Shown: piece by piece, positions 1-64,000 of the stretch
How positions within the stretch are numbered: position 1 is the stretch's first letter
Layout: each line of letters begins with the position of its first letter
Assembly (NCBI GenBank): GCA_017561085.1
Contig: JAFZDQ010000060.1
Coordinates: 17,691 to 81,690 of the forward strand
Direction of reading: 5' to 3'
Source: Lachnospiraceae bacterium
Lineage (GTDB): Bacteria; Bacillota; Clostridia; Lachnospirales; Lachnospiraceae
DNA: 64,000 nucleotides
Made by a program: the position numbers and the translations under genes
The notes under the pieces: generated by a model
Told to the model about the DNA's origin: nothing
Database searches by the model: none
Seen by the model: the letters and a program-made list of their open reading frames with translations, nothing else

Positions 1-348
1 CCGGACGGCAAGGTTGACCAGGAAACAGCTGATAAGCTGAAAGAGCTTTTTACAGCCGAAGAACATACCTTGAATCCCAAGGTAAAAACCAAAACCAACT
101 TTGTAAATTACTATAATAATCTGGTATCCCAGGTAGCCAATACCGGCTCCGTTATGAGGGGAATCAGTGAAAACCAGCAGGTGACGGTAGACAATACCGC
201 AGCTGCAAGGGAACAGATCTTAGGAGTTTCCTCAGATGAAGAACTGGGAAATATGATCATGTTCCAGAACGCATACAATGCTTCCAGCCGATATATCAAT
301 GTCATCAGTGAATTATTAGAGCACATTATTATGACACTGGGAAGCTAA
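1..348 (+). CDS. flgK: Flagellar hook-associated protein FlgK, paralog 1 (5' end outside window)
   Basis: Frame is open from base 1. C-terminus REQILGVSSDEELGNMIMFQNAYNASSRYINVISELLEHII matches the FlgK C-terminal motif. Confidence 0.85.
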   Translation, partial: PDGKVDQETADKLKELFTAEEHTLNPKVKTKTNFVNYYNNLVSQVANTGSVMRGISENQQVTVDNTAAAREQILGVSSDEELGNMIMFQNAYNASSRYINVISELLEHIIMTLGS

Positions 349-386
349 GAGACCGGAACGTAGGAAACCGGGAAAGGGGTGAGTGA

Positions 387-2243
387 ATGCCTTCACAATT
401 TTTTGGATTACAAATAGCATCATCGGGGCTTAGAGCTTCCAATGCATCCTTGAATACGACAGCAAATAACATCGCCAATGCGCAGACTGTGGGGTATTCC
501 AGACAGATGGTCTCCCAGCAGGCAAGTAACGCACTCCGGACCTTTTCTACTTACGGATGTGCCGGCGCCGGTGTAGATACCATCGCCATTGAACGTGTCA
601 GAGATGAATTTTATGATGTAAAATATTGGGACAATAACTGCAAGTACGGGGAATATGAAGTAAAATCCTACTACTGCCGTACCATTGAAGATTATTTTGA
701 TGATGACGGTACCACAGGATTCCGTTCCGTATTTAACAAAATGACCAATACCTTACAGTCCATCGTATCCAATGCCAGCAATGATACCACCAAGGCAGAA
801 TTTATTTCCGCTGTCAAGGCGCTGACAGATTACTTTAACAATATGTACGGTAATCTTCAGGAACTTCAGAAAGATATCAACCTGGAAATCAAACAGAATG
901 TAGATGAAATCAATTCCATCGCAGAGCAGATGGTAACCTTGAATAAACAGATTAACGTCATCGAACTTTCCGGTGCAAGGGCAAATGACCTTCGTGACCA
1001 GAGGGAAGTGCTGGTGGACAGACTTTCCGAAATCGTGGATGTGGATATTACGGAGTACCCGATTACGGATGCCAATGACCCCACCAGAGAAACCGGCGGC
1101 ACCAGATATATCGTACAGATTGCCGGCGGACAGACCCTGGTAGATGCAGGCGACTATAATACGCTTTCTTACACGGCCAGAGCCAATGATGAAAAAATCA
1201 ACCAGACCGATGTAGACGGCCTTTACAAAATCGTATGGTCAAACGGAAATGAGTTTAACTTGACCAATGCGGCAATGGAAGGAAAATTAAAAGGACTTGT
1301 GGAGATGCGCGACGGTAATAACGGAGCAAACTTCCATGGTGAACTTACCGCAGTGGACAGAAATGCTACCATTACCAATCCTGACGGAAGTACCCGGACA
1401 GGGACCAAGATTACCATTTCCGTAGCGGATGATTACCTGAAGAATATGCAGGAATGTACCCTGGCAGGGGGCGGCGGTGAAATCAATATCGGAAACACCC
1501 TCTTTTATTATTCTTCCTGGGAATTTAATCCGGATACCGCAGAATATACCTTCTACATGAATGATGATAAAAATGACGTAGAAGTGACAGACGACCTGGT
1601 AGGAAAAGATATCCGCACCGAAGCGGCCATTAAATATCAGGGAATTCCTTACTATATGGAACAGATGAATGCCTGGCTCCGCGGCTTTGTGGACAAAGTA
1701 AATGAAATTTTCACAAGCGGCTACGATGCCAAAGGAAATCCGGGATGTATTTTATTTACCGGAAATAAAGCAACCGAAGGCCAGTATGCGGCAGAGGATT
1801 TACAGGCAGGCGTAGGCAACGGACTCTTTGAACTGACAGCCGGCAATATTGCCATCAATGATGCGCTTCTTGCGGATGCTTCTTTACTGGGAACCCGGGA
1901 AAAAGCAGAAAACGGCGTAGAAGAATGTAATCAGATTAAGAAATTAATCGTAATGATTAACAGCAAAGAAAAATTCAGTTTCCGGAACGGAAGTGCCAGC
2001 CAGTTACTTGAAAGTCTTCTTTCCGACGTGGCGTTAAATGCAAGTAATGCAAATACCTTCTGTACCACCTATCAGGGGTTACAGACATCCATAGACAATC
2101 AGAGAACATCAATTTCCGGCGTAGATGAAGACGAAGAAGCAGTAAGCCTTGTGAAATACCAAAATGCTTATACCCTTGCTTCCAAGATGGTTCAGGTGCT
2201 GACCGAAATTTATGACAGACTGATTTTGGAAACGGGAGTATAA
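387..2243 (+). CDS. flgK: Flagellar hook-associated protein FlgK, paralog 2
   Basis: N-terminus FFGLQIASSGLRASNASLNTTANNIANAQTVGYSRQ and C-terminus SGVDEDEEAVSLVKYQNAY are FlgK signatures. Confidence 0.93.
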   Translation: MPSQFFGLQIASSGLRASNASLNTTANNIANAQTVGYSRQMVSQQASNALRTFSTYGCAGAGVDTIAIERVRDEFYDVKYWDNNCKYGEYEVKSYYCRTIEDYFDDDGTTGFRSVFNKMTNTLQSIVSNASNDTTKAEFISAVKALTDYFNNMYGNLQELQKDINLEIKQNVDEINSIAEQMVTLNKQINVIELSGARANDLRDQREVLVDRLSEIVDVDITEYPITDANDPTRETGGTRYIVQIAGGQTLVDAGDYNTLSYTARANDEKINQTDVDGLYKIVWSNGNEFNLTNAAMEGKLKGLVEMRDGNNGANFHGELTAVDRNATITNPDGSTRTGTKITISVADDYLKNMQECTLAGGGGEINIGNTLFYYSSWEFNPDTAEYTFYMNDDKNDVEVTDDLVGKDIRTEAAIKYQGIPYYMEQMNAWLRGFVDKVNEIFTSGYDAKGNPGCILFTGNKATEGQYAAEDLQAGVGNGLFELTAGNIAINDALLADASLLGTREKAENGVEECNQIKKLIVMINSKEKFSFRNGSASQLLESLLSDVALNASNANTFCTTYQGLQTSIDNQRTSISGVDEDEEAVSLVKYQNAYTLASKMVQVLTEIYDRLILETGV

Positions 2244-2264
2244 AAAGATAAGGAGAGTGGAAGC

Positions 2265-3785
2265 ATGAGAATGACGAATAAAATTATGCAGAATAATTCC
2301 CTGTATAATATCAACAATAATAAAGTGCTGCAGGATAAACTCAGTACACAAATGTCAACACAGAAAAAGATCACACGTCCTTCTGATGATCCGGTTATTG
2401 CCATCCGTGCACTCCGTCTTCGTACCAGTGTATCGGAACTGACACAGTTTTATGAAAAAAATGCACCTGACGCGGAAAGCTGGCTTACCGTTACGGAAAA
2501 AGCACTTGGCACAGGCGCAGAAGTCATTACGGATATTGTGAAGCAGGCAACCAAGGGTGCCAACAAGGATTTAACCGTGGATGATTTGGTGATTATCACC
2601 CAGCAGATTACCAACCTCCGTGATGAATTTTATTCTACGGGAAATGTGGATTATGCAGGAAGATATGTGTTTACCGGTTACAGGACCGATACCACACTTT
2701 CCTTTACGGAAGAGGTGGAAGGTTTAAATCCCCAGCCTAAGTATTCCATTATCGAGCAGCTGGTAATCGGTGATTTTGATACTGTTACCCATGTAGAGAC
2801 TTCGGCTCTGGACGGTCTGAATAAGAATAATTATACGGAAGCCCAGTACGGGGAAGCACAGCTTACCGAACAGAAAATAGCCAAAAGCGAAATTCACAGA
2901 ATCAGACTTGCCTATGATGATACTTCCAAGGATACTGCCCCCACCATTACTTATGGCGGAAATACCATAAATACCACTATTGGTACCCAGGGACAGATTC
3001 CCGGTGAGGATGAAGCAATTTATATTCCCGAGACCGGAGAAATCCTTTGGGGAAATAATATTTATCAGCAGATGGAAGGTGCAGTGGAAACCGATACGGA
3101 AATCCGTATTACCTATGAAAAAACTGCATGGAAAGACGGCGACCTTCGCCCGGAACATTATTTTGCATGTACCGCCACCACGAAGAACGAAGACGGCACT
3201 GACAAAGTAGTGGATTACAATCAGGAATATCTCCAGGGCAGGGAAGAATCCCAGGTGATTGAATATGACGTGGGTTACAACCAGAAAATCCGTGTCAACA
3301 CCACTGCAAGAGAAGCCTTTACCCATGATTTGGACCGTGATGTGGATGACCTGCAGACCGCTATGGAAAAACTCAAAGAGATTAACGCAACGGTTGCCGA
3401 CTTAAAAACGGTCATGAGCGGTATGACGGAAACAGACCCGAATTATGAACTGGTGCAAAATCAGCTTGATGCAGCCAATAAAGCATTTGACTATGTGAGA
3501 GAAAACATACATAATATCTTTGAGGGAACCATTACCAAGATGCAGTCCCATTTGAATGCAACGAATCTTGCGGTGACTGATAATGGTACCAGAAGCAGCC
3601 GTCTTGCACTTGTCAGCAACCGGCTTATGGAACAAAAAACCACATTCCAGACTCTTCAGTCTGAGAATGAAGATGTGGATATATCGGAAGTTGCAATCCA
3701 GCTGACCAGTACCGAACTTACTTATGAAGCGGCACTGATGGCGACAGGAAAGATTATGCAGACTTCCCTGATGAATTATATTTAA
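2265..3785 (+). CDS. flgL: Flagellar hook-associated protein FlgL
   Basis: MRMTNKIM...STQKKITRPSDDPV and C-terminal EDVDISEVAIQLTSTELTYEAAL...SLMNYI. Follows flgK. Confidence 0.92.
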   Translation: MRMTNKIMQNNSLYNINNNKVLQDKLSTQMSTQKKITRPSDDPVIAIRALRLRTSVSELTQFYEKNAPDAESWLTVTEKALGTGAEVITDIVKQATKGANKDLTVDDLVIITQQITNLRDEFYSTGNVDYAGRYVFTGYRTDTTLSFTEEVEGLNPQPKYSIIEQLVIGDFDTVTHVETSALDGLNKNNYTEAQYGEAQLTEQKIAKSEIHRIRLAYDDTSKDTAPTITYGGNTINTTIGTQGQIPGEDEAIYIPETGEILWGNNIYQQMEGAVETDTEIRITYEKTAWKDGDLRPEHYFACTATTKNEDGTDKVVDYNQEYLQGREESQVIEYDVGYNQKIRVNTTAREAFTHDLDRDVDDLQTAMEKLKEINATVADLKTVMSGMTETDPNYELVQNQLDAANKAFDYVRENIHNIFEGTITKMQSHLNATNLAVTDNGTRSSRLALVSNRLMEQKTTFQTLQSENEDVDISEVAIQLTSTELTYEAALMATGKIMQTSLMNYI

Positions 3786-3836
3786 CGGTAACCCTAAAAG
3801 ACAAGGCGCGTAATGGTACGCAGATAGGAGCTTATT

Positions 3837-4295
3837 ATGACAATCGTAACAAAAGTATTTGGTGAAGTAACAATTGATGATGACAAAATTATTCAGTTTC
3901 CTTCAGGAATTATCGGCTTTCCCGATTTGACGGACTTTGCCCTGATTCATGATGAAGAAAAGGGAAGCGGTTCCATTCATTGGCTGCAGTCAATGCAGGA
4001 GCCTGCATTTGCAATGCCGGTTATGGATCCCCTTTTGGTAGTTCCTGATTATAATCCCGAAGTGGATGATGAGCTTTTAAAGAAAATCGGTGAAATCAAT
4101 CCCGAAGAGTTATTGGTGCTTGTGACCGTGACTGTTCCCAGTGACATTACCAAGATGACCGTAAACTTAAAGGGCCCCATCGTCATTAACGCAGCAGAAA
4201 AGAAAGCGTGTCAGATTATCGTTGAAGGCGACGGCTATGCCGTAAAATATCCTATTTATGATATTTTGAACGCCATGAAGAAAGCAGGTGAGTAG
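3837..4295 (+). CDS. fliW: Flagellar assembly factor FliW (CsrA antagonist)
   Basis: FPSGIIGFP, WLQS, MTVNLKGPIVIN motifs. Lies directly before csrA. Confidence 0.92.
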   Translation: MTIVTKVFGEVTIDDDKIIQFPSGIIGFPDLTDFALIHDEEKGSGSIHWLQSMQEPAFAMPVMDPLLVVPDYNPEVDDELLKKIGEINPEELLVLVTVTVPSDITKMTVNLKGPIVINAAEKKACQIIVEGDGYAVKYPIYDILNAMKKAGE

Positions 4296-4296
4296 G

Positions 4297-4515
4297 ATGT
4301 TAGCTTTATCCAGAAAGAAAAACGAAGCACTCGTTATCAATAATAATATCGAGATTACAGTCCTTGAAATTAAGGGCGAGCAGGTGAAGCTGGGCATCAG
4401 CGCACCGAAAGAAATTCCCGTATACCGTAAAGAGGTATATATCCAGATTCAGGACGCAAACAAAGAAGCAGTGAATGTGGACGGTTTGGATGCGCTGAAG
4501 AATTTGTTTGGTTAG
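4297..4515 (+). CDS. csrA: Carbon storage regulator CsrA
   Basis: MLALSRKKNEALVINNNIEITVLEIKGEQVKLGISAPKEIPVYRKEVY. ATG at 4297. Confidence 0.95.
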   Translation: MLALSRKKNEALVINNNIEITVLEIKGEQVKLGISAPKEIPVYRKEVYIQIQDANKEAVNVDGLDALKNLFG

Positions 4516-4528
4516 GAAGAAAATTAGG

Positions 4529-4560
4529 AAAGTGGAAGGAAATGCTCCTTCCGCTTTGTT
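4529..4560 (+). terminator. Probable intrinsic terminator after csrA
   Basis: Stem AAAGTGGAAGGA / TCCTTCCGCTTT with a 5-nt loop and a T-rich tail. Confidence 0.6.
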
Positions 4561-4591
4561 GTCTGAAAAATAAAAAATCTGAAATTCCCTC

Positions 4592-4618
4592 TAAATTTTT
4601 CCAAACATAATCCGATAT
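4592..4618 (+). promoter_or_regulatory. Sigma-28 (FliA/SigD) promoter of the flaG-fliD-fliS-flgN operon
   Basis: TAAA-N15-TCCGATAT, close to the consensus TAAA-N15-GCCGATAT. Confidence 0.8.
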
Positions 4619-4674
4619 ATAAGTAGAAGACGTATAGACTCTAAGTAACTTTATGTAACTTAATAACAATTTAC

Positions 4675-4690
4675 ATCACACGGAGGTGAT
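4675..4690 (+). promoter_or_regulatory. Putative CsrA-binding hairpin overlapping the flaG Shine-Dalgarno
   Basis: ATCAC-ACGGAG-GTGAT places ANGGA in the loop and overlaps the GGAGGTG RBS. Confidence 0.55.
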
Positions 4691-4694
4691 TGAA

Positions 4695-5126
4695 ATGGCA
4701 GTTGAACCCATTAGCAGTGCCATGACATATCAGGCACAGACGACCCCGCAGGCTAAGCCTGTACAGAAAACAGTTGTAGAGAACAAGGAAGTTACTACAC
4801 CTGAGCAGAATCTTGCATTAGATGCCACGACAGCAAAAGTGGCTAACGCTGAAAAAGCAGATGCTCAGGGGCAGGAGAATTCCGGAAATGCTGCGAATCA
4901 GCAGGCGACCAATGAGCAGATCAAAAAGGCTGTAGAGCAGATGAATAAGAGCATGGCTCATTCTACAGCAGTATTTGGTATCCACGAAGGTACCAACAGA
5001 GTGACGATTAAGATTGTAGACAAAGATACCAAGGAAGTTATTAAAGAACTTCCTCCTGAAAAAACTCTCGATATGATTGCCAAGGTTTGGGAACTGGCAG
5101 GCATCATGGTGGACGAGAAGAGATAG
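4695..5126 (+). CDS. flaG: Flagellar protein FlaG
   Basis: C-terminal FGIHEGTNRVTIKIVDKDTKEVIKELPPEKTLDMIAKVWELAGIMVDEKR. Precedes fliD. Confidence 0.9.
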   Translation: MAVEPISSAMTYQAQTTPQAKPVQKTVVENKEVTTPEQNLALDATTAKVANAEKADAQGQENSGNAANQQATNEQIKKAVEQMNKSMAHSTAVFGIHEGTNRVTIKIVDKDTKEVIKELPPEKTLDMIAKVWELAGIMVDEKR

Positions 5127-5138
5127 GAGTGTGTAAAG

Positions 5139-6632
5139 ATGGCAATTAGAATGACAGGTATGTATTCCGGTCTTGATACAGACAGCATCATACAGGAAAT
5201 GGTGTCAGCCAGACGTACGAAAGTAGATTCCGCGAAGAAAGCACAGACCAAGCTTTCCTGGAAACAGGATGCATGGAAGAACCTTAATACAAAATTGAAA
5301 AACCTGCAAACGAAGTTTCTTGCGAATATGCGTTTCACAACCTCTTACAGTAAAAAGGTTACCAAAACTTCAAATGACAGTGCGGTTAGCGTGCTTACCG
5401 GCGAAAATGCTGTTAACGGTGTACAGGAATTGAAGGTGAAACATCTTGCTAAGACTGCATACTTAACCGGTGCAGAGATTAAAAGCGACAGCGGAGAGAA
5501 ACTGACGGCACTTTCTAAACTGACGGATATTAATCCTGAATTTAAGGGCGGCAATATTACTGCGACCATCGGCGGAGAAACCAAGGTGATTGATGTAGCA
5601 GCAGATGCTACTATTTCCGATGTTTTGACAGAACTGAAGAATCTGGGCTTAAACGCAAGCTTTGATGAGAAGAACCAGAGAATGTTTGTCAGTGCCAAGG
5701 AATCCGGTGAAGCGGCTGACTTTACCTTAAGCGGAAGCGGACGTGCCCTTACGGCTCTGGGACTTTCCGTAAAGAACAACGGCGCTACCAAGATTGACGG
5801 ACAGGATGCAGAAATTGAATTAAATAATGCAACCTTTAAGAGCAGTAAAAATACCTTTGAAATCAACGGTTTAACCATTACCGCTTTAAATACTACCAAG
5901 GAAGATGAAGTTGTGACTGTTACCACAGAGCAGGATACCGACGGTATCTACGATATGGTAAAGAACTTCCTGAAGGAATATAATGCGGTGATAAATGAAA
6001 TGGACAAGCTTTATAATGCAGATGCTGCCAAGGGATATGAACCTCTGACAGAAGAAGAAAAAGAAGCGATGTCAGAAAGTGAAATCGAAGAGTGGGAAAA
6101 GAAAGTGAAAGATTCCCTGCTTCGTCGTGATGAAAATTTATCAAACGTAATGAGCGGTATCAGGGAAGCCATTGGCGGCGGAATTGAAGTTGGCGGAAAG
6201 ACATTATATTTACATGATTTCGGAATCAATACCCTTGGATATTTCAATGCGGCAGACAATGAGAAGCATGCCCTTCACATTGACGGTGACCCGGACAATG
6301 AATTTACTTCCGGAAATGCAGATAAATTAAAGAGCATGATAGCCGGCAATCCGGACACGGTAATTGCGTTCTTTAGTAAATTATCACAGAATGTATACGA
6401 TAAGATGACCGATCTTTCCAAGTCGAGAGATGGTTACCGTTCATTCGGAAACTTCTATGATGACAAGAAGATGAAGACAGATTATACGGACTATACGTCT
6501 AAAATCCAACAACTTGAAAAGAAATTGGCTGATTATGAGGATTCATGGTACGCGAAGTTCAGTAAGATGGAAACTGCACTTGCGAAAATGCAGTCCAATA
6601 CCAATGCAGTAACCAGTTTATTAGGAGGCTGA
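5139..6632 (+). CDS. fliD: Flagellar filament cap protein FliD
   Basis: TGMYSGLDTDSIIQEMV at the N-terminus, GQDAEIELN...NTFEING, and C-terminal FSKMETALAKMQSNT. Confidence 0.95.
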   Translation: MAIRMTGMYSGLDTDSIIQEMVSARRTKVDSAKKAQTKLSWKQDAWKNLNTKLKNLQTKFLANMRFTTSYSKKVTKTSNDSAVSVLTGENAVNGVQELKVKHLAKTAYLTGAEIKSDSGEKLTALSKLTDINPEFKGGNITATIGGETKVIDVAADATISDVLTELKNLGLNASFDEKNQRMFVSAKESGEAADFTLSGSGRALTALGLSVKNNGATKIDGQDAEIELNNATFKSSKNTFEINGLTITALNTTKEDEVVTVTTEQDTDGIYDMVKNFLKEYNAVINEMDKLYNADAAKGYEPLTEEEKEAMSESEIEEWEKKVKDSLLRRDENLSNVMSGIREAIGGGIEVGGKTLYLHDFGINTLGYFNAADNEKHALHIDGDPDNEFTSGNADKLKSMIAGNPDTVIAFFSKLSQNVYDKMTDLSKSRDGYRSFGNFYDDKKMKTDYTDYTSKIQQLEKKLADYEDSWYAKFSKMETALAKMQSNTNAVTSLLGG

Positions 6633-6636
6633 TGAG

Positions 6637-7023
6637 ATGGCACTACCCAATGCATATGCACAATATAATAACAGCAAGGTCCTGACGGCATCCCCTGCGG
6701 AACTGACATTAATGCTTTATGACGGAGCGATTAAGTTTTGCAACATGGCCACCGATGGGGTAGAGAAGAAGGATATCCAGAAAGCGCATACGAATATTGT
6801 GAAAGTTCAGAATATTATTGCATATCTTCGTTCAACGTTAGATATGAAATATCCCGTGGCACAGGATTTTGAAAGAATGTACGTATACATTGAGAGAAGA
6901 CTGCTGGAAGCCAATATGAAGAAGGACAAAGAAATCTTGGATGAAATTAATGAACATTTACATGCCATCAGGGATACCTGGAAGGAAGTAATGCGGATTA
7001 ATAAAGAGAAAGGGCAGTTATGA
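6637..7023 (+). CDS. fliS: Flagellin chaperone FliS
   Basis: TASPAELTLMLYDGAIKF motif. Follows fliD. Confidence 0.95.
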   Translation: MALPNAYAQYNNSKVLTASPAELTLMLYDGAIKFCNMATDGVEKKDIQKAHTNIVKVQNIIAYLRSTLDMKYPVAQDFERMYVYIERRLLEANMKKDKEILDEINEHLHAIRDTWKEVMRINKEKGQL

Positions 7024-7496
7024 TTGAAAACTATCTGAAAATATTGGAAGAAAGTCTGCAAAAGAAATTAACAGTGTTAGACGAAATCATTGCCTACAAT
7101 AAAGAGCAGGAAAAACTGCTGAAAAAGGAAGATGTTTCCTTAGACGAGCTGGACGCGAATATGAGTCTGAAGGATGGTCTGATTCAGAAACTTTTGAAGC
7201 TGGATGAAGGCTTTGAGATGCTTTATGAACGGATCAGAGAGCAGCTTTTAGGAAACAAGGATGCCTATAAATCCCAGATTCAAAGTCTGCAGCAGTTGAT
7301 TTCCCAAGTGACGGAAAAGAGCGTTTCCATCCAGGCCCAGGAGGCCCGCAACAAGAAACTGGTTGAATATTATTTTGCAAGAGAAAAGGAACAGCTCAAG
7401 CAGGGACGCCAGGCATCGAAGGCGGCTTATGATTATTATAAAAGCATGAGTAATACCGGTATGGTACCCCCGCAGATTATGGATCAAAAAAAGTAA
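7020..7496 (+). CDS. FlgN-like flagellar export chaperone
   Basis: Helical 158-aa protein (YLKILEESLQKKL...QEARNKKLVE) overlapping the fliS stop. Position is typical of the FlgN/FliT-like gene in Lachnospiraceae. Confidence 0.65.
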   Translation: MIENYLKILEESLQKKLTVLDEIIAYNKEQEKLLKKEDVSLDELDANMSLKDGLIQKLLKLDEGFEMLYERIREQLLGNKDAYKSQIQSLQQLISQVTEKSVSIQAQEARNKKLVEYYFAREKEQLKQGRQASKAAYDYYKSMSNTGMVPPQIMDQKK

Positions 7497-7522
7497 TGAT
7501 ATAAAGAAACGAAATGATTAAG

Positions 7523-7559
7523 GCAGGAGCCGGTAGCAGAACCGGTTCCTGTTATTTAT
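7523..7559 (+). terminator. Intrinsic terminator after the flaG operon
   Basis: GCAGGAGCCGGT-AGCAGA-ACCGGTTCCTGT followed by TATTTAT. Confidence 0.6.
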
Positions 7560-7606
7560 GTGTGACTAAGAGAACAAAAAATAATAAAAAAATTTCAAAA
7601 AAGGTA

Positions 7607-7633
7607 TTAAGTTTTGAAAAAACTGCCCGATAT
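7607..7633 (+). promoter_or_regulatory. Sigma-28 promoter, distal copy, upstream of flagellin
   Basis: TTAA-N15-CCCGATAT preceded by an A-tract. Confidence 0.6.
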
Positions 7634-7729
7634 ATATTACAAATACAGCAAGACAATTACTTGCAAAGAACGAATGAAAAACTGAATAAAGCGGTGAAAC
7701 AAAAAAATAAAAAAAGTTTCAAAAAGGTA

Positions 7730-7756
7730 TAAAGTATCCGGAAAAACATCCGATAT
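7730..7756 (+). promoter_or_regulatory. Sigma-28 promoter, proximal copy, upstream of flagellin
   Basis: TAAA-N15-TCCGATAT preceded by an A-tract. Confidence 0.8.
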
Positions 7757-7855
7757 ATATTACAAGTAAGAAACTTAAATGTTTCACTTAAAACTCGTAA
7801 CCGTTCTTGGCAGAACGTACGACTGGCAGGAATTGTTGCAAAACAAACCAAAATA

Positions 7856-7871
7856 GTCGCACGGATGCGAC
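7856..7871 (+). promoter_or_regulatory. CsrA-binding hairpin in the flagellin leader
   Basis: GTCGCA-CGGA-TGCGAC is a perfect 6-bp stem with GGA in the loop, about 10 nt before the AAGGAGG SD. Same layout as the B. subtilis hag leader. Confidence 0.7.
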
Positions 7872-7894
7872 GTTAATTTCAAGGAGGAAAAATT

Positions 7895-8731
7895 ATGGCA
7901 ATGGTAGTACAACACAACATGAGAGCAATGAACTCTAACAGAATGTTAGGCGTAAACACACAGACTCAGGCTAAGTCAACTGAAAAGTTATCATCCGGTT
8001 ACAAGATTAACCGTGCAGCAGATGATGCAGCTGGTCTTTCCATCTCTGAAAAAATGAGACGTCAGATCAGAGGTCTTACACAGGCTTCCGCAAACGCACA
8101 GGATGGTATCTCAATGGTACAGACAGCAGAAGGTGCATTAAATGAAGTACACGATATGCTTCAGAGAATGAACGAACTGGCAGTTAAAGCAGCTAACGGT
8201 TCTAATCAGTCAGTTGATAGAGATTACATCGATGCTGAAATTCAGCAGCTTAAGACAGAAATCAACCGTGTTGCAGCAACCACTACTTTCAATGAAAAGA
8301 ACCTGTTAAACAGCGATCAGACTGTTAACTTACAGGTTGGTGCTGAAACTGAAGCGGCAAACCAGATTTCCGTTACATTAAAGCAGATGAACGCAGCCGG
8401 ACTTAGTATTGAAGGTGTTAACGTAAAAGGCGATGGCACAACTGGTGAAACAGCAGCGAAAGATGCTATTACATCTATCAAAAAGGCGCTTCAGGCAGTT
8501 TCTACTCAGCGTTCCGATCTCGGTGCTCAGCAGAACCGTCTTGAACACACCATCAACAACCTGGACAACGTAGTTGAAAATACAACAGCTGCTGAATCCA
8601 GAATCAGAGATACTGATATGGCAACTGAAATGGTTAAGTACTCCAATAACAACATCCTTGCTCAGGCAGGACAGGCTATGCTGGCTCAGTCTAATCAGGC
8701 TAACCAGGGCGTACTTTCCTTATTACAGTAA
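7895..8731 (+). CDS. fliC: Flagellin (short, 278 aa)
   Basis: EKLSSGYKINRAADDAAGL, LQRMNELAV, LGAQQNRLEHT and RIRDTDMA motifs. Confidence 0.97.
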   Translation: MAMVVQHNMRAMNSNRMLGVNTQTQAKSTEKLSSGYKINRAADDAAGLSISEKMRRQIRGLTQASANAQDGISMVQTAEGALNEVHDMLQRMNELAVKAANGSNQSVDRDYIDAEIQQLKTEINRVAATTTFNEKNLLNSDQTVNLQVGAETEAANQISVTLKQMNAAGLSIEGVNVKGDGTTGETAAKDAITSIKKALQAVSTQRSDLGAQQNRLEHTINNLDNVVENTTAAESRIRDTDMATEMVKYSNNNILAQAGQAMLAQSNQANQGVLSLLQ

Positions 8732-8759
8732 GCTCAGTAAATTGCTAACAAAACTACCG

Positions 8760-8790
8760 AAAAGGGCCGACGTTAGTCGGCTCTTTTTTT
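8760..8790 (+). terminator. Intrinsic terminator after flagellin
   Basis: AGGGCCGAC-GTTA-GTCGGCTCT followed by TTTTTT. Confidence 0.85.
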
Positions 8791-8835
8791 GACGTTTTTT
8801 CAGAGTGAAAATCGCCCTTACAGGCACTTTTTTTA

Positions 8836-8864
8836 TTTCATAAATGTTCTAAGTATGTTATGAT
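8836..8864 (+). promoter_or_regulatory. Possible sigma-A promoter for the glycosyltransferase operon
   Basis: TTTCAT-N17-TATGAT with an extended -10 TG. Confidence 0.4.
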
Positions 8865-8924
8865 GAAAATGGTAGAAAAACCATGAAAAATAGTGATTTG
8901 TTCTATAAGTGTCGGGGGATGTAA

Positions 8925-10082
8925 ATGAAGCTATTAATCTATCAGTGGAATTCCTATTTTCAATACGATATTTATGCGATATGCCGTGAAAGCGGAATAA
9001 CTTTTCAAGTGTTTGAGTGGAAGTTTGAAAGTAAGAACCGGGATGATGGTTTCCGAAACTGGTTTAGAAATAATATTAAAAAGAATGAATTTGACGCTGT
9101 CCTTAGCGTAAATTATTTTCCGGTTATATCCGAAGTTTGTATGGAACAGGGCTTGAAATATATTGCCTGGTGCTATGATAATCCGCTGAATGTGGAACGA
9201 ATCGAAGAAACCTTGGGTAATCCCGTAAATTATGTGTTTGTTTTTGATAAGGTTCAATTTTGGCAATATGCAAAAGCCGGATTTGAAACAGTTTATTATT
9301 TACCATTAGGGGTGAATGCGACCAGATTAAGTAAACTTAAAGTATCAGAAGCAGATTATCAAAAGTATGCAGCGGAAGTAACGTTTATCGGTAATCTATA
9401 TGCATCTGAATTACAAGGGATAATGGGACCGCTAAACGATTATACCAAGGGATATCTGAAGTCGCTGATGGATTTGCAGTCGCAGATTTATGGTTATTAC
9501 TTGTTTGATGAATGCATAACCGAAGAATTGATCAAAGATATCAATCAGCAGTATTTATGCCAAAATCCGAATACGAAATTACAAATCAGTAAAGAGGCCC
9601 TTTCTTTTGCCATGGCCAGCGAGGTTACCAGAAAAGAAAGACTCCTTCTTTTGAATCTTTGCGGAAGACGGTATTCTACTAAGTTTTATTCTTATGATGA
9701 TTGTGAAGCGGTTCAGAATGTAATTAAATGCGGCAGTGTTGATTATGTAACGGAAATGCCCAAGGTGTTTGCCTGTTCTAAGATTAACCTAAATCCTTCT
9801 TTGCGGATTATCCAATCGGGAATTCCGCTTCGGGCGCTGGATATTATGGGATGTGGCGGATTTTTATTATCAAACTATCAGCAGGAACTTGCGGAATACT
9901 ATGTTAATGAAGAAGATATGGTGATTTATGAATCTATGGAGGATGCCATTGCCAAAATAGATTTCTATTTAAAGCATGAAGAACTGCGCTGTAAAATAGC
10001 GGAGAATGGCAGAAGGAAGACGTTGGAAGAACACAGTATGCAGGTGCGCATGGCGCAGATTTTTGATGCAGTGGGGATATAG
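8925..10082 (+). CDS. CgeB/DUF3880-type glycosyltransferase (GT-B), paralog 1
   Basis: SVNYFP..WCYDNP N-terminal motif and C-terminal YVTEMPKVFACSKINLNPSLRIIQSGIPLRALDIMGCGGFLLSNYQQEL. Confidence 0.82.
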   Translation: MKLLIYQWNSYFQYDIYAICRESGITFQVFEWKFESKNRDDGFRNWFRNNIKKNEFDAVLSVNYFPVISEVCMEQGLKYIAWCYDNPLNVERIEETLGNPVNYVFVFDKVQFWQYAKAGFETVYYLPLGVNATRLSKLKVSEADYQKYAAEVTFIGNLYASELQGIMGPLNDYTKGYLKSLMDLQSQIYGYYLFDECITEELIKDINQQYLCQNPNTKLQISKEALSFAMASEVTRKERLLLLNLCGRRYSTKFYSYDDCEAVQNVIKCGSVDYVTEMPKVFACSKINLNPSLRIIQSGIPLRALDIMGCGGFLLSNYQQELAEYYVNEEDMVIYESMEDAIAKIDFYLKHEELRCKIAENGRRKTLEEHSMQVRMAQIFDAVGI

Positions 10083-10085
10083 GTA

Positions 10086-11243
10086 GTGAAGATTTTATTA
10101 TATCATTGGAAGGCATACGGCAACCGGTTTTTGTGTAAGCAGTTGCAGCTGTTAGGACATGAAGTAAAGGAGTGGTCCAACAGTGCGGTTATGTTGGATG
10201 AGGACAATTCTTTGGAAGCGGTTCAAAAGGAATTGAAGAAGGGATATGATTTGGTTTTTTCATATAACTATTTCAGAATCCTTGCACTTGCATGTCATGA
10301 AGCAGGTACTCCTTATTTTGCATGGACACAGGATTCGCCGATGTTATCACTTTATGATAAAACGACATATTTAGAAACAAATTATTTCTTTTGTTTTGAT
10401 TACGAGCAATATGAAGGTTTGAAGATCAGGGGGATAGAGAAAGCGTTTTATTGTCCCTTGGCGGTCGATACTGAAACATTAGAAAAGGTTTCCGGCAACT
10501 GTACGTCGGGAGAAATACGAAGATTTGGTGCGGATATCAGTTTCGTGGGTTCATTATATTCGGAACGTAATATGCTCTCTTCCATGGACGGATTGCCCGA
10601 CTATGTAAAAGGTTATTTTGGCGCAGTTGTAGAGGCACAGCTTCACCTGCCGTCATTACGCTTTTCAAATGCACAAATTCCTGCAGATGAAATGAACCGG
10701 ATCCGGAACTATTTAAATTTTTCGGGAACAGAGGAAAGTAAAGTGCGTTATGAGGAGTTGGTGGAAAACCTGATTGACAGAGATGTGACCGTTAGGGAAC
10801 GGAGTGAAATGATGAAAATACTTTCAAATTGGAAGGGTTTTAAATTGTTTACGGGTTCTGATACGTCTCTTTATCCCGATATTTCAAATTGCGGTACGGT
10901 TGATTATTATACAGAGATGCCCAAGGTGTTTCAAAATTCCAAAATAAATTTGAATACCACGCTCCGTTCCATTAGATCGGGGATACCCCTTCGGATTTTG
11001 GATGTAATTGCCTCCGGCGGTTTCCTTTTGACGGATGCACAACCGGAACTGTTTTGGTTCTTTGAGGATGGGGAAAGTTTGGCAACCTTCCAAAATTTTG
11101 AAGAGATGGAAGAGAAAATTGCGTTTTATTTGCAACACGAAACAGAAAGAGAAAAGATTATTCGAAACGGCAGACAAATAGTAAAAGCTAAATTTGATTA
11201 TAAAGTGCGCTTGCCGGAAATGTTTAAATTAGCGGGTATTTAA
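10086..11243 (+). CDS. CgeB/DUF3880-type glycosyltransferase, paralog 2
   Basis: FSYNYF..WTQDSP and YYTEMPKVFQNSKINLNTTLRSIRSGIPLRILDVIASGGFLLT. GTG start. Confidence 0.82.
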   Translation: MKILLYHWKAYGNRFLCKQLQLLGHEVKEWSNSAVMLDEDNSLEAVQKELKKGYDLVFSYNYFRILALACHEAGTPYFAWTQDSPMLSLYDKTTYLETNYFFCFDYEQYEGLKIRGIEKAFYCPLAVDTETLEKVSGNCTSGEIRRFGADISFVGSLYSERNMLSSMDGLPDYVKGYFGAVVEAQLHLPSLRFSNAQIPADEMNRIRNYLNFSGTEESKVRYEELVENLIDRDVTVRERSEMMKILSNWKGFKLFTGSDTSLYPDISNCGTVDYYTEMPKVFQNSKINLNTTLRSIRSGIPLRILDVIASGGFLLTDAQPELFWFFEDGESLATFQNFEEMEEKIAFYLQHETEREKIIRNGRQIVKAKFDYKVRLPEMFKLAGI

Positions 11244-11246
11244 TTT

Positions 11247-11714
11247 ATGAAAATCAAAAGCAGAGAGCAGTTTTTGGAAACGAAAAAAGAAGTAGAGACG
11301 CTAAAGCAAATAATTGAAAAACTGTTGGAACAGCAGGACATAGAGTCCTACCGGAAAATATGCTGCCTGATGGAAGAGAAAAAAAGTATTGAACTTGCAT
11401 CGGAAAATCAGGAAATATATATTTTACAGATTATGACCAATATCCAGAGGCAGGAAATGGCTGACGGGGAAATGAGGACGGTTTTTGAAGGCAGGGACAT
11501 TAACAAATTGCTGCAAGTGTATCGTGAGACCGTGTTCTGTCTTAGGCGTTTAGAGTTTGAACTGCCCTTAGAAGAGCGGAAGGAACTGATAACCTTTATG
11601 CTGAACGAGCAGTTGAGCGGAGTCTGTATTTTCGGTATCTTACAGGCGGCACGCTATATTTATGCAAAAGAAAAGACCTTAGAAGCTTTTATGAATCTGC
11701 TTGAGATGATGTAA
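11247..11714 (+). CDS. Hypothetical helical protein, homologous to the central domain of the 712-aa glycosyltransferase
   Basis: Operonic spacing. Aligns by eye to the middle of 13587..15725. Confidence 0.7.
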   Translation: MKIKSREQFLETKKEVETLKQIIEKLLEQQDIESYRKICCLMEEKKSIELASENQEIYILQIMTNIQRQEMADGEMRTVFEGRDINKLLQVYRETVFCLRRLEFELPLEERKELITFMLNEQLSGVCIFGILQAARYIYAKEKTLEAFMNLLEMM

Positions 11715-11731
11715 GAGAGTGTGGAACCGCG

Positions 11732-12406
11732 ATGAAAGAAAATAAAATTTGTTTTATTATTTGTGTAAACAATCAAAGATGCTTAGAAGAAAATCTGCTT
11801 TATTTGAACCGGCTTATTGTGCCGGAGGGATATGAAGTGGATATAATAACCATTGAAGGGGCGAAGTCCATGACTTCCGGATATAACGAAGGTATGCAGG
11901 CTTCAGATGCTAAGTACAAAATCTATATGCATCAGGATGTTTTCATAACAGATATTTATTTTTTGCAGGAAATGATTGATATTTTTACAATTGACCCGAA
12001 AATCGGAATGATTGGAATGGTAGGAACCGAGAAGTTACCGGAAGACGGAATTATGTGGAATGCGGATAGATCCTTTGCGGTGTATTGTAAGTATAATTTG
12101 GATATTGAGAACTGCTGTACTTACAGAAAGCCCACAGGAGATGACATTGTCATGGCGCAGGCGATAGACGGACTTTTGATGGCAACACAGTATGATATTC
12201 CCTGGCGGGAAGATATTTTTACGGATTGGGATTTTTATGATACCTCCCAAAGTATGGAGTTCTTGAAAGCGGGATATTATGTGGTGGTACCTCAGCTTGA
12301 TAAACCGATGTGTGTACATGATGACGGCTATATTCTGAAACTGGAGAATTACGAGGATAACCGCTTAAAATTTCTAAAAGAGTATGAAGCGTATTTAAAA
12401 GGTTAA
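11732..12406 (+). CDS. GT2-like glycosyltransferase (Glyco_tranf_2_5-type)
   Basis: ICFIICVNN...GYNEGMQASDAKYKIYMHQDVFI...IDGLLMATQYDIPWRED...WDFYD. Confidence 0.8.
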   Translation: MKENKICFIICVNNQRCLEENLLYLNRLIVPEGYEVDIITIEGAKSMTSGYNEGMQASDAKYKIYMHQDVFITDIYFLQEMIDIFTIDPKIGMIGMVGTEKLPEDGIMWNADRSFAVYCKYNLDIENCCTYRKPTGDDIVMAQAIDGLLMATQYDIPWREDIFTDWDFYDTSQSMEFLKAGYYVVVPQLDKPMCVHDDGYILKLENYEDNRLKFLKEYEAYLKG

Positions 12407-12412
12407 TTAAGG

Positions 12413-13573
12413 ATGAAATTATTATTTTTGGAATGGAACAGCTTGTGTAATGAAGATATGATACCGGCCTTCGAGAGAATGGGGCATGTCGTTGTGCGGG
12501 TTTTATATGATGAGAGAAATCCGAAAGAAGAACAACATGCTAAGATAAATAAGGAATTAGATAAGGGCGGATTTGACTTTATTTTTTCATTTAATTATTT
12601 CCCGGACATTTCAGAATTATGCATGGAAAAAGGAATAAAATATGTGGCCTGGGTATATGACAGCCCTTATATCAATCTTTATTCCTATACTGTAATTAAT
12701 CCGTGTAATTATATCTTCATCTTCGATTATGCAGTATACGAAGAGTTACATTTGGGAAATATCAGTACGGTTTATTATCTTCCAATGGCAGTAAGTGCGA
12801 GGCGTTTATCTTCCATTAAAAATACGGAGTTGATGCGCCGGAAACATCAGTGTGATGTAGCACTGGTTGGTTCCCTTTACACGGAAGAAAAACATAACTT
12901 ATATAAAAAGTTTGATACAGTGGCCCCCTTTGTAAAGGGGTACTTGGATGGAATTATCAATGCGCAGCTTCAGGTTTATGGCTGTAATTTTATTCAGGAA
13001 TTATTAACACCGGACATTGTGGACGAGATGCAAAAAGTTTATCCCACGAATCCCAATGCATTGACGGCAACGACACCGGAGTTTATTTATGCGGAGTATG
13101 TATTAAACCGGAGAGTAACGGCGTTAGAGAGACAAGCTATATTAGAGAGGCTTTCGAAAGAACATAAGGTGCATGTTTATACCCATGACAGAAATGCAAG
13201 GATTGGGAATACGAAGAATTTAGGGCCGGTAGATTATTATGATGAAATGCCTTATGTTTTTATGAATGCCGGTATTAATTTGAATATTACGCTTCGGAGT
13301 ATTAAGACGGGAATTCCCCTCCGGGCAATGGATATTATGGGCTGTGGCGGCTTTTTGATGACTAACTACCAGCAGGAATTTTTTGAGTATTTTAAGGACG
13401 GGGAAGAATTTGATTTTTACGCAAGTATGGAGGAACTGCAGGATAAGACGGCGTTCTATTTGCAACATGAAGAGATTCGGAAAAAGGTTGCACAGGCAGG
13501 ATGCAGACTTGTGAGAGAAGAGCATACCTTTGAAAAAAGGATAGAGAGTATGCTTTCGGTTTTGAAGGGATAA
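12413..13573 (+). CDS. CgeB/DUF3880-type glycosyltransferase, paralog 3
   Basis: FSFNYFP..WVYDSP and YYDEMPYVFMNAGINLNITLRSIKTGIPLRAMDIMGCGGFLMTNYQQE. Confidence 0.82.
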   Translation: MKLLFLEWNSLCNEDMIPAFERMGHVVVRVLYDERNPKEEQHAKINKELDKGGFDFIFSFNYFPDISELCMEKGIKYVAWVYDSPYINLYSYTVINPCNYIFIFDYAVYEELHLGNISTVYYLPMAVSARRLSSIKNTELMRRKHQCDVALVGSLYTEEKHNLYKKFDTVAPFVKGYLDGIINAQLQVYGCNFIQELLTPDIVDEMQKVYPTNPNALTATTPEFIYAEYVLNRRVTALERQAILERLSKEHKVHVYTHDRNARIGNTKNLGPVDYYDEMPYVFMNAGINLNITLRSIKTGIPLRAMDIMGCGGFLMTNYQQEFFEYFKDGEEFDFYASMEELQDKTAFYLQHEEIRKKVAQAGCRLVREEHTFEKRIESMLSVLKG

Positions 13574-13586
13574 GGGAGGTATTACA

Positions 13587-15725
13587 ATGAACGAAAAACA
13601 AATAGCATTTATCATATGTGCAAACAATGCGCAGTTTTATAATGAATGTGTGTGGTATATTGAGAAACTGGTTGTCCCGGAAGGATATAGTACGGATATT
13701 CTGTGTATTCAGGAAGCAGAGTCAATGGCGGAAGGATACAACGCCGGTATGAAAGCCAGTGATGCCAAATATAAAGTATATCTTCATCAGGACACTTTTA
13801 TTTTGAATGAAAACTTTATTGAAGATATCCTTGGTATCTTTGAAAGTGATTCGGAAATCGGTATGTTAGGAGTGCTTGGTGCGGATAAATGTCCGGAAAA
13901 TGCTAACTGTTATCTGAGTTGGAACATAGGAAGTGCCTTGGCTTATAACGGTATGAATACGGTTGATATCCGTATGGAAACGACGGAAGAAAAATATACC
14001 TGTGTTGATGCGGTGGACGGACTTTTGATTGCCACACAGTATGATGTGGAATGGAGAGAGGACATCTTAACCGGTTGGGATTTTTATGATGTATCACAAT
14101 CCCTTGAGATGAAGAGAAAGGGATATAAGGTTGTCGTACCAAAGCAGGAAAAAACGTGGTGTTATCATGACTGCGGAGCATCTAAATTGGGGCAGTATGA
14201 TAAATATAGGGAAGTTGTAGCCCGGGAATATCCGGAAGTATTTTGTATAGAGTATGTAAAGCCGGTAAATAATGATGAAAAAGCAGCGGAAGTTGTTGCA
14301 TTACGTGAAAAAATGATAAGTATTTTAAATGCCGGTTTGTATGAACAGTTGTCAGATATTCTGCCGGAATTACGGGCGGAGCAGTTACGTGATACACAGC
14401 TGAGAGAACTTTATAATGTTATGGAGATCTACTGGCTGGAAAAAGAAAATAGTGTGCAGCATAGTGAATTCTTTGATGGCAGAGCGTGGATAGATATTTA
14501 TGAGTATTATAAGTGGATTGCTTTTACTGTCAGAAGAATTGCACAAGGTTATATAGATGAGGATGCAACACTGCTGAAAGAAAAAGTGAATGCGAAAGAA
14601 GTGTCCTTAAGTGCGGTACAAAGAATTATGACCAATTCCATGAAGGAATGCAGTGCTGTAGAAGATTATTTATTCGGAAACAAGATCAAGCCGCTTATCA
14701 GTGTTATTTTACCTGTGTATAACGGCGAAAAGTTTGTTGCTGAAACAATCGAATCCATTTTGAATCAGACCTACGAAAATTTGGAAGTAATTATTATTGA
14801 TGATGGTTCGGCGGATGGTAGCCGGGAGGTAATATCCTCTTATCAGGATGCCAGAATTAAGGCTGTGTTTTTGCCGAGAAACTGCAATGTGTGTTATGCA
14901 GCTAATACAGCGCTTCAAATGGCAACAGGTGAGTATATTGCATTAACCGGACATGATGATCTTTGGACTGAGGATAAAATCGCGAAACAGTTTGCATTTA
15001 TGGAGGCAAACAGGGCGTTTCATGCATGCTTTTCCTGGATGGATATCATAGATGAGGAAGGTAAAATCAGAAATGAGAAGTATCCTGAATTAGCGCAGAG
15101 ATTTATGAGCAATAATTGCAGTCGGGAGAAGTGGCTGAAAAAATTATTGTCAGGAGGTAATTATTTCTGTGCACCCAGTGCCTTTATCAGAGGAAAGGTA
15201 CTAAGGCAGGTTGGCTATTACCATTACGGACTTTTACAGTTACAGGATTTTGACTTGTGGTTACGCTTTTTGCGGGAAGGGAACTTTTTCATTTTCAAGG
15301 ATAAACTGGTTAAGTATCGGAGGTTCAATAAAGAGGGGCAGAATTTAAGTTCTGTATCTCCTAAGACCATCATCCGGGATTTCCATGAGAGGCAGTGGAT
15401 AATTGATACGAATATTTGGAAGATGCCTTCGGAAGAATTCATTCATATATTTAGGGAAGAGTTGAAAAATCCCAATGCCAAAAGCGAAAAAGAAGTGTTG
15501 TGCGAAAAAGCATTTTTGTTGTGGGAATACCAGAATTGTTTTTCTGTTGGACGTTTTATGGAAATTCTGGACGATGAAGAATGCAGGGATATTTTGGAGA
15601 AAAATTATCAATTCCGCTTGCAGGATTTTTATGATTTAAATGCGAAGTCAATGCTTTTTGACCCGAATCCTGTTTTTAGAATCAGGGAACTTGAGAGAGA
15701 ATTGGAAGAAAGCAAAAAGGTTTAG
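13587..15725 (+). CDS. Multidomain glycosyltransferase: Glyco_tranf_2_5-like + helical domain + GT2
   Basis: N-terminus is paralogous to 11732..12406. C-terminal half has ISVILPVYNGEKFVAETIESILNQT..IIDDGS..GHDD (GT2). Confidence 0.85.
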   Translation: MNEKQIAFIICANNAQFYNECVWYIEKLVVPEGYSTDILCIQEAESMAEGYNAGMKASDAKYKVYLHQDTFILNENFIEDILGIFESDSEIGMLGVLGADKCPENANCYLSWNIGSALAYNGMNTVDIRMETTEEKYTCVDAVDGLLIATQYDVEWREDILTGWDFYDVSQSLEMKRKGYKVVVPKQEKTWCYHDCGASKLGQYDKYREVVAREYPEVFCIEYVKPVNNDEKAAEVVALREKMISILNAGLYEQLSDILPELRAEQLRDTQLRELYNVMEIYWLEKENSVQHSEFFDGRAWIDIYEYYKWIAFTVRRIAQGYIDEDATLLKEKVNAKEVSLSAVQRIMTNSMKECSAVEDYLFGNKIKPLISVILPVYNGEKFVAETIESILNQTYENLEVIIIDDGSADGSREVISSYQDARIKAVFLPRNCNVCYAANTALQMATGEYIALTGHDDLWTEDKIAKQFAFMEANRAFHACFSWMDIIDEEGKIRNEKYPELAQRFMSNNCSREKWLKKLLSGGNYFCAPSAFIRGKVLRQVGYYHYGLLQLQDFDLWLRFLREGNFFIFKDKLVKYRRFNKEGQNLSSVSPKTIIRDFHERQWIIDTNIWKMPSEEFIHIFREELKNPNAKSEKEVLCEKAFLLWEYQNCFSVGRFMEILDDEECRDILEKNYQFRLQDFYDLNAKSMLFDPNPVFRIRELERELEESKKV

Positions 15726-15752
15726 AGGATACTTAAGAGAAGGAGAAGTGCG

Positions 15753-16157
15753 ATGCAGATAATTAAGTATGCATTCCAACAGCACGGTGATGACAGGGGG
15801 ATGCTGGTTGCGCTGGAAGAATATAATGATATCCCTTTTGAAATTAAGAGAGTTTATTATATGTATGATACCAAAGAGGAGGTTCGACGCGGTTTCCATG
15901 CGCATAAATGTCTGGAACAGATTTTAATCTGTATTCATGGTTCCTGTAAGGTGCTTATGGATAACGGGAAGGAAAAAAAGATTGTATCTTTGGAAAAGCC
16001 CTATGAAGGTTTGTATGTTCCTAATAATATGTGGCGGGAAATGTATGATTTTTCGCCGGATGCAGTTCTGATGGTACTTGCGTCGGAAGTGTATAAGGAA
16101 GAGGATTATATCAGGGATTATGATGCGTTTCTGCAGATGGTGAAGGGGGAAGCGTAA
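15753..16157 (+). CDS. dTDP-4-keto-6-deoxyhexose 3,4-ketoisomerase (FdtA/QdtA/WxcM cupin family)
   Basis: [27 protein letters not shown] motifs. Confidence 0.88.
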
Positions 16158-17260
16158 TGGTTTTGGTGCCATATCTGGATTTGGAAAAGATACATAATGA
16201 AATTCGCGACGAATTAACTGCCGCAGCGAATCGGGTAATGGAGAGCCGGTGGTTTATCAATGGAAAAGAAGATGCGAAGTTTGAAGAAGCATTTGCAACC
16301 TATTGTGGTGTGAAGCTTTGTGTGGGAACGGGAAACGGATTGGATGCGCTCCGTCTCATATTATTGGCGTACGGTATCGGAGAAGGAGACGAAGTGATTG
16401 TTCCGGCAAATACCTTTATTGCAACGGCGCTGGCGGTAACTTACGTGGGCGCAACACCGGTGTTTGTGGATGCGGATATAAATACCTATAATGTAGATGT
16501 GCAGCAAATTGAGGCGCATATTACGGATAAGACCAAAGCGATTATCGCAGTGCATTTGTACGGGCGTATTGCACGGATGGATGAAATATGTGAACTGGCT
16601 AAGAAGTATTCATTAAAAGTGATAGAAGATGCGGCCCAGGCCCATGGAGCGATGCTTTGTGGGCGTAAGGCGGGAAGTTTTGGCGATGCGGCAGCTTTTA
16701 GTTTTTATCCGGGTAAAAATCTTGGTGCCCTGGGAGATGCAGGTGCTGTAGTGACGGACGATGATGAAGTAGCTGAGAAAGTCAGGGCATTGGGGAATTA
16801 TGGTTCCTACCAAAAATATCATCACGTTTATCAGGGGTGTAATTCCAGATTGGATGAATTGCAGGCAGCTTTTTTGGAGATTAAGTTAAAAAATCTGGAA
16901 AAGTGGAATGAAGAAAGACGGCAAATTGCAAAAAGATATTCGGATGAAATCAGGAATCCGAAAGTCATTTTGCCACCGGCGTGTGAGAACGAAAAGGAAA
17001 ATGTATTTCATATATATCCTGTGCTGGTTGAAGGTAGGGAAGGATTTATGGATTACCTGAAAGAAAAGGGGGTTGCAACTCTTGTACACTATCCGATTCC
17101 GATTATGCAGCAACAGGCTTATGCAGAACTTGCGGACCGGGCAGATCTTTATCCCGTGACTTGCAGGATTTGTGCACAGGAAGTAAGTCTTCCGTTGTAC
17201 CCGGGAATGACGAAGGAACAGATTGATTGGGTGATAGAGTGTGTGAATGGGTATAAGTAA
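16157..17260 (+). CDS. DegT/DnrJ/EryC1/StrS PLP aminotransferase (FdtB/QdtB-like)
   Basis: [41 protein letters not shown] motifs. Coupled to the ketoisomerase. Confidence 0.9.
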
Positions 17261-17394
17261 TGCCTGCGGAGGATATGAAAGAATGCGAAGATTTTTCTGC
17301 TGACAGTAGTTTATATTTTGATATATCACATTTTAACTATGAAGGTGCAAGCAGATTTACGGAATATTTAGCGGAGGTAATCGATGGAAAATAA
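17260..17394 (+). pseudogene. 44-aa remnant resembling the C-terminus of an SGNH/GDSL-type hydrolase or acyltransferase
   Basis: Frame reads [44 protein letters not shown]. It contains D-x-x-H followed by N-x-x-G-A, and its stop overlaps the next start. Confidence 0.5.
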
Positions 17395-18058
17395 GAAAAA
17401 AGTAATTATTTTAGGCGGTGCCGGCATCGGTACAATTGCAGCGTGGATTGTGAAGCGGCGCCAAGATGCGGAAGTGGTAGGTTTTTTAAATGATGTACTG
17501 CCTGTTGGTTCGCAGATTGGTCAAAAGAAAAAATACGATGTAATAGGAACATCCGATGATTTGGAACGTTATCTGAAAGAAGACTATTATTTTATTATGG
17601 CTTTTCATGGTATGCAAAGAGAAGAAATGGTTTTTAATAAAGTAATGGCAATGAATATTCCGGAAGAAAAGCTTTATTCGGCAATTGATCCGCAGGCGAT
17701 TGTAGATCCTGAATTTTCAGATATAGCGCCTGGTGTAATTATTGCTCCCGGGGCGCAAATAGGACCTGACTGTATCATTGAAAAATACTGTGTATGCCTG
17801 GGTAACAGCTTTGTGGGACATGATACCCACGTGAAGAGCTTTTCCCATATTGCAACCAATGCAGTTGTGGGTGCATTCGTAGAAGTTGGTAGAGCTTGCC
17901 ACATCGGTTCTAATGCGACTATTAGGGAAAAAACTATTATCGGAGATTTTTCGTTGATTGGATCAGGAAGTGTGGTTTTAAAGCATGTTGAAGAAAAGTC
18001 CATTATGGTGGGGAATCCGGCGCGCCTGTTGCGGAAATCAGATATGGTTGAAAAGTGA
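17384..18058 (+). CDS. NeuD/PglD-like hexapeptide-repeat sugar acetyltransferase
   Basis: N-terminal IILGGAG Rossmann-like segment, then hexapeptide repeats with VGHD and C-terminal GNPAR. Confidence 0.85.
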   Translation: MENKKKVIILGGAGIGTIAAWIVKRRQDAEVVGFLNDVLPVGSQIGQKKKYDVIGTSDDLERYLKEDYYFIMAFHGMQREEMVFNKVMAMNIPEEKLYSAIDPQAIVDPEFSDIAPGVIIAPGAQIGPDCIIEKYCVCLGNSFVGHDTHVKSFSHIATNAVVGAFVEVGRACHIGSNATIREKTIIGDFSLIGSGSVVLKHVEEKSIMVGNPARLLRKSDMVEK

Positions 18059-18090
18059 CGTAAATAAATTGAAAAAAGGGAAAATACCTT

Positions 18091-18594
18091 ATGGGGAAAA
18101 AATGTAAAATATTACTATTAAATCCGCCTTCGGATAATGCTATACAACAGTTGGAGCCGTTAAGGGATATTGTTTCTGCCAACATTGAGAATGTGAACAT
18201 TGTGATGCCGAATGCTTCCGTAAGAAATGATATTTCGGGATTCGTAAAAAGAGAAGCAGTAGATTTAATGGTGACGTTTGATCTGTATGGATTTGAGCGC
18301 AGTACGCTTGCAGGTGGTTTGTCATATAATCTTTTGCCGTGTAAACAGATTCATATTATTACGGAAAAGAATCTGCCGAATGAAAAATATCTGGAAAATC
18401 CGCTTAGTATAGCGATGTTCTTTTACTGTACGGAAGAGAGCCTGTATCATTATCTGTTAGGGAAATATCCGGATTTACCTTACTTAGAGACACTGAAGGG
18501 CTGGAAAAAGGAAAACGGAACGGATTGTGTGCAGCAAAATGCGGAGGCGCTTTGCAAAGTGATAGAAGAAGTGATAGACATATGTCATTTATAA
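18091..18594 (+). CDS. Hypothetical protein, possibly a stand-alone N-terminal GT-B-like domain
   Basis: Clean 167-aa ORF with an N-terminal ILLLNPP beta-strand and a DLMVTFDLYGF motif. Confidence 0.55.
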   Translation: MGKKCKILLLNPPSDNAIQQLEPLRDIVSANIENVNIVMPNASVRNDISGFVKREAVDLMVTFDLYGFERSTLAGGLSYNLLPCKQIHIITEKNLPNEKYLENPLSIAMFFYCTEESLYHYLLGKYPDLPYLETLKGWKKENGTDCVQQNAEALCKVIEEVIDICHL

Positions 18595-18601
18595 AGCAGT
18601 T

Positions 18602-18630
18602 AATCCCGGCACTTGTATGCCGGGATTTTA
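18602..18630. terminator. Terminator hairpin between convergent genes
   Basis: AATCCCGGCA-CTTGTA-TGCCGGGATT followed by T residues. Confidence 0.7.
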
Positions 18631-18636
18631 TTTGCA

Positions 18637-19788
18637 TTACTCTGCTTCAGAGATTTGAAACATTTTCTCAATCATTTGCGGGTAATTAAAGTGTGCTTTT
18701 ACCTTTTGGTAGCCGTTTGCGGCTATTTGTTTTCGGATATCATCATTTTTCAGATAAAAGTCCGCTTTATCAACGGCTTCTTCCATACTGCTGTACATAA
18801 TACAGTCTTCACCATCGGCAAAACATTCGGCCAATTCCGGTTGGTAATTGGAAAAAAGAACGCCCCGGGCACCCATAATATCCAGCGCCCGAAGAGGAAT
18901 CCCTGAACGGATGCTTTTCAAGGTGGGGTTAAGATTGAGCTTGCTGTACCGGAAAACGCAGGGCATCTCGTCGGTGTATTTTAAGGGGCCGCAAAAAGTT
19001 ACGCCGCTTAATTGGCAGGGAGCAGAGCTATAGAAATGGGTATCGTATAATTCACTGAATTGTTCCAGTAAAAAACTTCTCTCCAAGTGAGTGATTTCGG
19101 TAGCAATGGCATAACTAAGTCCGCTTTTGTTGAGGGAAAGAATTGTCTGCCCCAGCTTTTGGAAGGAACTATTTATGGAGTCCAGCAATTCGCCGGTGAT
19201 TACTTCATTTAAAAAGTTGGCGCCGTAAATGCGGAGCTGCGCTTGGAGAATTCCTTCTATGTATCCTTTTGTATAAGTGTCGGCGCAATACAGAAGTGTT
19301 TCCAGAGGAGAGTCATATAAATGGCCCACAAAAGAAATGTCTGATGTGTGCTTTTGAATTTGCGCAGGTGTGAATACAAGTTTATCCAAGCGGTCAGTAT
19401 TTACTGCTAACGGAAGATGAAAGACTCTGCTAAATCCGGCTCTTTGATATTCTTCTGCTTCGAGACGATCAAATAAAAAGATGTAGTTTGTTTCATAATG
19501 GTAAAAGTCCTGTAATTTTTCTTCCAGGGGGCTGTCGTAACTCCAGGAAAGATATTTGATGTGATGTTCATTGCATAACCGGGCTACCAGCGGGAAGAAA
19601 TTCACACTGATGACAAGGTCGTAATGGGTATTGTTTAAATATTGTGTAAAACGGTCACAAAAGAAGTCGTCGTGAAATTTGTCGGGGAAGTGGTAGTAGA
19701 CGGTTTTGCAGTTGTGTCCGGCTTTTTTCAGATAGTAGATGAAATCGTGATAGGTATAACTTCCCATATCATAAAAAAGTATATTCAT
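18637..19788 (-). CDS. CgeB/DUF3880-type glycosyltransferase, paralog 4
   Basis: ISVNFFP..WSYDSP and YTDEMPCVFRYSKLNLNPTLKSIRSGIPLRALDIMGARG. Confidence 0.82.
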   Translation of the reverse strand: MNILFYDMGSYTYHDFIYYLKKAGHNCKTVYYHFPDKFHDDFFCDRFTQYLNNTHYDLVISVNFFPLVARLCNEHHIKYLSWSYDSPLEEKLQDFYHYETNYIFLFDRLEAEEYQRAGFSRVFHLPLAVNTDRLDKLVFTPAQIQKHTSDISFVGHLYDSPLETLLYCADTYTKGYIEGILQAQLRIYGANFLNEVITGELLDSINSSFQKLGQTILSLNKSGLSYAIATEITHLERSFLLEQFSELYDTHFYSSAPCQLSGVTFCGPLKYTDEMPCVFRYSKLNLNPTLKSIRSGIPLRALDIMGARGVLFSNYQPELAECFADGEDCIMYSSMEEAVDKADFYLKNDDIRKQIAANGYQKVKAHFNYPQMIEKMFQISEAE

Positions 19789-19813
19789 AGACTGACTCCT
19801 TTTCTTTTTTTAT

Positions 19814-19842
19814 ATTATACCCACATTCGGAATTTTGTACAA
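19814..19842 (-). promoter_or_regulatory. Sigma-A promoter of glycosyltransferase paralog 4
   Basis: Minus strand TTGTAC-N17-TATAAT, upstream of an AGGAG RBS. Confidence 0.65.
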
Positions 19843-19884
19843 TGGTTACAAATAGCGATATATTTTGTGTTTACACAAATTTTA

Positions 19885-19894
19885 GGGGGGGGGG
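19885..19894. repeat. G10 homopolymer tract in a divergent intergenic region
   Basis: Ten consecutive G residues. Confidence 0.9.
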
Positions 19895-20012
19895 TAGTAC
19901 TTTGGTACTGCTTTCCCTGTTTTTTCGTAAATTTTCAGTGACTATAACCTCTTAATGTGTTAAACTACTCTGGTATTACTAGATTATCAGACTTAAGATG
20001 GAGGTTAGCAAG

Positions 20013-20345
20013 ATGACCAAAGCAGAAATTTTAAAGCAGGAGATTTTAAAGCAGTACAAGAGTGTGAGACAGTTTGCTATGGAGATGGAGATTCCCTATA
20101 GTACACTTGTGACTGCGCTTGACCGTGGCATCGAAGGAATGGCATACGGAACCGTAATCCGTATGTGCGACAGACTTAGTTTAAACCCTGTCGATTTTTC
20201 TTCCTTGGAAAAAGGCGAATCTCTTGGAGAGAAGATTCTTGAAAATCGTGTTATGCAGTATTATGTACAGATGAATAAACGCGGCCGCAAGAAAATTCTT
20301 GAAATGATGGAAGATTTTATTCAACTGGAAAAATACACAGAGTAG
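20013..20345 (+). CDS. Cro/C1-like HTH transcriptional regulator
   Basis: SVRQFAMEMEIPYSTLVTALDRG HTH. GGAGG RBS before ATG 20013. Confidence 0.75.
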   Translation: MTKAEILKQEILKQYKSVRQFAMEMEIPYSTLVTALDRGIEGMAYGTVIRMCDRLSLNPVDFSSLEKGESLGEKILENRVMQYYVQMNKRGRKKILEMMEDFIQLEKYTE

Positions 20346-20356
20346 GAGTTGTTTTT

Positions 20357-21514
20357 GTGAAAAAACATTATGACTATCTCATTGTGGGAACCGGACTGTA
20401 TGGTTCGGTTTTTTCATATGAAATGAGAAAAAAGGGGAAAACCTGTTATGCCATTGACAAACGCAGTCATGTGGCGGGAAATATTTATACCAAAGATGTG
20501 CGCGGGATTCAGGTCCATGAATACGGCGCGCATATTTTCCATACCTCGGACAAGCGGATTTGGGACTATGTGAATCAGTTTGCGGAATTTAATCATTACG
20601 TGAATTCCCCGGTGGCAATCTATAAGGATGAGGTTTATAATCTCCCTTTTAATATGAATACCTTCAGTAAGCTCTGGGGCGTGAAGACACCGGACGAGGC
20701 CAAAGCAAAGATTGCGGAGCAGATTGGTGCCCTCGGGATTACCCAGCCTTCCAATTTGGAGGAGCAGGCTTTGTCCCTTGCCGGAACAGATGTATATGAG
20801 AAGCTGGTGAAGGGCTATACCGAAAAACAGTGGGGAAGAGCCTGCAGCGAGTTGCCGGCATTTATCATTAAAAGACTGCCTCTTCGTTTTACTTATGACA
20901 ATAATTATTTTAATGACAGATACCAGGGTATTCCCATTGGCGGTTATACACAGATTGCAGAAAAACTGTTAGAGGGAACGGAAGTGGAGCTTTCCGTAGA
21001 CTACCGCAGCTTTTGTGAGAAACAGCGAAAGAAGGAAGCGGCGGGCAAGGATTACATTACCTTTGATAAAGTGCTTTATACCGGTATGATTGATGAGTAT
21101 TTTGATTATTGCCTTGGTCACTTGGAATACCGCTCTTTACGCTTTGAGCAGGAGGATATGCCGGCCTGTGAGAATTATCAGGGAAATGCTGTGGTGAATT
21201 ATACCGAGCGGGAAGTACCTTACACCAGAATCATTGAGCACAAGCACTTTGAGTTCGGTCAGGGAGAGGGAACCCTGATTACCAGAGAATATCCGTTGGA
21301 GTGGAAGCCCGGTGATGAGCCTTATTATCCGGTGAACAATGAGAGAAATGATACGTTGTTTGCAAGATACCGGGAGCTGGCCAAAAAGGAAGAAAATGTT
21401 TTGTTTGGCGGCAGACTCGGCGGGTACAAATATTACGATATGGACAAGGTGATATTGGCGGCTCTTGAGATGGCAGAAGCAGAGATTGCACGGGCAGAGA
21501 ATGCACAGGTATAA
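20357..21514 (+). CDS. glf: UDP-galactopyranose mutase
   Basis: YDYLIVGTGLYG FAD motif, HEYGAHIFHT, YTRIIEHKHF, GRLGGYKYYDMD. Confidence 0.95.
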   Translation: MKKHYDYLIVGTGLYGSVFSYEMRKKGKTCYAIDKRSHVAGNIYTKDVRGIQVHEYGAHIFHTSDKRIWDYVNQFAEFNHYVNSPVAIYKDEVYNLPFNMNTFSKLWGVKTPDEAKAKIAEQIGALGITQPSNLEEQALSLAGTDVYEKLVKGYTEKQWGRACSELPAFIIKRLPLRFTYDNNYFNDRYQGIPIGGYTQIAEKLLEGTEVELSVDYRSFCEKQRKKEAAGKDYITFDKVLYTGMIDEYFDYCLGHLEYRSLRFEQEDMPACENYQGNAVVNYTEREVPYTRIIEHKHFEFGQGEGTLITREYPLEWKPGDEPYYPVNNERNDTLFARYRELAKKEENVLFGGRLGGYKYYDMDKVILAALEMAEAEIARAENAQV

Positions 21515-21577
21515 AACGAGAAACGTGCCCCCGAATACAGGGGTATAGGACAAAGTAAAGTGAAAAAATTGTAAAAG

Positions 21578-21628
21578 AAAAGCCGTAAGGCGGAAGTTTG
21601 ATTCCTGACCTTACGGCTTATTTTTTGA
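21578..21628. terminator. Bidirectional terminator-like hairpin between glf and the FliD-like gene
   Basis: AAAAGCCGTAAGG ... CCTTACGGCTTATTTTTT. Confidence 0.6.
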
Positions 21629-21655
21629 TTTTGGAACAGAGGATTGGCTCTGCTA

Positions 21656-22966
21656 TTAACAATAATCGCTGAACATCATACCGCTGTAGGTGCTTGCTAC
21701 ATAGGGGGCTGCGAAGTTGTGTCCCGGGTTCTTGTAGGCAACAACGGTACGGTCTACATACTGCATGGGATTTAAGGAAATCTCCCCTGTCTTGGCTAAA
21801 ACGGAATTGGCGAAATTCTGCACTACGGAAAGAGATTCTTTACCGCTGTCGGAGAGGGCGTTTTGGCGGAGTGCTTCTTTATCTAAAGAAAGGGTTCCGT
21901 CTTCGGTAAAGGAAACACCCATCTGCGAAAATTCAGCCTCGTAGGTGCGGGAGATGCGGTACATCTCGTTAACCAGCCGGTTGCTCTTGGGGAAACTTTC
22001 ACTGTATCCTGAGGTACTGGTGATAAAGTTGTTGTATCCGTTGATTAATTCCTGCACATTTTCGGTGAGGGATTCTACGTCTGTCTTCAAACCGATTTGG
22101 GCGCTTTCGCCTTCGGCCTTGCGTTCCCGGTTCAGGGTAAGCTCATACATCCTGTCGATGGTAAAGTTGTTGGAGGAGGCCCATCTGGGTTCTCCGTTTA
22201 ACAAAAATTCCGCGTTGGAAGGCTTGTGTGAGATATTGGAAAGTCCCAGATATTCCACGCTTCCTTTTTGCTTGCTGGATTCTTCGTCGGAAACCCTAAA
22301 GAGAATCTCCCGTCCTCCCTTTAATCCGGTAGAGGTGGTTGCGAGCCGCAGGGAACTGTTACCGGCGCCGTCCTCAAGGATATCAGCCTTCAGTCCGATC
22401 TCAGCATTGGTAATCAGTCTGGAGAGACGTTCCTGGATTTCACGGTTGGTTTCTCCTTCGTGGATATTATATTGGAATTCGTAACTTAAATCGTTAATGG
22501 TAATGTCAAAGGAATAGGATGCCGGAGGAAGGGGAACGGCCGCTCCGGAAGGGAGAGCGGTTCCGGTATTAACCTGTCCGGAAGCCAAAGTCACAACTTC
22601 TAATTCGAAAGGTGTAACAGAGGATTCGTCTGCAGCTTCTCCGATGTAGGTGGCACTGACCATATCGTTTATGGTGGAGTATGCCACTTTTTTATTCAGC
22701 ATTTCATCTTCGTCCAAACCGCCCAAAGACGCAATGGTATTACGAAGTGCCCTGGCACCTTCTTTCAGACCGATGGCGAAATCATGAATGTCCTTCGTGT
22801 TGTTAGGAAGATACAGGGGTGATTCTTTATTCAGTTTGACAATGGAATTATAAATACTGCGAAGCTCGCTCTTCTTGTGCGAATCATAGCGCGACGAAGA
22901 GTTCTTCGGCATATAAGATGTGGAATAATTTGATAACGCAGTATTGAGCGCAGAATTATAAGCCAT
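21656..22966 (-). CDS. Non-canonical FliD-like (flagellar cap family) protein, 436 aa
   Basis: LEVVTLASGQVNTG and NAEFLLNGEPRWASSNNFTI (cf. FliD DA.F..NG...S..N.F), plus ENVQELINGYN. AAGGAGG RBS before ATG at 22966. Confidence 0.65.
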   Translation of the reverse strand: MAYNSALNTALSNYSTSYMPKNSSSRYDSHKKSELRSIYNSIVKLNKESPLYLPNNTKDIHDFAIGLKEGARALRNTIASLGGLDEDEMLNKKVAYSTINDMVSATYIGEAADESSVTPFELEVVTLASGQVNTGTALPSGAAVPLPPASYSFDITINDLSYEFQYNIHEGETNREIQERLSRLITNAEIGLKADILEDGAGNSSLRLATTSTGLKGGREILFRVSDEESSKQKGSVEYLGLSNISHKPSNAEFLLNGEPRWASSNNFTIDRMYELTLNRERKAEGESAQIGLKTDVESLTENVQELINGYNNFITSTSGYSESFPKSNRLVNEMYRISRTYEAEFSQMGVSFTEDGTLSLDKEALRQNALSDSGKESLSVVQNFANSVLAKTGEISLNPMQYVDRTVVAYKNPGHNFAAPYVASTYSGMMFSDYC

Positions 22967-23233
22967 GCCAGCCCCTCCTTTCTTCCTTGAATTACCTGTC
23001 CTTTGACAGGGAGACGTTTTCAAATATCAGTTGCCATATCCTTATGGAACATATATAATATAGGAAACGTTTCTCGTTGAGGGCATAAAAGCCTACTTTT
23101 GTAAGTTTATTTTAGCACTTCAGGAAACAAAATACAAGATTAAATTCAAAAACAGTTGAAAAAACAAAGAAAAACCGGAAGCGGGAACACCGCATAAATC
23201 CTAATAAAATCCTAAGAAATTGCGAAAAATCAG

Positions 23234-23262
23234 TTGACTGGCGCAAAAGGATATGTTATAGT
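23234..23262 (+). promoter_or_regulatory. Sigma-A promoter of rpmG-secE-nusG
   Basis: TTGACT-N17-TATAGT with an extended -10 TG. Confidence 0.75.
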
Positions 23263-23331
23263 TTACAAGCGAGATGAGATTTAGGTCTTTTTTTTATGCT
23301 CAAAATCCGGTAAAAGATTGGAGGAATTAAT

Positions 23332-23481
23332 ATGCGTACAAGAATTACATTAGCATGTACAGAATGTAAGCAGCGTAACTACAATACGACTAAAGATAAG
23401 AAGACACATCCCGACAGGATGGAAACTAAGAAATATTGTAGATTCTGCAAAACTCATACCATGCACAAAGAAACCAAGTAA
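23332..23481 (+). CDS. rpmG: 50S ribosomal protein L33 (Zn-binding type; not in the supplied ORF track)
   Basis: [49 protein letters not shown], with GGAGG RBS. Confidence 0.97.
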
Positions 23482-23509
23482 TTGCTTAGATGTTTGAAAG
23501 GAGTTAATT

Positions 23510-23719
23510 ATGGCAGATTCCGCTAAGAAAGAAAAAACATCAAAACCCAGCTTTTTCAAGGGCGTTAAGGCAGAATTTAAGAAAATTATATGGCCTGACA
23601 AGGAGTCACTTTTCAAGCAGTCTATAGCAGTTGTTTGCATTTCGGTTGTTGTAGGTGTTATCATCGCGATTATCGATTTCGTGATGAAGTATGGGGTTGA
23701 TTTCCTGACAAGTCTGTAG
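23510..23719 (+). CDS. secE: Preprotein translocase subunit SecE
   Basis: FFKGVKAEFKKIIWP plus one TM helix. Between rpmG and nusG. Confidence 0.93.
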   Translation: MADSAKKEKTSKPSFFKGVKAEFKKIIWPDKESLFKQSIAVVCISVVVGVIIAIIDFVMKYGVDFLTSL

Positions 23720-23734
23720 AGTGAGGGAGATAAT

Positions 23735-24250
23735 ATGGCAGAAGCAAATTGGTATGTAGTACATACCTACTCGGGATATGAAAATAAGGTGAAAGCCAAT
23801 ATTGAGAAAACCATCGAAAACAGACATCTTGAAGAAGAAATTCTGGAAGTCCGTGTTCCTATGCAGGATGTTGTGGAACTGAAAAACGGCACCAGAAAAA
23901 CAGTGCAGAAAAAGATGTTCCCGGGCTATGTGTTAATCAACATGATTATGAATGATGAAACATGGTATGTGGTTCGTAACACAAGAGGTGTTACAGGATT
24001 CGTTGGTCCCGGAAGCAAACCGGTTCCGCTCACAGAGGCTGAAATGAAACCTCTCGGAATCAAGGTAGATAACATTTCTGTTGATTTTGCTGAAGGAGAT
24101 ACCATCGCAGTGGTTGCCGGTGTTTGGAAAGACACGGTTGGCGTTGTACAGCGTATGGACTTTGGTAAACAGACAGCTACCATTAATGTAGAACTGTTCG
24201 GCAGAGAAACACCTGTTGAAATCAGTTTTGCAGAAGTGAGAAAAATGTAA
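23735..24250 (+). CDS. nusG: Transcription termination/antitermination factor NusG
   Basis: WYVVHTYSGYENKVK, FPGYVL, VTGFVG, VELFGRETPVE. Confidence 0.98.
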   Translation: MAEANWYVVHTYSGYENKVKANIEKTIENRHLEEEILEVRVPMQDVVELKNGTRKTVQKKMFPGYVLINMIMNDETWYVVRNTRGVTGFVGPGSKPVPLTEAEMKPLGIKVDNISVDFAEGDTIAVVAGVWKDTVGVVQRMDFGKQTATINVELFGRETPVEISFAEVRKM

Positions 24251-24324
24251 TGATATTTATAAGGAGCTAAGCTTCTTTATAAATATAGAGGAACTTTAAA
24301 ATGTCTATGATTTATTCATGGACC

Positions 24325-24408
24325 GTGGGAGCAGAGAGCCGGTTGCGGCGGCGGACTCTTGGGAGTAACCACTGCCGGGAGCACGATCGGAAGGATGCGC
24401 CATACCAC
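24325..24408 (+). promoter_or_regulatory. Putative L1-binding leader upstream of rplK
   Basis: GTGGGAG...ACCAC motif (24325-24372) and a second GGGAG...ACCAC (24377-24408). Confidence 0.45.
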
Positions 24409-24443
24409 AATGCATTTATTGCATTATTATAGGAGGTGCCACA

Positions 24444-24869
24444 ATGGCAAAGAAAGTAGAAGGATATATTAAGTTACAGATCCCTGCTGGTAAAGCAACA
24501 CCAGCTCCCCCGGTTGGTCCTGCACTTGGACAGCACGGTGTAAACATTGTTGAATTTACCAAACAGTTCAACGCAAGAACAGCTGATAAGGGCGATGTTA
24601 TCATCCCCGTAGTTATCACAGTATATGCGGACAGAAGTTTCAGTTTTGTTACAAAGACTCCCCCTGCTGCAGTACTTCTTAAGAAAGCTTGTAACATCAA
24701 GTCCGGTTCCGCAGTTCCGAACAAGACTAAGGTTGCTACAATTTCTAAAGCAAAGATTCAGGAAATCGCAGAAATGAAGATGCCTGACTTAAACGCAGCA
24801 AGCCTCGAAGCAGCTATGAGCATGATCGCAGGTACAGCAAGAAGTATGGGTATTAAGGTAGAGGACTAA
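24444..24869 (+). CDS. rplK: 50S ribosomal protein L11
   Basis: [27 protein letters not shown]. Confidence 0.98.
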
Positions 24870-24886
24870 TAACAAATTTGTAGAGA

Positions 24887-24918
24887 GTGGGAGACAACTA
24901 AGTTGTCGTTTGAACCAT
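24887..24918 (+). promoter_or_regulatory. Putative L1-binding site upstream of rplA
   Basis: GTGGGA-GACAAC-TAA-GTTGTC-GTTTGA-ACCAT directly before the AGGAGG SD. Confidence 0.55.
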
Positions 24919-24932
24919 AGGAGGATTTAATA

Positions 24933-25622
24933 ATGAAACATGGAAAGAAATATAATGAGGTTGCTAAACAGGTAGACCGTTCTGTAGCTTATGAACCTGC
25001 AGAAGCAGTAGCTTTAGCAAAGAAAACCGCAGTAGCTAAGTTTGATGAAACAATCGAAGTTCATATCAGAACCGGTTGTGACGGACGTCATGCTGAACAG
25101 CAGATCCGTGGTGCAGTAGTACTTCCCAACGGAACAGGTAAGACTGTTAAGGTTTTAGTATTTGCTAAAGGTGATAAAGTAAACGAAGCAGAAGCTGCCG
25201 GCGCAGATTATGTAGGCGGCGACGAACTGATTCCCAAGATTCAGAACGAAGGATGGCTTGATTTCGACGTTGTTGTAGCTACACCTGATATGATGGGTGT
25301 TGTAGGTCGTCTTGGTAAGGTACTTGGTCCTAAAGGCTTAATGCCCAACCCTAAAGCAGGAACAGTTACCATGGATGTAACCAAAGCTATCAACGATATT
25401 AAGGCTGGTAAGATTGAATACAGACTTGATAAGTCCAATATCATTCACTGTCCTATCGGAAAAGCTTCTTTCACAGAAGAAAAGCTTCAGGAGAACTTCA
25501 CAGCTCTCATGGAAGCAATCGTTAAGGCAAAACCTTCAGCATTAAAGGGTCAGTATTTAAGAAGTATTACACTTACTTCCACAATGGGCCCCGGCGTTAA
25601 GGTTAATACAGCTAAATTCTAA
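24933..25622 (+). CDS. rplA: 50S ribosomal protein L1
   Basis: [39 protein letters not shown]. Confidence 0.98.
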
Positions 25623-25647
25623 TCTCAAACCGGAAAAAATAAAAATG

Positions 25648-25683
25648 AAAACCGTTTCTGCTATGGCAGAGGCGGTTTTTTTA
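25648..25683 (+). terminator. Intrinsic terminator after rplA
   Basis: AAAACCGTTTCTGC-TATG-GCAGAGGCGGTTTTTTT. Confidence 0.75.
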
Positions 25684-25715
25684 TGTTATTCTGAAATGAG
25701 GAAAAGGAAAAAACT

Positions 25716-27047
25716 ATGAACAGGAATGCACGAAAACGTAAAAATAAAATAGGCACATTTTTTCTGACCTTATCCCTGGTTTTGCTTGTGGGGCTTGCCG
25801 GGATTTGGGCTGTTCTTTTCGTGGGCGGAAAAGAGGGCGGTATCTTTGCCGGTGCCGGCAGCGCTTCTGCCGGGCAGGAAATAAAGCCGGTGGAACTTCT
25901 TTTTCCCAAGGATATTGTGAAAGAAAAGATTCCGGAAAAAGCGCAGATTCCTTCTCTTAAGGATGGGGAAGGTGCGCCGGCGTCTGAGGAAGATGTTGCC
26001 GGAGGAAAACCGGGCTCGGGGACCTTTGCGGGCACTGATTCTGTAGCGGAAAAAGGGCGGCAGACGACATTTTTCTTAGATACGAAGAAACCCCGGAAGA
26101 TTACTTTTTGCTTTGCGGGGGACATTTTGTTTGATGATGAGTACGCGGTGATGGCGAGTCTCATCCGTAGGGGAGGTGCCATAGAAGAGGGCATTTCTCC
26201 CGAACTTTTGGAAATCATGCGTGGCGCAGATGTGACGATTGTAAATAATGAATTTCCTTATACCGACAGAGGGACACCGGTGGAAGGAAAAACCTTTACC
26301 TTCCGCGGAGATGAAAGTACGGTTAGTTACCTTCATGATATGGGAGTTGATGCGGTGACTTTGGGCAACAACCATGCCTATGATTTCGGGGAAGAAGGAT
26401 TCTTGGATACCCTGAGAGTACTGGAAGAGAATGATGTGGCGTATGTGGGCGCGGGACGGAATCTGCGGGAGGCGGCGCAGCCTTTGTTTTTTGAAGTGGA
26501 AGGGCTTAAGGTGGCGGTTGTGGCGGCTACCCAGATCGAGCGGCTGAACAATCCGGATACCAAAGGCGCGACAGAAACGGAAGCGGGTGTGATGCGCTGC
26601 TTTCAACCGGATAAATTTTGCGAAGCGGTAACTGCAGCGAAGGAAGAGGCTGACTTTGTAATAGCGCTGGTGCACTGGGGCACGGAAAACCAGGTGGAGA
26701 AGGACTGGGCCCAGATAGAACAGGCCCCGAAGATAGCTGCAGCGGGAGCGGATTTGATTGTTGGAACCCATCCCCATATTTTACAGGGAGTAGAATATTT
26801 TTGGGAAACGCCGGTGGTGTACAGTTTGGGCAATTTTTGGTTTAATTCCAAGGAAATCGACACCGGACTTTTGAAGGTGACGATTGGTGAGACTGGGATT
26901 CTTGATCTTGAATTTGTGCCTGCCATCCAGAAAAATTGCAAGACAACCCTTGCACAGGGAGAGGACCGTGCGAGAATTATTTCCTATATGGATAGTATTT
27001 CCTATGAAGCCGGTGTCGGACCGGATGGGAAGATTTATGGAGAGTAA
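25716..27047 (+). CDS. CapA/PGA_cap family metallophosphoesterase-fold protein with N-terminal membrane anchor
   Basis: FAGDI, NNE, LGNNHAYDFG, HWG, GTHPHILQGVE, YSLGNF motifs. Confidence 0.88.
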   Translation: MNRNARKRKNKIGTFFLTLSLVLLVGLAGIWAVLFVGGKEGGIFAGAGSASAGQEIKPVELLFPKDIVKEKIPEKAQIPSLKDGEGAPASEEDVAGGKPGSGTFAGTDSVAEKGRQTTFFLDTKKPRKITFCFAGDILFDDEYAVMASLIRRGGAIEEGISPELLEIMRGADVTIVNNEFPYTDRGTPVEGKTFTFRGDESTVSYLHDMGVDAVTLGNNHAYDFGEEGFLDTLRVLEENDVAYVGAGRNLREAAQPLFFEVEGLKVAVVAATQIERLNNPDTKGATETEAGVMRCFQPDKFCEAVTAAKEEADFVIALVHWGTENQVEKDWAQIEQAPKIAAAGADLIVGTHPHILQGVEYFWETPVVYSLGNFWFNSKEIDTGLLKVTIGETGILDLEFVPAIQKNCKTTLAQGEDRARIISYMDSISYEAGVGPDGKIYGE

Positions 27048-27066
27048 AGAAAAAGTGAAATTGTGC

Positions 27067-27095
27067 TTGACATGTACTCTGTGGTGTGCTATGTT
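27067..27095 (+). promoter_or_regulatory. Sigma-A promoter of rplJL
   Basis: TTGACA-N17-TATGTT with an extended -10 TG. Confidence 0.75.
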
Positions 27096-27109
27096 AAGTA
27101 AGGTCGTTT

Positions 27110-27231
27110 GACCATGCCGAAGACAGTAGGTGCTAAAGCCATTAGGCAGAAGCGTAAGTGTATCGCCTACCGAGGAGAAGAGTTTATGATGAAACATTCT
27201 ATCCTTCCGTCTTTCGGGAGGATATTTTTTT
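27110..27231 (+). ncRNA. L10 leader (rplJ autoregulatory RNA) with attenuator terminator
   Basis: CCGAAGACAGTAGG...CCTACCGAGG pattern, then ATCCTTCC/GGGAGGAT hairpin with a T-run. Confidence 0.8.
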
Positions 27232-27233
27232 AG

Positions 27234-27283
27234 ATGCGTATCCCGCAGGAAGGAAAGCGTTTAAGTGCAACCTGCACGTGCGC
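27234..27283 (+). repeat. Dispersed 50-nt structured motif, copy A (divergent)
   Basis: ATGCGTATCCCGCAGG-AAGGAAA-GCGT-TTAA-GTGC-AA-CCTGCACGTGCGC. Same architecture as 28484 and 36592. Confidence 0.55.
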
Positions 27284-27352
27284 AGAGCTTGTGTATGGCA
27301 CGGGCATATATTAAACTCCTATCGGCAGAAAATCTAAAAGGAGGTAAAGAAA

Positions 27353-27964
27353 GTGGCAAAAGTTGAATTGAAACAGCCTATCGTAGCTGAAATCGCTGAA
27401 AGTATCAAAGATGCGCAGTCCGTAGTTCTCGTAGACTACCGTGGACTTACCGTTGAACAGGATACTGTTCTCCGTAAACAGCTCCGTGAGGCAGGAATCA
27501 CTTACAAGGTTTACAAAAACACCATGATGAACTTCGCGTTCAAGGGAACTGCCTTCGAAGGACTTGCTCCTTATCTTGAAGGACCCAGCGCTATTGCAAT
27601 TTCTACAGAGGATGCTACAGCACCCGCAAGAGAACTTTGCAAATTCGCTAAGACTGCTCCCAAGCTTGAAGTTAAGGGCGGTGTAGTAGAAGGTGATGTT
27701 TACGATGCAGCAGGAATCGCTGAAATCGCTAAGGTTCCTTCCAGAGAAGAATTACTTTCCAAGTTATTTGGCAGTATGCAGGCTCCTATCGCAAACCTTG
27801 CTCGTGTTCTTGATCAGTTGGCAGAAAAAGGTGGCGCAGCAGCATGTGACGCACCTGTAAAAGAAGAAGCTCCTGCTGAAGCAGAAGCACCCGCAGCAGA
27901 AGAAGCTCCCGCAGAGGAAGCTCCTGCAGCAGAAGAAGCACCTGCAGAAACACCTGCAGAATAA
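27353..27964 (+). CDS. rplJ: 50S ribosomal protein L10 with Ala/Glu/Pro-rich C-terminal extension
   Basis: VDYRGLTV, YKVYKNTMM, PSREELLS. GTG start with GGAGG RBS. Confidence 0.97.
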   Translation: MAKVELKQPIVAEIAESIKDAQSVVLVDYRGLTVEQDTVLRKQLREAGITYKVYKNTMMNFAFKGTAFEGLAPYLEGPSAIAISTEDATAPARELCKFAKTAPKLEVKGGVVEGDVYDAAGIAEIAKVPSREELLSKLFGSMQAPIANLARVLDQLAEKGGAAACDAPVKEEAPAEAEAPAAEEAPAEEAPAAEEAPAETPAE

Positions 27965-28034
27965 TGAATGAAACATCATTCCGAACTATTCGGAAGTAAA
28001 CGAAACCAAAAATATTTAAATGGAGGAAAATAAA

Positions 28035-28409
28035 ATGGCAAAGTTATCCACACAGGAATTTATTGATGCTATCAAAGAGTTAACAGTATTAGAATTAAAC
28101 GAATTAGTTAAAGCATGTGAAGAAGAATTCGGCGTATCTGCAGCAGCAGGTGCAGTTGTAGTTGCAGCAGCAGCAGAAGGCCCTGCAGCAGAAGAAAAGA
28201 CTGAATTCGACGTAGAACTTACAGAAGTAGGTCCTAACAAGGTTAAGGTTATCAAAGTAGTTCGTGAAGCTACTGGCCTTGGACTTAAGGAAGCGAAAGA
28301 CTTAGTTGACAACGCTCCTAAGATGGTTAAAGAAGGCGTTTCTAAGGAAGAAGCTGAAGATATCAAGGGCAAACTTGAAGCTGAAGGCGCTAAGATTACT
28401 CTTAAATAA
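28035..28409 (+). CDS. rplL: 50S ribosomal protein L7/L12
   Basis: [28 protein letters not shown]. Confidence 0.98.
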
Positions 28410-28446
28410 TTTAAGACGTAGTTTTGCTTTAGAAGAAAACGTAAGT

Positions 28447-28483
28447 AAAGCCGGTCATGTGCGATGCACGTGGCCGGTTTTTT
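28447..28483 (+). terminator. Intrinsic terminator after rplL
   Basis: GCCGGTCATGTGC-GAT-GCACGTGGCCGG followed by TTTTTT. Confidence 0.75.
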
Positions 28484-28535
28484 ATGCGCAGCTCGCGGAA
28501 AGGGAGATAATTGCTGCGCAATACCGCTCGCGCGC
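28484..28535 (+). repeat. Dispersed 50-nt structured motif, copy B
   Basis: ATGCGCAGCTCGCGGA-AAGGGAGATA-ATTGC-TGC-GCAAT-A-CCGCTCGCGCGC. Confidence 0.8.
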
Positions 28536-28570
28536 GAAAATAAATTTTTTCCAAATTCTGAAAATATTTG

Positions 28571-28599
28571 TTGACTGGAAAAAAGTTTTGTAGTAGAAT
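28571..28599 (+). promoter_or_regulatory. Sigma-A promoter of rpoBC
   Basis: TTGACT-N17-TAGAAT. Confidence 0.75.
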
Positions 28600-28680
28600 G
28601 TAGGATGCTATATTGTGGTAATATATGCGAATTTTCAGGTAATATTACTTCAAAATCATAAAGAACGGGGTGAAATGTCA

Positions 28681-31600
28681 ATGGAAAAGAACAGAATACG
28701 TCCTATCGCCGCAGGCAGGAATCTACGTATGAGTTATTCACGACAGGAAGAAGTTTTGGAGATGCCAAACCTGATAGAAGTCCAGAAAGACTCCTATAAG
28801 TGGTTTTTGGAAGAAGGTCTCAAGGAAGTTTTTGATGATATCTCTCCAATTGCAGACTACAGCGGACATTTAAGTCTGGAGTTTGTAGACTTTGAATTGT
28901 GTGAAGATGACGTAAAATATTCTATTGAAAAGTGTAAGGAAAGAGATGCAACTTATGCAGCTCCCTTAAAAGTTAAGGTTCGTCTCTACAATAAAGAGAA
29001 GGAAGAAATCAGCGAACATGAAATCTTCATGGGTGATCTTCCCATTATGACTGAGACGGGTACATTCGTTATTAACGGTGCTGAGCGTGTAATCGTAAGC
29101 CAGCTTGTCCGTTCTCCCGGCATTTATTATGCAATCGGACACGACAAGATTGGTAAGAGACTGTTCTCTTCAACCGTAATTCCGAACCGTGGTGCATGGC
29201 TTGAGTATGAAACGGATTCCAATGATATTTTCTATGTTCGTGTAGATAGAACAAGAAAGGTTCCGATTACTGTCCTGATCAGAGCACTTGGTGTTGGTAC
29301 CAACGAAGAAATCAGGGAATTGTTCGGTGAAGAGCCTAAAATTGAAGCAAGTTTTTCCAAAGACGTTTCTGTAGATTATCAGGGAGGTCTCTTAGAGTTA
29401 TACAAAAAGATCCGTCCCGGTGAGCCTTTGAGCGTGGAAAGTGCAGAAAGCCTTATCAATTCCATGTTCTTTGACCCCAGAAGATATGACCTTGCGAAGG
29501 TTGGTAGATATAAATTCAACAAGAAACTTGCACTGCGTAACAGAATCAGACATCACATCTTAGCAGAGGATGTTGTTGATACACTGACCGGTGAAGTGCT
29601 TGCAACAAAGGGAACCAAAGTAACTGCAGAACTGGCTGATGCTATCCAGAATGCGGCTGTTCCTTATGTATTTATCCAGACAGAAGAAAAGAATGTAAAG
29701 ATTCTTTCCAATATGATGGTAGATATCAACAACTTTGTGGAATGCGATGCTAAGGCACTGGGCATTACCGAAAAGGTTTACTACCCTGTGCTTGCACAGA
29801 TTATCGAAGAGTTCGGTGAAGATCCCGAAGCGCTTGCTGATGCGATTAAGAAGAATGTTTGCGAACTTGTTCCCAAGCATATTACCAAGGAAGATATCCT
29901 TGCATCCATCAACTACAATATTCACTTAGAATACGGTATTGGTAATGATGACGATATCGACCACCTTGGAAACAGACGTATCAGAGCCGTTGGTGAACTT
30001 TTACAGAACCAGTACAGAATCGGTCTTTCCAGATTGGAAAGAGTGGTTCGTGAAAGAATGACTACACATGATGCTGATGATATTTCTCCTCAGGTACTGA
30101 TTAACATTAAACCTGTTCAGGCAGCAGTCAAGGAATTCTTTGGTTCCTCCCAGTTGTCCCAGTTTATGGATCAGAACAACCCCTTAGGTGAACTTACTCA
30201 TAAGAGACGTCTGTCCGCTCTCGGTCCCGGTGGTTTGTCCAGAGACCGTGCCGGATTCGAGGTTCGAGACGTTCATTATTCCCATTACGGAAGAATGTGT
30301 CCTATCGAAACACCTGAAGGTCCCAACATCGGTCTGATTAACTCTCTTGCTTCTTATGCAAGAATTAATGAGTACGGTTTCGTGGAAGCACCTTACCGTG
30401 AGATTGACAAAACTGACCCGGCTAACCCCAGGGTTACAGATACAGTTGTTTATATGACAGCTGATGAAGAAGATAACTATCATGTAGCACAGGCGAACGA
30501 ACTTTTGGATGAAAACGGCTACTTTGTAAAGAACACCGTTTCCGGTCGTTACAGAGAAGAAACTTCCGAATATCCTAAGACTATGTTCGATTACATGGAC
30601 GTATCACCTAAGATGGTGTTCTCCGTGGCTACCGCACTGATTCCCTTCCTTGAGAATGACGATGCGAACCGTGCGCTGATGGGATCTAACATGCAGCGTC
30701 AGGCAGTACCGCTTCTTACCACAGAGGCTCCTGCAGTAGGTACCGGTATGGAACCTAAGGCAGCGGTTGACTCCGGTGTTTGTGTGGTTGCAAGAAAAGC
30801 AGGTACCGTAGATTATGTTTCATCCAATTTAATTAAGATGACACATGATGACGGAGAAAAGGCTGAATATCATTTGACCAAGTTCTCCAGAAGTAACCAG
30901 AGTAACTGTTACAACCAGAAGCCCATCGTATTTAAGGGCGACCACGTGGAAGCAGGACAGGTAATTGCCGATGGTCCTTCTACCGCAATGGGTGAACTTG
31001 CTCTTGGTAAGAACCCTCTCATCGGTTTCATGACCTGGGAAGGTTACAACTACGAAGATGCTGTTCTTTTAAGTGAAAGACTGGTACAGGAAGATGTTTA
31101 TACTTCCGTACACATTGAAGAATATGAAGCAGAAGCCCGTGATACCAAATTAGGTGCAGAAGAAATCACAAGGGACGTTCCCGGTGTTGGTGATGATGCA
31201 CTGAAGGATTTGGACGAAAGAGGTATCATCCGTATCGGTGCGGAAGTACGTGCCGGAGATATTCTGGTAGGTAAGGTTACTCCTAAGGGAGAAACAGAAT
31301 TAACCGCAGAAGAAAGACTCCTTCGTGCAATCTTTGGTGAAAAGGCAAGAGAAGTAAGAGATACTTCCTTAAAGGTGCCTCACGGCGAATATGGTATTAT
31401 CGTAGATGCCAAAGTATTTACCAGAGAAAACGGTGACGAATTATCACCCGGCGTAAATCAGGCAGTACGTATTTATATCGCACAGAAGAGAAAGATTTCC
31501 GTAGGTGATAAGATGGCTGGTCGTCACGGTAACAAGGGTGTAGTTTCCCGTGTACTTCCCGTAGAAGATATGCCTTACCTTCCTAACGGACGTCCTCTTG

Positions 31601-32538
31601 ATATCGTACTTAATCCTCTGGGCGTACCTTCCCGTATGAACATCGGACAGGTACTTGAAATCCATTTATCCCTTGCAGCTAAGGCTCTTGGCTTTAACGT
31701 TGCAACACCCGTATTTGACGGTGCAAACGAAGTGGATATCATGGACACCCTGGATTTGGCGAATGATTATGTAAACTTAAGCTGGGAAGAATTCGAAGCA
31801 AAACACGGCAAAGAATTACTTCCTGAAGTACTTGAATATTTATCCGAAAACAGAGACCACAGAGAACTTTGGAAGGGTGTTCCGATTTCCAGAGACGGTA
31901 AGGTAAAACTCCGTGACGGTAGAACCGGTGAATATTTTGACAGCCCGGTAACCATCGGTCACATGCATTACTTGAAGCTCCACCATCTGGTAGACGACAA
32001 GATCCATGCACGTTCCACAGGTCCTTACGCGCTGGTAACACAGCAGCCTTTAGGTGGTAAGGCACAGTTCGGTGGACAGCGTTTCGGTGAAATGGAAGTT
32101 TGGGCACTGGAAGCTTATGGTGCATCTTATACATTGCAGGAAATCCTGACAGTGAAATCCGACGATGTTGTTGGTCGTGTGAAGACATACGAAGCAATCA
32201 TCAAGGGTGAAAATATTCCTGAACCCGGTATTCCGGAATCCTTCAAGGTATTGCTTAAGGAATTACAGTCCATCGGTCTTGATGTGAAAGTACTTCGTGA
32301 AGACAATACAGAGGTTGAAATCATGGAAACCATCGATTACAGTGACAGTGATTACCGTTACGAGATGGAAGGCGAAAACAAGAACTATGATTACGAACAG
32401 GGTTCTTTAGCCTCCATGGGTTATCAGCAGCAGGAATTTGACGCAGAAAGCGGCGAGCTGGTAAGCGCAGAAGATGATTTTGAAGAAGCTTACGAAGATG
32501 ATTTCGATAGCTATGATGATGATTCTTTTGATGAATAA
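28681..32538 (+). CDS. rpoB: RNA polymerase beta subunit
   Basis: [41 protein letters not shown]. Confidence 0.99.
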
Positions 32539-32594
32539 CAGCGAAGTTACCTTAAAATTGCGATATGAATAAATATCCGGAAGGAGTGCCAAAA

Positions 32595-35500
32595 ATGTCA
32601 GAAACAAAACAGGAAGTGTATCAGCCGATGACATTCGATGCCATCAAGATTGGTTTAGCATCACCCGAAAAAATTCTGGAATGGTCCAGAGGTGAAGTTT
32701 TAAAGCCTGAGACCATCAACTACAGAACCTTAAAGCCTGAAAAGGACGGTCTGTACTGTGAAAAGATTTTCGGACCCAGCAAGGACTGGGAATGTCATTG
32801 TGGTAAATATAAGAAAATCAGATATAAAGGCGTTGTCTGTGACCGTTGCGGCGTAGAAGTTACCAAGTCCAGCGTGCGTAGAGAACGTATGGGACACATT
32901 GAGCTTGCAGCTCCCGTATCCCATATCTGGTATTTTAAAGGAATCCCCAGCCGTATGGGCTTAATCCTTGATTTGTCCCCCAGAGTGCTTGAAAAAGTTC
33001 TGTACTTTGCTTCCTACATCGTACTTGATGCAGGCGAGACAGACTTAGAATACAAGCAGGTTCTTTCTGAAAAAGAATACCAGGACGCTAAGGATACATG
33101 GGGAAGCAAAGCATTCCGCGTAGGAATGGGTGCTGAAGCAATCAAAGAATTACTTCAGGCAATCGATTTGGAAGCGGAAACAGCAGAACTTCGTACCGGC
33201 CTTAAGGAATCTACCGGTCAGAAACGTGCGAGAATTATCAAGAGATTGGAAGTAGTTGAAGCTTTCAGGGAATCCGGCAATCAGCCTGAATGGATGATTA
33301 TGGATGCCATCCCGGTAATTCCTCCGGATTTAAGACCTATGGTTCAGCTTGACGGCGGACGTTTTGCAACCTCAGACTTAAATGATTTATACAGAAGAAT
33401 TATCAATAGAAATAACCGTTTAAAGAGACTCCTTGAATTAGGTGCACCTGACATTATCGTTCGTAACGAAAAGAGAATGCTTCAGGAAGCAGTGGATGCA
33501 CTCATTGACAACGGCAGACGCGGAAGACCGGTAACAGGACCCGGTAACAGAGCACTGAAATCTTTATCCGACATGCTCAAAGGTAAGGGCGGACGTTTCC
33601 GTCAGAATCTCCTTGGTAAGCGTGTAGACTACTCCGGACGTTCCGTTATCGTAGTAGGACCGGAACTTAAGATTTATCAGTGTGGTCTTCCTAAAGAAAT
33701 GGCTATCGAGCTTTTCAAGCCTTTCGTAATGAAAGAACTGGTGGCAAGAGGCATTTCACAGAATATTAAGAATGCAAAGAAATTAGTAGAAAGATGGGAT
33801 GCGCAGGTTTGGGACGTTCTCGAAGAAGTAATCAAAGAACATCCTGTAATGCTTAACCGTGCTCCTACACTTCACAGACTGGGTATTCAGGCGTTTGAAC
33901 CCATTCTGGTAGAAGGTAAGGCTATTAAGCTTCATCCCCTTGTTTGTACAGCGTTCAACGCCGACTTCGACGGTGACCAGATGGCTGTACACCTTCCCCT
34001 TTCCATGGAAGCGCAGGCTGAGTGCAGATTCTTACTTCTTTCACCCAACAACCTGCTGAAGCCTTCCGATGGTGGTCCCGTAGCCGTTCCTTCACAGGAT
34101 ATGGTTCTTGGTATTTACTACCTGACACAGGAAAGACCCGGTTCTGTCGGTGAAGGTAAATTTTACAAGAGCGTAAACGAAGCAATCCTTGCTTATGAAA
34201 ATAAGGCTTGTACGCTTCACTCCAGAATTAAAGTAAGAGTATCCAAAGTAAATGCGGAAGGCGAAACGATTACCGGTACGGTAGAATCCACATTGGGACG
34301 TTTCCTCTTTAATGAAATCCTTCCTCAGGACCTTGGTTATGTAGACAGAAATGATCCGGAACAGTTCTTACTTCCTGAAGTTGACTTCCATGTAGGTAAG
34401 AAACAGTTAAAGCAGATCCTTGAAAAAGTAATTAATACACATGGTGCATCCAAGACAGCAGAAGTGCTCGACTTAATCAAAGCAACCGGTTATAAATACT
34501 CTACAAGAGCTGCTATGACCGTATCCATTTCCGATATGACCGTGCCTGCACAGAAACAGCAGATGCTGGATGAAGCACAGACAACCGTAGATAAGATTGC
34601 ACAGAACTTCAGACGTGGTCTCATCACCGAAGAAGAAAGATACCGTGCAGTAGTTGAAACCTGGAACGATACCGATAAGCAGCTGACAGAAGTTCTGCTT
34701 GCAGGTCTTGATAAGTACAACAACATCTACATGATGGCTGACTCCGGTGCCCGTGGTTCCAACCAGCAGATTAAGCAGCTGGCAGGTATGCGTGGTTTGA
34801 TGGCTGATACAACAGGTAGAACCATTGAATTACCTATCAAGTCAAACTTCCGTGAAGGTCTTGACGTACTGGAATACTTCATGTCTGCGCATGGTGCTCG
34901 TAAGGGTCTGTCCGATACCGCTCTTAGAACAGCGGACTCCGGTTACTTGACCAGACGTATGGTTGACGTATCACAGGAACTCATTATCCGTGAAGTTGAC
35001 TGTATGGAAGGTGCGGAAGAAATTCCCGGCATGACAGTGAAGGCATTCATGGATGGTAAAGAAACCATCGAAAGCTTGAAAGACAGAATTACAGGTAGAT
35101 TTACCTGTGAAAATATGTATGACAAGGACGGCAATCTGATCGTTAAGAGAAATCATATGATTACTCCCAGCCGTGCAGCTAAGATTCTTAGCGTAGGCGT
35201 TGATGCAGACGGTAATCCTGTTGAGAAAGTAAAAATCCGTACCATCTTAAACTGCCGTTCCCGTAATGGTATCTGTGCGAAGTGCTACGGCGCGAACATG
35301 GCTACCGGTGAAGCAGTACAGGTTGGTGAAGCAGTTGGTATTATCGCAGCACAGTCTATCGGTGAACCCGGTACACAGCTTACCATGCGTACCTTCCATA
35401 CCGGTGGTGTTGCGGGTGACGATATCACACAGGGTCTTCCCCGTGTTGAGGAACTTTTTGAAGCAAGAAAGCCTAAGGGACTTGCAATCATCGCTGAATT

Positions 35501-36284
35501 TGGCGGTGTAGCAACCATTAAGGATACCAAGAAGAAACGTGAAATCGTGATTACCAACGAGGAAACAGGCGAAAGCAAAGCATACCTCATTCCTTACGGT
35601 TCCAGAATTAAGATTATGGACGGCGCAGTACTTGAAGCCGGTGATGAACTGACAGAAGGTAGTGTAAATCCTCATGACTTACTGAAGATTAAGGGAATCC
35701 GTGCGGTACAGGATTATATGCTCCGCGAAGTTCAGAGAGTATATCGTCTCCAGGGTGTAGATATCAGCGATAAGCATATCGAAGTTATCGTTCGTCAGAT
35801 GCTTAAGAAAGTAAGAATCGAAAACAACGGCGATACAGAATTCCTTCCCGGTACATTGGTTGACGTTCTTGAATATGAAGATATCAATGAACAGTTAATT
35901 GCAGAAGGTAAGGAACCCGCAGACGGTAAGCAGGTAATGCTTGGTATTACCAAGGCAGCACTTGCAACCAACTCCTTCTTATCCGCTGCTTCCTTCCAGG
36001 AAACCACTAAGGTTCTGACAGAAGCAGCAATTAAGGGTAAGGTAGATCCTCTTATCGGTCTTAAGGAAAACGTTATCATTGGTAAACTGATTCCTGCAGG
36101 TACCGGTATGAAGCGTTACCGTAATGCGAGACTCAGCACTGATTACCAGATGGAAGTGAAGATGGAAGAAGAAATCATCACTGACGAAGAAGTAATGGCA
36201 GATGAGGAAGTTGTATTAGCAGAAGCAGCTGATGATGTTGTGACAGATGTCATGACAGATGTGGAAGTTGCTGATGAAGAATAA
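32595..36284 (+). CDS. rpoC: RNA polymerase beta-prime subunit
   Basis: [12 protein letters not shown] catalytic motif and the CECHCGKYK...CDRC zinc finger. Confidence 0.99.
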
Positions 36285-36306
36285 ATAAAAAACGACGAAA
36301 ATATAC

Positions 36307-36345
36307 GAAAATCCGACACAATTCATGTGCCGGATTTTCTGTTTT
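36307..36345 (+). terminator. Intrinsic terminator after rpoC
   Basis: GAAAATCCG-ACACA-ATTCA-TGTGC-CGGATTTTC followed by TGTTTT. Confidence 0.65.
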
Positions 36346-36591
36346 GTTGAACATCCACAATTTATTTAACGGAAAAATAATTAATTTTTGTCATAATGCC
36401 GCATTGCACCTATCGACAGAAAGGAGTAATATCTATATAGGATAATAGTCCTAATTTAATAGCATATTGTTAAATAAGGAATGCCCGCTACATCGAGCCT
36501 TATTTCAGTGTATATCTGGTCTTCAGGTATGTAATGAAATGAGACTCGATTTTTTATTTCACAGGAATTTCCTGAGAAATAAAAAATACAG

Positions 36592-36641
36592 ATGCGCAGC
36601 TCGCGGAGAGGAAAATGTCGCATGGCGACCCGCTCGCGCGC
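36592..36641 (+). repeat. Dispersed 50-nt structured motif, copy C
   Basis: ATGCGCAGCTCGCGGA-GAGGAAAAT-GTCGC-ATG-GCGAC-CCGCTCGCGCGC. Confidence 0.8.
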
Positions 36642-36741
36642 TTAAACTTGCGCGGATGCGCAAGTTTTCTTATGGAATTGAAGCGAAATCCCTGCTTCAA
36701 TTAAGAAAAAACAAATAGGGTTGAAAGAGAAGGAGAGAGAA

Positions 36742-39700
36742 ATGAGAAGGACAAAGAGATGGTTAGCAATGGCAATGGCAGTATTAATCACGGCAAGCAC
36801 CTTAGCCGGCGATTACATGATTGCCACAGCAGCAGAAGTGTCTGTTGTTGATGAAGTTGCAACAGAAGAAGCAGTTGAAGAAACTGCAACTGAACAAGGT
36901 GAAGAAAAAGAAAATCCGTTTGAAATAACGGTTTATCAGCAGCCTACAGAGGCACCTGCGGCAGAGCCCACCCAGGCTCCGGCAACCCAGGCACCTGTAG
37001 TAGAGGAGTCCACAGAGGCACCTGTAGCAGAAGAAACAGAAACACCTGCTGCAGAACCTACCCAGGCACCTACTGAAGATGCGACAGAAGCACCTGCAGA
37101 AGAGCCTACCCAGGCGCCCGCAGAAGATGCTACAGCTGCGCCTTCTGAAGAAGCAACAGAAGCACCTGCAGAAGATGCGTCAGCAACTCCTGAAGAGAGT
37201 GCAACTCCCGAAGAAACAGCAACTCCCGAAGAAACAGAAGAACCTACAGAAGATCCTACAGAAGAGCCTGAAGAAGAGGCAATTGTAGGTGATTCTATAA
37301 CCATTTCTTATAAAGTAAATAATGACACATATGGCTATATTGACGGTGAAACAGAAAGTTTTGTGTCCGCAGATTCTGAAGAAGAAATTCAGGGTGCAGT
37401 AGCTGTTGCCAATGATGGCTATGTGTTTGTAAATTGGACAAATGAAGACGGTGCGGAAGTGAGTACCAAGGAACTTTTTGTCCCTACAGAAAAAGTGACT
37501 GCAGAGTATACAGCAAACTTTGAAGCAAAAGAAGCGGTTATTACTTATCCTGCAGTTGATTTCGGAAGCTTTTATGTATCCGGCATGAAGGTTTCTATCG
37601 TTGCGCCCGAAGGAGCATTCCCTGAAGGAACAAAGGTTTCTGTGAATGAAGTATCCGTGAGCGCAGCATTGGATGCAGTAGAAGATGCAATTGAAGATAA
37701 TGTGGAAATCGCGGAAGTGAAAGCGGTTGATATTACATTTACTGATAAGAATGGTAACGAAATCCAGCCCCTGGTGCCGATTTCCGTTTCCTTCTCACAG
37801 GCAAATCTGGATGGTAACAGTTTTGCGGTTTACCATGCAGACGGTTCTGATGTAGAAAAAGTGGCAGACTTAAACAGTGCAGATGGTGGTGCCATCAAAA
37901 CTGATTCCTTCTCAATGTATGTACTTGTTGGTGTAAACTCCGTAAATATCGGTGAAATGGCAAGTTATACCATGTATCAGGGAGAAACCATCAAGGTTTA
38001 TGCTGATACAACTGATAGAAACGGTACATTTAGTGTTACCGGAAATAACGGAAACATTATTACTTTAGGCACTAAGACTACCTACAACGGACATCCTGCA
38101 GTAGAGGTAAAAGCGTCCACAAACAAAACCGGTAACGTGACTGTTAAATATAAATCCGGTTCTTATGAGCAGACTATTAAGATTGTAGTAAAAGAAAAAA
38201 TTACAGTTTCCTTTGATGTAGATGGAGGAAGTGTTGCAGCGCCTACATCTATCGGAGCAGTAGTAGGAACTGAAATTACTATGCCTTCTTATACAGGAAC
38301 CAAGAACGGATATCAGTTTGTTGGTTGGGCAAAGAATAAAAATGTAAACACTAATGGTAATTATGATAATGGTGCCAATTACATTATTTATCCTGCCGGC
38401 TCTAAATATGTTGTTGTAGAAAATTCATGGTGGAGCAATAATAATCAGTTTTATGCTATTTGGGCAAGTACTTCAGGAAAAACGGCAGAATTTTATATCA
38501 GAAAGGAATCTACCATTCCTTATGAGCCTAAAGCGCAGGATACATCTGACTTCTCAAGTAAAATTACAATTGAAAATGCAATTAAAGTAGCATCTTTCTA
38601 TGCGAATCAGCAGGGGGTAAATGAACGCTTAAACGCTGTTCCGACAGATGAGCAGATTAAGGAAAAACGTCCCGATTACAATCCTGAAACAGATTATATT
38701 GTTTGGTATGTAATTAAGCAGGAAGGTAATGGCGCAGGAAGCTGGCACGTAGATGGTGTGTTGTTAAAAAAGGAACTTGTTAACTTAACCTACGACCCTA
38801 ACGCTGGCGAAGTAACTGTTTATAATATGCCTGTAGGACGCCAGTATGCAGTGGGAGCAACTGCAACTGTAGACAGTGCAAAACCGACCAGAACAGGTTA
38901 CACCTTTGACAGCTGGAATACACAGCCCGGCGGAAACGGAACCAGATATACAGGCGGTAATACCTTTACAATTAATGCAAATACAACTCTTTATGCGCAG
39001 TGGATAGCTGACAGCAATACCAAGTATGTAGTTGAAAGATATAATGCTGAAACCGGTGCAAAAATTGATGAAATTACCAGAAGCGCCGTAACAGACAGCA
39101 TTACTCACGCTACAGAATCCGACAAGTCTTTAGCAGGCTATACCTTTGCCGAAGATGATACAAGAAACGTTCTTTCCGGTCTTGTAGCAGCAGACGGAAG
39201 TTTAGTATTAAAACTTTATTTTGACGCAAAAGATATCACTGTAACCATTACGGAAAACAGTGGCGAAGAATTATATGATGGCACAGTTAAGTCCGTTAAC
39301 GGATATACTGCTTCTATCAGTGAGCCTTCTTATACGGAAGCAGACTTTACCTTTAAGGGCGATGCAACCGTAAGCGGAACCGATGCCGGTACATACAATA
39401 TGAACTTAAAGGCAAGCGATTTCGTAAATACCAATAAGAACTTTACCAAGGTAAACTTCGTAATCGTAGATGGTACACTTACCATTAGCAAGAGAACTGT
39501 TACCCTGACAAGTGCTACCGATGAAAAAGTATTTGACGGAACAGCACTTACCAATGATGAAGTGACAGTAGGCGGCGACGGCTTTGCAGCAGACGAAGGT
39601 GCTTCTTATGAGGTAACAGGTAGCCAGACGAATGCGGGTAGCAGCGCAAATAAGTTCTCTTATACATTAAATAACGGAACAAAGGCTGCTAATTACAATA

Positions 39701-42700
39701 TTTCTACAACAGAAGGTACTTTAACCGTGACTCCTGTAACAGATGAAGTAGTGGTTACCATTACCGGTCATAATGATACTAAGGAATATACCGGTTCTGC
39801 ACAGAATGTAAGCGGTTATGATGTTGCAATCAGCAATTCTATTTACAAAGAAAAAGATTTTGAATTCAACGGCAGTGCGGTAGCAACAGGAACTGAAGTG
39901 GGCACCTATAAAATGGGTCTTGCTCAAACTCAGTTTACTAACAAGAATGCAAACTTTACCAATGTTACTTTCAACGTAACCGATGGTGAACTTAAAATTA
40001 CACCTGTTAAGGTAACTGTAACCATCGAGGGTAATAAGGCTACCAAAACCTATAACGGAAGTGAACAGAACGTAACCGGATATGAGGTAGTAAGCATCAG
40101 TGATTCTGCTTATAAGACAACTGATTTTGCTTTCAACGGAGCAGCAACAGCAGCAGGAACTGACGTAGGAACCTATCCTATGGGTCTTGCAGCGTCTCAG
40201 TTTACTAATAAAAATGCAAACTATGATGTTACTTTCAAAGTGACTGATGGTCAGCTTGAAATTACCAAGAAAGCAGTAACCGTAACTATTAAGGGTGCTG
40301 TGGATACTCTGACATATAACGGCGAAGAACAGAGCGTAAGCGGTTATACGGTAGAAAGCAGCGATGCTGCTTATACAAAAGCAGACTTTGACTTCGGCGG
40401 AACCGCAGTAGCAAAGGGAACCAATGTTGGCACTTATGCAATGGGTCTTAAGGCAGAGCAGTTTACCAACAAGAATAACAATTATGATGTAACCTTTAGT
40501 GTGACTGACGGTCAGCTTACCATTACCAAATTAGCAGTAACCGTAACCATTACAGGTAACAAGGACAGCAAGGTATATAATGGTGCAGAACAGAAGGCAG
40601 AAGGCTACGCTGTAGAGATTAGCAATGAACTTTACAAAGAAAGTGACTTCACCTTCAATGGAACTGATACAGTAGCAGGCACAAACGTAGGAACCTATCC
40701 TATGGGTCTTGCAGATGATCAGTTTACAAATGACAATGATAACTTCGATGTAACCTTCGTGGTAACCGATGGTCAGCTTACCATTACCAAATTAGCAGTA
40801 ACTGTAACTATTACAGGTAACAAGGACAGCAAGGTATATAATGGTGAAGAGCAGAAGGTAGAAGACTACGAAGTAGAAATCAGCAACCCTCTTTATACAG
40901 AAGATGACTTTACCTTCAGCGGAACAGCAGAAGCAAAGGGAACCAATGTAGGCTCTTATCCTATGGGACTTGCAGAAGGTCAGTTTGCAAACAACAACGA
41001 TAACTTTGATGTAACCTTTGTGGTAACCGATGGTCAGCTTATTATTACTGAATTGGCAGTAACCGTAACCATTACCGGAAATACGGACAGCAAGACATAC
41101 AACGGAAGCGAACAGAAGGTAGAAGGCTATGAAGTAGAAATCAGCAACCCTCTTTATACAGAAGATGACTTTACCTTCAGTGGTGAAGCAGTAGCAAAGG
41201 GAACCAATGTAGGCTCTTATCCTATGGGACTTGCAGAAGGTCAGTTTACAAATGACAACGATAACTTTACCGTTAACTTCGTTGTAAAGGATGGAAACCT
41301 TGAGATTACCAAGGGTACTGTAGTAGTAACCATTACAGGTAACAAGGACAGCAAGGTATATAATGGTGAAGAGCAGAAGGCAGAAGGCTACGAAGTAAAA
41401 ATCAGCAACCCTCTTTATACAGAAGATGACTTTACCTTCAGCGGAACAGCAGAAGCAAAGGGAACTGACGTAGGCTCTTATCCTATGGGCCTTGCTGAAA
41501 ATCAGTTTACCAACAACAACAGCAACTTTGATGTTGAATTTAAGGTAACTGACGGTGAACTTGAAATCACCCCTCTTGCAGTAACCGTAATTATTACAGG
41601 TAACAAGGACAGCAAGGTATATAACGGAAGCGAGCAGAAGGTAGAAGATTACGCAGTAGAAATCAGCGATGACCTTTATAAGGAGGCATACTTCGCCTTC
41701 AGCGGAACTAAAGTAGCAGCAGGCACAAATGTAGGAACCTATCCTATGGGTCTTGCAAAAGAACAGTTCACCAACAACAACACTAACTTTAACGTAACCT
41801 TTAGTGTAACAGACGGCGAGCTTGAGATTACAAAGCCTTCCGTAACCGTAACCATTACAGGTAACAAGGACAGCAAAGTGTATAACGGCGCAGAACAGTC
41901 TGTAGAAGGATATACCGTATCCATCAGCGACCCTGTTTATACAGAAAATGATTTCACCTTTAGCGGCGAAGCAGTTGCAAAGAGAACCAATGTAGGAACC
42001 ACTCCTATGGGACTTACAGAGTCTCAGTTTACCAACAACAACACTAACATCGAAGTAACCTTCGAGGTAACTGATGGTAAACTTGAAATTACTAAGGCAC
42101 CTGTAACCGTAACAGTTGTCGGCAACAAGGCTAGCAAGGTATACAATGGCGCAGAACAGCAGGTGGCAGACTATACAGTATCAGATGACAGTGCCATTTA
42201 TACAGAAGCAAACTTCACCTTCAGCGGCGAAGCAGTGGCAAAGGGAACTGATGTAGATACTTATCCTATGGGTCTTGCAGTAGAACAGTTCAAGAACAAC
42301 AACGCGAACTTTGATGTAACTTTTGTGGTGACCGATGGTGAACTTGAAATTACTAAGAAAGCTGTTAATGTAACTATCACAGGTAACAAGGACAGCAAGG
42401 TATATAACGGCGCAGAACAGCAGGTGGAAAACTACGCAGTAGAAATCAGCGATAAGCTTTATACAGAAGAAGACTTCACCTTCAGCGGCGAAGCAGTAGC
42501 AGCAGGAATTGATGTTGACAAATATCCTATGGGTCTTGCAGCAAGTCAGTTTGCTAATACGAACGATAACTTTGATGTAACCATTACCGTAGTAGATGGT
42601 GAACTTGAAATCACACCTCTTGCAGTTGATGTAACCATTACAGGTAACAAAGACAGCAAAGTATATAACGGCGCAGAACAGAAGGTAGAAAACTACGAAG

Positions 42701-45700
42701 TAGAAATCAGCGATAAGCTTTATACAGAAAAAGACTTCACCTTCAGTGGCAAAGCAGTAGCAGCAGGAACTGATGTAGATACCTATGCTATGGGTCTTGC
42801 AAAGAACCAGTTCACAAACAATAATGACAACTTCACAGTAACCTTCAGCGTAACAGACGGAAGTCTTGAAATTACCAAGAAGGCAGTTGCCATGACAAGT
42901 GATTCTTCCGAAAAGGTTTATGACGGAAAAGAGCTTACCAGCAAGATGGTAACCGCAGAAGGCTTTGTTGAAGGCGAAGGCGCAACCTATTCCGTAACCG
43001 GAACACAGACAGAAGTTGGCAGCAGCGCAAATACCTTTACTTATACCTTGAAGGAAGGTACCAAGGCTGATAACTATGAAATTACCACAGTAGAAGGAAT
43101 CTTAACCGTAACTCCTGCAACCGATGAAGTGGTAGTAACCATTATCGGTGCAAAGACCACAGCTACTTATGATGGTCAGGAGCATGCAGCAACAGGCTAT
43201 ACCTTCAGTTCAAATAATGCTCTTTACAAAGAAGAATATGTAACAACTACCGGTGCTGCAAGCATCGCAAGTGTTGCAAAGACTGACGCAGGTACCTACG
43301 CAATGGGTCTTGCAGAGAGCCAGTTTACAAACAACAATAAGAACTTTACCAACGTTAAATTCGTAGTAGAAGACGGTGAATTGGTAATTAACAAGCGTAA
43401 TGTAACTCTTACAGGTGCTGATGGCAGCAAGGTATATGACGGCAGTGCACTTACCAATTCTAAAGTAACAGTAGGAGGCGACGGCTTTGCTGATGGCGAA
43501 GGAGCAGACTACAGTGTAACCGGTAGCCAGACAGAAGTTGGCAGCAGCGCAAATACCTTTACTTACACCTTAAAGGAAGGTACCAAGGCTGAAAACTATA
43601 ACATTAAAACAGTAGAAGGAACCTTAGAAGTAACTCCTGTTGCAGATAAGGTGACCGTAACCATTACAGGTAGTACAGATTCTAAGGAATATAACGGTGG
43701 CGAGCAGAGCGTAAGAGGTTACGAAGTATCTATTGATAACGACCTTTATACAGTAAACGACTTCACCTTCAGTGGCGAAGCAGTGGCAAAGGGAACTGAT
43801 GTAGGAACATATCCTATGGGTCTTGCAAAAGAACAGTTCACCAACACCAGTAAGAACTTTAGTAACGTAGAGTTCGTAGTAAAGGACGGTAGCCTGGAAA
43901 TCACTCCTTTAGACGTAACCGTAACCATTACCGGTAACACAGATACCAAGACATACAACGGAAGCCTGCAGAAAGTAGAAGGCTACAAAGCAGAAATCAG
44001 CAATTCTCTTTACGCAGAAAGTGACTTCACATTCAGTGGCAAAGCGGTGGCAGAAGGAACTACGGTAGGAACCTATGAGATGGGTCTTAACGAAAAACAG
44101 TTCACCAACGACAACGATAACTTCAACGTAACCTTTGATGTAACCGATGGTTGGTTAGTAATTATCGCAGATGAAAAGGAAGTAGTGGTAACCATTACCG
44201 GTAAGACTGCAACCGTGGATTATAACGGAAACGAACAGAGTGTAACCGACTATGAAGTAACTAATATCAGTAATGAACTTTACACAGCGGATGACTTCAC
44301 CTTCAGCGGAACCGCAGTAGCAAAGGGAATCAATGCAGGCTCTTATCCTATGGGCCTTAGCAAAGACCAGTTTGCAAATACCAATGCAAACTTCAGTAAG
44401 GTAACCTTCATGGTGACTGACGGCAAGCTTACCATCAAACCGATTGATGTAACCGTAACGATTACAGAACACAGTGATACAGTAGCTTATGACGGTGAAG
44501 AACATACCGTAAATGGTTATGATGTAACAAGTATCAGCAGTGACCTTTATAAGGAAGAATATTTCACCTTCAGCGGAAACGACAGCGTAAGCGGAACAGA
44601 TGCAGGCTCCTACGATATGGAACTGACTGCAGAAGACTTTGCAAACACCAATGGCAACTTCGCAACAGTAACCTTTGAAATCGAAGACGGCCAGATGGTA
44701 ATTAAGCCTATCGACGTAACCGTAACTATTACCGAGCATAGTGCTACAGCAAATTATGACGGTGAAGAACATACCGTAACAGGTTATGAAGTAGAAATCA
44801 GCGATCCTCTTTATACAACGGATGATTTCACCTTCAACGGAAACGACAGCGTAAGCGGAACAAATGCAGGTTCTTATGATATGGAACTGAAACCTGAAGA
44901 CTTCAGTAACACCAATAGCAACTTCGCAAACGTAACTTTCGTAATCGAAGACGGCCAGCTGGTAATTAAGCCTATCGACGTAACAGTAACAATTACAGAA
45001 CATAGTGATGAAGTTGATTACAACGGCGAAGAGCATACCGTAACAGGCTATGATGTGGAAGTAAGCAATAAACTTTATACAGAGCAAGACTTCACCTTCA
45101 GCGGAAACGACAGCGTAAGCGGAACAGATGCAGGCTCCTACGATATGGAACTGACTGCAGAAGACTTTGCAAACACCAATGGCAACTTCGCAACAGTAAC
45201 CTTTGAAATCGAAGACGGCCAGCTGGTAATTAAGCCTATCGACGTAACCGTAACCATTACGGAAAACAGCGATGAAGTAATGTACGATGGCGAAGAGCAT
45301 ACCGTAACAGGTTATGAAGTAACAAGCATCAGTAGCGAGCTTTATACTGTGGATGACTTCGCTTTCAACGGAAACGACAGCGTAAGCGGAACAGATGCAG
45401 GTTCCTACGATATGGAACTGACTGCAGAAGATTTTGCTAACACCAACAATAACTTCGCAACAGTAACCTTTGAAATCGTAAACGGCCAGCTTATCATTAA
45501 CCCTTATGACGTAGTTGTAACCGTTCAGATTACAGGTAAAAATGACACCGTTCTTTATGACGGTCAGGCACATGGCGTAAAGGGCTACGATATCACCATC
45601 AACAATGCATCTGCAGATGTACCTGAAGAAGTTGAACTTGTAACCTTAAATGCTGCCGGAAATGTAGCAAGCCTTTTAACAGTAGAAGATATTATACTGG

Positions 45701-46410
45701 TAGGTAGTGACGAAGTAAGCGCAACCAACGCAGGTACCTATGCACAGGGGCTTGCAGCAACCAGTTTCGAAAACACTAACCCGAACTTCAGCAATGTAGT
45801 ATTCGAAGTAACCGACGGTAACCTTGAAATCACCAAGCGTCAGGTAACCCTTACCAGTGCAGATGGCAGCAAGGTTTACGACGGAACAGCATTAAAGAAC
45901 AAGAAGATCAGCGTAAGCGGTGACGGCTTTGCAGAAGGCGAAGGCGCAACCTATAAGGTGACAGGAAGTATTACGGAAGTTGGAACTGCAAAGAATAAGT
46001 TTACTTATACCCTGAAAGAGGGAACCTTAGCAGACAACTACGAAATCAAGACAGTATTCGGCAAACTGGAGATTACTCCTAAGCCGGCAGATCCTACACC
46101 TGAGGATCCTACACCTACCAATCCTACACCTGCTCCTACACCTGTAATCATCGAAGATGATCCGGTACCTATGGCAGACGGTCCCGTTCCGGATGACGGT
46201 CCTGCAGTACTCGGAGCAAGAAGAGAAGGAGATGCTGCACAGGCAGTACTTGGTGCAAGAAGAGGTACTGAATACGCAGTATTAGGTAAGAGAAGAAGAC
46301 CTAACACAGGCGACAATATCGAATTAATTCTTTGGTACGTTGCCCTTGGCATGTCCATGACAACAGCAATTGCAGCAGCAATGAAAGTTCGTAAGAACAA
46401 AGCTGATTAG
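36742..46410 (+). CDS. Giant sortase-anchored surface protein / putative adhesin (3222 aa)
   Basis: Signal peptide (MRRTKRWLAMAMAVLITASTLAG), Glu/Ala/Pro/Thr linker, two Listeria-Bacteroides (InlB B)-type repeats, 26 tandem MBG-like units, Pro-Thr linker, PNTGD + TM + basic tail. Confidence 0.88.
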   Translation: MRRTKRWLAMAMAVLITASTLAGDYMIATAAEVSVVDEVATEEAVEETATEQGEEKENPFEITVYQQPTEAPAAEPTQAPATQAPVVEESTEAPVAEETETPAAEPTQAPTEDATEAPAEEPTQAPAEDATAAPSEEATEAPAEDASATPEESATPEETATPEETEEPTEDPTEEPEEEAIVGDSITISYKVNNDTYGYIDGETESFVSADSEEEIQGAVAVANDGYVFVNWTNEDGAEVSTKELFVPTEKVTAEYTANFEAKEAVITYPAVDFGSFYVSGMKVSIVAPEGAFPEGTKVSVNEVSVSAALDAVEDAIEDNVEIAEVKAVDITFTDKNGNEIQPLVPISVSFSQANLDGNSFAVYHADGSDVEKVADLNSADGGAIKTDSFSMYVLVGVNSVNIGEMASYTMYQGETIKVYADTTDRNGTFSVTGNNGNIITLGTKTTYNGHPAVEVKASTNKTGNVTVKYKSGSYEQTIKIVVKEKITVSFDVDGGSVAAPTSIGAVVGTEITMPSYTGTKNGYQFVGWAKNKNVNTNGNYDNGANYIIYPAGSKYVVVENSWWSNNNQFYAIWASTSGKTAEFYIRKESTIPYEPKAQDTSDFSSKITIENAIKVASFYANQQGVNERLNAVPTDEQIKEKRPDYNPETDYIVWYVIKQEGNGAGSWHVDGVLLKKELVNLTYDPNAGEVTVYNMPVGRQYAVGATATVDSAKPTRTGYTFDSWNTQPGGNGTRYTGGNTFTINANTTLYAQWIADSNTKYVVERYNAETGAKIDEITRSAVTDSITHATESDKSLAGYTFAEDDTRNVLSGLVAADGSLVLKLYFDAKDITVTITENSGEELYDGTVKSVNGYTASISEPSYTEADFTFKGDATVSGTDAGTYNMNLKASDFVNTNKNFTKVNFVIVDGTLTISKRTVTLTSATDEKVFDGTALTNDEVTVGGDGFAADEGASYEVTGSQTNAGSSANKFSYTLNNGTKAANYNISTTEGTLTVTPVTDEVVVTITGHNDTKEYTGSAQNVSGYDVAISNSIYKEKDFEFNGSAVATGTEVGTYKMGLAQTQFTNKNANFTNVTFNVTDGELKITPVKVTVTIEGNKATKTYNGSEQNVTGYEVVSISDSAYKTTDFAFNGAATAAGTDVGTYPMGLAASQFTNKNANYDVTFKVTDGQLEITKKAVTVTIKGAVDTLTYNGEEQSVSGYTVESSDAAYTKADFDFGGTAVAKGTNVGTYAMGLKAEQFTNKNNNYDVTFSVTDGQLTITKLAVTVTITGNKDSKVYNGAEQKAEGYAVEISNELYKESDFTFNGTDTVAGTNVGTYPMGLADDQFTNDNDNFDVTFVVTDGQLTITKLAVTVTITGNKDSKVYNGEEQKVEDYEVEISNPLYTEDDFTFSGTAEAKGTNVGSYPMGLAEGQFANNNDNFDVTFVVTDGQLIITELAVTVTITGNTDSKTYNGSEQKVEGYEVEISNPLYTEDDFTFSGEAVAKGTNVGSYPMGLAEGQFTNDNDNFTVNFVVKDGNLEITKGTVVVTITGNKDSKVYNGEEQKAEGYEVKISNPLYTEDDFTFSGTAEAKGTDVGSYPMGLAENQFTNNNSNFDVEFKVTDGELEITPLAVTVIITGNKDSKVYNGSEQKVEDYAVEISDDLYKEAYFAFSGTKVAAGTNVGTYPMGLAKEQFTNNNTNFNVTFSVTDGELEITKPSVTVTITGNKDSKVYNGAEQSVEGYTVSISDPVYTENDFTFSGEAVAKRTNVGTTPMGLTESQFTNNNTNIEVTFEVTDGKLEITKAPVTVTVVGNKASKVYNGAEQQVADYTVSDDSAIYTEANFTFSGEAVAKGTDVDTYPMGLAVEQFKNNNANFDVTFVVTDGELEITKKAVNVTITGNKDSKVYNGAEQQVENYAVEISDKLYTEEDFTFSGEAVAAGIDVDKYPMGLAASQFANTNDNFDVTITVVDGELEITPLAVDVTITGNKDSKVYNGAEQKVENYEVEISDKLYTEKDFTFSGKAVAAGTDVDTYAMGLAKNQFTNNNDNFTVTFSVTDGSLEITKKAVAMTSDSSEKVYDGKELTSKMVTAEGFVEGEGATYSVTGTQTEVGSSANTFTYTLKEGTKADNYEITTVEGILTVTPATDEVVVTIIGAKTTATYDGQEHAATGYTFSSNNALYKEEYVTTTGAASIASVAKTDAGTYAMGLAESQFTNNNKNFTNVKFVVEDGELVINKRNVTLTGADGSKVYDGSALTNSKVTVGGDGFADGEGADYSVTGSQTEVGSSANTFTYTLKEGTKAENYNIKTVEGTLEVTPVADKVTVTITGSTDSKEYNGGEQSVRGYEVSIDNDLYTVNDFTFSGEAVAKGTDVGTYPMGLAKEQFTNTSKNFSNVEFVVKDGSLEITPLDVTVTITGNTDTKTYNGSLQKVEGYKAEISNSLYAESDFTFSGKAVAEGTTVGTYEMGLNEKQFTNDNDNFNVTFDVTDGWLVIIADEKEVVVTITGKTATVDYNGNEQSVTDYEVTNISNELYTADDFTFSGTAVAKGINAGSYPMGLSKDQFANTNANFSKVTFMVTDGKLTIKPIDVTVTITEHSDTVAYDGEEHTVNGYDVTSISSDLYKEEYFTFSGNDSVSGTDAGSYDMELTAEDFANTNGNFATVTFEIEDGQMVIKPIDVTVTITEHSATANYDGEEHTVTGYEVEISDPLYTTDDFTFNGNDSVSGTNAGSYDMELKPEDFSNTNSNFANVTFVIEDGQLVIKPIDVTVTITEHSDEVDYNGEEHTVTGYDVEVSNKLYTEQDFTFSGNDSVSGTDAGSYDMELTAEDFANTNGNFATVTFEIEDGQLVIKPIDVTVTITENSDEVMYDGEEHTVTGYEVTSISSELYTVDDFAFNGNDSVSGTDAGSYDMELTAEDFANTNNNFATVTFEIVNGQLIINPYDVVVTVQITGKNDTVLYDGQAHGVKGYDITINNASADVPEEVELVTLNAAGNVASLLTVEDIILVGSDEVSATNAGTYAQGLAATSFENTNPNFSNVVFEVTDGNLEITKRQVTLTSADGSKVYDGTALKNKKISVSGDGFAEGEGATYKVTGSITEVGTAKNKFTYTLKEGTLADNYEIKTVFGKLEITPKPADPTPEDPTPTNPTPAPTPVIIEDDPVPMADGPVPDDGPAVLGARREGDAAQAVLGARRGTEYAVLGKRRRPNTGDNIELILWYVALGMSMTTAIAAAMKVRKNKAD
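39238..46080 (+). repeat. 26 tandem in-frame repeat units (mostly 261-264 bp; 22 type A, 4 type B)
   Basis: Recurring VTVTITGNKDSKVYNG...YPMGL...FTN.N.NF.VTF.VTDG.L.IT (A) and VTLTSADGSKVYDG...SAN.F.YTL..GT.A.NY (B). Counted from the translation. Confidence 0.9.
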
Positions 46411-46420
46411 TGTCTAATGA

Positions 46421-46458
46421 TTCCGTGCATACTATATATGGTGTGCACGGAATTTTTT
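46421..46458 (+). terminator. Intrinsic terminator after the giant surface protein gene
   Basis: TTCCGTGCATAC ... GTGTGCACGGAA followed by TTTTTT. Confidence 0.75.
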
Positions 46459-46513
46459 GGTAATTTTGCTGTGAAAAACCTTTATTTTTCCCGAAATTTT
46501 GCCGGGAAATATA

Positions 46514-46542
46514 TTGACAATGAAAAGGGTAACAATTATACT
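46514..46542 (+). promoter_or_regulatory. Sigma-A promoter of the str operon
   Basis: TTGACA-N17-TATACT. Confidence 0.85.
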
Positions 46543-46641
46543 AAGTTAGTGTGCGTGAAAATGCCCACAGGTGTTTTTATGCGCAAAACCAAATAATTTC
46601 TGCGTAGGCAGAACCATTTCATAAACAGGAGGTGAAACAGA

Positions 46642-47061
46642 ATGCCAACATTTAACCAGTTAGTGAGAAAAGGACGTCAGACAGCAGTTAAGAAGTCTAC
46701 GGCTCCCGCTTTACAGAAAGGATGGAACTCCCTTCACAAGAAAGCAACCGATACTTCCGCTCCTCAGAAGAGAGGTGTTTGTACAGCTGTTAAGACTGCA
46801 ACCCCTAAGAAACCTAACTCAGCTCTGAGAAAAATTGCCAGAGTTCGTCTTTCCAACGGAATCGAAGTAACAAGCTACATTCCCGGTGAAGGCCACAACT
46901 TACAGGAACATAGCGTTGTTCTTATCAGAGGTGGTAGAGTAAAGGACTTACCCGGTACCAGATACCATGTAATCAGAGGTACACTTGATACTGCGGGAGT
47001 TGCAAACAGAAGACAGGCCCGTTCCAAATATGGTGCTAAGAGACCTAAAGCAGGTAAGTAA
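46642..47061 (+). CDS. rpsL: 30S ribosomal protein S12
   Basis: [30 protein letters not shown]. Confidence 0.99.
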
Positions 47062-47234
47062 TTATTAGCATTTGGAACCAAACAAGGACCCACAAACAGA
47101 ACTAATTTAGTGTTGGAATTCTGTTATAAATAGAAACTGCCATTGGCAGGGATTTGTTTGTAATAAGACTTACCCGCACGTACACAAAATGTGAAATTAG
47201 AACGACACACTGTGAGTACCTATGAATTAATTGA

Positions 47235-47726
<492 letters not shown>

Positions 47727-47789
47727 TTATATGGAAGCGGCGTGATGCCCCAAATGCTTTGCCCAGACTAATATTAGGAGGAACAAACC

Positions 47790-49907
47790 TTGGCTGGAAG
47801 AGAATATCCTTTAGAGAGAACTCGTAATATCGGTATTATGGCGCACATCGATGCTGGTAAGACTACCACAACCGAGCGTATCTTATACTATACCGGTGTT
47901 AACTACAAAATCGGTGATACTCATGAAGGTACTGCTACCATGGACTGGATGGAACAGGAACAGGAAAGAGGTATTACCATTACTTCCGCTGCTACTACAT
48001 GTCATTGGACATTGCAGGAAAACTGTCAGGCTAAGCCCGGTGCTTTAGAGCATCGTATCAATATCATTGATACCCCCGGACACGTAGACTTTACAGTAGA
48101 AGTAGAACGTTCCCTTCGTGTACTGGATGGCGCTGTTGGTGTATTTTGTGCTAAGGGTGGTGTAGAACCTCAGTCTGAAAACGTATGGCGTCAGGCTGAT
48201 ACCTACAACGTACCCCGTATGGCATTCATCAACAAGATGGATATCTTAGGCGCTAACTTCTACGGAGCTGTTGATCAGATCCGTACAAGATTAGGCAAAA
48301 ATGCAATCTGTCTGCAGCTGCCCATCGGTAAGGAAGACGAATTTAAGGGAATCATTGACTTATTTGAAATGAAAGCTTACATCTACAATGATGACAAGGG
48401 TGATGATATTTCTATCACAGATATCCCTGAAGATATGGCAGATGAAGCTGAATTATATCGTGGCGAACTCGTAGAAAAAATCTGCGAATTAGATGACGAT
48501 TTAATGATGATGTATTTAGAAGGTGAAGAACCTTCTAACGAAGAAATGAAAGCAGTTTTAAGAAAGGCTACCTGTGAATGTCAGGCTATTCCTGTTTGCT
48601 GTGGTACAGCTTACAGAAATAAAGGTGTTCAGAAACTTCTGGATGCTGTTATCGAATTCATGCCTTCACCCCTCGATATCCCTGCTATTAAGGGTACCGA
48701 CTTAGACGGTAATGAAATCGAAAGACATTCTTCCGATGATGAACCTTTCGCAGCTCTGGCATTCAAGATTATGGCTGACCCCTTCGTAGGTAAGCTTGCA
48801 TTCTTCAGAGTATATTCCGGTACTATGAACTCCGGTTCTTACGTACTGAACGCAACAAAGGGCAAAAAGGAACGTGTTGGACGTATCCTTCAGATGCACG
48901 CTAACAAGAGAGCAGAACTGGATAAGGTTTACTCCGGTGACATCGCTGCTGCAGTAGGCTTCAAGTTTACAGCAACCGGTGATACCATCTGTGATGAACA
49001 GCATCCTGTTATTCTGGAATCCATGGAATTCCCTGAACCCGTTATCGAGCTCGCTATCGAGCCTAAGACCAAAGCAGGACAGGGTAAGATGGGTGAAGCT
49101 CTTGCGAAACTTGCAGAAGAAGATCCTACCTTCCGTGCTCATACAGATCAGGAAACAGGCCAGACCATTATCGCTGGTATGGGCGAACTCCATCTGGAAA
49201 TTATCGTAGACAGACTTCTTCGTGAATTCAAGGTAGAAGCTAACGTAGGTGCACCTCAGGTTGCTTACAAAGAAACCTTTACCAAGACCGTTGAAGTTGA
49301 TTCCAAGTATGCTAAGCAGTCCGGTGGTCGTGGTCAGTACGGTCACTGTAAAGTTAAATTCGAGCCCATGGATGCCAACGGTGAAGAGCTGTTCAAGTTC
49401 GAATCCACAGTTGTTGGTGGTGCTATTCCTAAGGAATACATCCCTGCAGTTGGTGAAGGTATCGAAGAAGCTGCTAAGTGCGGTATCCTTGGCGGATTCC
49501 CTGTACTTGGTGTACACGCTACCGTATATGATGGTTCTTACCATGAAGTCGACTCTTCAGAAATGGCATTCCACATCGCAGGTTCCATGGCGTTTAAGGA
49601 TGCTATGCACAAAGCAAGTCCCGTACTTCTTGAGCCTATCATGAAGGTAGAAGTAACAATGCCCGAAGAATACATGGGTGACGTTATCGGTGATATCAAC
49701 TCCCGTCGTGGACGTATCGAAGGTATGGAAGATATCGGTGGCGGTAAGCTCGTAAGAGCATACGTTCCCCTTTCCGAAATGTTCGGATATTCCACAGATC
49801 TTCGTTCCAGAACACAGGGACGTGGTAACTACTCTATGTTCTTCGAAAAGTATGAACCCGTACCGAAGAGCGTACAGGAAAAGGTATTAGCAGCAAAAGC
49901 GAAATAA
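47790..49907 (+). CDS. fusA: Elongation factor G
   Basis: [24 protein letters not shown] start. Confidence 0.99.
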
Positions 49908-49910
49908 TAC

Positions 49911-49939
49911 TTGAAAATACAAAGATTTTTTACTATAAT
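49911..49939 (+). promoter_or_regulatory. Internal sigma-A promoter for tuf
   Basis: TTGAAA-N17-TATAAT directly after the fusA stop. Confidence 0.7.
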
Positions 49940-50004
49940 CATTTATAGTTGGTTAATTATCGTAACAAAAAATTTTTTATATTATTTTAAGGAGGACTTA
50001 AAAA

Positions 50005-51192
50005 ATGGCTAAAGCTAAATTTGACAGATCCAAAACCCATTGTAATATCGGTACCATCGGCCACGTTGACCATGGTAAAACAACATTAACAGCAGCAATC
50101 ACCAAGGTTCTTGCTGAAAGAGTTGCTGGTAATGAAGCTACAGACTTCGAGAACATCGATAAAGCTCCCGAAGAAAGAGAAAGAGGTATTACAATCTCTA
50201 CAGCTCACGTAGAATATTCTACAGAAAACAGACACTACGCTCACGTAGACTGTCCTGGACATGCTGACTACGTTAAGAACATGATTACCGGTGCTGCTCA
50301 GATGGACGGTGCAATCCTCGTTGTATCATCTGCTGATGGTCCTATGCCTCAGACAAGAGAACACATCCTTCTTTCCCGTCAGGTAGGTGTACCTTACATC
50401 GTAGTATTCATGAACAAGTGTGATATGGTTGATGACCCTGAACTTCTTGAATTAGTAGAAATGGAAATCACAGAACAGCTTGAAGAATATGAATTCACAG
50501 ATTGTCCTATCATAAAGGGTTCCGCTCTTAAGGCTCTTGAAGATCCTCACAGTGAATGGGGTGACAAGATCATGGAACTTATGGCTACAGTTGACGAATA
50601 TATTCCTGATCCTGAAAGACAGACAGATAAGCCTTTCCTTATGCCTGTAGAAGACGTATTCACCATCACAGGTCGTGGTACTGTTGCTACCGGTAGAGTA
50701 GAACGTGGTACACTTCATATCAACGAAGAAGTTGAAATCGTTGGTATCAAAGAAGAAACACGTAAGACTGTTGTTACAGGTATCGAAATGTTCCGTAAGC
50801 TCCTTGATGAAGCTCAGGCTGGTGATAACATCGGTGCACTTCTTCGTGGTGTTCAGAGAACAGAAATCGAAAGAGGTCAGGTTCTTTCCAAACCCGGTTC
50901 TGTAAAATGTCATACAAAATTTACAGCTCAGGTTTACGTTTTAACCAAAGATGAAGGTGGACGTCATACTCCTTTCTTCAACAACTACAGACCTCAGTTC
51001 TACTTCAGAACAACTGACGTTACTGGTGTATGTAACCTTCCTGCTGGTACAGAAATGTGCATGCCTGGTGATAACGTAGAAATGACTATCGAACTGATCC
51101 ATCCCATCGCTATGGAACAGGGTCTTACTTTCGCTATCCGTGAAGGTGGACGTACTGTAGGTTCAGGCCGTGTTGCTACAATCATCGAATAA
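50005..51192 (+). CDS. tuf: Elongation factor Tu
   Basis: [29 protein letters not shown]. Confidence 0.99.
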
Positions 51193-51224
51193 TCTTTGAT
51201 TTAGTATCATAGAAACTTAAATAC

Positions 51225-51268
51225 AAGCCGCAATTCCTCATTTTATGAGGAGTTGCGGCTTCTTTTTG
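51225..51268 (+). terminator. Intrinsic terminator after tuf
   Basis: AAGCCGCAATTCCTCA-TTTTA-TGAGGAGTTGCGGCTT followed by CTTTTTG. Confidence 0.85.
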
Positions 51269-51410
51269 TTTAGAAAAGATGGTCGAACATGAAGAAAAGC
51301 CCACTTTGAGATTTCTCTCGAAATGGGCTCGTGATACGCGCGTGATACACGTCAAAAAAACAAATGATTATCCGGTGTATCTGTGGTGCGGACATTATAT
51401 GTATTATCTT

Positions 51411-51851
51411 TTAATCTTCAGCGTGTGGCCAGTTAATCTTCCATTCAAAATACTCTTCTTTGGTAATTTTACCGGAGGCTAAGTCCTCTTTTTTCTTTTT
51501 CCAAGTATTCAGGAAATCATCCAGTAAAGAATAATCAAAACCAACAGCGATATGTTTCTCAGTAGGGTCCTCAGGATTTGCCACCTCGTAGAGAGGCATG
51601 TTGTAGTGCTCATCCAGTTCGAAGAGCGCGTACATCACATCTTCCGCTGCGTAGAGGGAAGGCTCGTAGATGGAGCGGTAATTACAGTTTAAGGCTTTTG
51701 CCAGCTCCTGTATCATATCTTCCTTTGGGGTGCGGTTGCCGATTTCGTACTGACGGATTCGCACATCGGATAAGCCAACAGCTTCTCCAAGCTGAGCCTG
51801 TGTTAATTTGCGGAAATTTCTAATTCGTTTTATTCGTTCACCAATAGCCAT
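51411..51851 (-). CDS. XRE-family HTH repressor (ImmR-like), 146 aa
   Basis: IGERIKRIRNFRKLTQAQLGEAVGLSDVRIRQYEIGNRTP. GGAAGGAG RBS; divergent from xis. Confidence 0.88.
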   Translation of the reverse strand: MAIGERIKRIRNFRKLTQAQLGEAVGLSDVRIRQYEIGNRTPKEDMIQELAKALNCNYRSIYEPSLYAAEDVMYALFELDEHYNMPLYEVANPEDPTEKHIAVGFDYSLLDDFLNTWKKKKEDLASGKITKEEYFEWKINWPHAED

Positions 51852-51874
51852 CGTGTAACTCCTTCCAATTGAAT

Positions 51875-52013
51875 AGTAACAATATCGTTTCTGATAATAC
51901 AATAACATAAATGTTACTGTATGGCAAATGAAATATTTTTTTCGTCCACCTATTGACAGAAACGAATATGTTACTGTATAATCAAAAACACAAACAGTAA
52001 CGAAAAGGTTACT
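51875..52013. promoter_or_regulatory. Four 18-bp palindromic operators plus the xis-int promoter
   Basis: A(G/A)(T/A)AAC-N6-GTT(A/T)CT at 51875, 51901, 51958 and 51996. TTGACA (51953)-N18-TATAAT (51977). Confidence 0.8.
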
Positions 52014-52084
52014 CATAACAAAATGAGGAGGTGAATGTCATGAGCAAGTCGCATACATAAGTATAGCGGAAAGGAGGAAGGAGT

Positions 52085-52270
52085 ATGACGAAACGCTATT
52101 TATCTGCTAAGGAAGTTGCAGAACTTCTGGGAATTGCAGAATCAACCGCTTACGCAGTCATCCGGGGCTGGAATAAGGAACTTAAGAGTGAAGGATACTT
52201 CACCAAGGCAGGTTCTGTTCCCAGAGCCTACTTCGAAAAGAAGTGCTACGGATTTAGCGAAGCACAATAG
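52085..52270 (+). CDS. Excisionase-like small HTH protein
   Basis: YLSAKEVAELLGIAESTAYAVIRGWNKELKSEGYFTKAGSVPRAYF. Directly upstream of the integrase. Confidence 0.8.
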   Translation: MTKRYLSAKEVAELLGIAESTAYAVIRGWNKELKSEGYFTKAGSVPRAYFEKKCYGFSEAQ

Positions 52271-52338
52271 ATGAACTTTGATAACTGAATAGGCGTACCC
52301 GGGCAACCGGGTATGCCGCACAGGGAGAAAGAGAGGTA

Positions 52339-53472
52339 ATGATTATGCCGGTTTACAAAGATGAACAAAGAGGCACCTGGTATTTTAAATGTAACTATCG
52401 TGATTGGCAGGGTGAGATTAAGACGAAGATGAAGCGTGGATTTGCAACCAAGAAGGAAGCACAGAAGTGTGAGCGTGAATTCATTGAGATGCAGAGCGGC
52501 AATATGAATATGAAGCTAGCTAACTTCGTGGAGGTCTACTTCAATGATAAAGGAACGAGACTGAAGGAACGTTCCATCATGACGAAGCGAACCCTGATTG
52601 AAACTAAGATAATTCCTAACTTTGGAGAGAAGCCCATGAATGAGATTACGGCGGTGGATATCATCAAGTGGCAGAATATGCTGATGAATCAGGAGTATTC
52701 ACCAACGTATCTTAGGATGATACAGAACCAGCTGACGGCACTGTTTAACCACGCAGAAAGGTTTTACGATTTGCGTGATAACCCTTGTAAGAAGGTGGAT
52801 AAGATGGGCAGGTCAAACGCCAGAGAGTTAAACTTCTGGACCAAGGACGAGTATGAGGACTTTATCAAAGGCTTTGGAGCAGAAGATGAAATGTACCGGA
52901 TTATCTTCCAGATGTTATTCTGGCTGGGATGTCGAATCGGAGAGGTACTGGCACTGACAGCTTCGGATATCGACTTGGAGAATGGAACCATAAGCGTGTC
53001 CAAGACTTATTTCAGAAGAAATAAAACCGATTATATCACTTCACCGAAGACGGAAAGCTCCAATCGTAAGATTACCATCCCAAAGTTCCTTAAGGGAGAG
53101 ATAAAAGAGTATCTGGACAGGCAGTATGAGCTGGCTCCGGAGGATAGAATCTTTCCTATCACGGACAGGGCGGTGCAGAAGAAGATGAAGCAGAAGACGG
53201 AGGAGACGAAGTTAAAACCGATTCGAGTTCACGACCTCCGCCACTCGCACATCGCCTTGTTAATCGAGAAGGGGCTGCAGCCTTTGGTTATCGCACAGCG
53301 AGTGGGGCACGACTCCGTAAATACCACAATGAACATTTACGGACACCTGTATCCCAATAAGCAGAAGGAAGTGGCAGACCTGCTGAATGCCGAGGCAACT
53401 GGAGAGCTGGAAAACAATCTGGTGGATATGGCAACGGAGATGCGTTTTAGAAAGGCAGGTGGCTGGTCGTGA
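52339..53472 (+). CDS. Tyrosine recombinase/integrase with N-terminal arm-binding domain
   Basis: GCRIGEVLAL (R), HDLRH, GHDSVNTTMNIYGH (H, Y) catalytic motifs. N-terminal MKRGFATKKEA. Confidence 0.95.
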   Translation: MIMPVYKDEQRGTWYFKCNYRDWQGEIKTKMKRGFATKKEAQKCEREFIEMQSGNMNMKLANFVEVYFNDKGTRLKERSIMTKRTLIETKIIPNFGEKPMNEITAVDIIKWQNMLMNQEYSPTYLRMIQNQLTALFNHAERFYDLRDNPCKKVDKMGRSNARELNFWTKDEYEDFIKGFGAEDEMYRIIFQMLFWLGCRIGEVLALTASDIDLENGTISVSKTYFRRNKTDYITSPKTESSNRKITIPKFLKGEIKEYLDRQYELAPEDRIFPITDRAVQKKMKQKTEETKLKPIRVHDLRHSHIALLIEKGLQPLVIAQRVGHDSVNTTMNIYGHLYPNKQKEVADLLNAEATGELENNLVDMATEMRFRKAGGWS

Positions 53473-53711
53473 GAATGGTAAGAGGATTTTACAACGAGCA
53501 GAATAATACGGTGAATGTGGTTCACTACGATACCAATTATGTTATCAGTCTTGATTGTGGTAAATGGGAGCAGGGTCTTCGGACCACTCCCAACTCCCAA
53601 GGGAAGATGGATGCATTGGCTATTGAGGACCCGGTGGAGTATGTGAGGATGATGCTTAACGGGGAGATGCAGGTGTGGCTGGATGCGCTGGATGACCTGA
53701 GCGTGTGGTAG
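53469..53711 (+). CDS. Small hypothetical protein (DUF6061-like) coupled to the integrase
   Basis: Start overlaps the int stop. ISLDC...MD.LAIEDPVEYVRMMLNG pattern recalled from DUF6061 proteins found next to MobV relaxases. Confidence 0.5.
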   Translation: MRMVRGFYNEQNNTVNVVHYDTNYVISLDCGKWEQGLRTTPNSQGKMDALAIEDPVEYVRMMLNGEMQVWLDALDDLSVW

Positions 53712-53715
53712 GACG

Positions 53716-53910
53716 AAAGTGGAGCCATTTCACAAAAGGTGCTCCAAAATATGGAGTCAAAATCGAAAAGTGGCGTCAAAAAGTGGAGCACCTTTTCTGA
53801 GGAGAGAATTATCCAATATAAAAAGGTGAGTCACAATGTGGAGCCAAAATGAAGAAGTGACTCCACAAAGTGGAGCCGTTTTTCAAAAAGGGAGACGAAA
53901 GTGGCACACC
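53716..53910. repeat. Degenerate direct/inverted repeat array, core AAAGTGGAGCC
   Basis: About 9-10 copies, including a perfect 12-bp inverted pair AAAAGGTGCTCC (53734) / GGAGCACCTTTT (53785). Confidence 0.75.
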
Positions 53911-54042
53911 TGCGGATAGAGGATATCCGGTTGGTGACAAGAATAAAAATATCCTAAAGTGAGGCACCAACATACAGCTGTGAATACCGGCTACTGGCAA
54001 ATAATTTTACCAAATGCCGGTAGGAGCAGATGTATTCGAGGT

Positions 54043-54110
54043 CAAGCGACGGAACGCTTGCCCCGTTTGTGTTTGGGGTACCCCCAAACCAATAAGGGGA
54101 CATTACTTTA
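54043..54110. promoter_or_regulatory. Putative oriT upstream of the MobV relaxase
   Basis: Adjacent hairpins CAAGCG-ACGGAA-CGCTTG and GTTTGGGG-TAC-CCCCAAAC, about 120-180 bp upstream of the relaxase start. Confidence 0.45.
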
Positions 54111-54220
54111 GGGGAAGCGAAGAATATGGGGGAACCCAAAGAAAGGAGGAAGACGACCATGAGCAGAGATTTCTTAAGGAAACTTTTGATAAAACTAAAT
54201 ATAGATAAGAAGAGAGGGAT

Positions 54221-55678
54221 TTGATGACAGGTAAGAAAGAAAAGACCATCAGTGGTGCCATGTACAGCGCACCTAATCTGGAGCACAATCTTAGAACCCA
54301 CATTCCACCTAACTCCGTAGAGGAGCGGCGGCATTTAAATATGGTATATACAGATGATTGGGGGATTACCCTTCAGCAGGTATATGAAAAGTTATTTGCC
54401 GAGCATTACCGAGTGTGGAGAGAGCGGGAAATCAAGAAAGGGCGCGGAAAAAGATTTCCCCCGACCTATTATGAGAAGATTGAGCAGGATAAACAGAAAC
54501 ACCTTTGCTACGAGATTATCTGGCAGATAGGGGATATGCGGGACACGGGTTTCGTGTATACGCCGGAGGAAGCGAACCGGGCACAGGACTTGCTGGATGA
54601 ATTTGCAAAGTATCTGTTGGAACTGCCGGAGGTATGTGTGGTGACGGAAAAGGAGCTGAATGATCCGGACTGGAAGCCACCGTTTGAGGCAGGGCTGATT
54701 GTCCACCACATGGTTTATCATGGGGATGAAAATTCTCCCCACATTCACATGACCTATATTCCATACACAACCAACTCCTCAAAAGGGGCACCGGTCCAGA
54801 ATGCATTTGCACAGACCTTCAAGGATTTGGGGTATCCTACCACCATGAAGCAGGCAGTGACTGAGACCGGCGATTTGGTCTGGCAGAAGGATGAGGACGG
54901 GAGGCTTAAGCCACAGATGAAGCGTAACAGTTATGGTGGTGCTGATTGGGTGGAAACCCAGAAGGCGGTGCTTCAGGAAATGATGCTAAAAGAGTTTGGT
55001 TGGGAGCGTTTTTACAAAGGCTCCAATCCGAGAGGAAATCTTACCTTGTCGGACTACCGCAGGGAAAAGGCGGCAGAGATGGCGAAGGAAGAGGAACGGA
55101 AACTTGAGGATATTAAGGATAAGGTTGCAACCGGGCAGGCTACCATTCAGGCACAGACGGAGCAGATGGAGGCGATACTGGAGTCGCTGGATAAGGGAGC
55201 AGAAGCAGAGCGGCAGCTGTCAGTTAGGATTACTGATAAAAATGCAGAGCTGAATGAAGTGCTACAGGATTTGACGGATAAAAGCTATGAGCTGGATGAA
55301 GTGAAGCAGGACCTAACGGATAAAAAGAATGAGGTACTGGAGCAGGAGAAACAGTTAACTCTTATCAAGGCAGACGCTGACGAGACGATTCAGAAAGCAC
55401 AGTTTGCAGAAGAACTAATCGATTACTTTAGGAATACCAATTCCGGAGAACGGGAGAAGGCATACTTTGAAAAGATGTTGGACCTTAAATACGAGAATGA
55501 GTGTCTGAAGCGAGAGAATGAGGTGTTGAAAGCCGAGAACCGGACGCTGAAAGCGAAACTGGAAAAAGCATATGATTTCATGAGGCAGTTTACCATCAAT
55601 GGAATGAATATGTTGGAACACTTCCTGCGGAGTATCGGTGAGTGGGTACAGCAGAAGGTGGCTGGAATGAGTAGGTAA
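54221..55678 (+). CDS. MobV (Mob/Pre, plasmid recombination enzyme) relaxase
   Basis: N-terminal HNLR, HGDENSPHIH (HxDExxPHxH), long C-terminal coiled coil. Confidence 0.9.
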   Translation: MMTGKKEKTISGAMYSAPNLEHNLRTHIPPNSVEERRHLNMVYTDDWGITLQQVYEKLFAEHYRVWREREIKKGRGKRFPPTYYEKIEQDKQKHLCYEIIWQIGDMRDTGFVYTPEEANRAQDLLDEFAKYLLELPEVCVVTEKELNDPDWKPPFEAGLIVHHMVYHGDENSPHIHMTYIPYTTNSSKGAPVQNAFAQTFKDLGYPTTMKQAVTETGDLVWQKDEDGRLKPQMKRNSYGGADWVETQKAVLQEMMLKEFGWERFYKGSNPRGNLTLSDYRREKAAEMAKEEERKLEDIKDKVATGQATIQAQTEQMEAILESLDKGAEAERQLSVRITDKNAELNEVLQDLTDKSYELDEVKQDLTDKKNEVLEQEKQLTLIKADADETIQKAQFAEELIDYFRNTNSGEREKAYFEKMLDLKYENECLKRENEVLKAENRTLKAKLEKAYDFMRQFTINGMNMLEHFLRSIGEWVQQKVAGMSR

Positions 55679-55694
55679 AATGAGTAAGCAAACA

Positions 55695-55722
55695 GGAGGG
55701 GTGCGAAAGCACCTCTTCTTTT
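55695..55722 (+). terminator. Intrinsic terminator after the relaxase
   Basis: GGAGGGGTGC-GAAA-GCACCTCTTC-TTTT. Confidence 0.75.
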
Positions 55723-55846
55723 ATCTGGTGTAAGACTAAAATAAAAGGAATTTTTTATGGGAACGAGATATGATTTCAAATCTAGTTGTGGTAAAATTTA
55801 TAATAGTAGTTGTTAATTGGATTAATATATGGGGAGATGTTTACAT

Positions 55847-56854
55847 ATGAAAATTGAGATGGGAGAATCTTTATTTTATTCATGGCTTAGGCATGTCAAA
55901 GAATGTCAGATTGTGCAAACAAACTGGAAGGTTTCAGGTAGATGGGAAATGCTGCATGAGAAAGAAATTCAAGATTTGATGAGTCGTATAGATGAGCATT
56001 TTTCCAATAATTACAGTTATAATATTTTCAAGAAGAATGCCTCTGTATATCAGATTATTCAGCAAGCAGAGTGTGATGTGTTGGGCGTGTCTTTTAGTGG
56101 AAATGAAAAGCAGTTTTATGCAGTGGATGTTGCTTTTCATGAAGCGGGTCTTAATTATGGAACAAGAGAAGAGACTGTTATGAAGGTGATTGCAAAAAGT
56201 GTACGTACGGCTATTTGTTTGTATGGATATATGGATACCAAAGGAGCGGAAATTATTTTTGCATCGCCTAAGATTAATCAAGCTATTCTTGATGATTTAG
56301 TGCCGTGTATTAATGATTTGAATAACTTGTTTCGGATATATGGGTATGAGTTCGCTGTACGCGTGATTGCGAATGAACAGTTTAATGAATCGGTATTACA
56401 GCCTATTTTGTTAGCGAGCGGTGGAATTGCAGATACATCTGAGTTGTTTATTCGTGCATATCAGATGTATGGAATGTTTGAGAATACAACTGAATCGAAA
56501 AAGTCATCAGTACGTGTAAATAAAGCGGACATTCCGAAATATAGTGCGCAAATTCGAAGTGAGCTAAAAATAGGTAAGCTTGTTCAGTTGGTTCTTCGTC
56601 CTTTGTTACAAAGTGATAATGTAAGTGAGGAAGAAATTAATTTGTTACAAGAGAAAGAATACTGTAAAAAGCATTTTGATATTCAGTATCCGCTACTATT
56701 AAAAACAACAGCAGAAGAAAAGGAATTACACTATTATAAAGAACGATTTTATATTAAAGGGGAAAGCTATAGGTTATGTTGTGAATGGTTTGAAAAAGAA
56801 GCAAATAATGACAGACCTTATTTGGAAAAATGGATAGCTGAACATAATGAATAA
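55847..56854 (+). CDS. Hypothetical protein with restriction-endonuclease-like N-terminus and a separate C-terminal domain
   Basis: GESLFYSWLRH...ECDVLG...YAVDVAFHEAGLNY resembles a PD-(D/E)xK-type core. C-terminal KIGKLVQ...YYKERF.IKGESY.LCCEW domain. Confidence 0.55.
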   Translation: MKIEMGESLFYSWLRHVKECQIVQTNWKVSGRWEMLHEKEIQDLMSRIDEHFSNNYSYNIFKKNASVYQIIQQAECDVLGVSFSGNEKQFYAVDVAFHEAGLNYGTREETVMKVIAKSVRTAICLYGYMDTKGAEIIFASPKINQAILDDLVPCINDLNNLFRIYGYEFAVRVIANEQFNESVLQPILLASGGIADTSELFIRAYQMYGMFENTTESKKSSVRVNKADIPKYSAQIRSELKIGKLVQLVLRPLLQSDNVSEEEINLLQEKEYCKKHFDIQYPLLLKTTAEEKELHYYKERFYIKGESYRLCCEWFEKEANNDRPYLEKWIAEHNE

Positions 56855-56896
56855 AACTAGAAGGAGTGCGAACGTACTCCTTCTTCGTCTTTTGAT

Positions 56897-57061
56897 AGTA
56901 TGTTGGAAAAGTGCGTTGGAAAAATATGTTTTATGTTGGAAATTCCAACATAGATTGTGAAAGTATGTTGGTATTTCCGGGTGGGCGGGGAATTGGGGGA
57001 TAAGGTATCGGGGAAAGTATGTAGGAAAAGTATGTCGGAAATGCGGGAGGTGTGTTGGAAA
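56897..57061. repeat. Degenerate repeat array, core TATGTTGGAAA, with a 21-bp palindrome
   Basis: About 8 copies. TATGTTGGAA-A-TTCCAACATA at 56932-56952. Confidence 0.7.
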
Positions 57062-57102
57062 GTAAGATGTGGGATATGCAATATTATTATCTGAGAAAAT
57101 CG

Positions 57103-57140
57103 TTGATTGGGTGAGATATAAATGCTATAATAATGCTATA
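57103..57140 (+). promoter_or_regulatory. Sigma-A promoter of the HTH-MTase-REase operon with overlapping direct repeat
   Basis: TTGATT-N17-TATAAT with extended TG. AATGCTATA repeated at 57121 and 57132. Confidence 0.65.
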
Positions 57141-57163
57141 TTTATGAGATGAGGAGAATGCAT

Positions 57164-57379
57164 ATGAAGTTTGCAGATGAAATTAAAGATTTACGTCGAA
57201 AATGTTTGTTGAGTCAGACTGATTTTGCTAGAGAAATAGGGGTTTCTTTTTCTACTGTGAATAGGTGGGAAACAGGAAAATCTAAGCCAAATTATAAAGC
57301 ATTAAAAAGACTAGATGAATATTGCAAAAAGAATTCTATTAATTTTGTATGTTCAGAATTGATACAGGAGGATGAATAA
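57164..57379 (+). CDS. XRE HTH protein, putative R-M controller
   Basis: IKDLRRKCLLSQTDFAREIGVSFSTVNRWETGKSKP. Stop overlaps the MTase start. Confidence 0.8.
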   Translation: MKFADEIKDLRRKCLLSQTDFAREIGVSFSTVNRWETGKSKPNYKALKRLDEYCKKNSINFVCSELIQEDE

Positions 57380-58551
57380 TGGCTTATACACATATAGATT
57401 GTTTTAGTGGTCCGGGTGGGATTTGTACAGGAATGCATGCAGCAGGATTTGATACAAAAGTTGCAATTGAATATATAAAAAGTTGTGTAGATACATATAA
57501 GGCAAATCACCCGGAGGTTCACGTAATTCATTCAGATATAAGAAATGTTACAGCAGAACAAATTTTGCCGTATATTCCGGCGGACGGTGTGGATTTAGTT
57601 ACTTCTGGGATGCCGTGTGAAACTTTTTCTACAGCAGGAAATACATCAAGATCATTTTATGATGATAGACAGTTCCTTTTTAGAGAGGGGATAAGAATCG
57701 CACAGATAGCAAAAGCAAAAATGATATTATTCGAAAATGTGCCGGCAATTGTCACAAAAACAGTTGAAAAGAATGATCCAACATTGATCGTAGACGTACT
57801 GAAATATGAGTTAAAAGAGGCGGGCTACGAGAATATGGTTCAAGTGGTTTTGGATGCTTCTCAATTTGGTGTCCCTCAACGAAGAAAGAGATTTTTTATA
57901 TTAGCAACAAAGGACAAAAAAATAAATCTATCTGTACCGGAAGTGATATCTGATAAGATTGTGACAGTGGATGAAGCTTTTATTGATTTATTGAATGTTA
58001 TTCCAAATAGTGAAAAGGCAAAAGATAAATATGGAAAGAAGAGTAGTGATTATTCTAAGTTGATGAGAAACGATGAGTTCTGGAAACGTCAAGAACATCA
58101 TACTGATAAACTTACATATCAACATCCGATGAGACATCGTGATTGTACATTGGAAAGATTTTCTTTGTTGAAGCAGGGGGAAAGCTTGAAAGATTTATTT
58201 GATAGATATCAAGGAAAAGAGAGAGAAAAGCTTCAAGAAAGACGCGTGTTGCCAAAAAAAATGTTTATTAAGCGTAATTATCGATTAGTTGGAAAGGATG
58301 CAGCACCTACGGTCACATCGCACTGTTTAGATGAATTTGTGCATCCGAAGTATGACAGAGCTCTTACAGTTAGAGAGTGTGCAAGACTTCAAAGTTTTCC
58401 GGACAGTTATGATTTTTGTGGTGGACCATATTTAACACCACACTTACATAATGATATTCAAGATAAGTATGAGCAAATTGGAGATGCCGTTCCACCTTTG
58501 TTGGCGTACGCATGGGGAATAAAAATATCTGAGCTTTTAGGAGGAAAATAA
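57379..58551 (+). CDS. C5-cytosine DNA methyltransferase
   Basis: Motif I FSGPGG, IV GMPCETFS, VI ENV, VIII QRRKRFF, IX RALTVRECARLQSFPD, X QIGDAVPP. Confidence 0.95.
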   Translation: MAYTHIDCFSGPGGICTGMHAAGFDTKVAIEYIKSCVDTYKANHPEVHVIHSDIRNVTAEQILPYIPADGVDLVTSGMPCETFSTAGNTSRSFYDDRQFLFREGIRIAQIAKAKMILFENVPAIVTKTVEKNDPTLIVDVLKYELKEAGYENMVQVVLDASQFGVPQRRKRFFILATKDKKINLSVPEVISDKIVTVDEAFIDLLNVIPNSEKAKDKYGKKSSDYSKLMRNDEFWKRQEHHTDKLTYQHPMRHRDCTLERFSLLKQGESLKDLFDRYQGKEREKLQERRVLPKKMFIKRNYRLVGKDAAPTVTSHCLDEFVHPKYDRALTVRECARLQSFPDSYDFCGGPYLTPHLHNDIQDKYEQIGDAVPPLLAYAWGIKISELLGGK

Positions 58552-58553
58552 AT

Positions 58554-59420
58554 ATGCCTTATAGAGAAGCTGTTGAACAACGTTATAATGAAGTGTTTGA
58601 AAACGAGTATGCAATTTTATTGAATGGAAGAACTTCAAATAGCGCGATGGAAAGTGCTGAAAGAGGTGCTCAACATAGTGCAATGTTAATCACGTTTACA
58701 GAGATGTATGAACTGTATCGCGAAAATGTGAATGCTACAAAAATATGGAATGCCATATATTCATCACACTTGAAGAGAAAAACAGGCGACTTTTCGGCGG
58801 ATAACCTTAATGAAGAAATTATTGAGAAGGTTTTGTCAGGTGCACAAAGTTGGAAGAAATGTAGCGGACATGTATTTGAACATTACATTGTCGAACAGAC
58901 AAGGGAACGTTTAGCACAATATAATATACGATTTGTTCTCCAAAAAGAATTAACAACAATGCTTCAAAATAATCAGATCGCTAATGAAGATGATGATAAT
59001 ATTCGGCAGATGGCAGCAAGCGATGATTTTGATATTTATGCTATTGTGAATGTTAATGGTAGTAATTTGGTTTTTGGATGTGTTCAGGCAAAAACGAGTA
59101 TTCGGGATAGGGTTGGAAGAGATAGAGATTTTTCTATCCCGGCTATGGAAAGACATTTTTGGTCTGTTGCAGTTGTACTAGATGGAACATATTTAGCAAT
59201 GCCTAAATTTAATAAAATGGTAAATGGTGGTGGAGAAACTCAGTATATGGAGAATGGATGGCATGGAATGTATTCAATGTCAAATATTGATACTTCCGAT
59301 AGAATATATAAGGATGAGGATCTTGAATTGCTTATTGAACATGCAAGTACGGCATCGCATAAATTTACATCTGCACGACAAAGATTTGATCGGTATTGGC
59401 GTGCAGTACAAAATGATTAA
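58554..59420 (+). CDS. Type II restriction endonuclease, CCGG family (BsaWI/Ecl18kI-like)
   Basis: QSWKKCSGHVFE, DFDIY, QAKTSIRDR (K-x3-R-D/E-R motif), VVLDG. Begins 2 bp after the MTase. Confidence 0.8.
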   Translation: MPYREAVEQRYNEVFENEYAILLNGRTSNSAMESAERGAQHSAMLITFTEMYELYRENVNATKIWNAIYSSHLKRKTGDFSADNLNEEIIEKVLSGAQSWKKCSGHVFEHYIVEQTRERLAQYNIRFVLQKELTTMLQNNQIANEDDDNIRQMAASDDFDIYAIVNVNGSNLVFGCVQAKTSIRDRVGRDRDFSIPAMERHFWSVAVVLDGTYLAMPKFNKMVNGGGETQYMENGWHGMYSMSNIDTSDRIYKDEDLELLIEHASTASHKFTSARQRFDRYWRAVQND

Positions 59421-59452
59421 TAAGGATAAAATTATACAGGAGGAATATTTTT

Positions 59453-60616
59453 ATGGATATTTGGTATGATATAGAGGACTATGAAAAAGAAGAGGATGAG
59501 ATTGAAATTAAAGAATATGATATAACGTCAACGCCTAATGATTACAATATTGCAACATTATTCAATTTAATTGATAACGGAATAATTAAGATGCCTCCCT
59601 TTCAGAGAAATTATGTATGGGATGTAAAAAGAGCATCTAAGCTAATAGAATCTATTATTTTAGGATTACCAATTCCACAGGTCTTTTTGTATGAAAGAGG
59701 AAAAAATAATTTTTATGTGATAGATGGTCAGCAAAGATTATTGACTATATATTTTTTTGTTAAACAAAGATTTCCCAATAAAGCAGGTCGAGATATTTTA
59801 AGAGATTATTTAACGGGAGAAGAAAAAATTAATGCAGATGTTTTAGCACAAGATAAATATTTTTCTAATTTTTCTCTTAAGTTAACGAGTCCAGTACCTA
59901 CAGAAACTAATAAGTTTAACAATTTAAAATATGAAACGTTGGGAGATTATAAACATATATTTGACTATCTCCGAACAATAAGAACTGTTGTAATAAAACA
60001 AAATGAACCGGATGATCAAGATTCATCAATGTATGAGATATTTAATAGATTAAATACCGGAGGACAAAATCTTACGCAACAGGAAATTCGCATGAGCTTA
60101 TTCTATTCAGATTTTTATGCAATGGTTTTAAAACTTAATAAAAATGAAAAGTGGAGACAAATATTAGGACAGGAAACTGCAGATGTACATTTTAAAGACT
60201 TGGAGATTATAGTAAGAAGTTTTGCCATGTTATTCTATCATGAAAAGTATCAGGCAACGATGAACAGATTCTTGAATAAATTTTCGAAGATGACAAACAG
60301 ATTTGAAAAAGAAGATGTAGATTATTTAGAACAAGTTTTCCTGAAATTTATTGAAAGTTGTTCAGATTTAAAAGAAAAGAGTTTTTGTTCTGCAAGTGGA
60401 AAATTTAGTATATCTTTTTTTGAATCTGTTTTTGTTGCAACATGTGAAAATTCTTTTAAGAGCAAGCTATTTGTAGAAGGTAAGATAACACAAGAAAGCC
60501 TTGAAGCATTAAAGTCAGATGTTGAATATATAAATGCATGTAAAGAAAGTATGAGTTCAAAAAAGAATGTAGAAACAAGAATGTCGAGAGCTAAAGAAAT
60601 TATTAAGTTACAGTAA
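59453..60616 (+). CDS. DUF262 (ParB/Srx-fold, GmrS-like) domain protein
   Basis: PPFQRNYVW, IESIILGLPIP, VIDGQQRLLTI, IFNRLNTGG motifs. Confidence 0.9.
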   Translation: MDIWYDIEDYEKEEDEIEIKEYDITSTPNDYNIATLFNLIDNGIIKMPPFQRNYVWDVKRASKLIESIILGLPIPQVFLYERGKNNFYVIDGQQRLLTIYFFVKQRFPNKAGRDILRDYLTGEEKINADVLAQDKYFSNFSLKLTSPVPTETNKFNNLKYETLGDYKHIFDYLRTIRTVVIKQNEPDDQDSSMYEIFNRLNTGGQNLTQQEIRMSLFYSDFYAMVLKLNKNEKWRQILGQETADVHFKDLEIIVRSFAMLFYHEKYQATMNRFLNKFSKMTNRFEKEDVDYLEQVFLKFIESCSDLKEKSFCSASGKFSISFFESVFVATCENSFKSKLFVEGKITQESLEALKSDVEYINACKESMSSKKNVETRMSRAKEIIKLQ

Positions 60617-60627
60617 GGAGAAAGTAA

Positions 60628-61143
60628 ATGTATACTCCTATAAATGGATTTGTAGAAGATTATCATGAGTTAAAGGGATATTTGCTTGAAAATGGGCAAA
60701 TATCTCTAGAGAATAATGTCGAGAATCATTTGAAAAAAGTAATGTTGCTTTCCTGTGCTAGCTATTATGAAACCCAAATACAAGAAATTATTAAAAATTT
60801 TGTTCAAAGAAATTCTTCAGATGATAAGGTTAGTAATTTTGTTCTGAAAAAAGCTATTTCGAGGCAGTATCATACATATTTTACATGGGATGGAAATAAT
60901 GTTAATAGTTTTTTGGGATTGTTTGGTGAAGAGTTTAAGAAAGAAGTTTCGATGACAATATCAAAAGATGAAGCATTAAAAGAACAAATGAGAGCATTTC
61001 TGCAGTTAGGAAATGAACGCAATAAAATGGTCCATGAGAATTTTTTAGTATATAATTTGGAGAAGACATTCGATGAAATAATACAACTTAATGAGAAAGC
61101 AGAGAAATTTGTGGTTTTCTTAAGGAAAGAGTTTGAGAAATGA
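60628..61143 (+). CDS. HEPN-domain protein (putative RNase)
   Basis: All-helical 171 aa, with LLSCASYYE and RNKMVH (R-x4-H). Confidence 0.8.
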   Translation: MYTPINGFVEDYHELKGYLLENGQISLENNVENHLKKVMLLSCASYYETQIQEIIKNFVQRNSSDDKVSNFVLKKAISRQYHTYFTWDGNNVNSFLGLFGEEFKKEVSMTISKDEALKEQMRAFLQLGNERNKMVHENFLVYNLEKTFDEIIQLNEKAEKFVVFLRKEFEK

Positions 61144-61173
61144 GGGTAAATTTATTTCTGAATATCATGATGA

Positions 61174-62733
61174 ATGTTGCAATTTAATGCGGAAAGCGAG
61201 ATGATTAAATTGGCAAATGTATTTGACCTTTCACAATTTGATGAATACAGAGAAGACAACAGAAGAGAAGTGAAAAAAGCAGATGGTGGTTTGCCTGTTT
61301 CTTTGTGGGACACCTATTCTTCTTTTGCAAACTGCTATGGTGGAGTTATCATTCTTGGTGTCAAAGAAAATAAAGATGGTAGTTGGAGAACTACCGGTCT
61401 CCAGAATGCATCCAAGCTTTGCAAGGAATTTTGGGATAATATGAATAATCCTAAGAAGGTAAATATTAATCTATTGTCAGAAGATGATGTGCAGACCTAT
61501 GAAGTAGGTGACAATAAGGATGTTATTATGGTTATTTATGTGCCTATGGCAAAGCGTGAGCAGAAGCCAGTGTACATCAATAATGATATTTTTAATGGCA
61601 CTTTTCGCCGTAATTATGAGGGTGATTATCATTGTACCAGATTACAGGTAAAGACCATGCTTCGTGACCAGACTGAGCGTACTATGGATATGGAAGTGCT
61701 TGATAAGGTTCCGATGGAAGATTTGAATTACGATACCATACATGGATACCGTAACAGTCACCGTTCTTTAAAAGAGGGACATCCTTTTGAGCGCCTGAAC
61801 GACCACGAGTATCTGAGAAGCATTGGTGCGGCGGCTATTTCTGATGAGGATGGAAAGTTGCATCCTACGGCAGCAGGTATGCTGATGTTTGGGGATGAGT
61901 ACAACATTGTGCGACACTTCCCTGAGTATTTCTTGGACTACAGAGAAGAGTTGGATCCTACCACTCGTTGGAGCGACCGTTTGCAATCAAGTTCCGGTGA
62001 ATGGTCCGGAAATGTGTGCGACTTCTATTTTAGAGTTTATAACAAAATTATCAAAGACATTAAGGTGCCGTTCAAAATGGTCGGTGGTGAACGTGTTGAT
62101 GATACTCCGGTACACAAGGCACTTCGTGAGGCTTTGGCAAATTGTTTGATTAATGCCGATTATCACGGATTGCGAGGTGTTGTTATCCGTAAAGAACCGG
62201 ACAAGCTGGTTTTAGCAAATCCCGGTTATGTCAGAACGGGTAAAAAGCAGATGCGTCTTGGTGGTGAATCCGATCCCCGAAACAAGGCTCTTATGAAAAT
62301 GTTTAATCTTATCAATATCGGTGAACGTGCCGGAAGTGGTGTTCCGAATATCTTTAATGTTTGGGCAGACGAAGGCTGGGAAGAACCGATGATAGAGGAG
62401 AGATTTGACCCGGATAGAACGGTACTGTCGCTTTCGTTTTTGAAAAAAGTGTCGGAAAAAAGTGGCGAAAAAAAAGTGGCGAAAAAAAGTGGCGAAAAAA
62501 AAGTGGCGAAAAAAAGTGGCGAAAAAAAAGTGACGAAAAAAACGCAAGAAAAGTACGATGCAATTTTGAATTCTATGCAGCCTGATATGTGGTATAAGGC
62601 TTCTGAATTTGAAACTGTTGCTGGTGTTAAAGAGTCAAGAATTAAAGTGTTGCTTAAGGATATGTTGGAGCAAGGCTTGATTGAAAGTACTGGTAGTACT
62701 AAGGGGAAGATGTATAAGAAAACTAACCTGTAA
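61174..62733 (+). CDS. Schlafen/AlbA_2 + GHKL-like (HATPase_c_4) + winged-HTH protein; start may be 61201
   Basis: EDNRREVK (E-x4-E-x-K), SSFANCYGGVIILGV, ALREALANCLINADY, RNKALMKMF..IGERAGSGVP, C-terminal wHTH. Confidence 0.85.
   Translation: MLQFNAESEMIKLANVFDLSQFDEYREDNRREVKKADGGLPVSLWDTYSSFANCYGGVIILGVKENKDGSWRTTGLQNASKLCKEFWDNMNNPKKVNINLLSEDDVQTYEVGDNKDVIMVIYVPMAKREQKPVYINNDIFNGTFRRNYEGDYHCTRLQVKTMLRDQTERTMDMEVLDKVPMEDLNYDTIHGYRNSHRSLKEGHPFERLNDHEYLRSIGAAAISDEDGKLHPTAAGMLMFGDEYNIVRHFPEYFLDYREELDPTTRWSDRLQSSSGEWSGNVCDFYFRVYNKIIKDIKVPFKMVGGERVDDTPVHKALREALANCLINADYHGLRGVVIRKEPDKLVLANPGYVRTGKKQMRLGGESDPRNKALMKMFNLINIGERAGSGVPNIFNVWADEGWEEPMIEERFDPDRTVLSLSFLKKVSEKSGEKKVAKKSGEKKVAKKSGEKKVTKKTQEKYDAILNSMQPDMWYKASEFETVAGVKESRIKVLLKDMLEQGLIESTGSTKGKMYKKTNL
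62443..62542 (+). repeat. In-frame tandem repeat GTGGCG(A7/A8), 27-bp period encoding KKSGEKKVA
   Basis: Five GTGGCG plus GTGACG and GTGTCGG. A8 and A7 tracts alternate across the GTGGCG/GTGACG run. Confidence 0.92.
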
Positions 62734-62751
62734 GTTGGAGATGAATGAAAA

Positions 62752-63606
62752 ATGGGAATTCTTAATGAGGAACAACGTAGAAAATATGTTGAATTGCTTA
62801 AGATAAATGATATTGATAAAATTAAACAGTTTTTAATGGATAACGTTGAAGAGGGGACATTGATATATAAGTATTGTCGTGGATTAGTAAGGGATTTTAA
62901 TACCCTAAAAGAGGAAAAAATCTTTTTGTCTAATGCATACAATTTCAATGACCCATTTGATTGCGCATACTTGGTTAACAAAAGGAGTAAAAGAGCGTAT
63001 TCAGAGGATGAAAGAGAGCTTGCGTTTCATGAATATCTGGAACAGGAAAAAGCAGATCAAGAATCAAAAAGAAGAACCAATGCAACATTTGTAGCTTGTT
63101 TTTCGGAACGGTGTGATTCTAGTGCTATGTGGGGGTATTATTCGGCAGATCATAAGGGGATGTGTATAGGATATGATTTGCGTGAATTAATTGATAAGTT
63201 TGGAATAATGCCTGTTATATATTCTGAGGATTTGCCTTTGCTTGAAGATGTTGAAGGGGAGCCCTTATATATATCGTTAGTTACAAAATCTGATGAGTGG
63301 AAACACGAAATGGAATGGAGAATTGTAAAATATGATAAAGGCAAAGAAGGTGCACCGGGAGTAAAAGTGGAAGAGATTTTACCTAAAGAAATTATTATAG
63401 GTAGCAAAGAAAAAGAGACATGTAAATTGAATGCAATTAGTAGAAAAAACAATGTAAAGTCTGACTTGTTATATTGTGACGTTGCACAATTGATTGACTG
63501 GGGGCGTCGAATAAAAAGTAGGAATAGAATCAGGATATATAGTTATGATTTGAGTCGTAGTAGTTATTCCATGATAAAAAAAGAATGGAAGGGTATCTAT
63601 ACATAA
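62752..63606 (+). CDS. DUF2971 domain protein
   Basis: IYKY, FNDPFDC, VACFSE...MWGYYSADHKGMCIGYD, KSDEWKHEMEWRI. Confidence 0.85.
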   Translation: MGILNEEQRRKYVELLKINDIDKIKQFLMDNVEEGTLIYKYCRGLVRDFNTLKEEKIFLSNAYNFNDPFDCAYLVNKRSKRAYSEDERELAFHEYLEQEKADQESKRRTNATFVACFSERCDSSAMWGYYSADHKGMCIGYDLRELIDKFGIMPVIYSEDLPLLEDVEGEPLYISLVTKSDEWKHEMEWRIVKYDKGKEGAPGVKVEEILPKEIIIGSKEKETCKLNAISRKNNVKSDLLYCDVAQLIDWGRRIKSRNRIRIYSYDLSRSSYSMIKKEWKGIYT

Positions 63607-63742
63607 AAGGTAAGTCATGAAGGAGTATGTTTTCTTTTTGTAAATTCAATCTTAGATTATGCTAAAATGGCATTGAAAGTACTGGTAGTACGGAGGGAAA
63701 GAAGAATAAGAAAATATAAAAATGAAGAAGGGTGCGAATATT

Positions 63743-64000
63743 ATGGTGAAAAGTTCAATATTGGATGAGCTGGTAAAAGCAAATAGAATGCCTGTATTAT
63801 TTGTTGGTTCGGGGATTTCTAAAAGGTATTTATTTGGTTATCCATCATGGGAAGAGTTGCTTGAGAAATCTTTTGAGAAATTCGAAACGGATCCGTTTCA
63901 GTATCAAAAGCATCTGGATGAGTGTAGACGTAAGAAGATGTCTGATTTTGACATGAATGTATACATGGGAACTTTAATTGAAGAGCAATTTAACGCTGCT
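63743..64000 (+). CDS. SIR2-like (NADase family) protein, N-terminal 86 codons, truncated by the window end
   Basis: MVKSSILDELVKANRMPVLFVGSGISKRYLFGYPSWEELL has the FVG(S/A)GxS and PxW motifs of SIR2 domains. Confidence 0.8.
   Translation, partial: MVKSSILDELVKANRMPVLFVGSGISKRYLFGYPSWEELLEKSFEKFETDPFQYQKHLDECRRKKMSDFDMNVYMGTLIEEQFNAA

Follow-up and report, generated by a model that had tools for sequence, protein, structure and literature searches.

A dispersed Lachnospiraceae repeat behind intrinsic terminators, probably a miniature mobile DNA element

The 50-nt structured motif that an earlier note reported in three copies in the window (the whole 64,000-nucleotide stretch of Lachnospiraceae DNA that was analyzed) is real, but it is one module of a larger unit, a small dispersed repeat element of ~84 nt that is specific to the Lachnospiraceae, includes a third hairpin, and occurs ~56 times genome-wide. 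The element is multicopy, patchy, near-identical in some genomes, and present or absent at orthologous sites, all of which are established here. We conclude that it is probably an undescribed miniature, non-autonomous, terminator-homing mobile DNA repeat of the REP/SPRITE/bcr1 class and not a regulatory RNA. No description of Lachnospiraceae small repeats was found in the literature searched. In nearly one-third of the genera of this family, a dominant one in gut and rumen, the element sits precisely at the 3' end of terminators; it confounds noncoding RNA and terminator prediction, and it is usable as a strain-typing marker.

The repeat unit and its copies in the window

The ~84-nt unit comprises the outer stem P1, a conserved unpaired purine strand (RAGGAA), hairpin P2, and hairpin P3 with a T-rich tail; in many copies a palindrome, H (TTCATAGGAA..TTCCTATGAA followed by an A-run), precedes these parts on the 5' side. 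Read 5' to 3', the full unit, which is ~128 nt in Roseburia yibonii, begins with the AT-flanked H (..ATAGGAAATTCC-loop-GGAATTTCCTAT..) and the A-run, continues with a GC-rich mini-hairpin (P0) 3' of the A-run and a composite P1, interrupted by a bulged A and a 2x2 loop of pyrimidines, that encloses RAGGAA and P2, and ends with the terminator-like P3 and its tail. The RAGGAA strand is kept across genera, and P3 with its U-rich tail is terminator-like in most of them. The source genome has a long form, which includes H but not P0, and a short form beginning with ATGCGCAG. Among 60 copies taken from other genomes, 45 carry module H, and inspection of 100 loose pattern matches yielded ~22-25 H-related palindromes in the source genome, most of them directly 5' of an element. 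The inverted repeats of the element are its internal hairpins; neither the ends of the 128-nt unit (GAATCATAGG... and ...CTTTATTTTA) nor those of the short form (ATGCGCAG... and the P3 tail) are mutually inverted. The partial copies in the source genome are all short truncations, with no autonomous IS that shares the ends of the element, and truncated copies supply their purine strand as the ribosome-binding site of downstream open reading frames.

Table 1. Element copies and adjoining terminators in the window
Feature	Window positions	Strand	Description and evidence
Attenuator/terminator hairpin and T-run, 3' end of L10 leader	27201..27231 (hairpin 27201-27223, T-run 27225-27231)	+	Target site of copy A; L10_leader match 27099-27237, 59 bits (Rfam), with sequence and hairpin plus T-run test
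Copy A, divergent full-length element in the rplJ 5' UTR	27232..27314 (core 27234-27283)	+	Covariance model match (C64:44922-45004)
rplL intrinsic terminator	28450..28483 (hairpin 28450-28477, T-run 28478-28483)	+	Target site of copy B; MFE -25.1 kcal/mol, T at 6 of the last 8 nt
Copy B, short form, P1/P2 only, without P3	28484..28535	+	Covariance model match, 65.7 bits (C64:46172-46245)
Module H of copy C, AT-flanked palindrome ATTTTTTATTTCACAGGAATTTCCTGAGAAATAAAAAAT	36549..36587	+	Recurrent 5' module of the long form; fold
Copy C core: P1 (GCGC-A-GC..GCGG / CCGC..GC-GCGC), unpaired GAGAGGAAAAT, P2 GTCGC-ATG-GCGAC	36592..36641	+	MFE fold reproduces the model
Copy C P3 AAACTTGCGC-GGAT-GCGCAAGTTT and T-rich tail TCTTAT, terminator-like 3' module	36644..36673 (hairpin 36644-36667)	+	Fold; helix 3 covariation

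As first noted, copies B and C have ATGCGCAGCTCGCGGA and CCGCTCGCGCGC in common and contain the inner hairpins ATTGC/GCAAT and GTCGC/GCGAC, respectively. Copy A, put forward as a divergent member of the same family, matched a model built from other copies (R1) at 54.2 bits (E = 1.7e-9); its fold has P1, the purine strand AAGGAAA, and P2, with P3 partly maintained via G-U pairs, and one congener (G013) has an ortholog upstream of rplJ. The full-length model match of copy C (88.1 bits) covers window positions 36590-36674 (C64:54280-54364). The statement that every copy follows a terminator-like hairpin holds for copies A and B, which follow the genuine attenuator/terminator of the L10 leader (RF00557) and the rplL terminator, respectively, but needs correction for copy C; the hairpin that had been taken for an independent terminator in the giant-gene leader is the recurrent module H of the element itself. 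Module H of copy C also contains a weak promoter-like match. Copy B separates the T-run of the rplL terminator from the conserved upstream part of the rpoB promoter, and it is missing from the rplL-rpoB spacer of 17 congeners, which have equivalent rplL terminators without an element.

Copy number, distribution, and insertion sites

The covariance model detected 56 copies in the 2.95-Mb source genome, in which the 16-mer arm common to copies B and C has 23 exact matches. Among 24 congeners, copy numbers ranged from 0 to 61, and 10 lacked the element entirely. Matches were found in 86 of 300 Lachnospiraceae genera, among them Roseburia, Agathobacter, Butyrivibrio, and Dorea, with hundreds of further copies across gut and rumen members of the family. 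These counts, together with the covariation described below, refute a chance GC-rich duplication confined to the window, a reading that the small copy number visible there might invite and to which we attach virtually no credence. Roseburia yibonii BX0805 (G270) has 19 copies of the 128-nt unit with 98-100% identity, and a different, unique terminator precedes each of them; the G002 genome has 61 copies. At another locus (C40), the ortholog in G019 has the terminator without the element. Tandem arrays occur, and many copies are at contig ends, indicating that the element breaks MAG assemblies. No Rfam 15 family matched the element, L10_leader being the only one to pass in the window; at E<=10 the three sites gave only sub-threshold chance matches (e.g., Chlorobi-1 at 20 bits against a cutoff of 50).

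At its 5' end the element directly adjoins the final T of an intrinsic terminator and points the same way as that terminator. In the source genome a hairpin and T-run directly precede 24 of 30 short-form copies, compared with 1.2% of random positions, and the same holds for long forms if the T-run that the H stem has taken up is included. The 5' end abuts the terminator T-run in 10/10 Roseburia yibonii copies. No target site duplication is visible in 10 identical Roseburia yibonii copies with unique flanks, although the T-run itself may be duplicated, and the orthologous loci compared did not yield an exact empty site. Copy number, patchiness, near-identical copies, presence/absence, and T-run abutment support the earlier proposal of a REP/MITE-like element targeting terminators.

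The upstream gene is co-oriented with the element in ~46 of 55 copies, a convergent gene faces 11-16 copies, so that some lie between convergent genes, and the genes neighboring or downstream of copies are functionally unrelated. A gene-specific cis-regulatory role at rplJ, rpoB, and the surface-protein gene, also raised earlier, is unsupported because the element tracks the upstream terminator and is also found between convergent genes, and because copy B is upstream of the rpoB promoter. The constant 5' UTR position at functionally related genes that typifies cis-regulatory leaders and riboswitches is not seen.

Covariation and the case for an RNA

All three helices covary strongly, which gives the covariation first noted in the window a statistical footing. 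In the source genome 16 of 26 pairs show double changes, a number reached by 0/500 shuffles; family-wide, 23 of 26 pairs covary, with 350 compensated cells, and 91.8% of cells are paired compared with 21-58% in slid registers. In P3 (helix 3) all nine of nine pairs covary. Strong covariation alone is no proof of RNA function, and template-switch correction in DNA can yield covariation in perfect palindromes without selection. The G-U pairs of copy A had been read as favoring the plus strand, and they are present in that copy, but family-wide G·T (36) and A·C (37) mispairs are equally rare and wobble pairs are few, so nothing favors a plus-strand RNA. This symmetry and the rarity of wobble are expected of a DNA palindrome readable on either strand and argue for a DNA-level constraint on the element.

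Several features would fit an RNA function as well, and these count against the mobile reading: the strict orientation with transcription, the upstream gene being co-oriented; the unpaired RAGGAA maintained across genera; and the terminator-like P3 with its U-rich tail in most genera. In copy A, which is within the rplJ leader and retained in two species, G-U pairs of the transcribed strand maintain P3. A functional RNA module, whatever spread it, would be kept for the action of its transcript in 3' UTRs or read-through RNA, be it as a back-up terminator (through P3), as a 3'-end stabilizer like the REPs of E. coli, or as a CsrA-like or SD-like decoy for a protein or the ribosome through the unpaired GGA/AGGAA strand; alternatively, it would be a multicopy small RNA gene. 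The promoter-like match in copy C, though weak, and the ribosome-binding sites of truncated copies are in keeping with such a module, but we consider it unlikely. G·U is not in excess of A·C and wobble is very rare, unlike in typical functional RNAs; most copies lie behind efficient-looking terminators, so little transcription is expected; and inspection of the copies revealed no promoter conserved across genera. Moreover, neighboring genes are unrelated, 10/24 congeners are wholly without the element, and 19 near-identical copies in one genome indicate spread rather than selection.

Candidate routes of spread and comparison with known systems

As a mobile DNA repeat, the element would spread by copy-and-paste via a single-stranded DNA intermediate. 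A putative trans-acting, structure-specific recombinase or transposase may recognize its hairpins, bulge, and unpaired purines, by analogy with IS200/IS605 ends, REPs, and attC sites, and the target would be the T-tract behind a terminator hairpin, possibly pairing with the element's own A-run. Insertion would be nearly harmless to the host, since the element lands behind a terminator and brings a second terminator-like hairpin (P3). Because P3 and its T-rich tail resemble the target, they may also explain the tandem arrays.

The mobile reading is weakened by the following findings, as by the lack of a defined target site duplication or exact empty site. The source assembly encodes no Y1 (PF01797), RVT_1, IS110, or IS91 transposase, and none of the four tracks element-rich versus element-free genomes. 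All 19 Roseburia yibonii matches that reach beyond the H palindrome are near full length, with no separated left or right ends, leaving no visible candidate there for an autonomous parent that shares its ends with the element. A REP/RAYT or IS200/IS605-derived (PATE) origin, in which a Y1 HUH transposase would recognize the hairpins as ends and place single-stranded DNA on the 3' side of a short target, leaving no duplication, is already disfavored and seems to us highly improbable. The hairpins are indeed subterminal, terminal inverted repeats are lacking, insertion is oriented and 3' of a fixed short target (the T-run), duplication is not visible, and structure is maintained in a DNA-like pattern. 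However, PF01797 is missing from the source genome, from G002, and from Roseburia yibonii, the genome with the recent burst, and is found in 7/17 element-free genomes; the DNA flanking Y1 genes, compared in six members of the family, has no similarity to the element. The REP/RAYT mechanism suggested earlier is thus unsupported. Retro-mobilization of an RNA, inserted at terminators by group IIC intron machinery, would account for a target preference and orientation like those of class C group II introns, but we find it scarcely credible: no reverse transcriptase is encoded in the source genome, 8 of the 18 further element-rich genomes examined lack RVT_1, intron domains and boundary sequences are missing from the element, and there is no wobble bias.

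The element points to a terminator-homing mechanism with a putative enzyme. We regard it as possible, though not probable, that it is either a new class of terminator-homing mobile element or the same element doubling as a family-wide 3'-end RNA module co-opted by the host. The new class would be moved by an enzyme that belongs to none of the known Y1, DEDD, Y2, and RT families and may be a conserved protein of the host; this enzyme would recognize a single strand in folded form (P1 with its bulge, the unpaired RAGGAA, and P2) while the A-run pairs with the T/U-tract of intrinsic terminators.

Among known repeats, the pneumococcal ones, especially SPRITE but also BOX and RUP, are ~100-150 nt, Gram-positive, intergenic, and clustered or nested, with a rho-independent-terminator-like hairpin and no transposase of their own (PMC10969869). 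They share with our element size, intergenic site, terminator-like hairpin, clustering, and lack of a transposase; there is no sequence relationship, and the cited text does not describe homing to resident terminator T-runs for SPRITE. RUP is bounded by terminal inverted repeats and partnered by an IS630 element, neither of which applies here. Classical DDE-derived MITEs likewise differ, since the element lacks terminal inverted repeats and no autonomous IS sharing its ends is visible in the source genome or Roseburia yibonii.

The element resembles the REP/BIME sequences of Enterobacteria and Pseudomonas, which have RAYT transposases. Both are short palindromic repeats outside genes that reach tens to hundreds of copies, are found between genes that run co-directionally or convergently, frequently form tandem clusters, and conserve structure over sequence; our 56 intergenic copies with three covarying helices are such high-copy imperfect palindromes, as are REPINs. 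In contrast, the element occurs in Firmicutes (Lachnospiraceae), has no RAYT/Y1 gene beside it in the source genome, Roseburia yibonii, or G002, lacks a GTAG-type head, abuts terminator T-runs exactly, and is much more complex, with four to five helices and a conserved unpaired purine strand. The bcr1 repeat of the Bacillus cereus group is a Firmicute-specific structured repeat of ~155 nt in tens to ~100 copies, patchy between strains, with T-rich ends, a stable predicted fold, and a reported TTTAT target duplication; the element shows no visible duplication and differs in sequence, fold, and taxon.

The homing site and orientation of the element match those of class C group II introns, which enter DNA immediately past the hairpin of an intrinsic terminator and face the way it does, but the element is ~84-130 nt with no ribozyme domains or RT, which many carriers lack. 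Integron attC sites, recognized by structure as folded single-stranded DNA, likewise have conserved outer arms, a variable paired center, and bulged or extrahelical bases, whereas the element is located behind terminators and lacks R/L core sites (GTTRRRY) and cassette arrays. Although the defining Y1 transposase does not co-occur with the element and IS200/IS605 flanks are dissimilar, IS200/IS605 ends and PATEs resemble it in their hairpin-bearing ends without inverted terminal repeats, the hairpins being subterminal, and in insertion with a fixed orientation on the 3' side of a short target, no duplication being visible for the element; by analogy, the element appears to work like IS200/IS605-family ends.

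Extent and fold of the repeat

Searches of the genome from which the window is drawn (2.95 Mb, 131 contigs, 42.5% G+C; the window is C64:17691-81690) enlarged a motif that the earlier note had described as a 50-nt unit in three copies, A, B and C. The left arm has 23 exact matches and the right arm 32; a two-arm pattern recovered 40 copies, an HMM 57 at E<1e-3, and R1, a covariance model of the element core (84 positions, 26 pairs), 56. Copies B (66 bits with R1) and C (88 bits) do have in common their left (16 nt) and right (12 nt) arms; the hairpins inside differ yet are self-complementary, and a GGA-containing purine strand precedes each. Copy A (54 bits) proved to be the divergent copy it had been taken for. 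Nor does the unit stop at the right arm: aligned copies run on through a short purine linker into a third hairpin, P3, and a T-rich tail. The commonest P3 is GATTGCGC-nnnn-GCGCAATC; compensated variants of it are numerous, and copy B has no P3. Tandem units, two or three each with a period of 79-80 nt, occupy about nine loci, where later units start at (G)CAGCTCGCGG and lack the first unit's first five bases, ATGCG. Copies lying no more than a few hundred bases from contig ends, both here (e.g., C2:139, C131:35, and C97:1247) and in related MAGs (G020:C55:157, G020:C64:44, and G021:C235:182), suggest that the repeat breaks short-read assemblies.

The compensatory base changes reported for the three copies were borne out in two alignments. 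Among 38 copies of the same genome, both-sided changes occur at 16 of the 26 pairs and 86.9% of cells are paired, values reached by 0 of 500 shuffles; slid registers pair just 20 to 58%. An alignment of 60 copies from ∼45 other genomes, fitted to R1 and hence leaning towards the model, has covariation at 23 of 26 pairs, with 350 compensated cells and 91.8% of cells paired. In divergent copies the 2x2 TC/TC loop of the outer stem, P1, gives way to Watson-Crick pairs, e.g., GCGCA-TGACGCGC / GCGCGTCA-GCGC. Single-sided changes are rare and symmetric (G·T 36 versus A·C 37). G·U is expected to be tolerated far better than A·C in a functional plus-strand RNA; the symmetry fits a constraint that acts on both strands or on a palindrome at the DNA level. 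The claim that G-U pairs favor the plus strand stands for copy A, where such pairs keep P3, but not for the family.

Upstream of the core, copies from other genera carry a palindrome, H (..ATAGGAAATTCC-loop-GGAATTTCCTAT..), with an A-run behind it (45 of 60 copies), and a GC-rich mini-hairpin, P0, of several compensated stem types (48 of 60). Pairing of the P0 region with GCGGAG of P1 was unsupported in copies bearing other P0 sequences. In the genome of the window, the long form has a shortened H and no P0, and the short form, which includes copies A and B, begins at ATGCGCAG. Since copy C is a long form, the hairpin that the earlier note read as a separate terminator in its leader is module H of the element itself. 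About 210 nt upstream of this H lies a 14-bp inverted repeat that scores as a terminator-like sequence on the minus strand; it is probably the terminator of rpoC. Inspection of 100 loose pattern matches left ∼22 to 25 as genuine H palindromes, the majority immediately 5' of a core. A few occur alone; H may be an independent element or a module that can separate from the core.

Rfam 15, at gathering and permissive thresholds, placed no family over the sites of copies A, B, or C; the sole family passing in the window was the L10 leader, which ends where copy A starts. That the SD-like strand and NTG might start a coding sequence was rejected by inspection, the frame varying among P2 types.

Features of the repeat family and its surroundings (C, contigs of the genome of the window; G, other Lachnospiraceae genomes)
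Feature	Position	Remark
Copy A	window 27234-27283	behind L10 leader, upstream of rplJ
Copy B	window 28484-28535	between rplL and rpoB
Copy C	window 36592-36641	upstream of surface-protein gene
L10 leader (Rfam)	window 27099-27237	
Module H of copy C	window 36549-36587	
14-bp inverted repeat	window 36307-36339	GAAAATCCGGCACA...TGTGTCGGATTTTC, minus strand; just 3' of rpoC ORF (end 36284)
Tandem arrays	C111:6611-6853, C22:18787-18951, C40:9631-9794, C23:39784-39951	outside window
Stand-alone H palindromes	C2:5327, C7:27279, C24:4209, C114:27654, C114:27684	TTCATAGGAAnTTCCTATGAA, T-run/A-run flanks; no core
Copies truncated after purine strand	C116:22050-22072, C119:20935-20975, C122:3650-3680	
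IS91-family (Y2) transposase fragments	G270:C4:136-393, G270:C2:420764-420964	at two R. yibonii contig ends

Position behind terminators

The adjacency to terminators noted for the first three copies is general: a stable hairpin plus T-run lies directly 5' of 24 of the 30 short-form copies whose 5' end is intact, compared with 1.2% of random positions. Long forms likewise follow gene terminators; in their case the element's A-run pairs with the T-run of the host and lengthens the H stem. According to crude ORF calls for 55 copies, ∼46 share their strand with the upstream gene; the downstream gene is codirectional in about two-thirds and convergent in the remainder. From this abutment, the upstream co-orientation, and the mixed downstream orientation, we conclude that the element tracks the upstream terminator and not the downstream gene.

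In the copies truncated after the purine strand, GGAAAGGAA sits 1 to 8 nt ahead of the ATG that starts the next ORF, which it may serve as a ribosome-binding site.

Distribution and recent spread

R1 copies among 24 congeners number 0 (ten genomes), 1 to 9, or 61. With one genome per genus sampled across the family, 86 of 300 genera had matches, many of them at least 15 candidates. An exact-pattern scan identified Roseburia, Agathobacter, Lachnobacterium, Butyrivibrio, Dorea, Sporofaciens, and Eubacterium sp. 14-2 as carriers; its matches in high-G+C phyla look like chance, the pattern being GC-rich. Among cultured carriers are Butyrivibrio hungatei NK4A153 and Dorea acetigenes. Roseburia yibonii BX0805 (G270) holds 19 copies of a 128-nt unit at 98 to 100% identity, each beginning right behind the T-run of its own, unique terminator and ending in CTTTATTTTA, with no target duplication visible. 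These near-identical copies are a recent burst.

The earlier note had proposed comparing orthologous spacers. None of 17 congeners has copy B in its rplL-rpoB spacer; the copy is a clean addition, with the T-run of the rplL terminator on one side and the conserved upstream portion of the rpoB promoter on the other. In several congeners this spot is occupied by other small insertions with inverted repeats, and the site behind the rplL terminator is a hot spot at which several small elements have inserted. At the C40 locus, the ortholog in congener G019 has the terminator and no element. Copy A has an ortholog solely in G013, the closest relative by RplL, and this is the single copy of G013; the expansion to 56 copies in the lineage of the window is therefore recent. 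No exact empty site was recovered for copy B in metagenomes (0 matches) or for the C40 locus; there G013 is not syntenic, and the G019 spacer has diverged too far for ends to be placed.

Within the rplL-rpoB spacer, a different ∼200-nt miniature element with terminal inverted repeats AACAGTTCAGCCATGC...GCATGGCTGAACTGTT lies right behind the rplL terminator in loci L018 (G018) and L027 (G020), and locus L013 (G013) has a short hairpin version of it. G021 has an H-like palindrome at this spot and G014 a larger insertion.

Plasmid vectors gave no match to the element. In a phage collection, matches were limited to six unverified "Bacteriophage sp." contigs from human fecal viromes, which match the 5' portion of the element; of these, the two on which the model was run (L227, MT836815.1:6146-6231; L228, MT835858.1) hold full copies. 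These contigs are either bacterial DNA in the preparations or Lachnospiraceae phages that could carry the element between hosts.

Candidate movers and related systems

We consider the element to be, most probably, a nonautonomous mobile repeat whose homing site is the DNA just 3' of the T-tract of a terminator. The main rival is a putative functional transcript acting in back-up termination, in 3'-end protection, or as a decoy via its GGA strand. Although the orientation of the element, the presence of P3, the conserved RAGGAA strand, and the retention of copy A would suit such a role, it seems unlikely, given that mispairs are symmetric, that the element sits after terminators, that many congeners lack it, and that the one promoter match inside H (weak, in copy C) has no conservation across genera.

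For a mobile repeat, the Y1/RAYT transposase raised in the earlier note was a candidate mover, and it did not hold up. The assembly has no Y1 (PF01797), RVT_1, IS110, or IS91 transposase, and none of these tracks the element across 18 or 19 element-rich versus 17 element-free genomes. Y1 is also absent from the burst genome, R. yibonii, and the flanks of Y1 genes have no similarity to the element; REP/RAYT and IS200/IS605 were rejected on these grounds. Retromobility through group II introns, whose RT does not co-occur, and IS110/IS1111 and IS91 as movers were set aside as well. Fragments of an IS91-family transposase do occur in R. yibonii; the family is absent from the other high-copy genomes. 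An autonomous parent in R. yibonii was also rejected: no left and right ends were found lying apart so as to flank a gene, the partial matches being opposite-strand H self-matches and one 22-nt match. Multicopy IS elements are frequently lost from MAGs, which tempers these absences.

A trans-acting enzyme would recognize the mobile repeat in the form of folded single-stranded DNA. Its insertion would be nearly neutral, since it lands behind a terminator and brings the terminator-like P3, and the resemblance of P3 and the T-rich tail to the target may explain the tandem arrays.

Small structured interspersed repeats are a known kind (e.g., REP/BIME, pneumococcal BOX/RUP/SPRITE, and bcr1). Neither Rfam nor a limited, word-based search of the literature returned a description of this one, and its architecture, precise terminator homing, breadth across Lachnospiraceae, and missing enzyme appear to be new. 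Unlike IS200/IS605, it is not accompanied by the defining Y1 enzyme, and we therefore do not file it there. In its working mode it resembles IS200/IS605 ends, REPs, and attC sites: it has hairpins, a bulged base, and conserved unpaired purines, lacks terminal inverted repeats, and inserts in one orientation beside a fixed short target with no visible duplication.

What the first reader, a model, noticed from the sequence alone, without database searches (positions are those of the whole stretch)
59453..61143. DUF262 + HEPN gene pair embedded in a Type II R-M operon: candidate guard / abortive-infection module
Seen: the DUF262 gene starts 32 bp after the REase, and the HEPN gene (RNKMVH) starts 11 bp after DUF262, with no terminator-like hairpin that I could see. 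Established: DUF262 is the ParB/Srx-fold nucleotide-binding domain of GmrSD and SspE. HEPN R-x4-6-H domains are RNases, and PrrC/RloC couple an NTPase to a HEPN anticodon nuclease to back up R-M systems. Inference: this split ParB-NTPase/HEPN pair may be a second-line defence triggered by phage anti-restriction or by modified DNA. This DUF262 protein lacks any recognisable HNH/DUF1524 nuclease, so the adjacent HEPN gene is the natural effector.
Basis: partly seen in the sequence, partly recalled or inferred. Interest (0 to 1): 0.68.

Follow-up and report, generated by a model that had tools for sequence, protein, structure and literature searches.

The report
PD-T4-2-like DUF262–HEPN defence pair
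The two genes are real and form a tightly coupled pair, a DNA-sensing ParB-like NTPase and a HEPN RNase, of the same kind as PD-T4-2, an E. coli anti-phage system already validated by experiment; here the pair sits at the tail of a restriction-modification operon, so it is a divergent member of a known kind.

Summary
A 387-aa DUF262/GmrSD_N protein (DGQQR) starts 32 bp after a BsaWI-like REase. A 171-aa HEPN_RiboL-PSP protein (RNKMVH) starts 11 bp later. Both genes have Shine-Dalgarno sites, and no terminator-like site lies between them.

The pair matches an already described system. PD-T4-2 (Vassallo 2022) is exactly "DUF262 + HEPN (PF18735)", and cloned alone it protects E. coli against T4. 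The window's A protein hits PADLOC PD-T4-2_A (8e-40) and is 27% identical to canonical A. Its B protein is in the same Pfam family but is only weakly similar to canonical B.

The pair is an autonomous, widespread module. In 76 of 80 loci from many phyla, including archaea, plasmids and a phage, the DUF262 gene lies directly upstream of the HEPN gene, and both catalytic motifs are kept in all 74 full-length pairs. Canonical PD-T4-2 and most relatives have no R-M nearby.

In the window's own gut/rumen clade, however, 16 of 21 contexts place the pair just downstream of at least six unrelated R-M types. That suggests layered defence or operon hitch-hiking. It does not fit a PrrC-style physical guard.

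Verdict: new member of a known kind, with modest interest.

The parts
57103..57131 (+). Promoter-like site (TTGATT-17-TATAAT with TG) ahead of the C gene. It is the likely start of the operon that carries the pair.
   Evidence: consensus match only
57149..57379 (+). HTH_3 controller (C) protein of the R-M system. This is context, not part of the pair.
   Evidence: Pfam HTH_3 1.3e-13. PADLOC Control_protein 1e-3. 89% identical in L084 and 55% in L099.
57379..58551 (+). C5 cytosine DNA methyltransferase (Type II). Context.
   Evidence: Pfam DNA_methylase 1.2e-60. PADLOC MTase_II 1.4e-105.
58554..59420 (+). BsaWI-like Type II restriction endonuclease. Context.
   Evidence: Pfam RE_BsaWI 1.1e-09. 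PADLOC REase_II 4.1e-67. Only 41% identical in L084, although the pair is 92-95% identical there.
59438..59443 (+). Shine-Dalgarno AGGAGG, 9 nt before the DUF262 start codon
   Evidence: sequence
59453..60616 (+). Gene A: a ParB/Srx-fold DUF262 (GmrSD_N) NTPase domain followed by a helical NsnA-type C-terminal (ParBDB-like) domain. No nuclease domain. Predicted sensor/regulator.
   Evidence: Pfam GmrSD_N 1.3e-32. PADLOC NsnA 1.1e-59 end to end and PD-T4-2_A 8.3e-40. AF2 pLDDT 86. Foldseek best matches are BrxU (probability 0.99), SspE, ParB-CDP and sulfiredoxin. 27% identical to canonical PD-T4-2A, E 2e-26.
59723..59737 (+). DGQQR NTP-binding/hydrolysis motif (residues 91-95)
   Evidence: Invariant in A3. 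Present in 74/74 partner proteins.
60616..60620 (+). Shine-Dalgarno AGGAG overlapping the stop codon of gene A, 7 nt before the HEPN start codon
   Evidence: sequence
60628..61143 (+). Gene B: small all-helical HEPN protein of the RiboL-PSP family. Predicted RNase effector.
   Evidence: Pfam HEPN_RiboL-PSP 2.1e-19. PADLOC PD-T4-2_B 1.2e-4. AF2 pLDDT 88, seven helices. 231 homologues, all about 170 aa and all PF18735.
61018..61035 (+). HEPN R-x4-H motif RNKMVH (R131...H136)
   Evidence: R131, N132 and H136 invariant. R-[polar]-x3-H present in 74/74. Aligns with RN..H of the canonical PD-T4-2B profile.

Best explanation
The pair is a divergent member of the PD-T4-2 class of two-gene anti-phage systems.

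Gene A encodes a ParB/Srx-fold DUF262 NTPase joined to an NsnA-type helical DNA-binding domain. It has no nuclease domain.

Gene B encodes a 171-aa HEPN RNase of the RiboL-PSP family with an intact RN-x3-H site.

Shown here:
- the domain architecture
- conservation of both catalytic motifs
- near-obligate adjacency and tight, probably translational, coupling of A and B across phyla
- co-divergence of the two proteins
- horizontal mobility of the pair
- its frequent occurrence without any R-M

Taken from the literature: a system with the same architecture (PD-T4-2) protects E. coli against T4 when cloned alone and when present in its native strain.

Inferred:
- A and B form a complex in which the RNase is held inactive.
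- A senses phage nucleic acid through its ParB-DUF262 and C-terminal DNA-binding domains and uses NTP binding or hydrolysis as a switch. The signal may be DNA with modified cytosines, as for GmrSD, BrxU and SspE.
- Activation releases or licenses the HEPN RNase to cut tRNA, rRNA or mRNA, which stops translation and aborts the infection.

In this window the pair is the distal part of a C-protein/M/R Type II operon, inside a low-G+C defence array next to integrase and relaxase genes downstream of tuf. It is probably co-transcribed with the R-M system. It would act as an independent second layer against phages that restriction does not stop. It is probably not a guard that physically monitors the R-M enzymes.
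For: Architecture and families.

Same composition as PD-T4-2:
- Table S1/S2 lists "DUF262, HEPN".
- HHpred gives PD-T4-2A as PF03235 at 99.7% and PD-T4-2B as PF18735 at 97.8%.
- Deleting the system in ECOR65 restores T4 plaquing, and it also protects E. coli K-12.

Canonical copy in E. coli 2009C-3133: PADLOC A 2e-162 and B 8e-64. It lies in a P4-like satellite with no R-M nearby.

Comparison with the canonical proteins:
- Window A against canonical A: 27% identity, E 2e-26.
- B profile against B profile: collinear over 121 columns with the RN..H motifs aligned, E 0.0017.

Conserved pairing:
- 76 of 80 loci have a DUF262 gene immediately upstream on the same strand, with a median gap of about 5 nt.
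- DGQQR is present in 74/74 and R-x4-H in 74/74.
- Pairwise distances of A and B correlate, r=0.71, Mantel p=0.001.

Fold of A: ParB/Srx NTP-binding fold, closest to BrxU, SspE and ParB-CDP, with no nuclease domain.

Autonomy and mobility:
- A 3.9-kb E. coli plasmid carries little besides the pair. IncX1 plasmids, an Exiguobacterium plasmid and Akkermansia phage Chambord also carry it.
- No close homologue in 36 other species of the genus: 33 have none, and 3 have only a DUF262 paralog at 27-30% identity.
- G+C is 27-29%, against 35% in the R-M genes and 40-48% in the tuf region.
Against: - No experiment exists for this subfamily.
- The window's B protein is not detectable against canonical PD-T4-2B by BLASTP. 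It is only weakly similar by PADLOC HMM (1.2e-4) and by hhalign (probability 15%). The effector may therefore be an independently recruited RiboL-PSP HEPN and not an ortholog.
- Foldseek found no significant solved-structure match for the B model.
- The mechanism of PD-T4-2 itself is unpublished in the library searched. The sensor/effector roles, complex formation, trigger and RNA target are all inference.
- Canonical A has DGLQR, not DGQQR.
- Strong clustering of R-M linkage in the window's clade leaves room for some functional tie to R-M.
Confidence: 0.75

Rival explanations
1. R-M guard. The pair monitors the adjacent R-M system and fires the HEPN RNase when a phage anti-restriction factor disables restriction. 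This would be analogous to PrrC with EcoprrI.
For: - In the window's gut/rumen clades, 16 of 21 informative contexts have an R-M or DNA MTase directly upstream on the same strand, against 3 of 50 in the large environmental clade. The label needs 10 changes on the tree, against a shuffled mean of 17.1 (0 of 500 shuffles as low) (contexts).
- The arrangement C-M-R-DUF262-HEPN recurs with a 55%-identical C protein but unrelated M and R genes.
- There is no terminator between the R gene and the pair.
Against: - PD-T4-2 works when cloned alone.
- The canonical copy, the E. coli plasmid copies and most relatives lack any R-M.
- Pairs that are 71-95% identical follow at least three unrelated R-M types: C5/BsaWI-like, PstI-like and Type IIG fused enzymes. 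A physical guard could hardly bind all of these.
- Between the window and L084 the REase is 41% identical while the pair is 92-95% identical. The pair has therefore not co-evolved with the R-M system.
- Embedding of independent defence genes inside other defence operons is a known general pattern.
- Enrichment in gut Bacillota may only reflect dense R-M-rich islands there. No control gene family was tested.
Confidence: 0.1
2. Toxin-antitoxin-like addiction module. The HEPN protein is a toxin and the DUF262 protein neutralises it. The main role would be to stabilise the mobile element or plasmid, or the linked R-M cassette, with phage defence secondary or absent.
For: - The gene order (putative neutraliser first, small toxin second), the tight coupling and gaps from about -17 to +37 nt resemble type II TA operons.
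- The pair is almost the only cargo of a 3.9-kb E. coli plasmid and sits next to rep on IncX1 plasmids.
- It lies on integrative elements here and elsewhere.
- HEPN toxins of HEPN-MNT systems are established TA toxins (general knowledge; cited).
Against: - A 387-aa two-domain NTPase with an invariant catalytic DGQQR motif (74/74) is far more than a simple antitoxin needs.
- The homologous architecture has demonstrated anti-phage activity, including in its native strain.
- Many copies lie in stable chromosomal sites between housekeeping genes.
Confidence: 0.1
3. Incomplete Menshen (NsnABC) or a degenerate GmrSD-type Type IV restriction enzyme. The DUF262 gene would be a remnant of a larger known system, and the HEPN gene an unrelated neighbour.
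For: The best PADLOC hit of protein A is NsnA, 1.1e-59 end to end. The DUF262 domain is shared with GmrSD, BrxU and SspE.
Against: - There is no NsnB ABC-ATPase, NsnC or DUF1524/HNH anywhere in the array.
- The NsnA model also outscores PD-T4-2_A on the E. coli plasmid proteins that have HEPN partners. It scores 1e-58 even on canonical PD-T4-2A. It is therefore a generic ParB-DUF262+ParBDB model.
- The HEPN partner is conserved next to A in 76 of 80 loci.
Confidence: 0.03

Closest known systems
PD-T4-2 (Vassallo et al. 2022, E. coli ECOR65; PADLOC PD-T4-2_A/B; copy examined here: E. coli 2009C-3133, NZ_CP013025 3553868-3555503)
   Same: - A two-gene cassette, A then B, a few nt apart.
- A is DUF262 without DUF1524, with an NsnA-like C-terminal domain.
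- B is a HEPN protein of about 170 aa in Pfam RiboL-PSP, with an RN-x3-H motif.
- It is carried on mobile elements.
- The A proteins are clearly homologous (27% identity, E 2e-26; PADLOC 8e-40).
   Different: - The B proteins are very distant: no BLASTP hit, PADLOC 1.2e-4, hhalign E 0.0017.
- Window A has DGQQR where canonical A has DGLQR.
- The host is a gut Lachnospiraceae-like Bacillota, not E. coli.
- The pair sits at the 3' end of a Type II R-M operon, whereas the canonical copy lies in the P4-satellite hotspot with no R-M.
- This subfamily is untested, and PADLOC at usual thresholds would probably not call it.
Menshen (NsnABC; Millman 2022; Nucleic Acids Res 2025, PMC12065111)
   Same: The sensor protein has the same architecture, ParB-DUF262 plus a ParBDB DNA-binding domain (PADLOC NsnA 1.1e-59). 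The predicted logic is also the same: a DNA sensor leading to an RNase effector.
   Different: There is no NsnB ABC-ATPase transducer and no NsnC inPIN-nuclease effector. Here a small HEPN RNase follows the sensor directly.
GmrSD / BrxU / SspE (DUF262-DUF1524 enzymes that depend on DNA modification)
   Same: The N-terminal ParB/Srx-fold DUF262 NTPase domain with DGQQR. BrxU and SspE are the best structural matches. BrxU also provides a precedent for a DUF262 protein embedded in another defence system (BREX), where it adds a complementary layer.
   Different: There is no HNH/DUF1524 DNase. The effector is a separate RNase, so the outcome is expected to be RNA cleavage or growth arrest and not DNA restriction.
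PrrC / RloC anticodon nucleases
   Same: An NTPase is coupled to a HEPN-type RNase, the genes are linked to an R-M locus, and the role is a second line of defence.
   Different: In PrrC the NTPase is an ABC ATPase fused to the nuclease in one polypeptide, and PrrC is physically held by a Type Ic R-M enzyme. Here the NTPase has a ParB/Srx fold and is a separate protein. The R-M linkage is facultative and involves unrelated R-M types.

Membership tests
PD-T4-2 | Two adjacent co-directional genes, the DUF262 gene first and the small HEPN gene second, tightly coupled | tested here: met
   The gap is 11 bp and the Shine-Dalgarno site overlaps the stop of A. The canonical gap is 4 nt. The same order is found in 76 of 80 relatives.
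PD-T4-2 | Protein A is homologous to PD-T4-2A: DUF262 without DUF1524 | tested here: met
   PADLOC PD-T4-2_A 8.3e-40. BLASTP against canonical A gives 27% identity over 301 aa, E 2e-26. Pfam finds GmrSD_N only. There is no nuclease fold.
PD-T4-2 | Protein B is homologous to PD-T4-2B: a RiboL-PSP-type HEPN with R-x4-H | tested here: inconclusive
   Both proteins fall in PF18735: the window's at 2.1e-19, canonical B by HHpred at 97.8%. Direct tests are weak: PADLOC PD-T4-2_B 1.2e-4, no BLASTP hit, and hhalign of profile against profile E 0.0017, probability 15%, with the RN..H motifs in register.
PD-T4-2 | Confers phage resistance on its own | not testable with these tools
   Shown only for the E. 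coli ECOR65 system.
Menshen (NsnABC) | NsnA-type sensor (ParB-DUF262 + ParBDB) | tested here: met
   PADLOC NsnA 1.1e-59, residues 8-385 on profile positions 25-380 of 385.
Menshen (NsnABC) | An adjacent NsnB ABC-ATPase and an NsnC effector | tested here: not met
   No gene of the array gives an NsnB/NsnC or AAA_15/DUF3696 hit. The next genes are the HEPN gene and then a Schlafen-AlbA_2/HATPase_c_4 gene.
GmrSD/BrxU/SspE (Type IV-like) | A DUF262 domain fused to a DUF1524 His-Me/HNH nuclease | tested here: not met
   Pfam finds only GmrSD_N at residues 33-217. The C-terminal half is helical. Structural matches are limited to the ParB/Srx part.
PrrC/RloC | An ABC-type ATPase fused to the anticodon nuclease domain in one polypeptide | tested here: not met
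   The NTPase has a ParB/Srx fold and is a separate protein.
PrrC/RloC | Obligate embedding in, and dependence on, a Type I R-M locus | tested here: not met
   The R-M system here is Type II. Roughly 70-75% of the contexts scored across all clades have no R-M nearby (19 of 74 informative rows have one upstream).
HEPN-MNT toxin-antitoxin | A minimal nucleotidyltransferase (MNT) antitoxin partner | tested here: not met
   The partner is DUF262, and there is no NTP_transf hit.

The most novel reading that the evidence does not exclude
In the gut/rumen clade that holds this window, the DUF262-HEPN pair may have become a dedicated distal cistron of R-M operons. Different R-M cassettes would be swapped in between a conserved C-protein gene or promoter and the conserved pair. 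The ParB-DUF262 sensor would respond to what restriction leaves behind or cannot cut, such as hypermodified phage DNA, restriction-generated DNA ends or DNA-mimic anti-restriction proteins. The RNase would then fire only when the first layer fails. That would be a generic R-M backup that does not depend on the R-M type, not a stand-alone system.
Probability: 0.12. Interest if true: 0.6.

Novelty: new member of a known kind. Interest (0 to 1): 0.3.

Why it matters
The pair adds a Gram-positive gut-anaerobe branch to the PD-T4-2 class, a validated anti-phage system whose mechanism is still unsolved. This branch is probably missed by PADLOC-type annotation.

The family is large. The partly pattern-limited scan found it in at least 158 species genomes, and it also occurs in archaea, on plasmids and in a phage. 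Both catalytic motifs are invariant, which makes the family a good subject for working out how a ParB-like NTP switch controls a HEPN RNase without an ATPase transducer.

The lineage-specific habit of sitting behind interchangeable R-M cassettes is a tidy example of defence genes embedded in other defence operons. It offers a simple test of synergy against independence. It is not a new principle.

Tried and rejected
- The genome search with PADLOC PD-T4-2_B over 41 relatives found nothing, not even in the window's own genome. A 20-bit hit falls below the per-genome threshold, so the result is uninformative.
- Foldseek of the HEPN model against the PDB gave no significant match. Helical bundles dominated, and one HEPN entry appeared at E 7.4.
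- A sequence-profile search of A1 against PDB chains returned only a spurious designed protein.
- BLASTP of window B against canonical PD-T4-2B and against the IncX1-plasmid B protein found no alignment.
- Menshen and GmrSD membership were considered and rejected because the defining partners or domains are absent.
- The downstream Schlafen/HATPase_c_4 gene was considered as a third component. It was rejected because it follows the pair only in the window and in L084.
- DARNA (bioRxiv 2026) was checked as a possible renaming of PD-T4-2. It is PD-T7-3.
- I could not find in the text whether PD-T4-2 acts by abortive infection or by direct immunity. That information is only in a figure.
- The R-M labels on the tree rest on phmmer, a motif regex and partial Pfam scans. 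A few MTases may have been missed.
- No control gene family was used to set the background rate of R-M adjacency in gut Bacillota.
Full report
**Observation.** The finding's coordinates are exact. On the + strand lie these genes:
- an HTH controller gene (57149-57379)
- a C5-MTase gene (57379-58551)
- a REase gene (58554-59420)
- a 387-aa gene (59453-60616)
- a 171-aa gene (60628-61143)

The two gaps are 32 and 11 bp. AGGAGG lies 9 nt before the first start codon. AGGAG overlaps the stop of the first gene and lies 7 nt before the second start.

The consensus scan finds no terminator-like site on the + strand between 56884 and 62331. The best promoter-like site is at 57103-57131, ahead of the C gene.

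Pfam assigns GmrSD_N/DUF262 (1.3e-32, residues 33-217, nothing else) to the first protein. It assigns HEPN_RiboL-PSP (2.1e-19) to the second. The neighbours are DNA_methylase (1.2e-60) and RE_BsaWI (1.1e-09). PADLOC gives REase_II 4e-67 and MTase_II 1e-105.

G+C falls to 27-29% across the pair. It is about 35% in the R-M genes and 40-48% in the tuf region.

**What it matches.** PADLOC matches protein A to NsnA (1.1e-59, end to end) and to PD-T4-2_A (8.3e-40). It matches protein B to PD-T4-2_B (1.2e-4).

PD-T4-2 is listed by Vassallo et al. 2022 as "DUF262, HEPN", a two-gene system from ECOR65. HHpred gives A as PF03235 (99.7%) and B as PF18735 HEPN_RiboL-PSP (97.8%). The system protects E. coli K-12 when cloned, and deleting it in ECOR65 restores T4 plaquing.

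Reviews list PD-T4-2 with Menshen and Dazbog as DUF262 systems that lack DUF1524. The 2013 HEPN survey already recorded "Ribo L-PSP-HEPN ... operon with ParB".

**Comparison with a canonical copy.** It scores PADLOC A 2e-162 and B 8e-64. It sits between psu/delta-type genes and the integrase of a P4-like satellite at ssrA, with no R-M nearby.
- Window A is 27% identical to canonical A (E 2e-26). The canonical motif is DGLQR.
- Window B gives no BLASTP hit to canonical B.
- Profiles of the two B families align over 121 columns with the RN..H motifs in register, but only at E 0.0017 and probability 15%.

The architecture and protein A therefore meet the membership test. Protein B shares the Pfam family, but its orthology is unproven.

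**Is the pair a unit?** The HEPN protein has 231 homologues, all about 170 aa and all PF18735. R131, N132 and H136 are invariant.

A scan of one genome per species returned 158 confirmed loci, of which 80 were kept. They come from Bacillota, Cyanobacteriota, Chloroflexota, Actinomycetota, Pseudomonadota, Bacteroidota, Nitrospirota, Planctomycetota and methanogen/ANME archaea.
- In 76 of the 80 loci, a DUF262 homologue of 380-450 aa lies directly upstream on the same strand, with a median gap of about 5 nt.
- One exception is at a contig end. Three are orphan HEPN genes.
- DGQQR and R-[polar]-x3-H are each present in 74/74 pairs.
- Pairwise distances of A and B correlate (r=0.71, Mantel p=0.001).

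The same Pfam pair also occurs elsewhere:
- on a 3.9-kb E. coli plasmid that carries little else
- on IncX1 plasmids of E. coli and Salmonella
- on an Exiguobacterium plasmid
- in Akkermansia phage Chambord

Within the window's own genus the pair is rare. Of 36 other species, 33 have no DUF262 homologue at E≤1e-20, and three have only a paralog at 27-30% identity. The pair is an autonomous, horizontally mobile module.

**Structure.** The AF2 model of A (pLDDT 86) has an α/β N-terminal domain and a helical C-terminal half. Its best solved-structure matches are BrxU (probability 0.99), SspE, CDP-bound ParB, Noc and sulfiredoxin. No nuclease fold appears.

A also matches the NsnA model end to end. 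The NsnA C-terminal domain, "ParBDB", is described as a DNA-binding domain homologous to the SspE middle domain.

The model of B (pLDDT 88) is an all-helical bundle. It has no significant Foldseek match in the PDB. Its HEPN assignment therefore rests on the Pfam hit and the invariant motif.

Across all 76 paired loci, only about 16 have a putative DNA MTase within 5 kb. Pfam scans of the two genes on either side give mostly housekeeping families plus a minority of MTases, Vsr and ResIII.

Close relatives tell a different story:
- L084 (pair 92-95% identical) has C-M-R-pair-Schlafen after tuf.
- L085-L087 have M-R-pair in a different chromosomal site, with a decayed C gene.
- L112 has M-R(BsaWI-like)-Vsr-pair.
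- L099/L004 have a 55%-identical C gene, then an unrelated 733-aa C5-MTase and an unrelated 412-aa gene, then the pair.
- L001 has a PstI-like R-M system.
- L111 has a Type IIG fused enzyme after tuf.
- L094 has a Type IIG enzyme and a TIR gene.
- L002 and L011 have N6_N4 MTases.
- L005 has a C5-MTase and Vsr.
- L089, L115, L003, L006 and L008 have none.

On a DUF262 tree, the label "R-M upstream" needs 10 changes, against a shuffled mean of 17.1 (0 of 500 shuffles as low). The gut/rumen clades score 16 of 21. The 59-row environmental clade scores 3 of 50.

Between the window and L084, DNA similarity resumes at 59070, inside the 3' part of the REase gene, and runs through the pair into the Schlafen gene at 86%. 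The REase protein is only 41% identical and the MTase 76%. The R-M core is evidently being exchanged next to a stable pair.

**Interpretation.** A PrrC-like physical guard is hard to reconcile with three facts:
1. PD-T4-2 works alone.
2. Most relatives lack R-M.
3. Near-identical pairs sit behind at least three structurally unrelated R-M types within the window's own five-member clade, and at least six types across the gut clades.

The pattern fits what Payne et al. (bioRxiv 2024) describe as independent defence genes embedded in other defence operons. It also fits the BrxU/BREX precedent of complementary layers.

The most likely reading is an autonomous sensor-effector pair that in this lineage uses the R-M operon's transcription and travels with it. 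A looser functional synergy is not excluded, for example coverage of phages with hypermodified cytosines that Type II enzymes cannot cut. I give an R-M-coupled backup role about 0.1.

One caveat applies. I did not measure how often other defence genes in gut Bacillota lie behind R-M systems, so the enrichment may be ecological.

**Context.** The window's array lies downstream of rpsG-fusA-tuf (47616-51195), as in L084 and L111. Relative to L084, the window has an extra block of about 5 kb (52000-57096) with excisionase-like, integrase, relaxase-like and unknown genes.

Downstream of the pair, on the same strand with short gaps, come three further genes:
- a Schlafen-AlbA_2/HATPase_c_4 gene
- a DUF2971 gene (PADLOC candidate PDC-S31)
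- the start of a PDC-S25/SIR2-like gene

**Verdict.** The pair is a divergent, untested member of the PD-T4-2 class, so it is a new member of a known kind.

Earlier notes of this scan reached the same reading for many other windows. That is agreement between similar agents, not independent evidence. Interest is modest (0.3). The value lies in the conserved, motif-intact family and in the R-M-tail arrangement as a test case for layered defence.

Noticed in passing
window 58529-59070 compared with L084 and L085: Between the window and its closest relatives, nucleotide similarity is lost exactly over the 5' two-thirds of the REase gene. The REase is 41% identical at the protein level and the MTase 76%, while the flanks are 86-92% identical. 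This looks like allelic replacement of the R-M specificity core between conserved flanks (C gene on one side; REase 3' end plus DUF262 on the other).
   Followed up: partly
window 52000-57096: A block of about 5 kb is present here but absent from the otherwise syntenic L084 island after tuf. It holds an excisionase-like HTH gene (52085-52270), a tyrosine integrase gene (52339-53472), a Mob/relaxase-like coiled-coil gene (54221-55678) and a 341-aa ORF with no family hit (55829-56854). The block has terminator-like hairpins at 55694-55719 and 56859-56884.
   Followed up: partly
window 61174-64000: Three further defence-like genes follow the pair on the same strand with gaps of 30, 18 and 115 bp: a Schlafen-AlbA_2 + HATPase_c_4 + wHTH gene (519 aa), a DUF2971 gene (PADLOC candidate PDC-S31, 1e-35), and the N-terminus of a PDC-S25/SIR2-like protein that is cut by the window end.
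   Followed up: no
L085 3377-3902: In the M-R-DUF262-HEPN cassette of L085-L087, the space ahead of the MTase gene translates to a C-protein-like sequence broken by stop codons. It appears to be a decayed controller gene.
   Followed up: no
L009 4143-4652; L014 8019-8504; L065 5695-6234: Three loci carry an orphan HEPN_RiboL-PSP gene of this subfamily, with no DUF262 homologue detectable by tblastn anywhere in the locus. L065 contains a masked run of N.
   Followed up: partly
L110 6869-8504 (E. coli 2009C-3133, NZ_CP013025 3553868-3555503): Canonical PD-T4-2 sits in the cargo slot of a P4-like satellite, between psu/delta-like genes and the integrase at ssrA. Its DUF262 motif reads DGLQR, not DGQQR.
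   Followed up: partly
L094-L098 3973-4662: In one mobilisable element, a CAP12-PCTIR_TIR gene lies between a 1052-aa Type IIG R-M enzyme and the DUF262-HEPN pair. The result is a compact array of three systems next to relaxase and serine recombinase genes.
   Followed up: no
L006 2954-3700: In a Desulfovibrionaceae locus, the gene directly upstream of the pair is a Hypoth_Ymh protein (Pfam 1.9e-17). The 2013 survey counts that family among HEPN domains, so two HEPN-type genes flank one DUF262 gene there.
   Followed up: no
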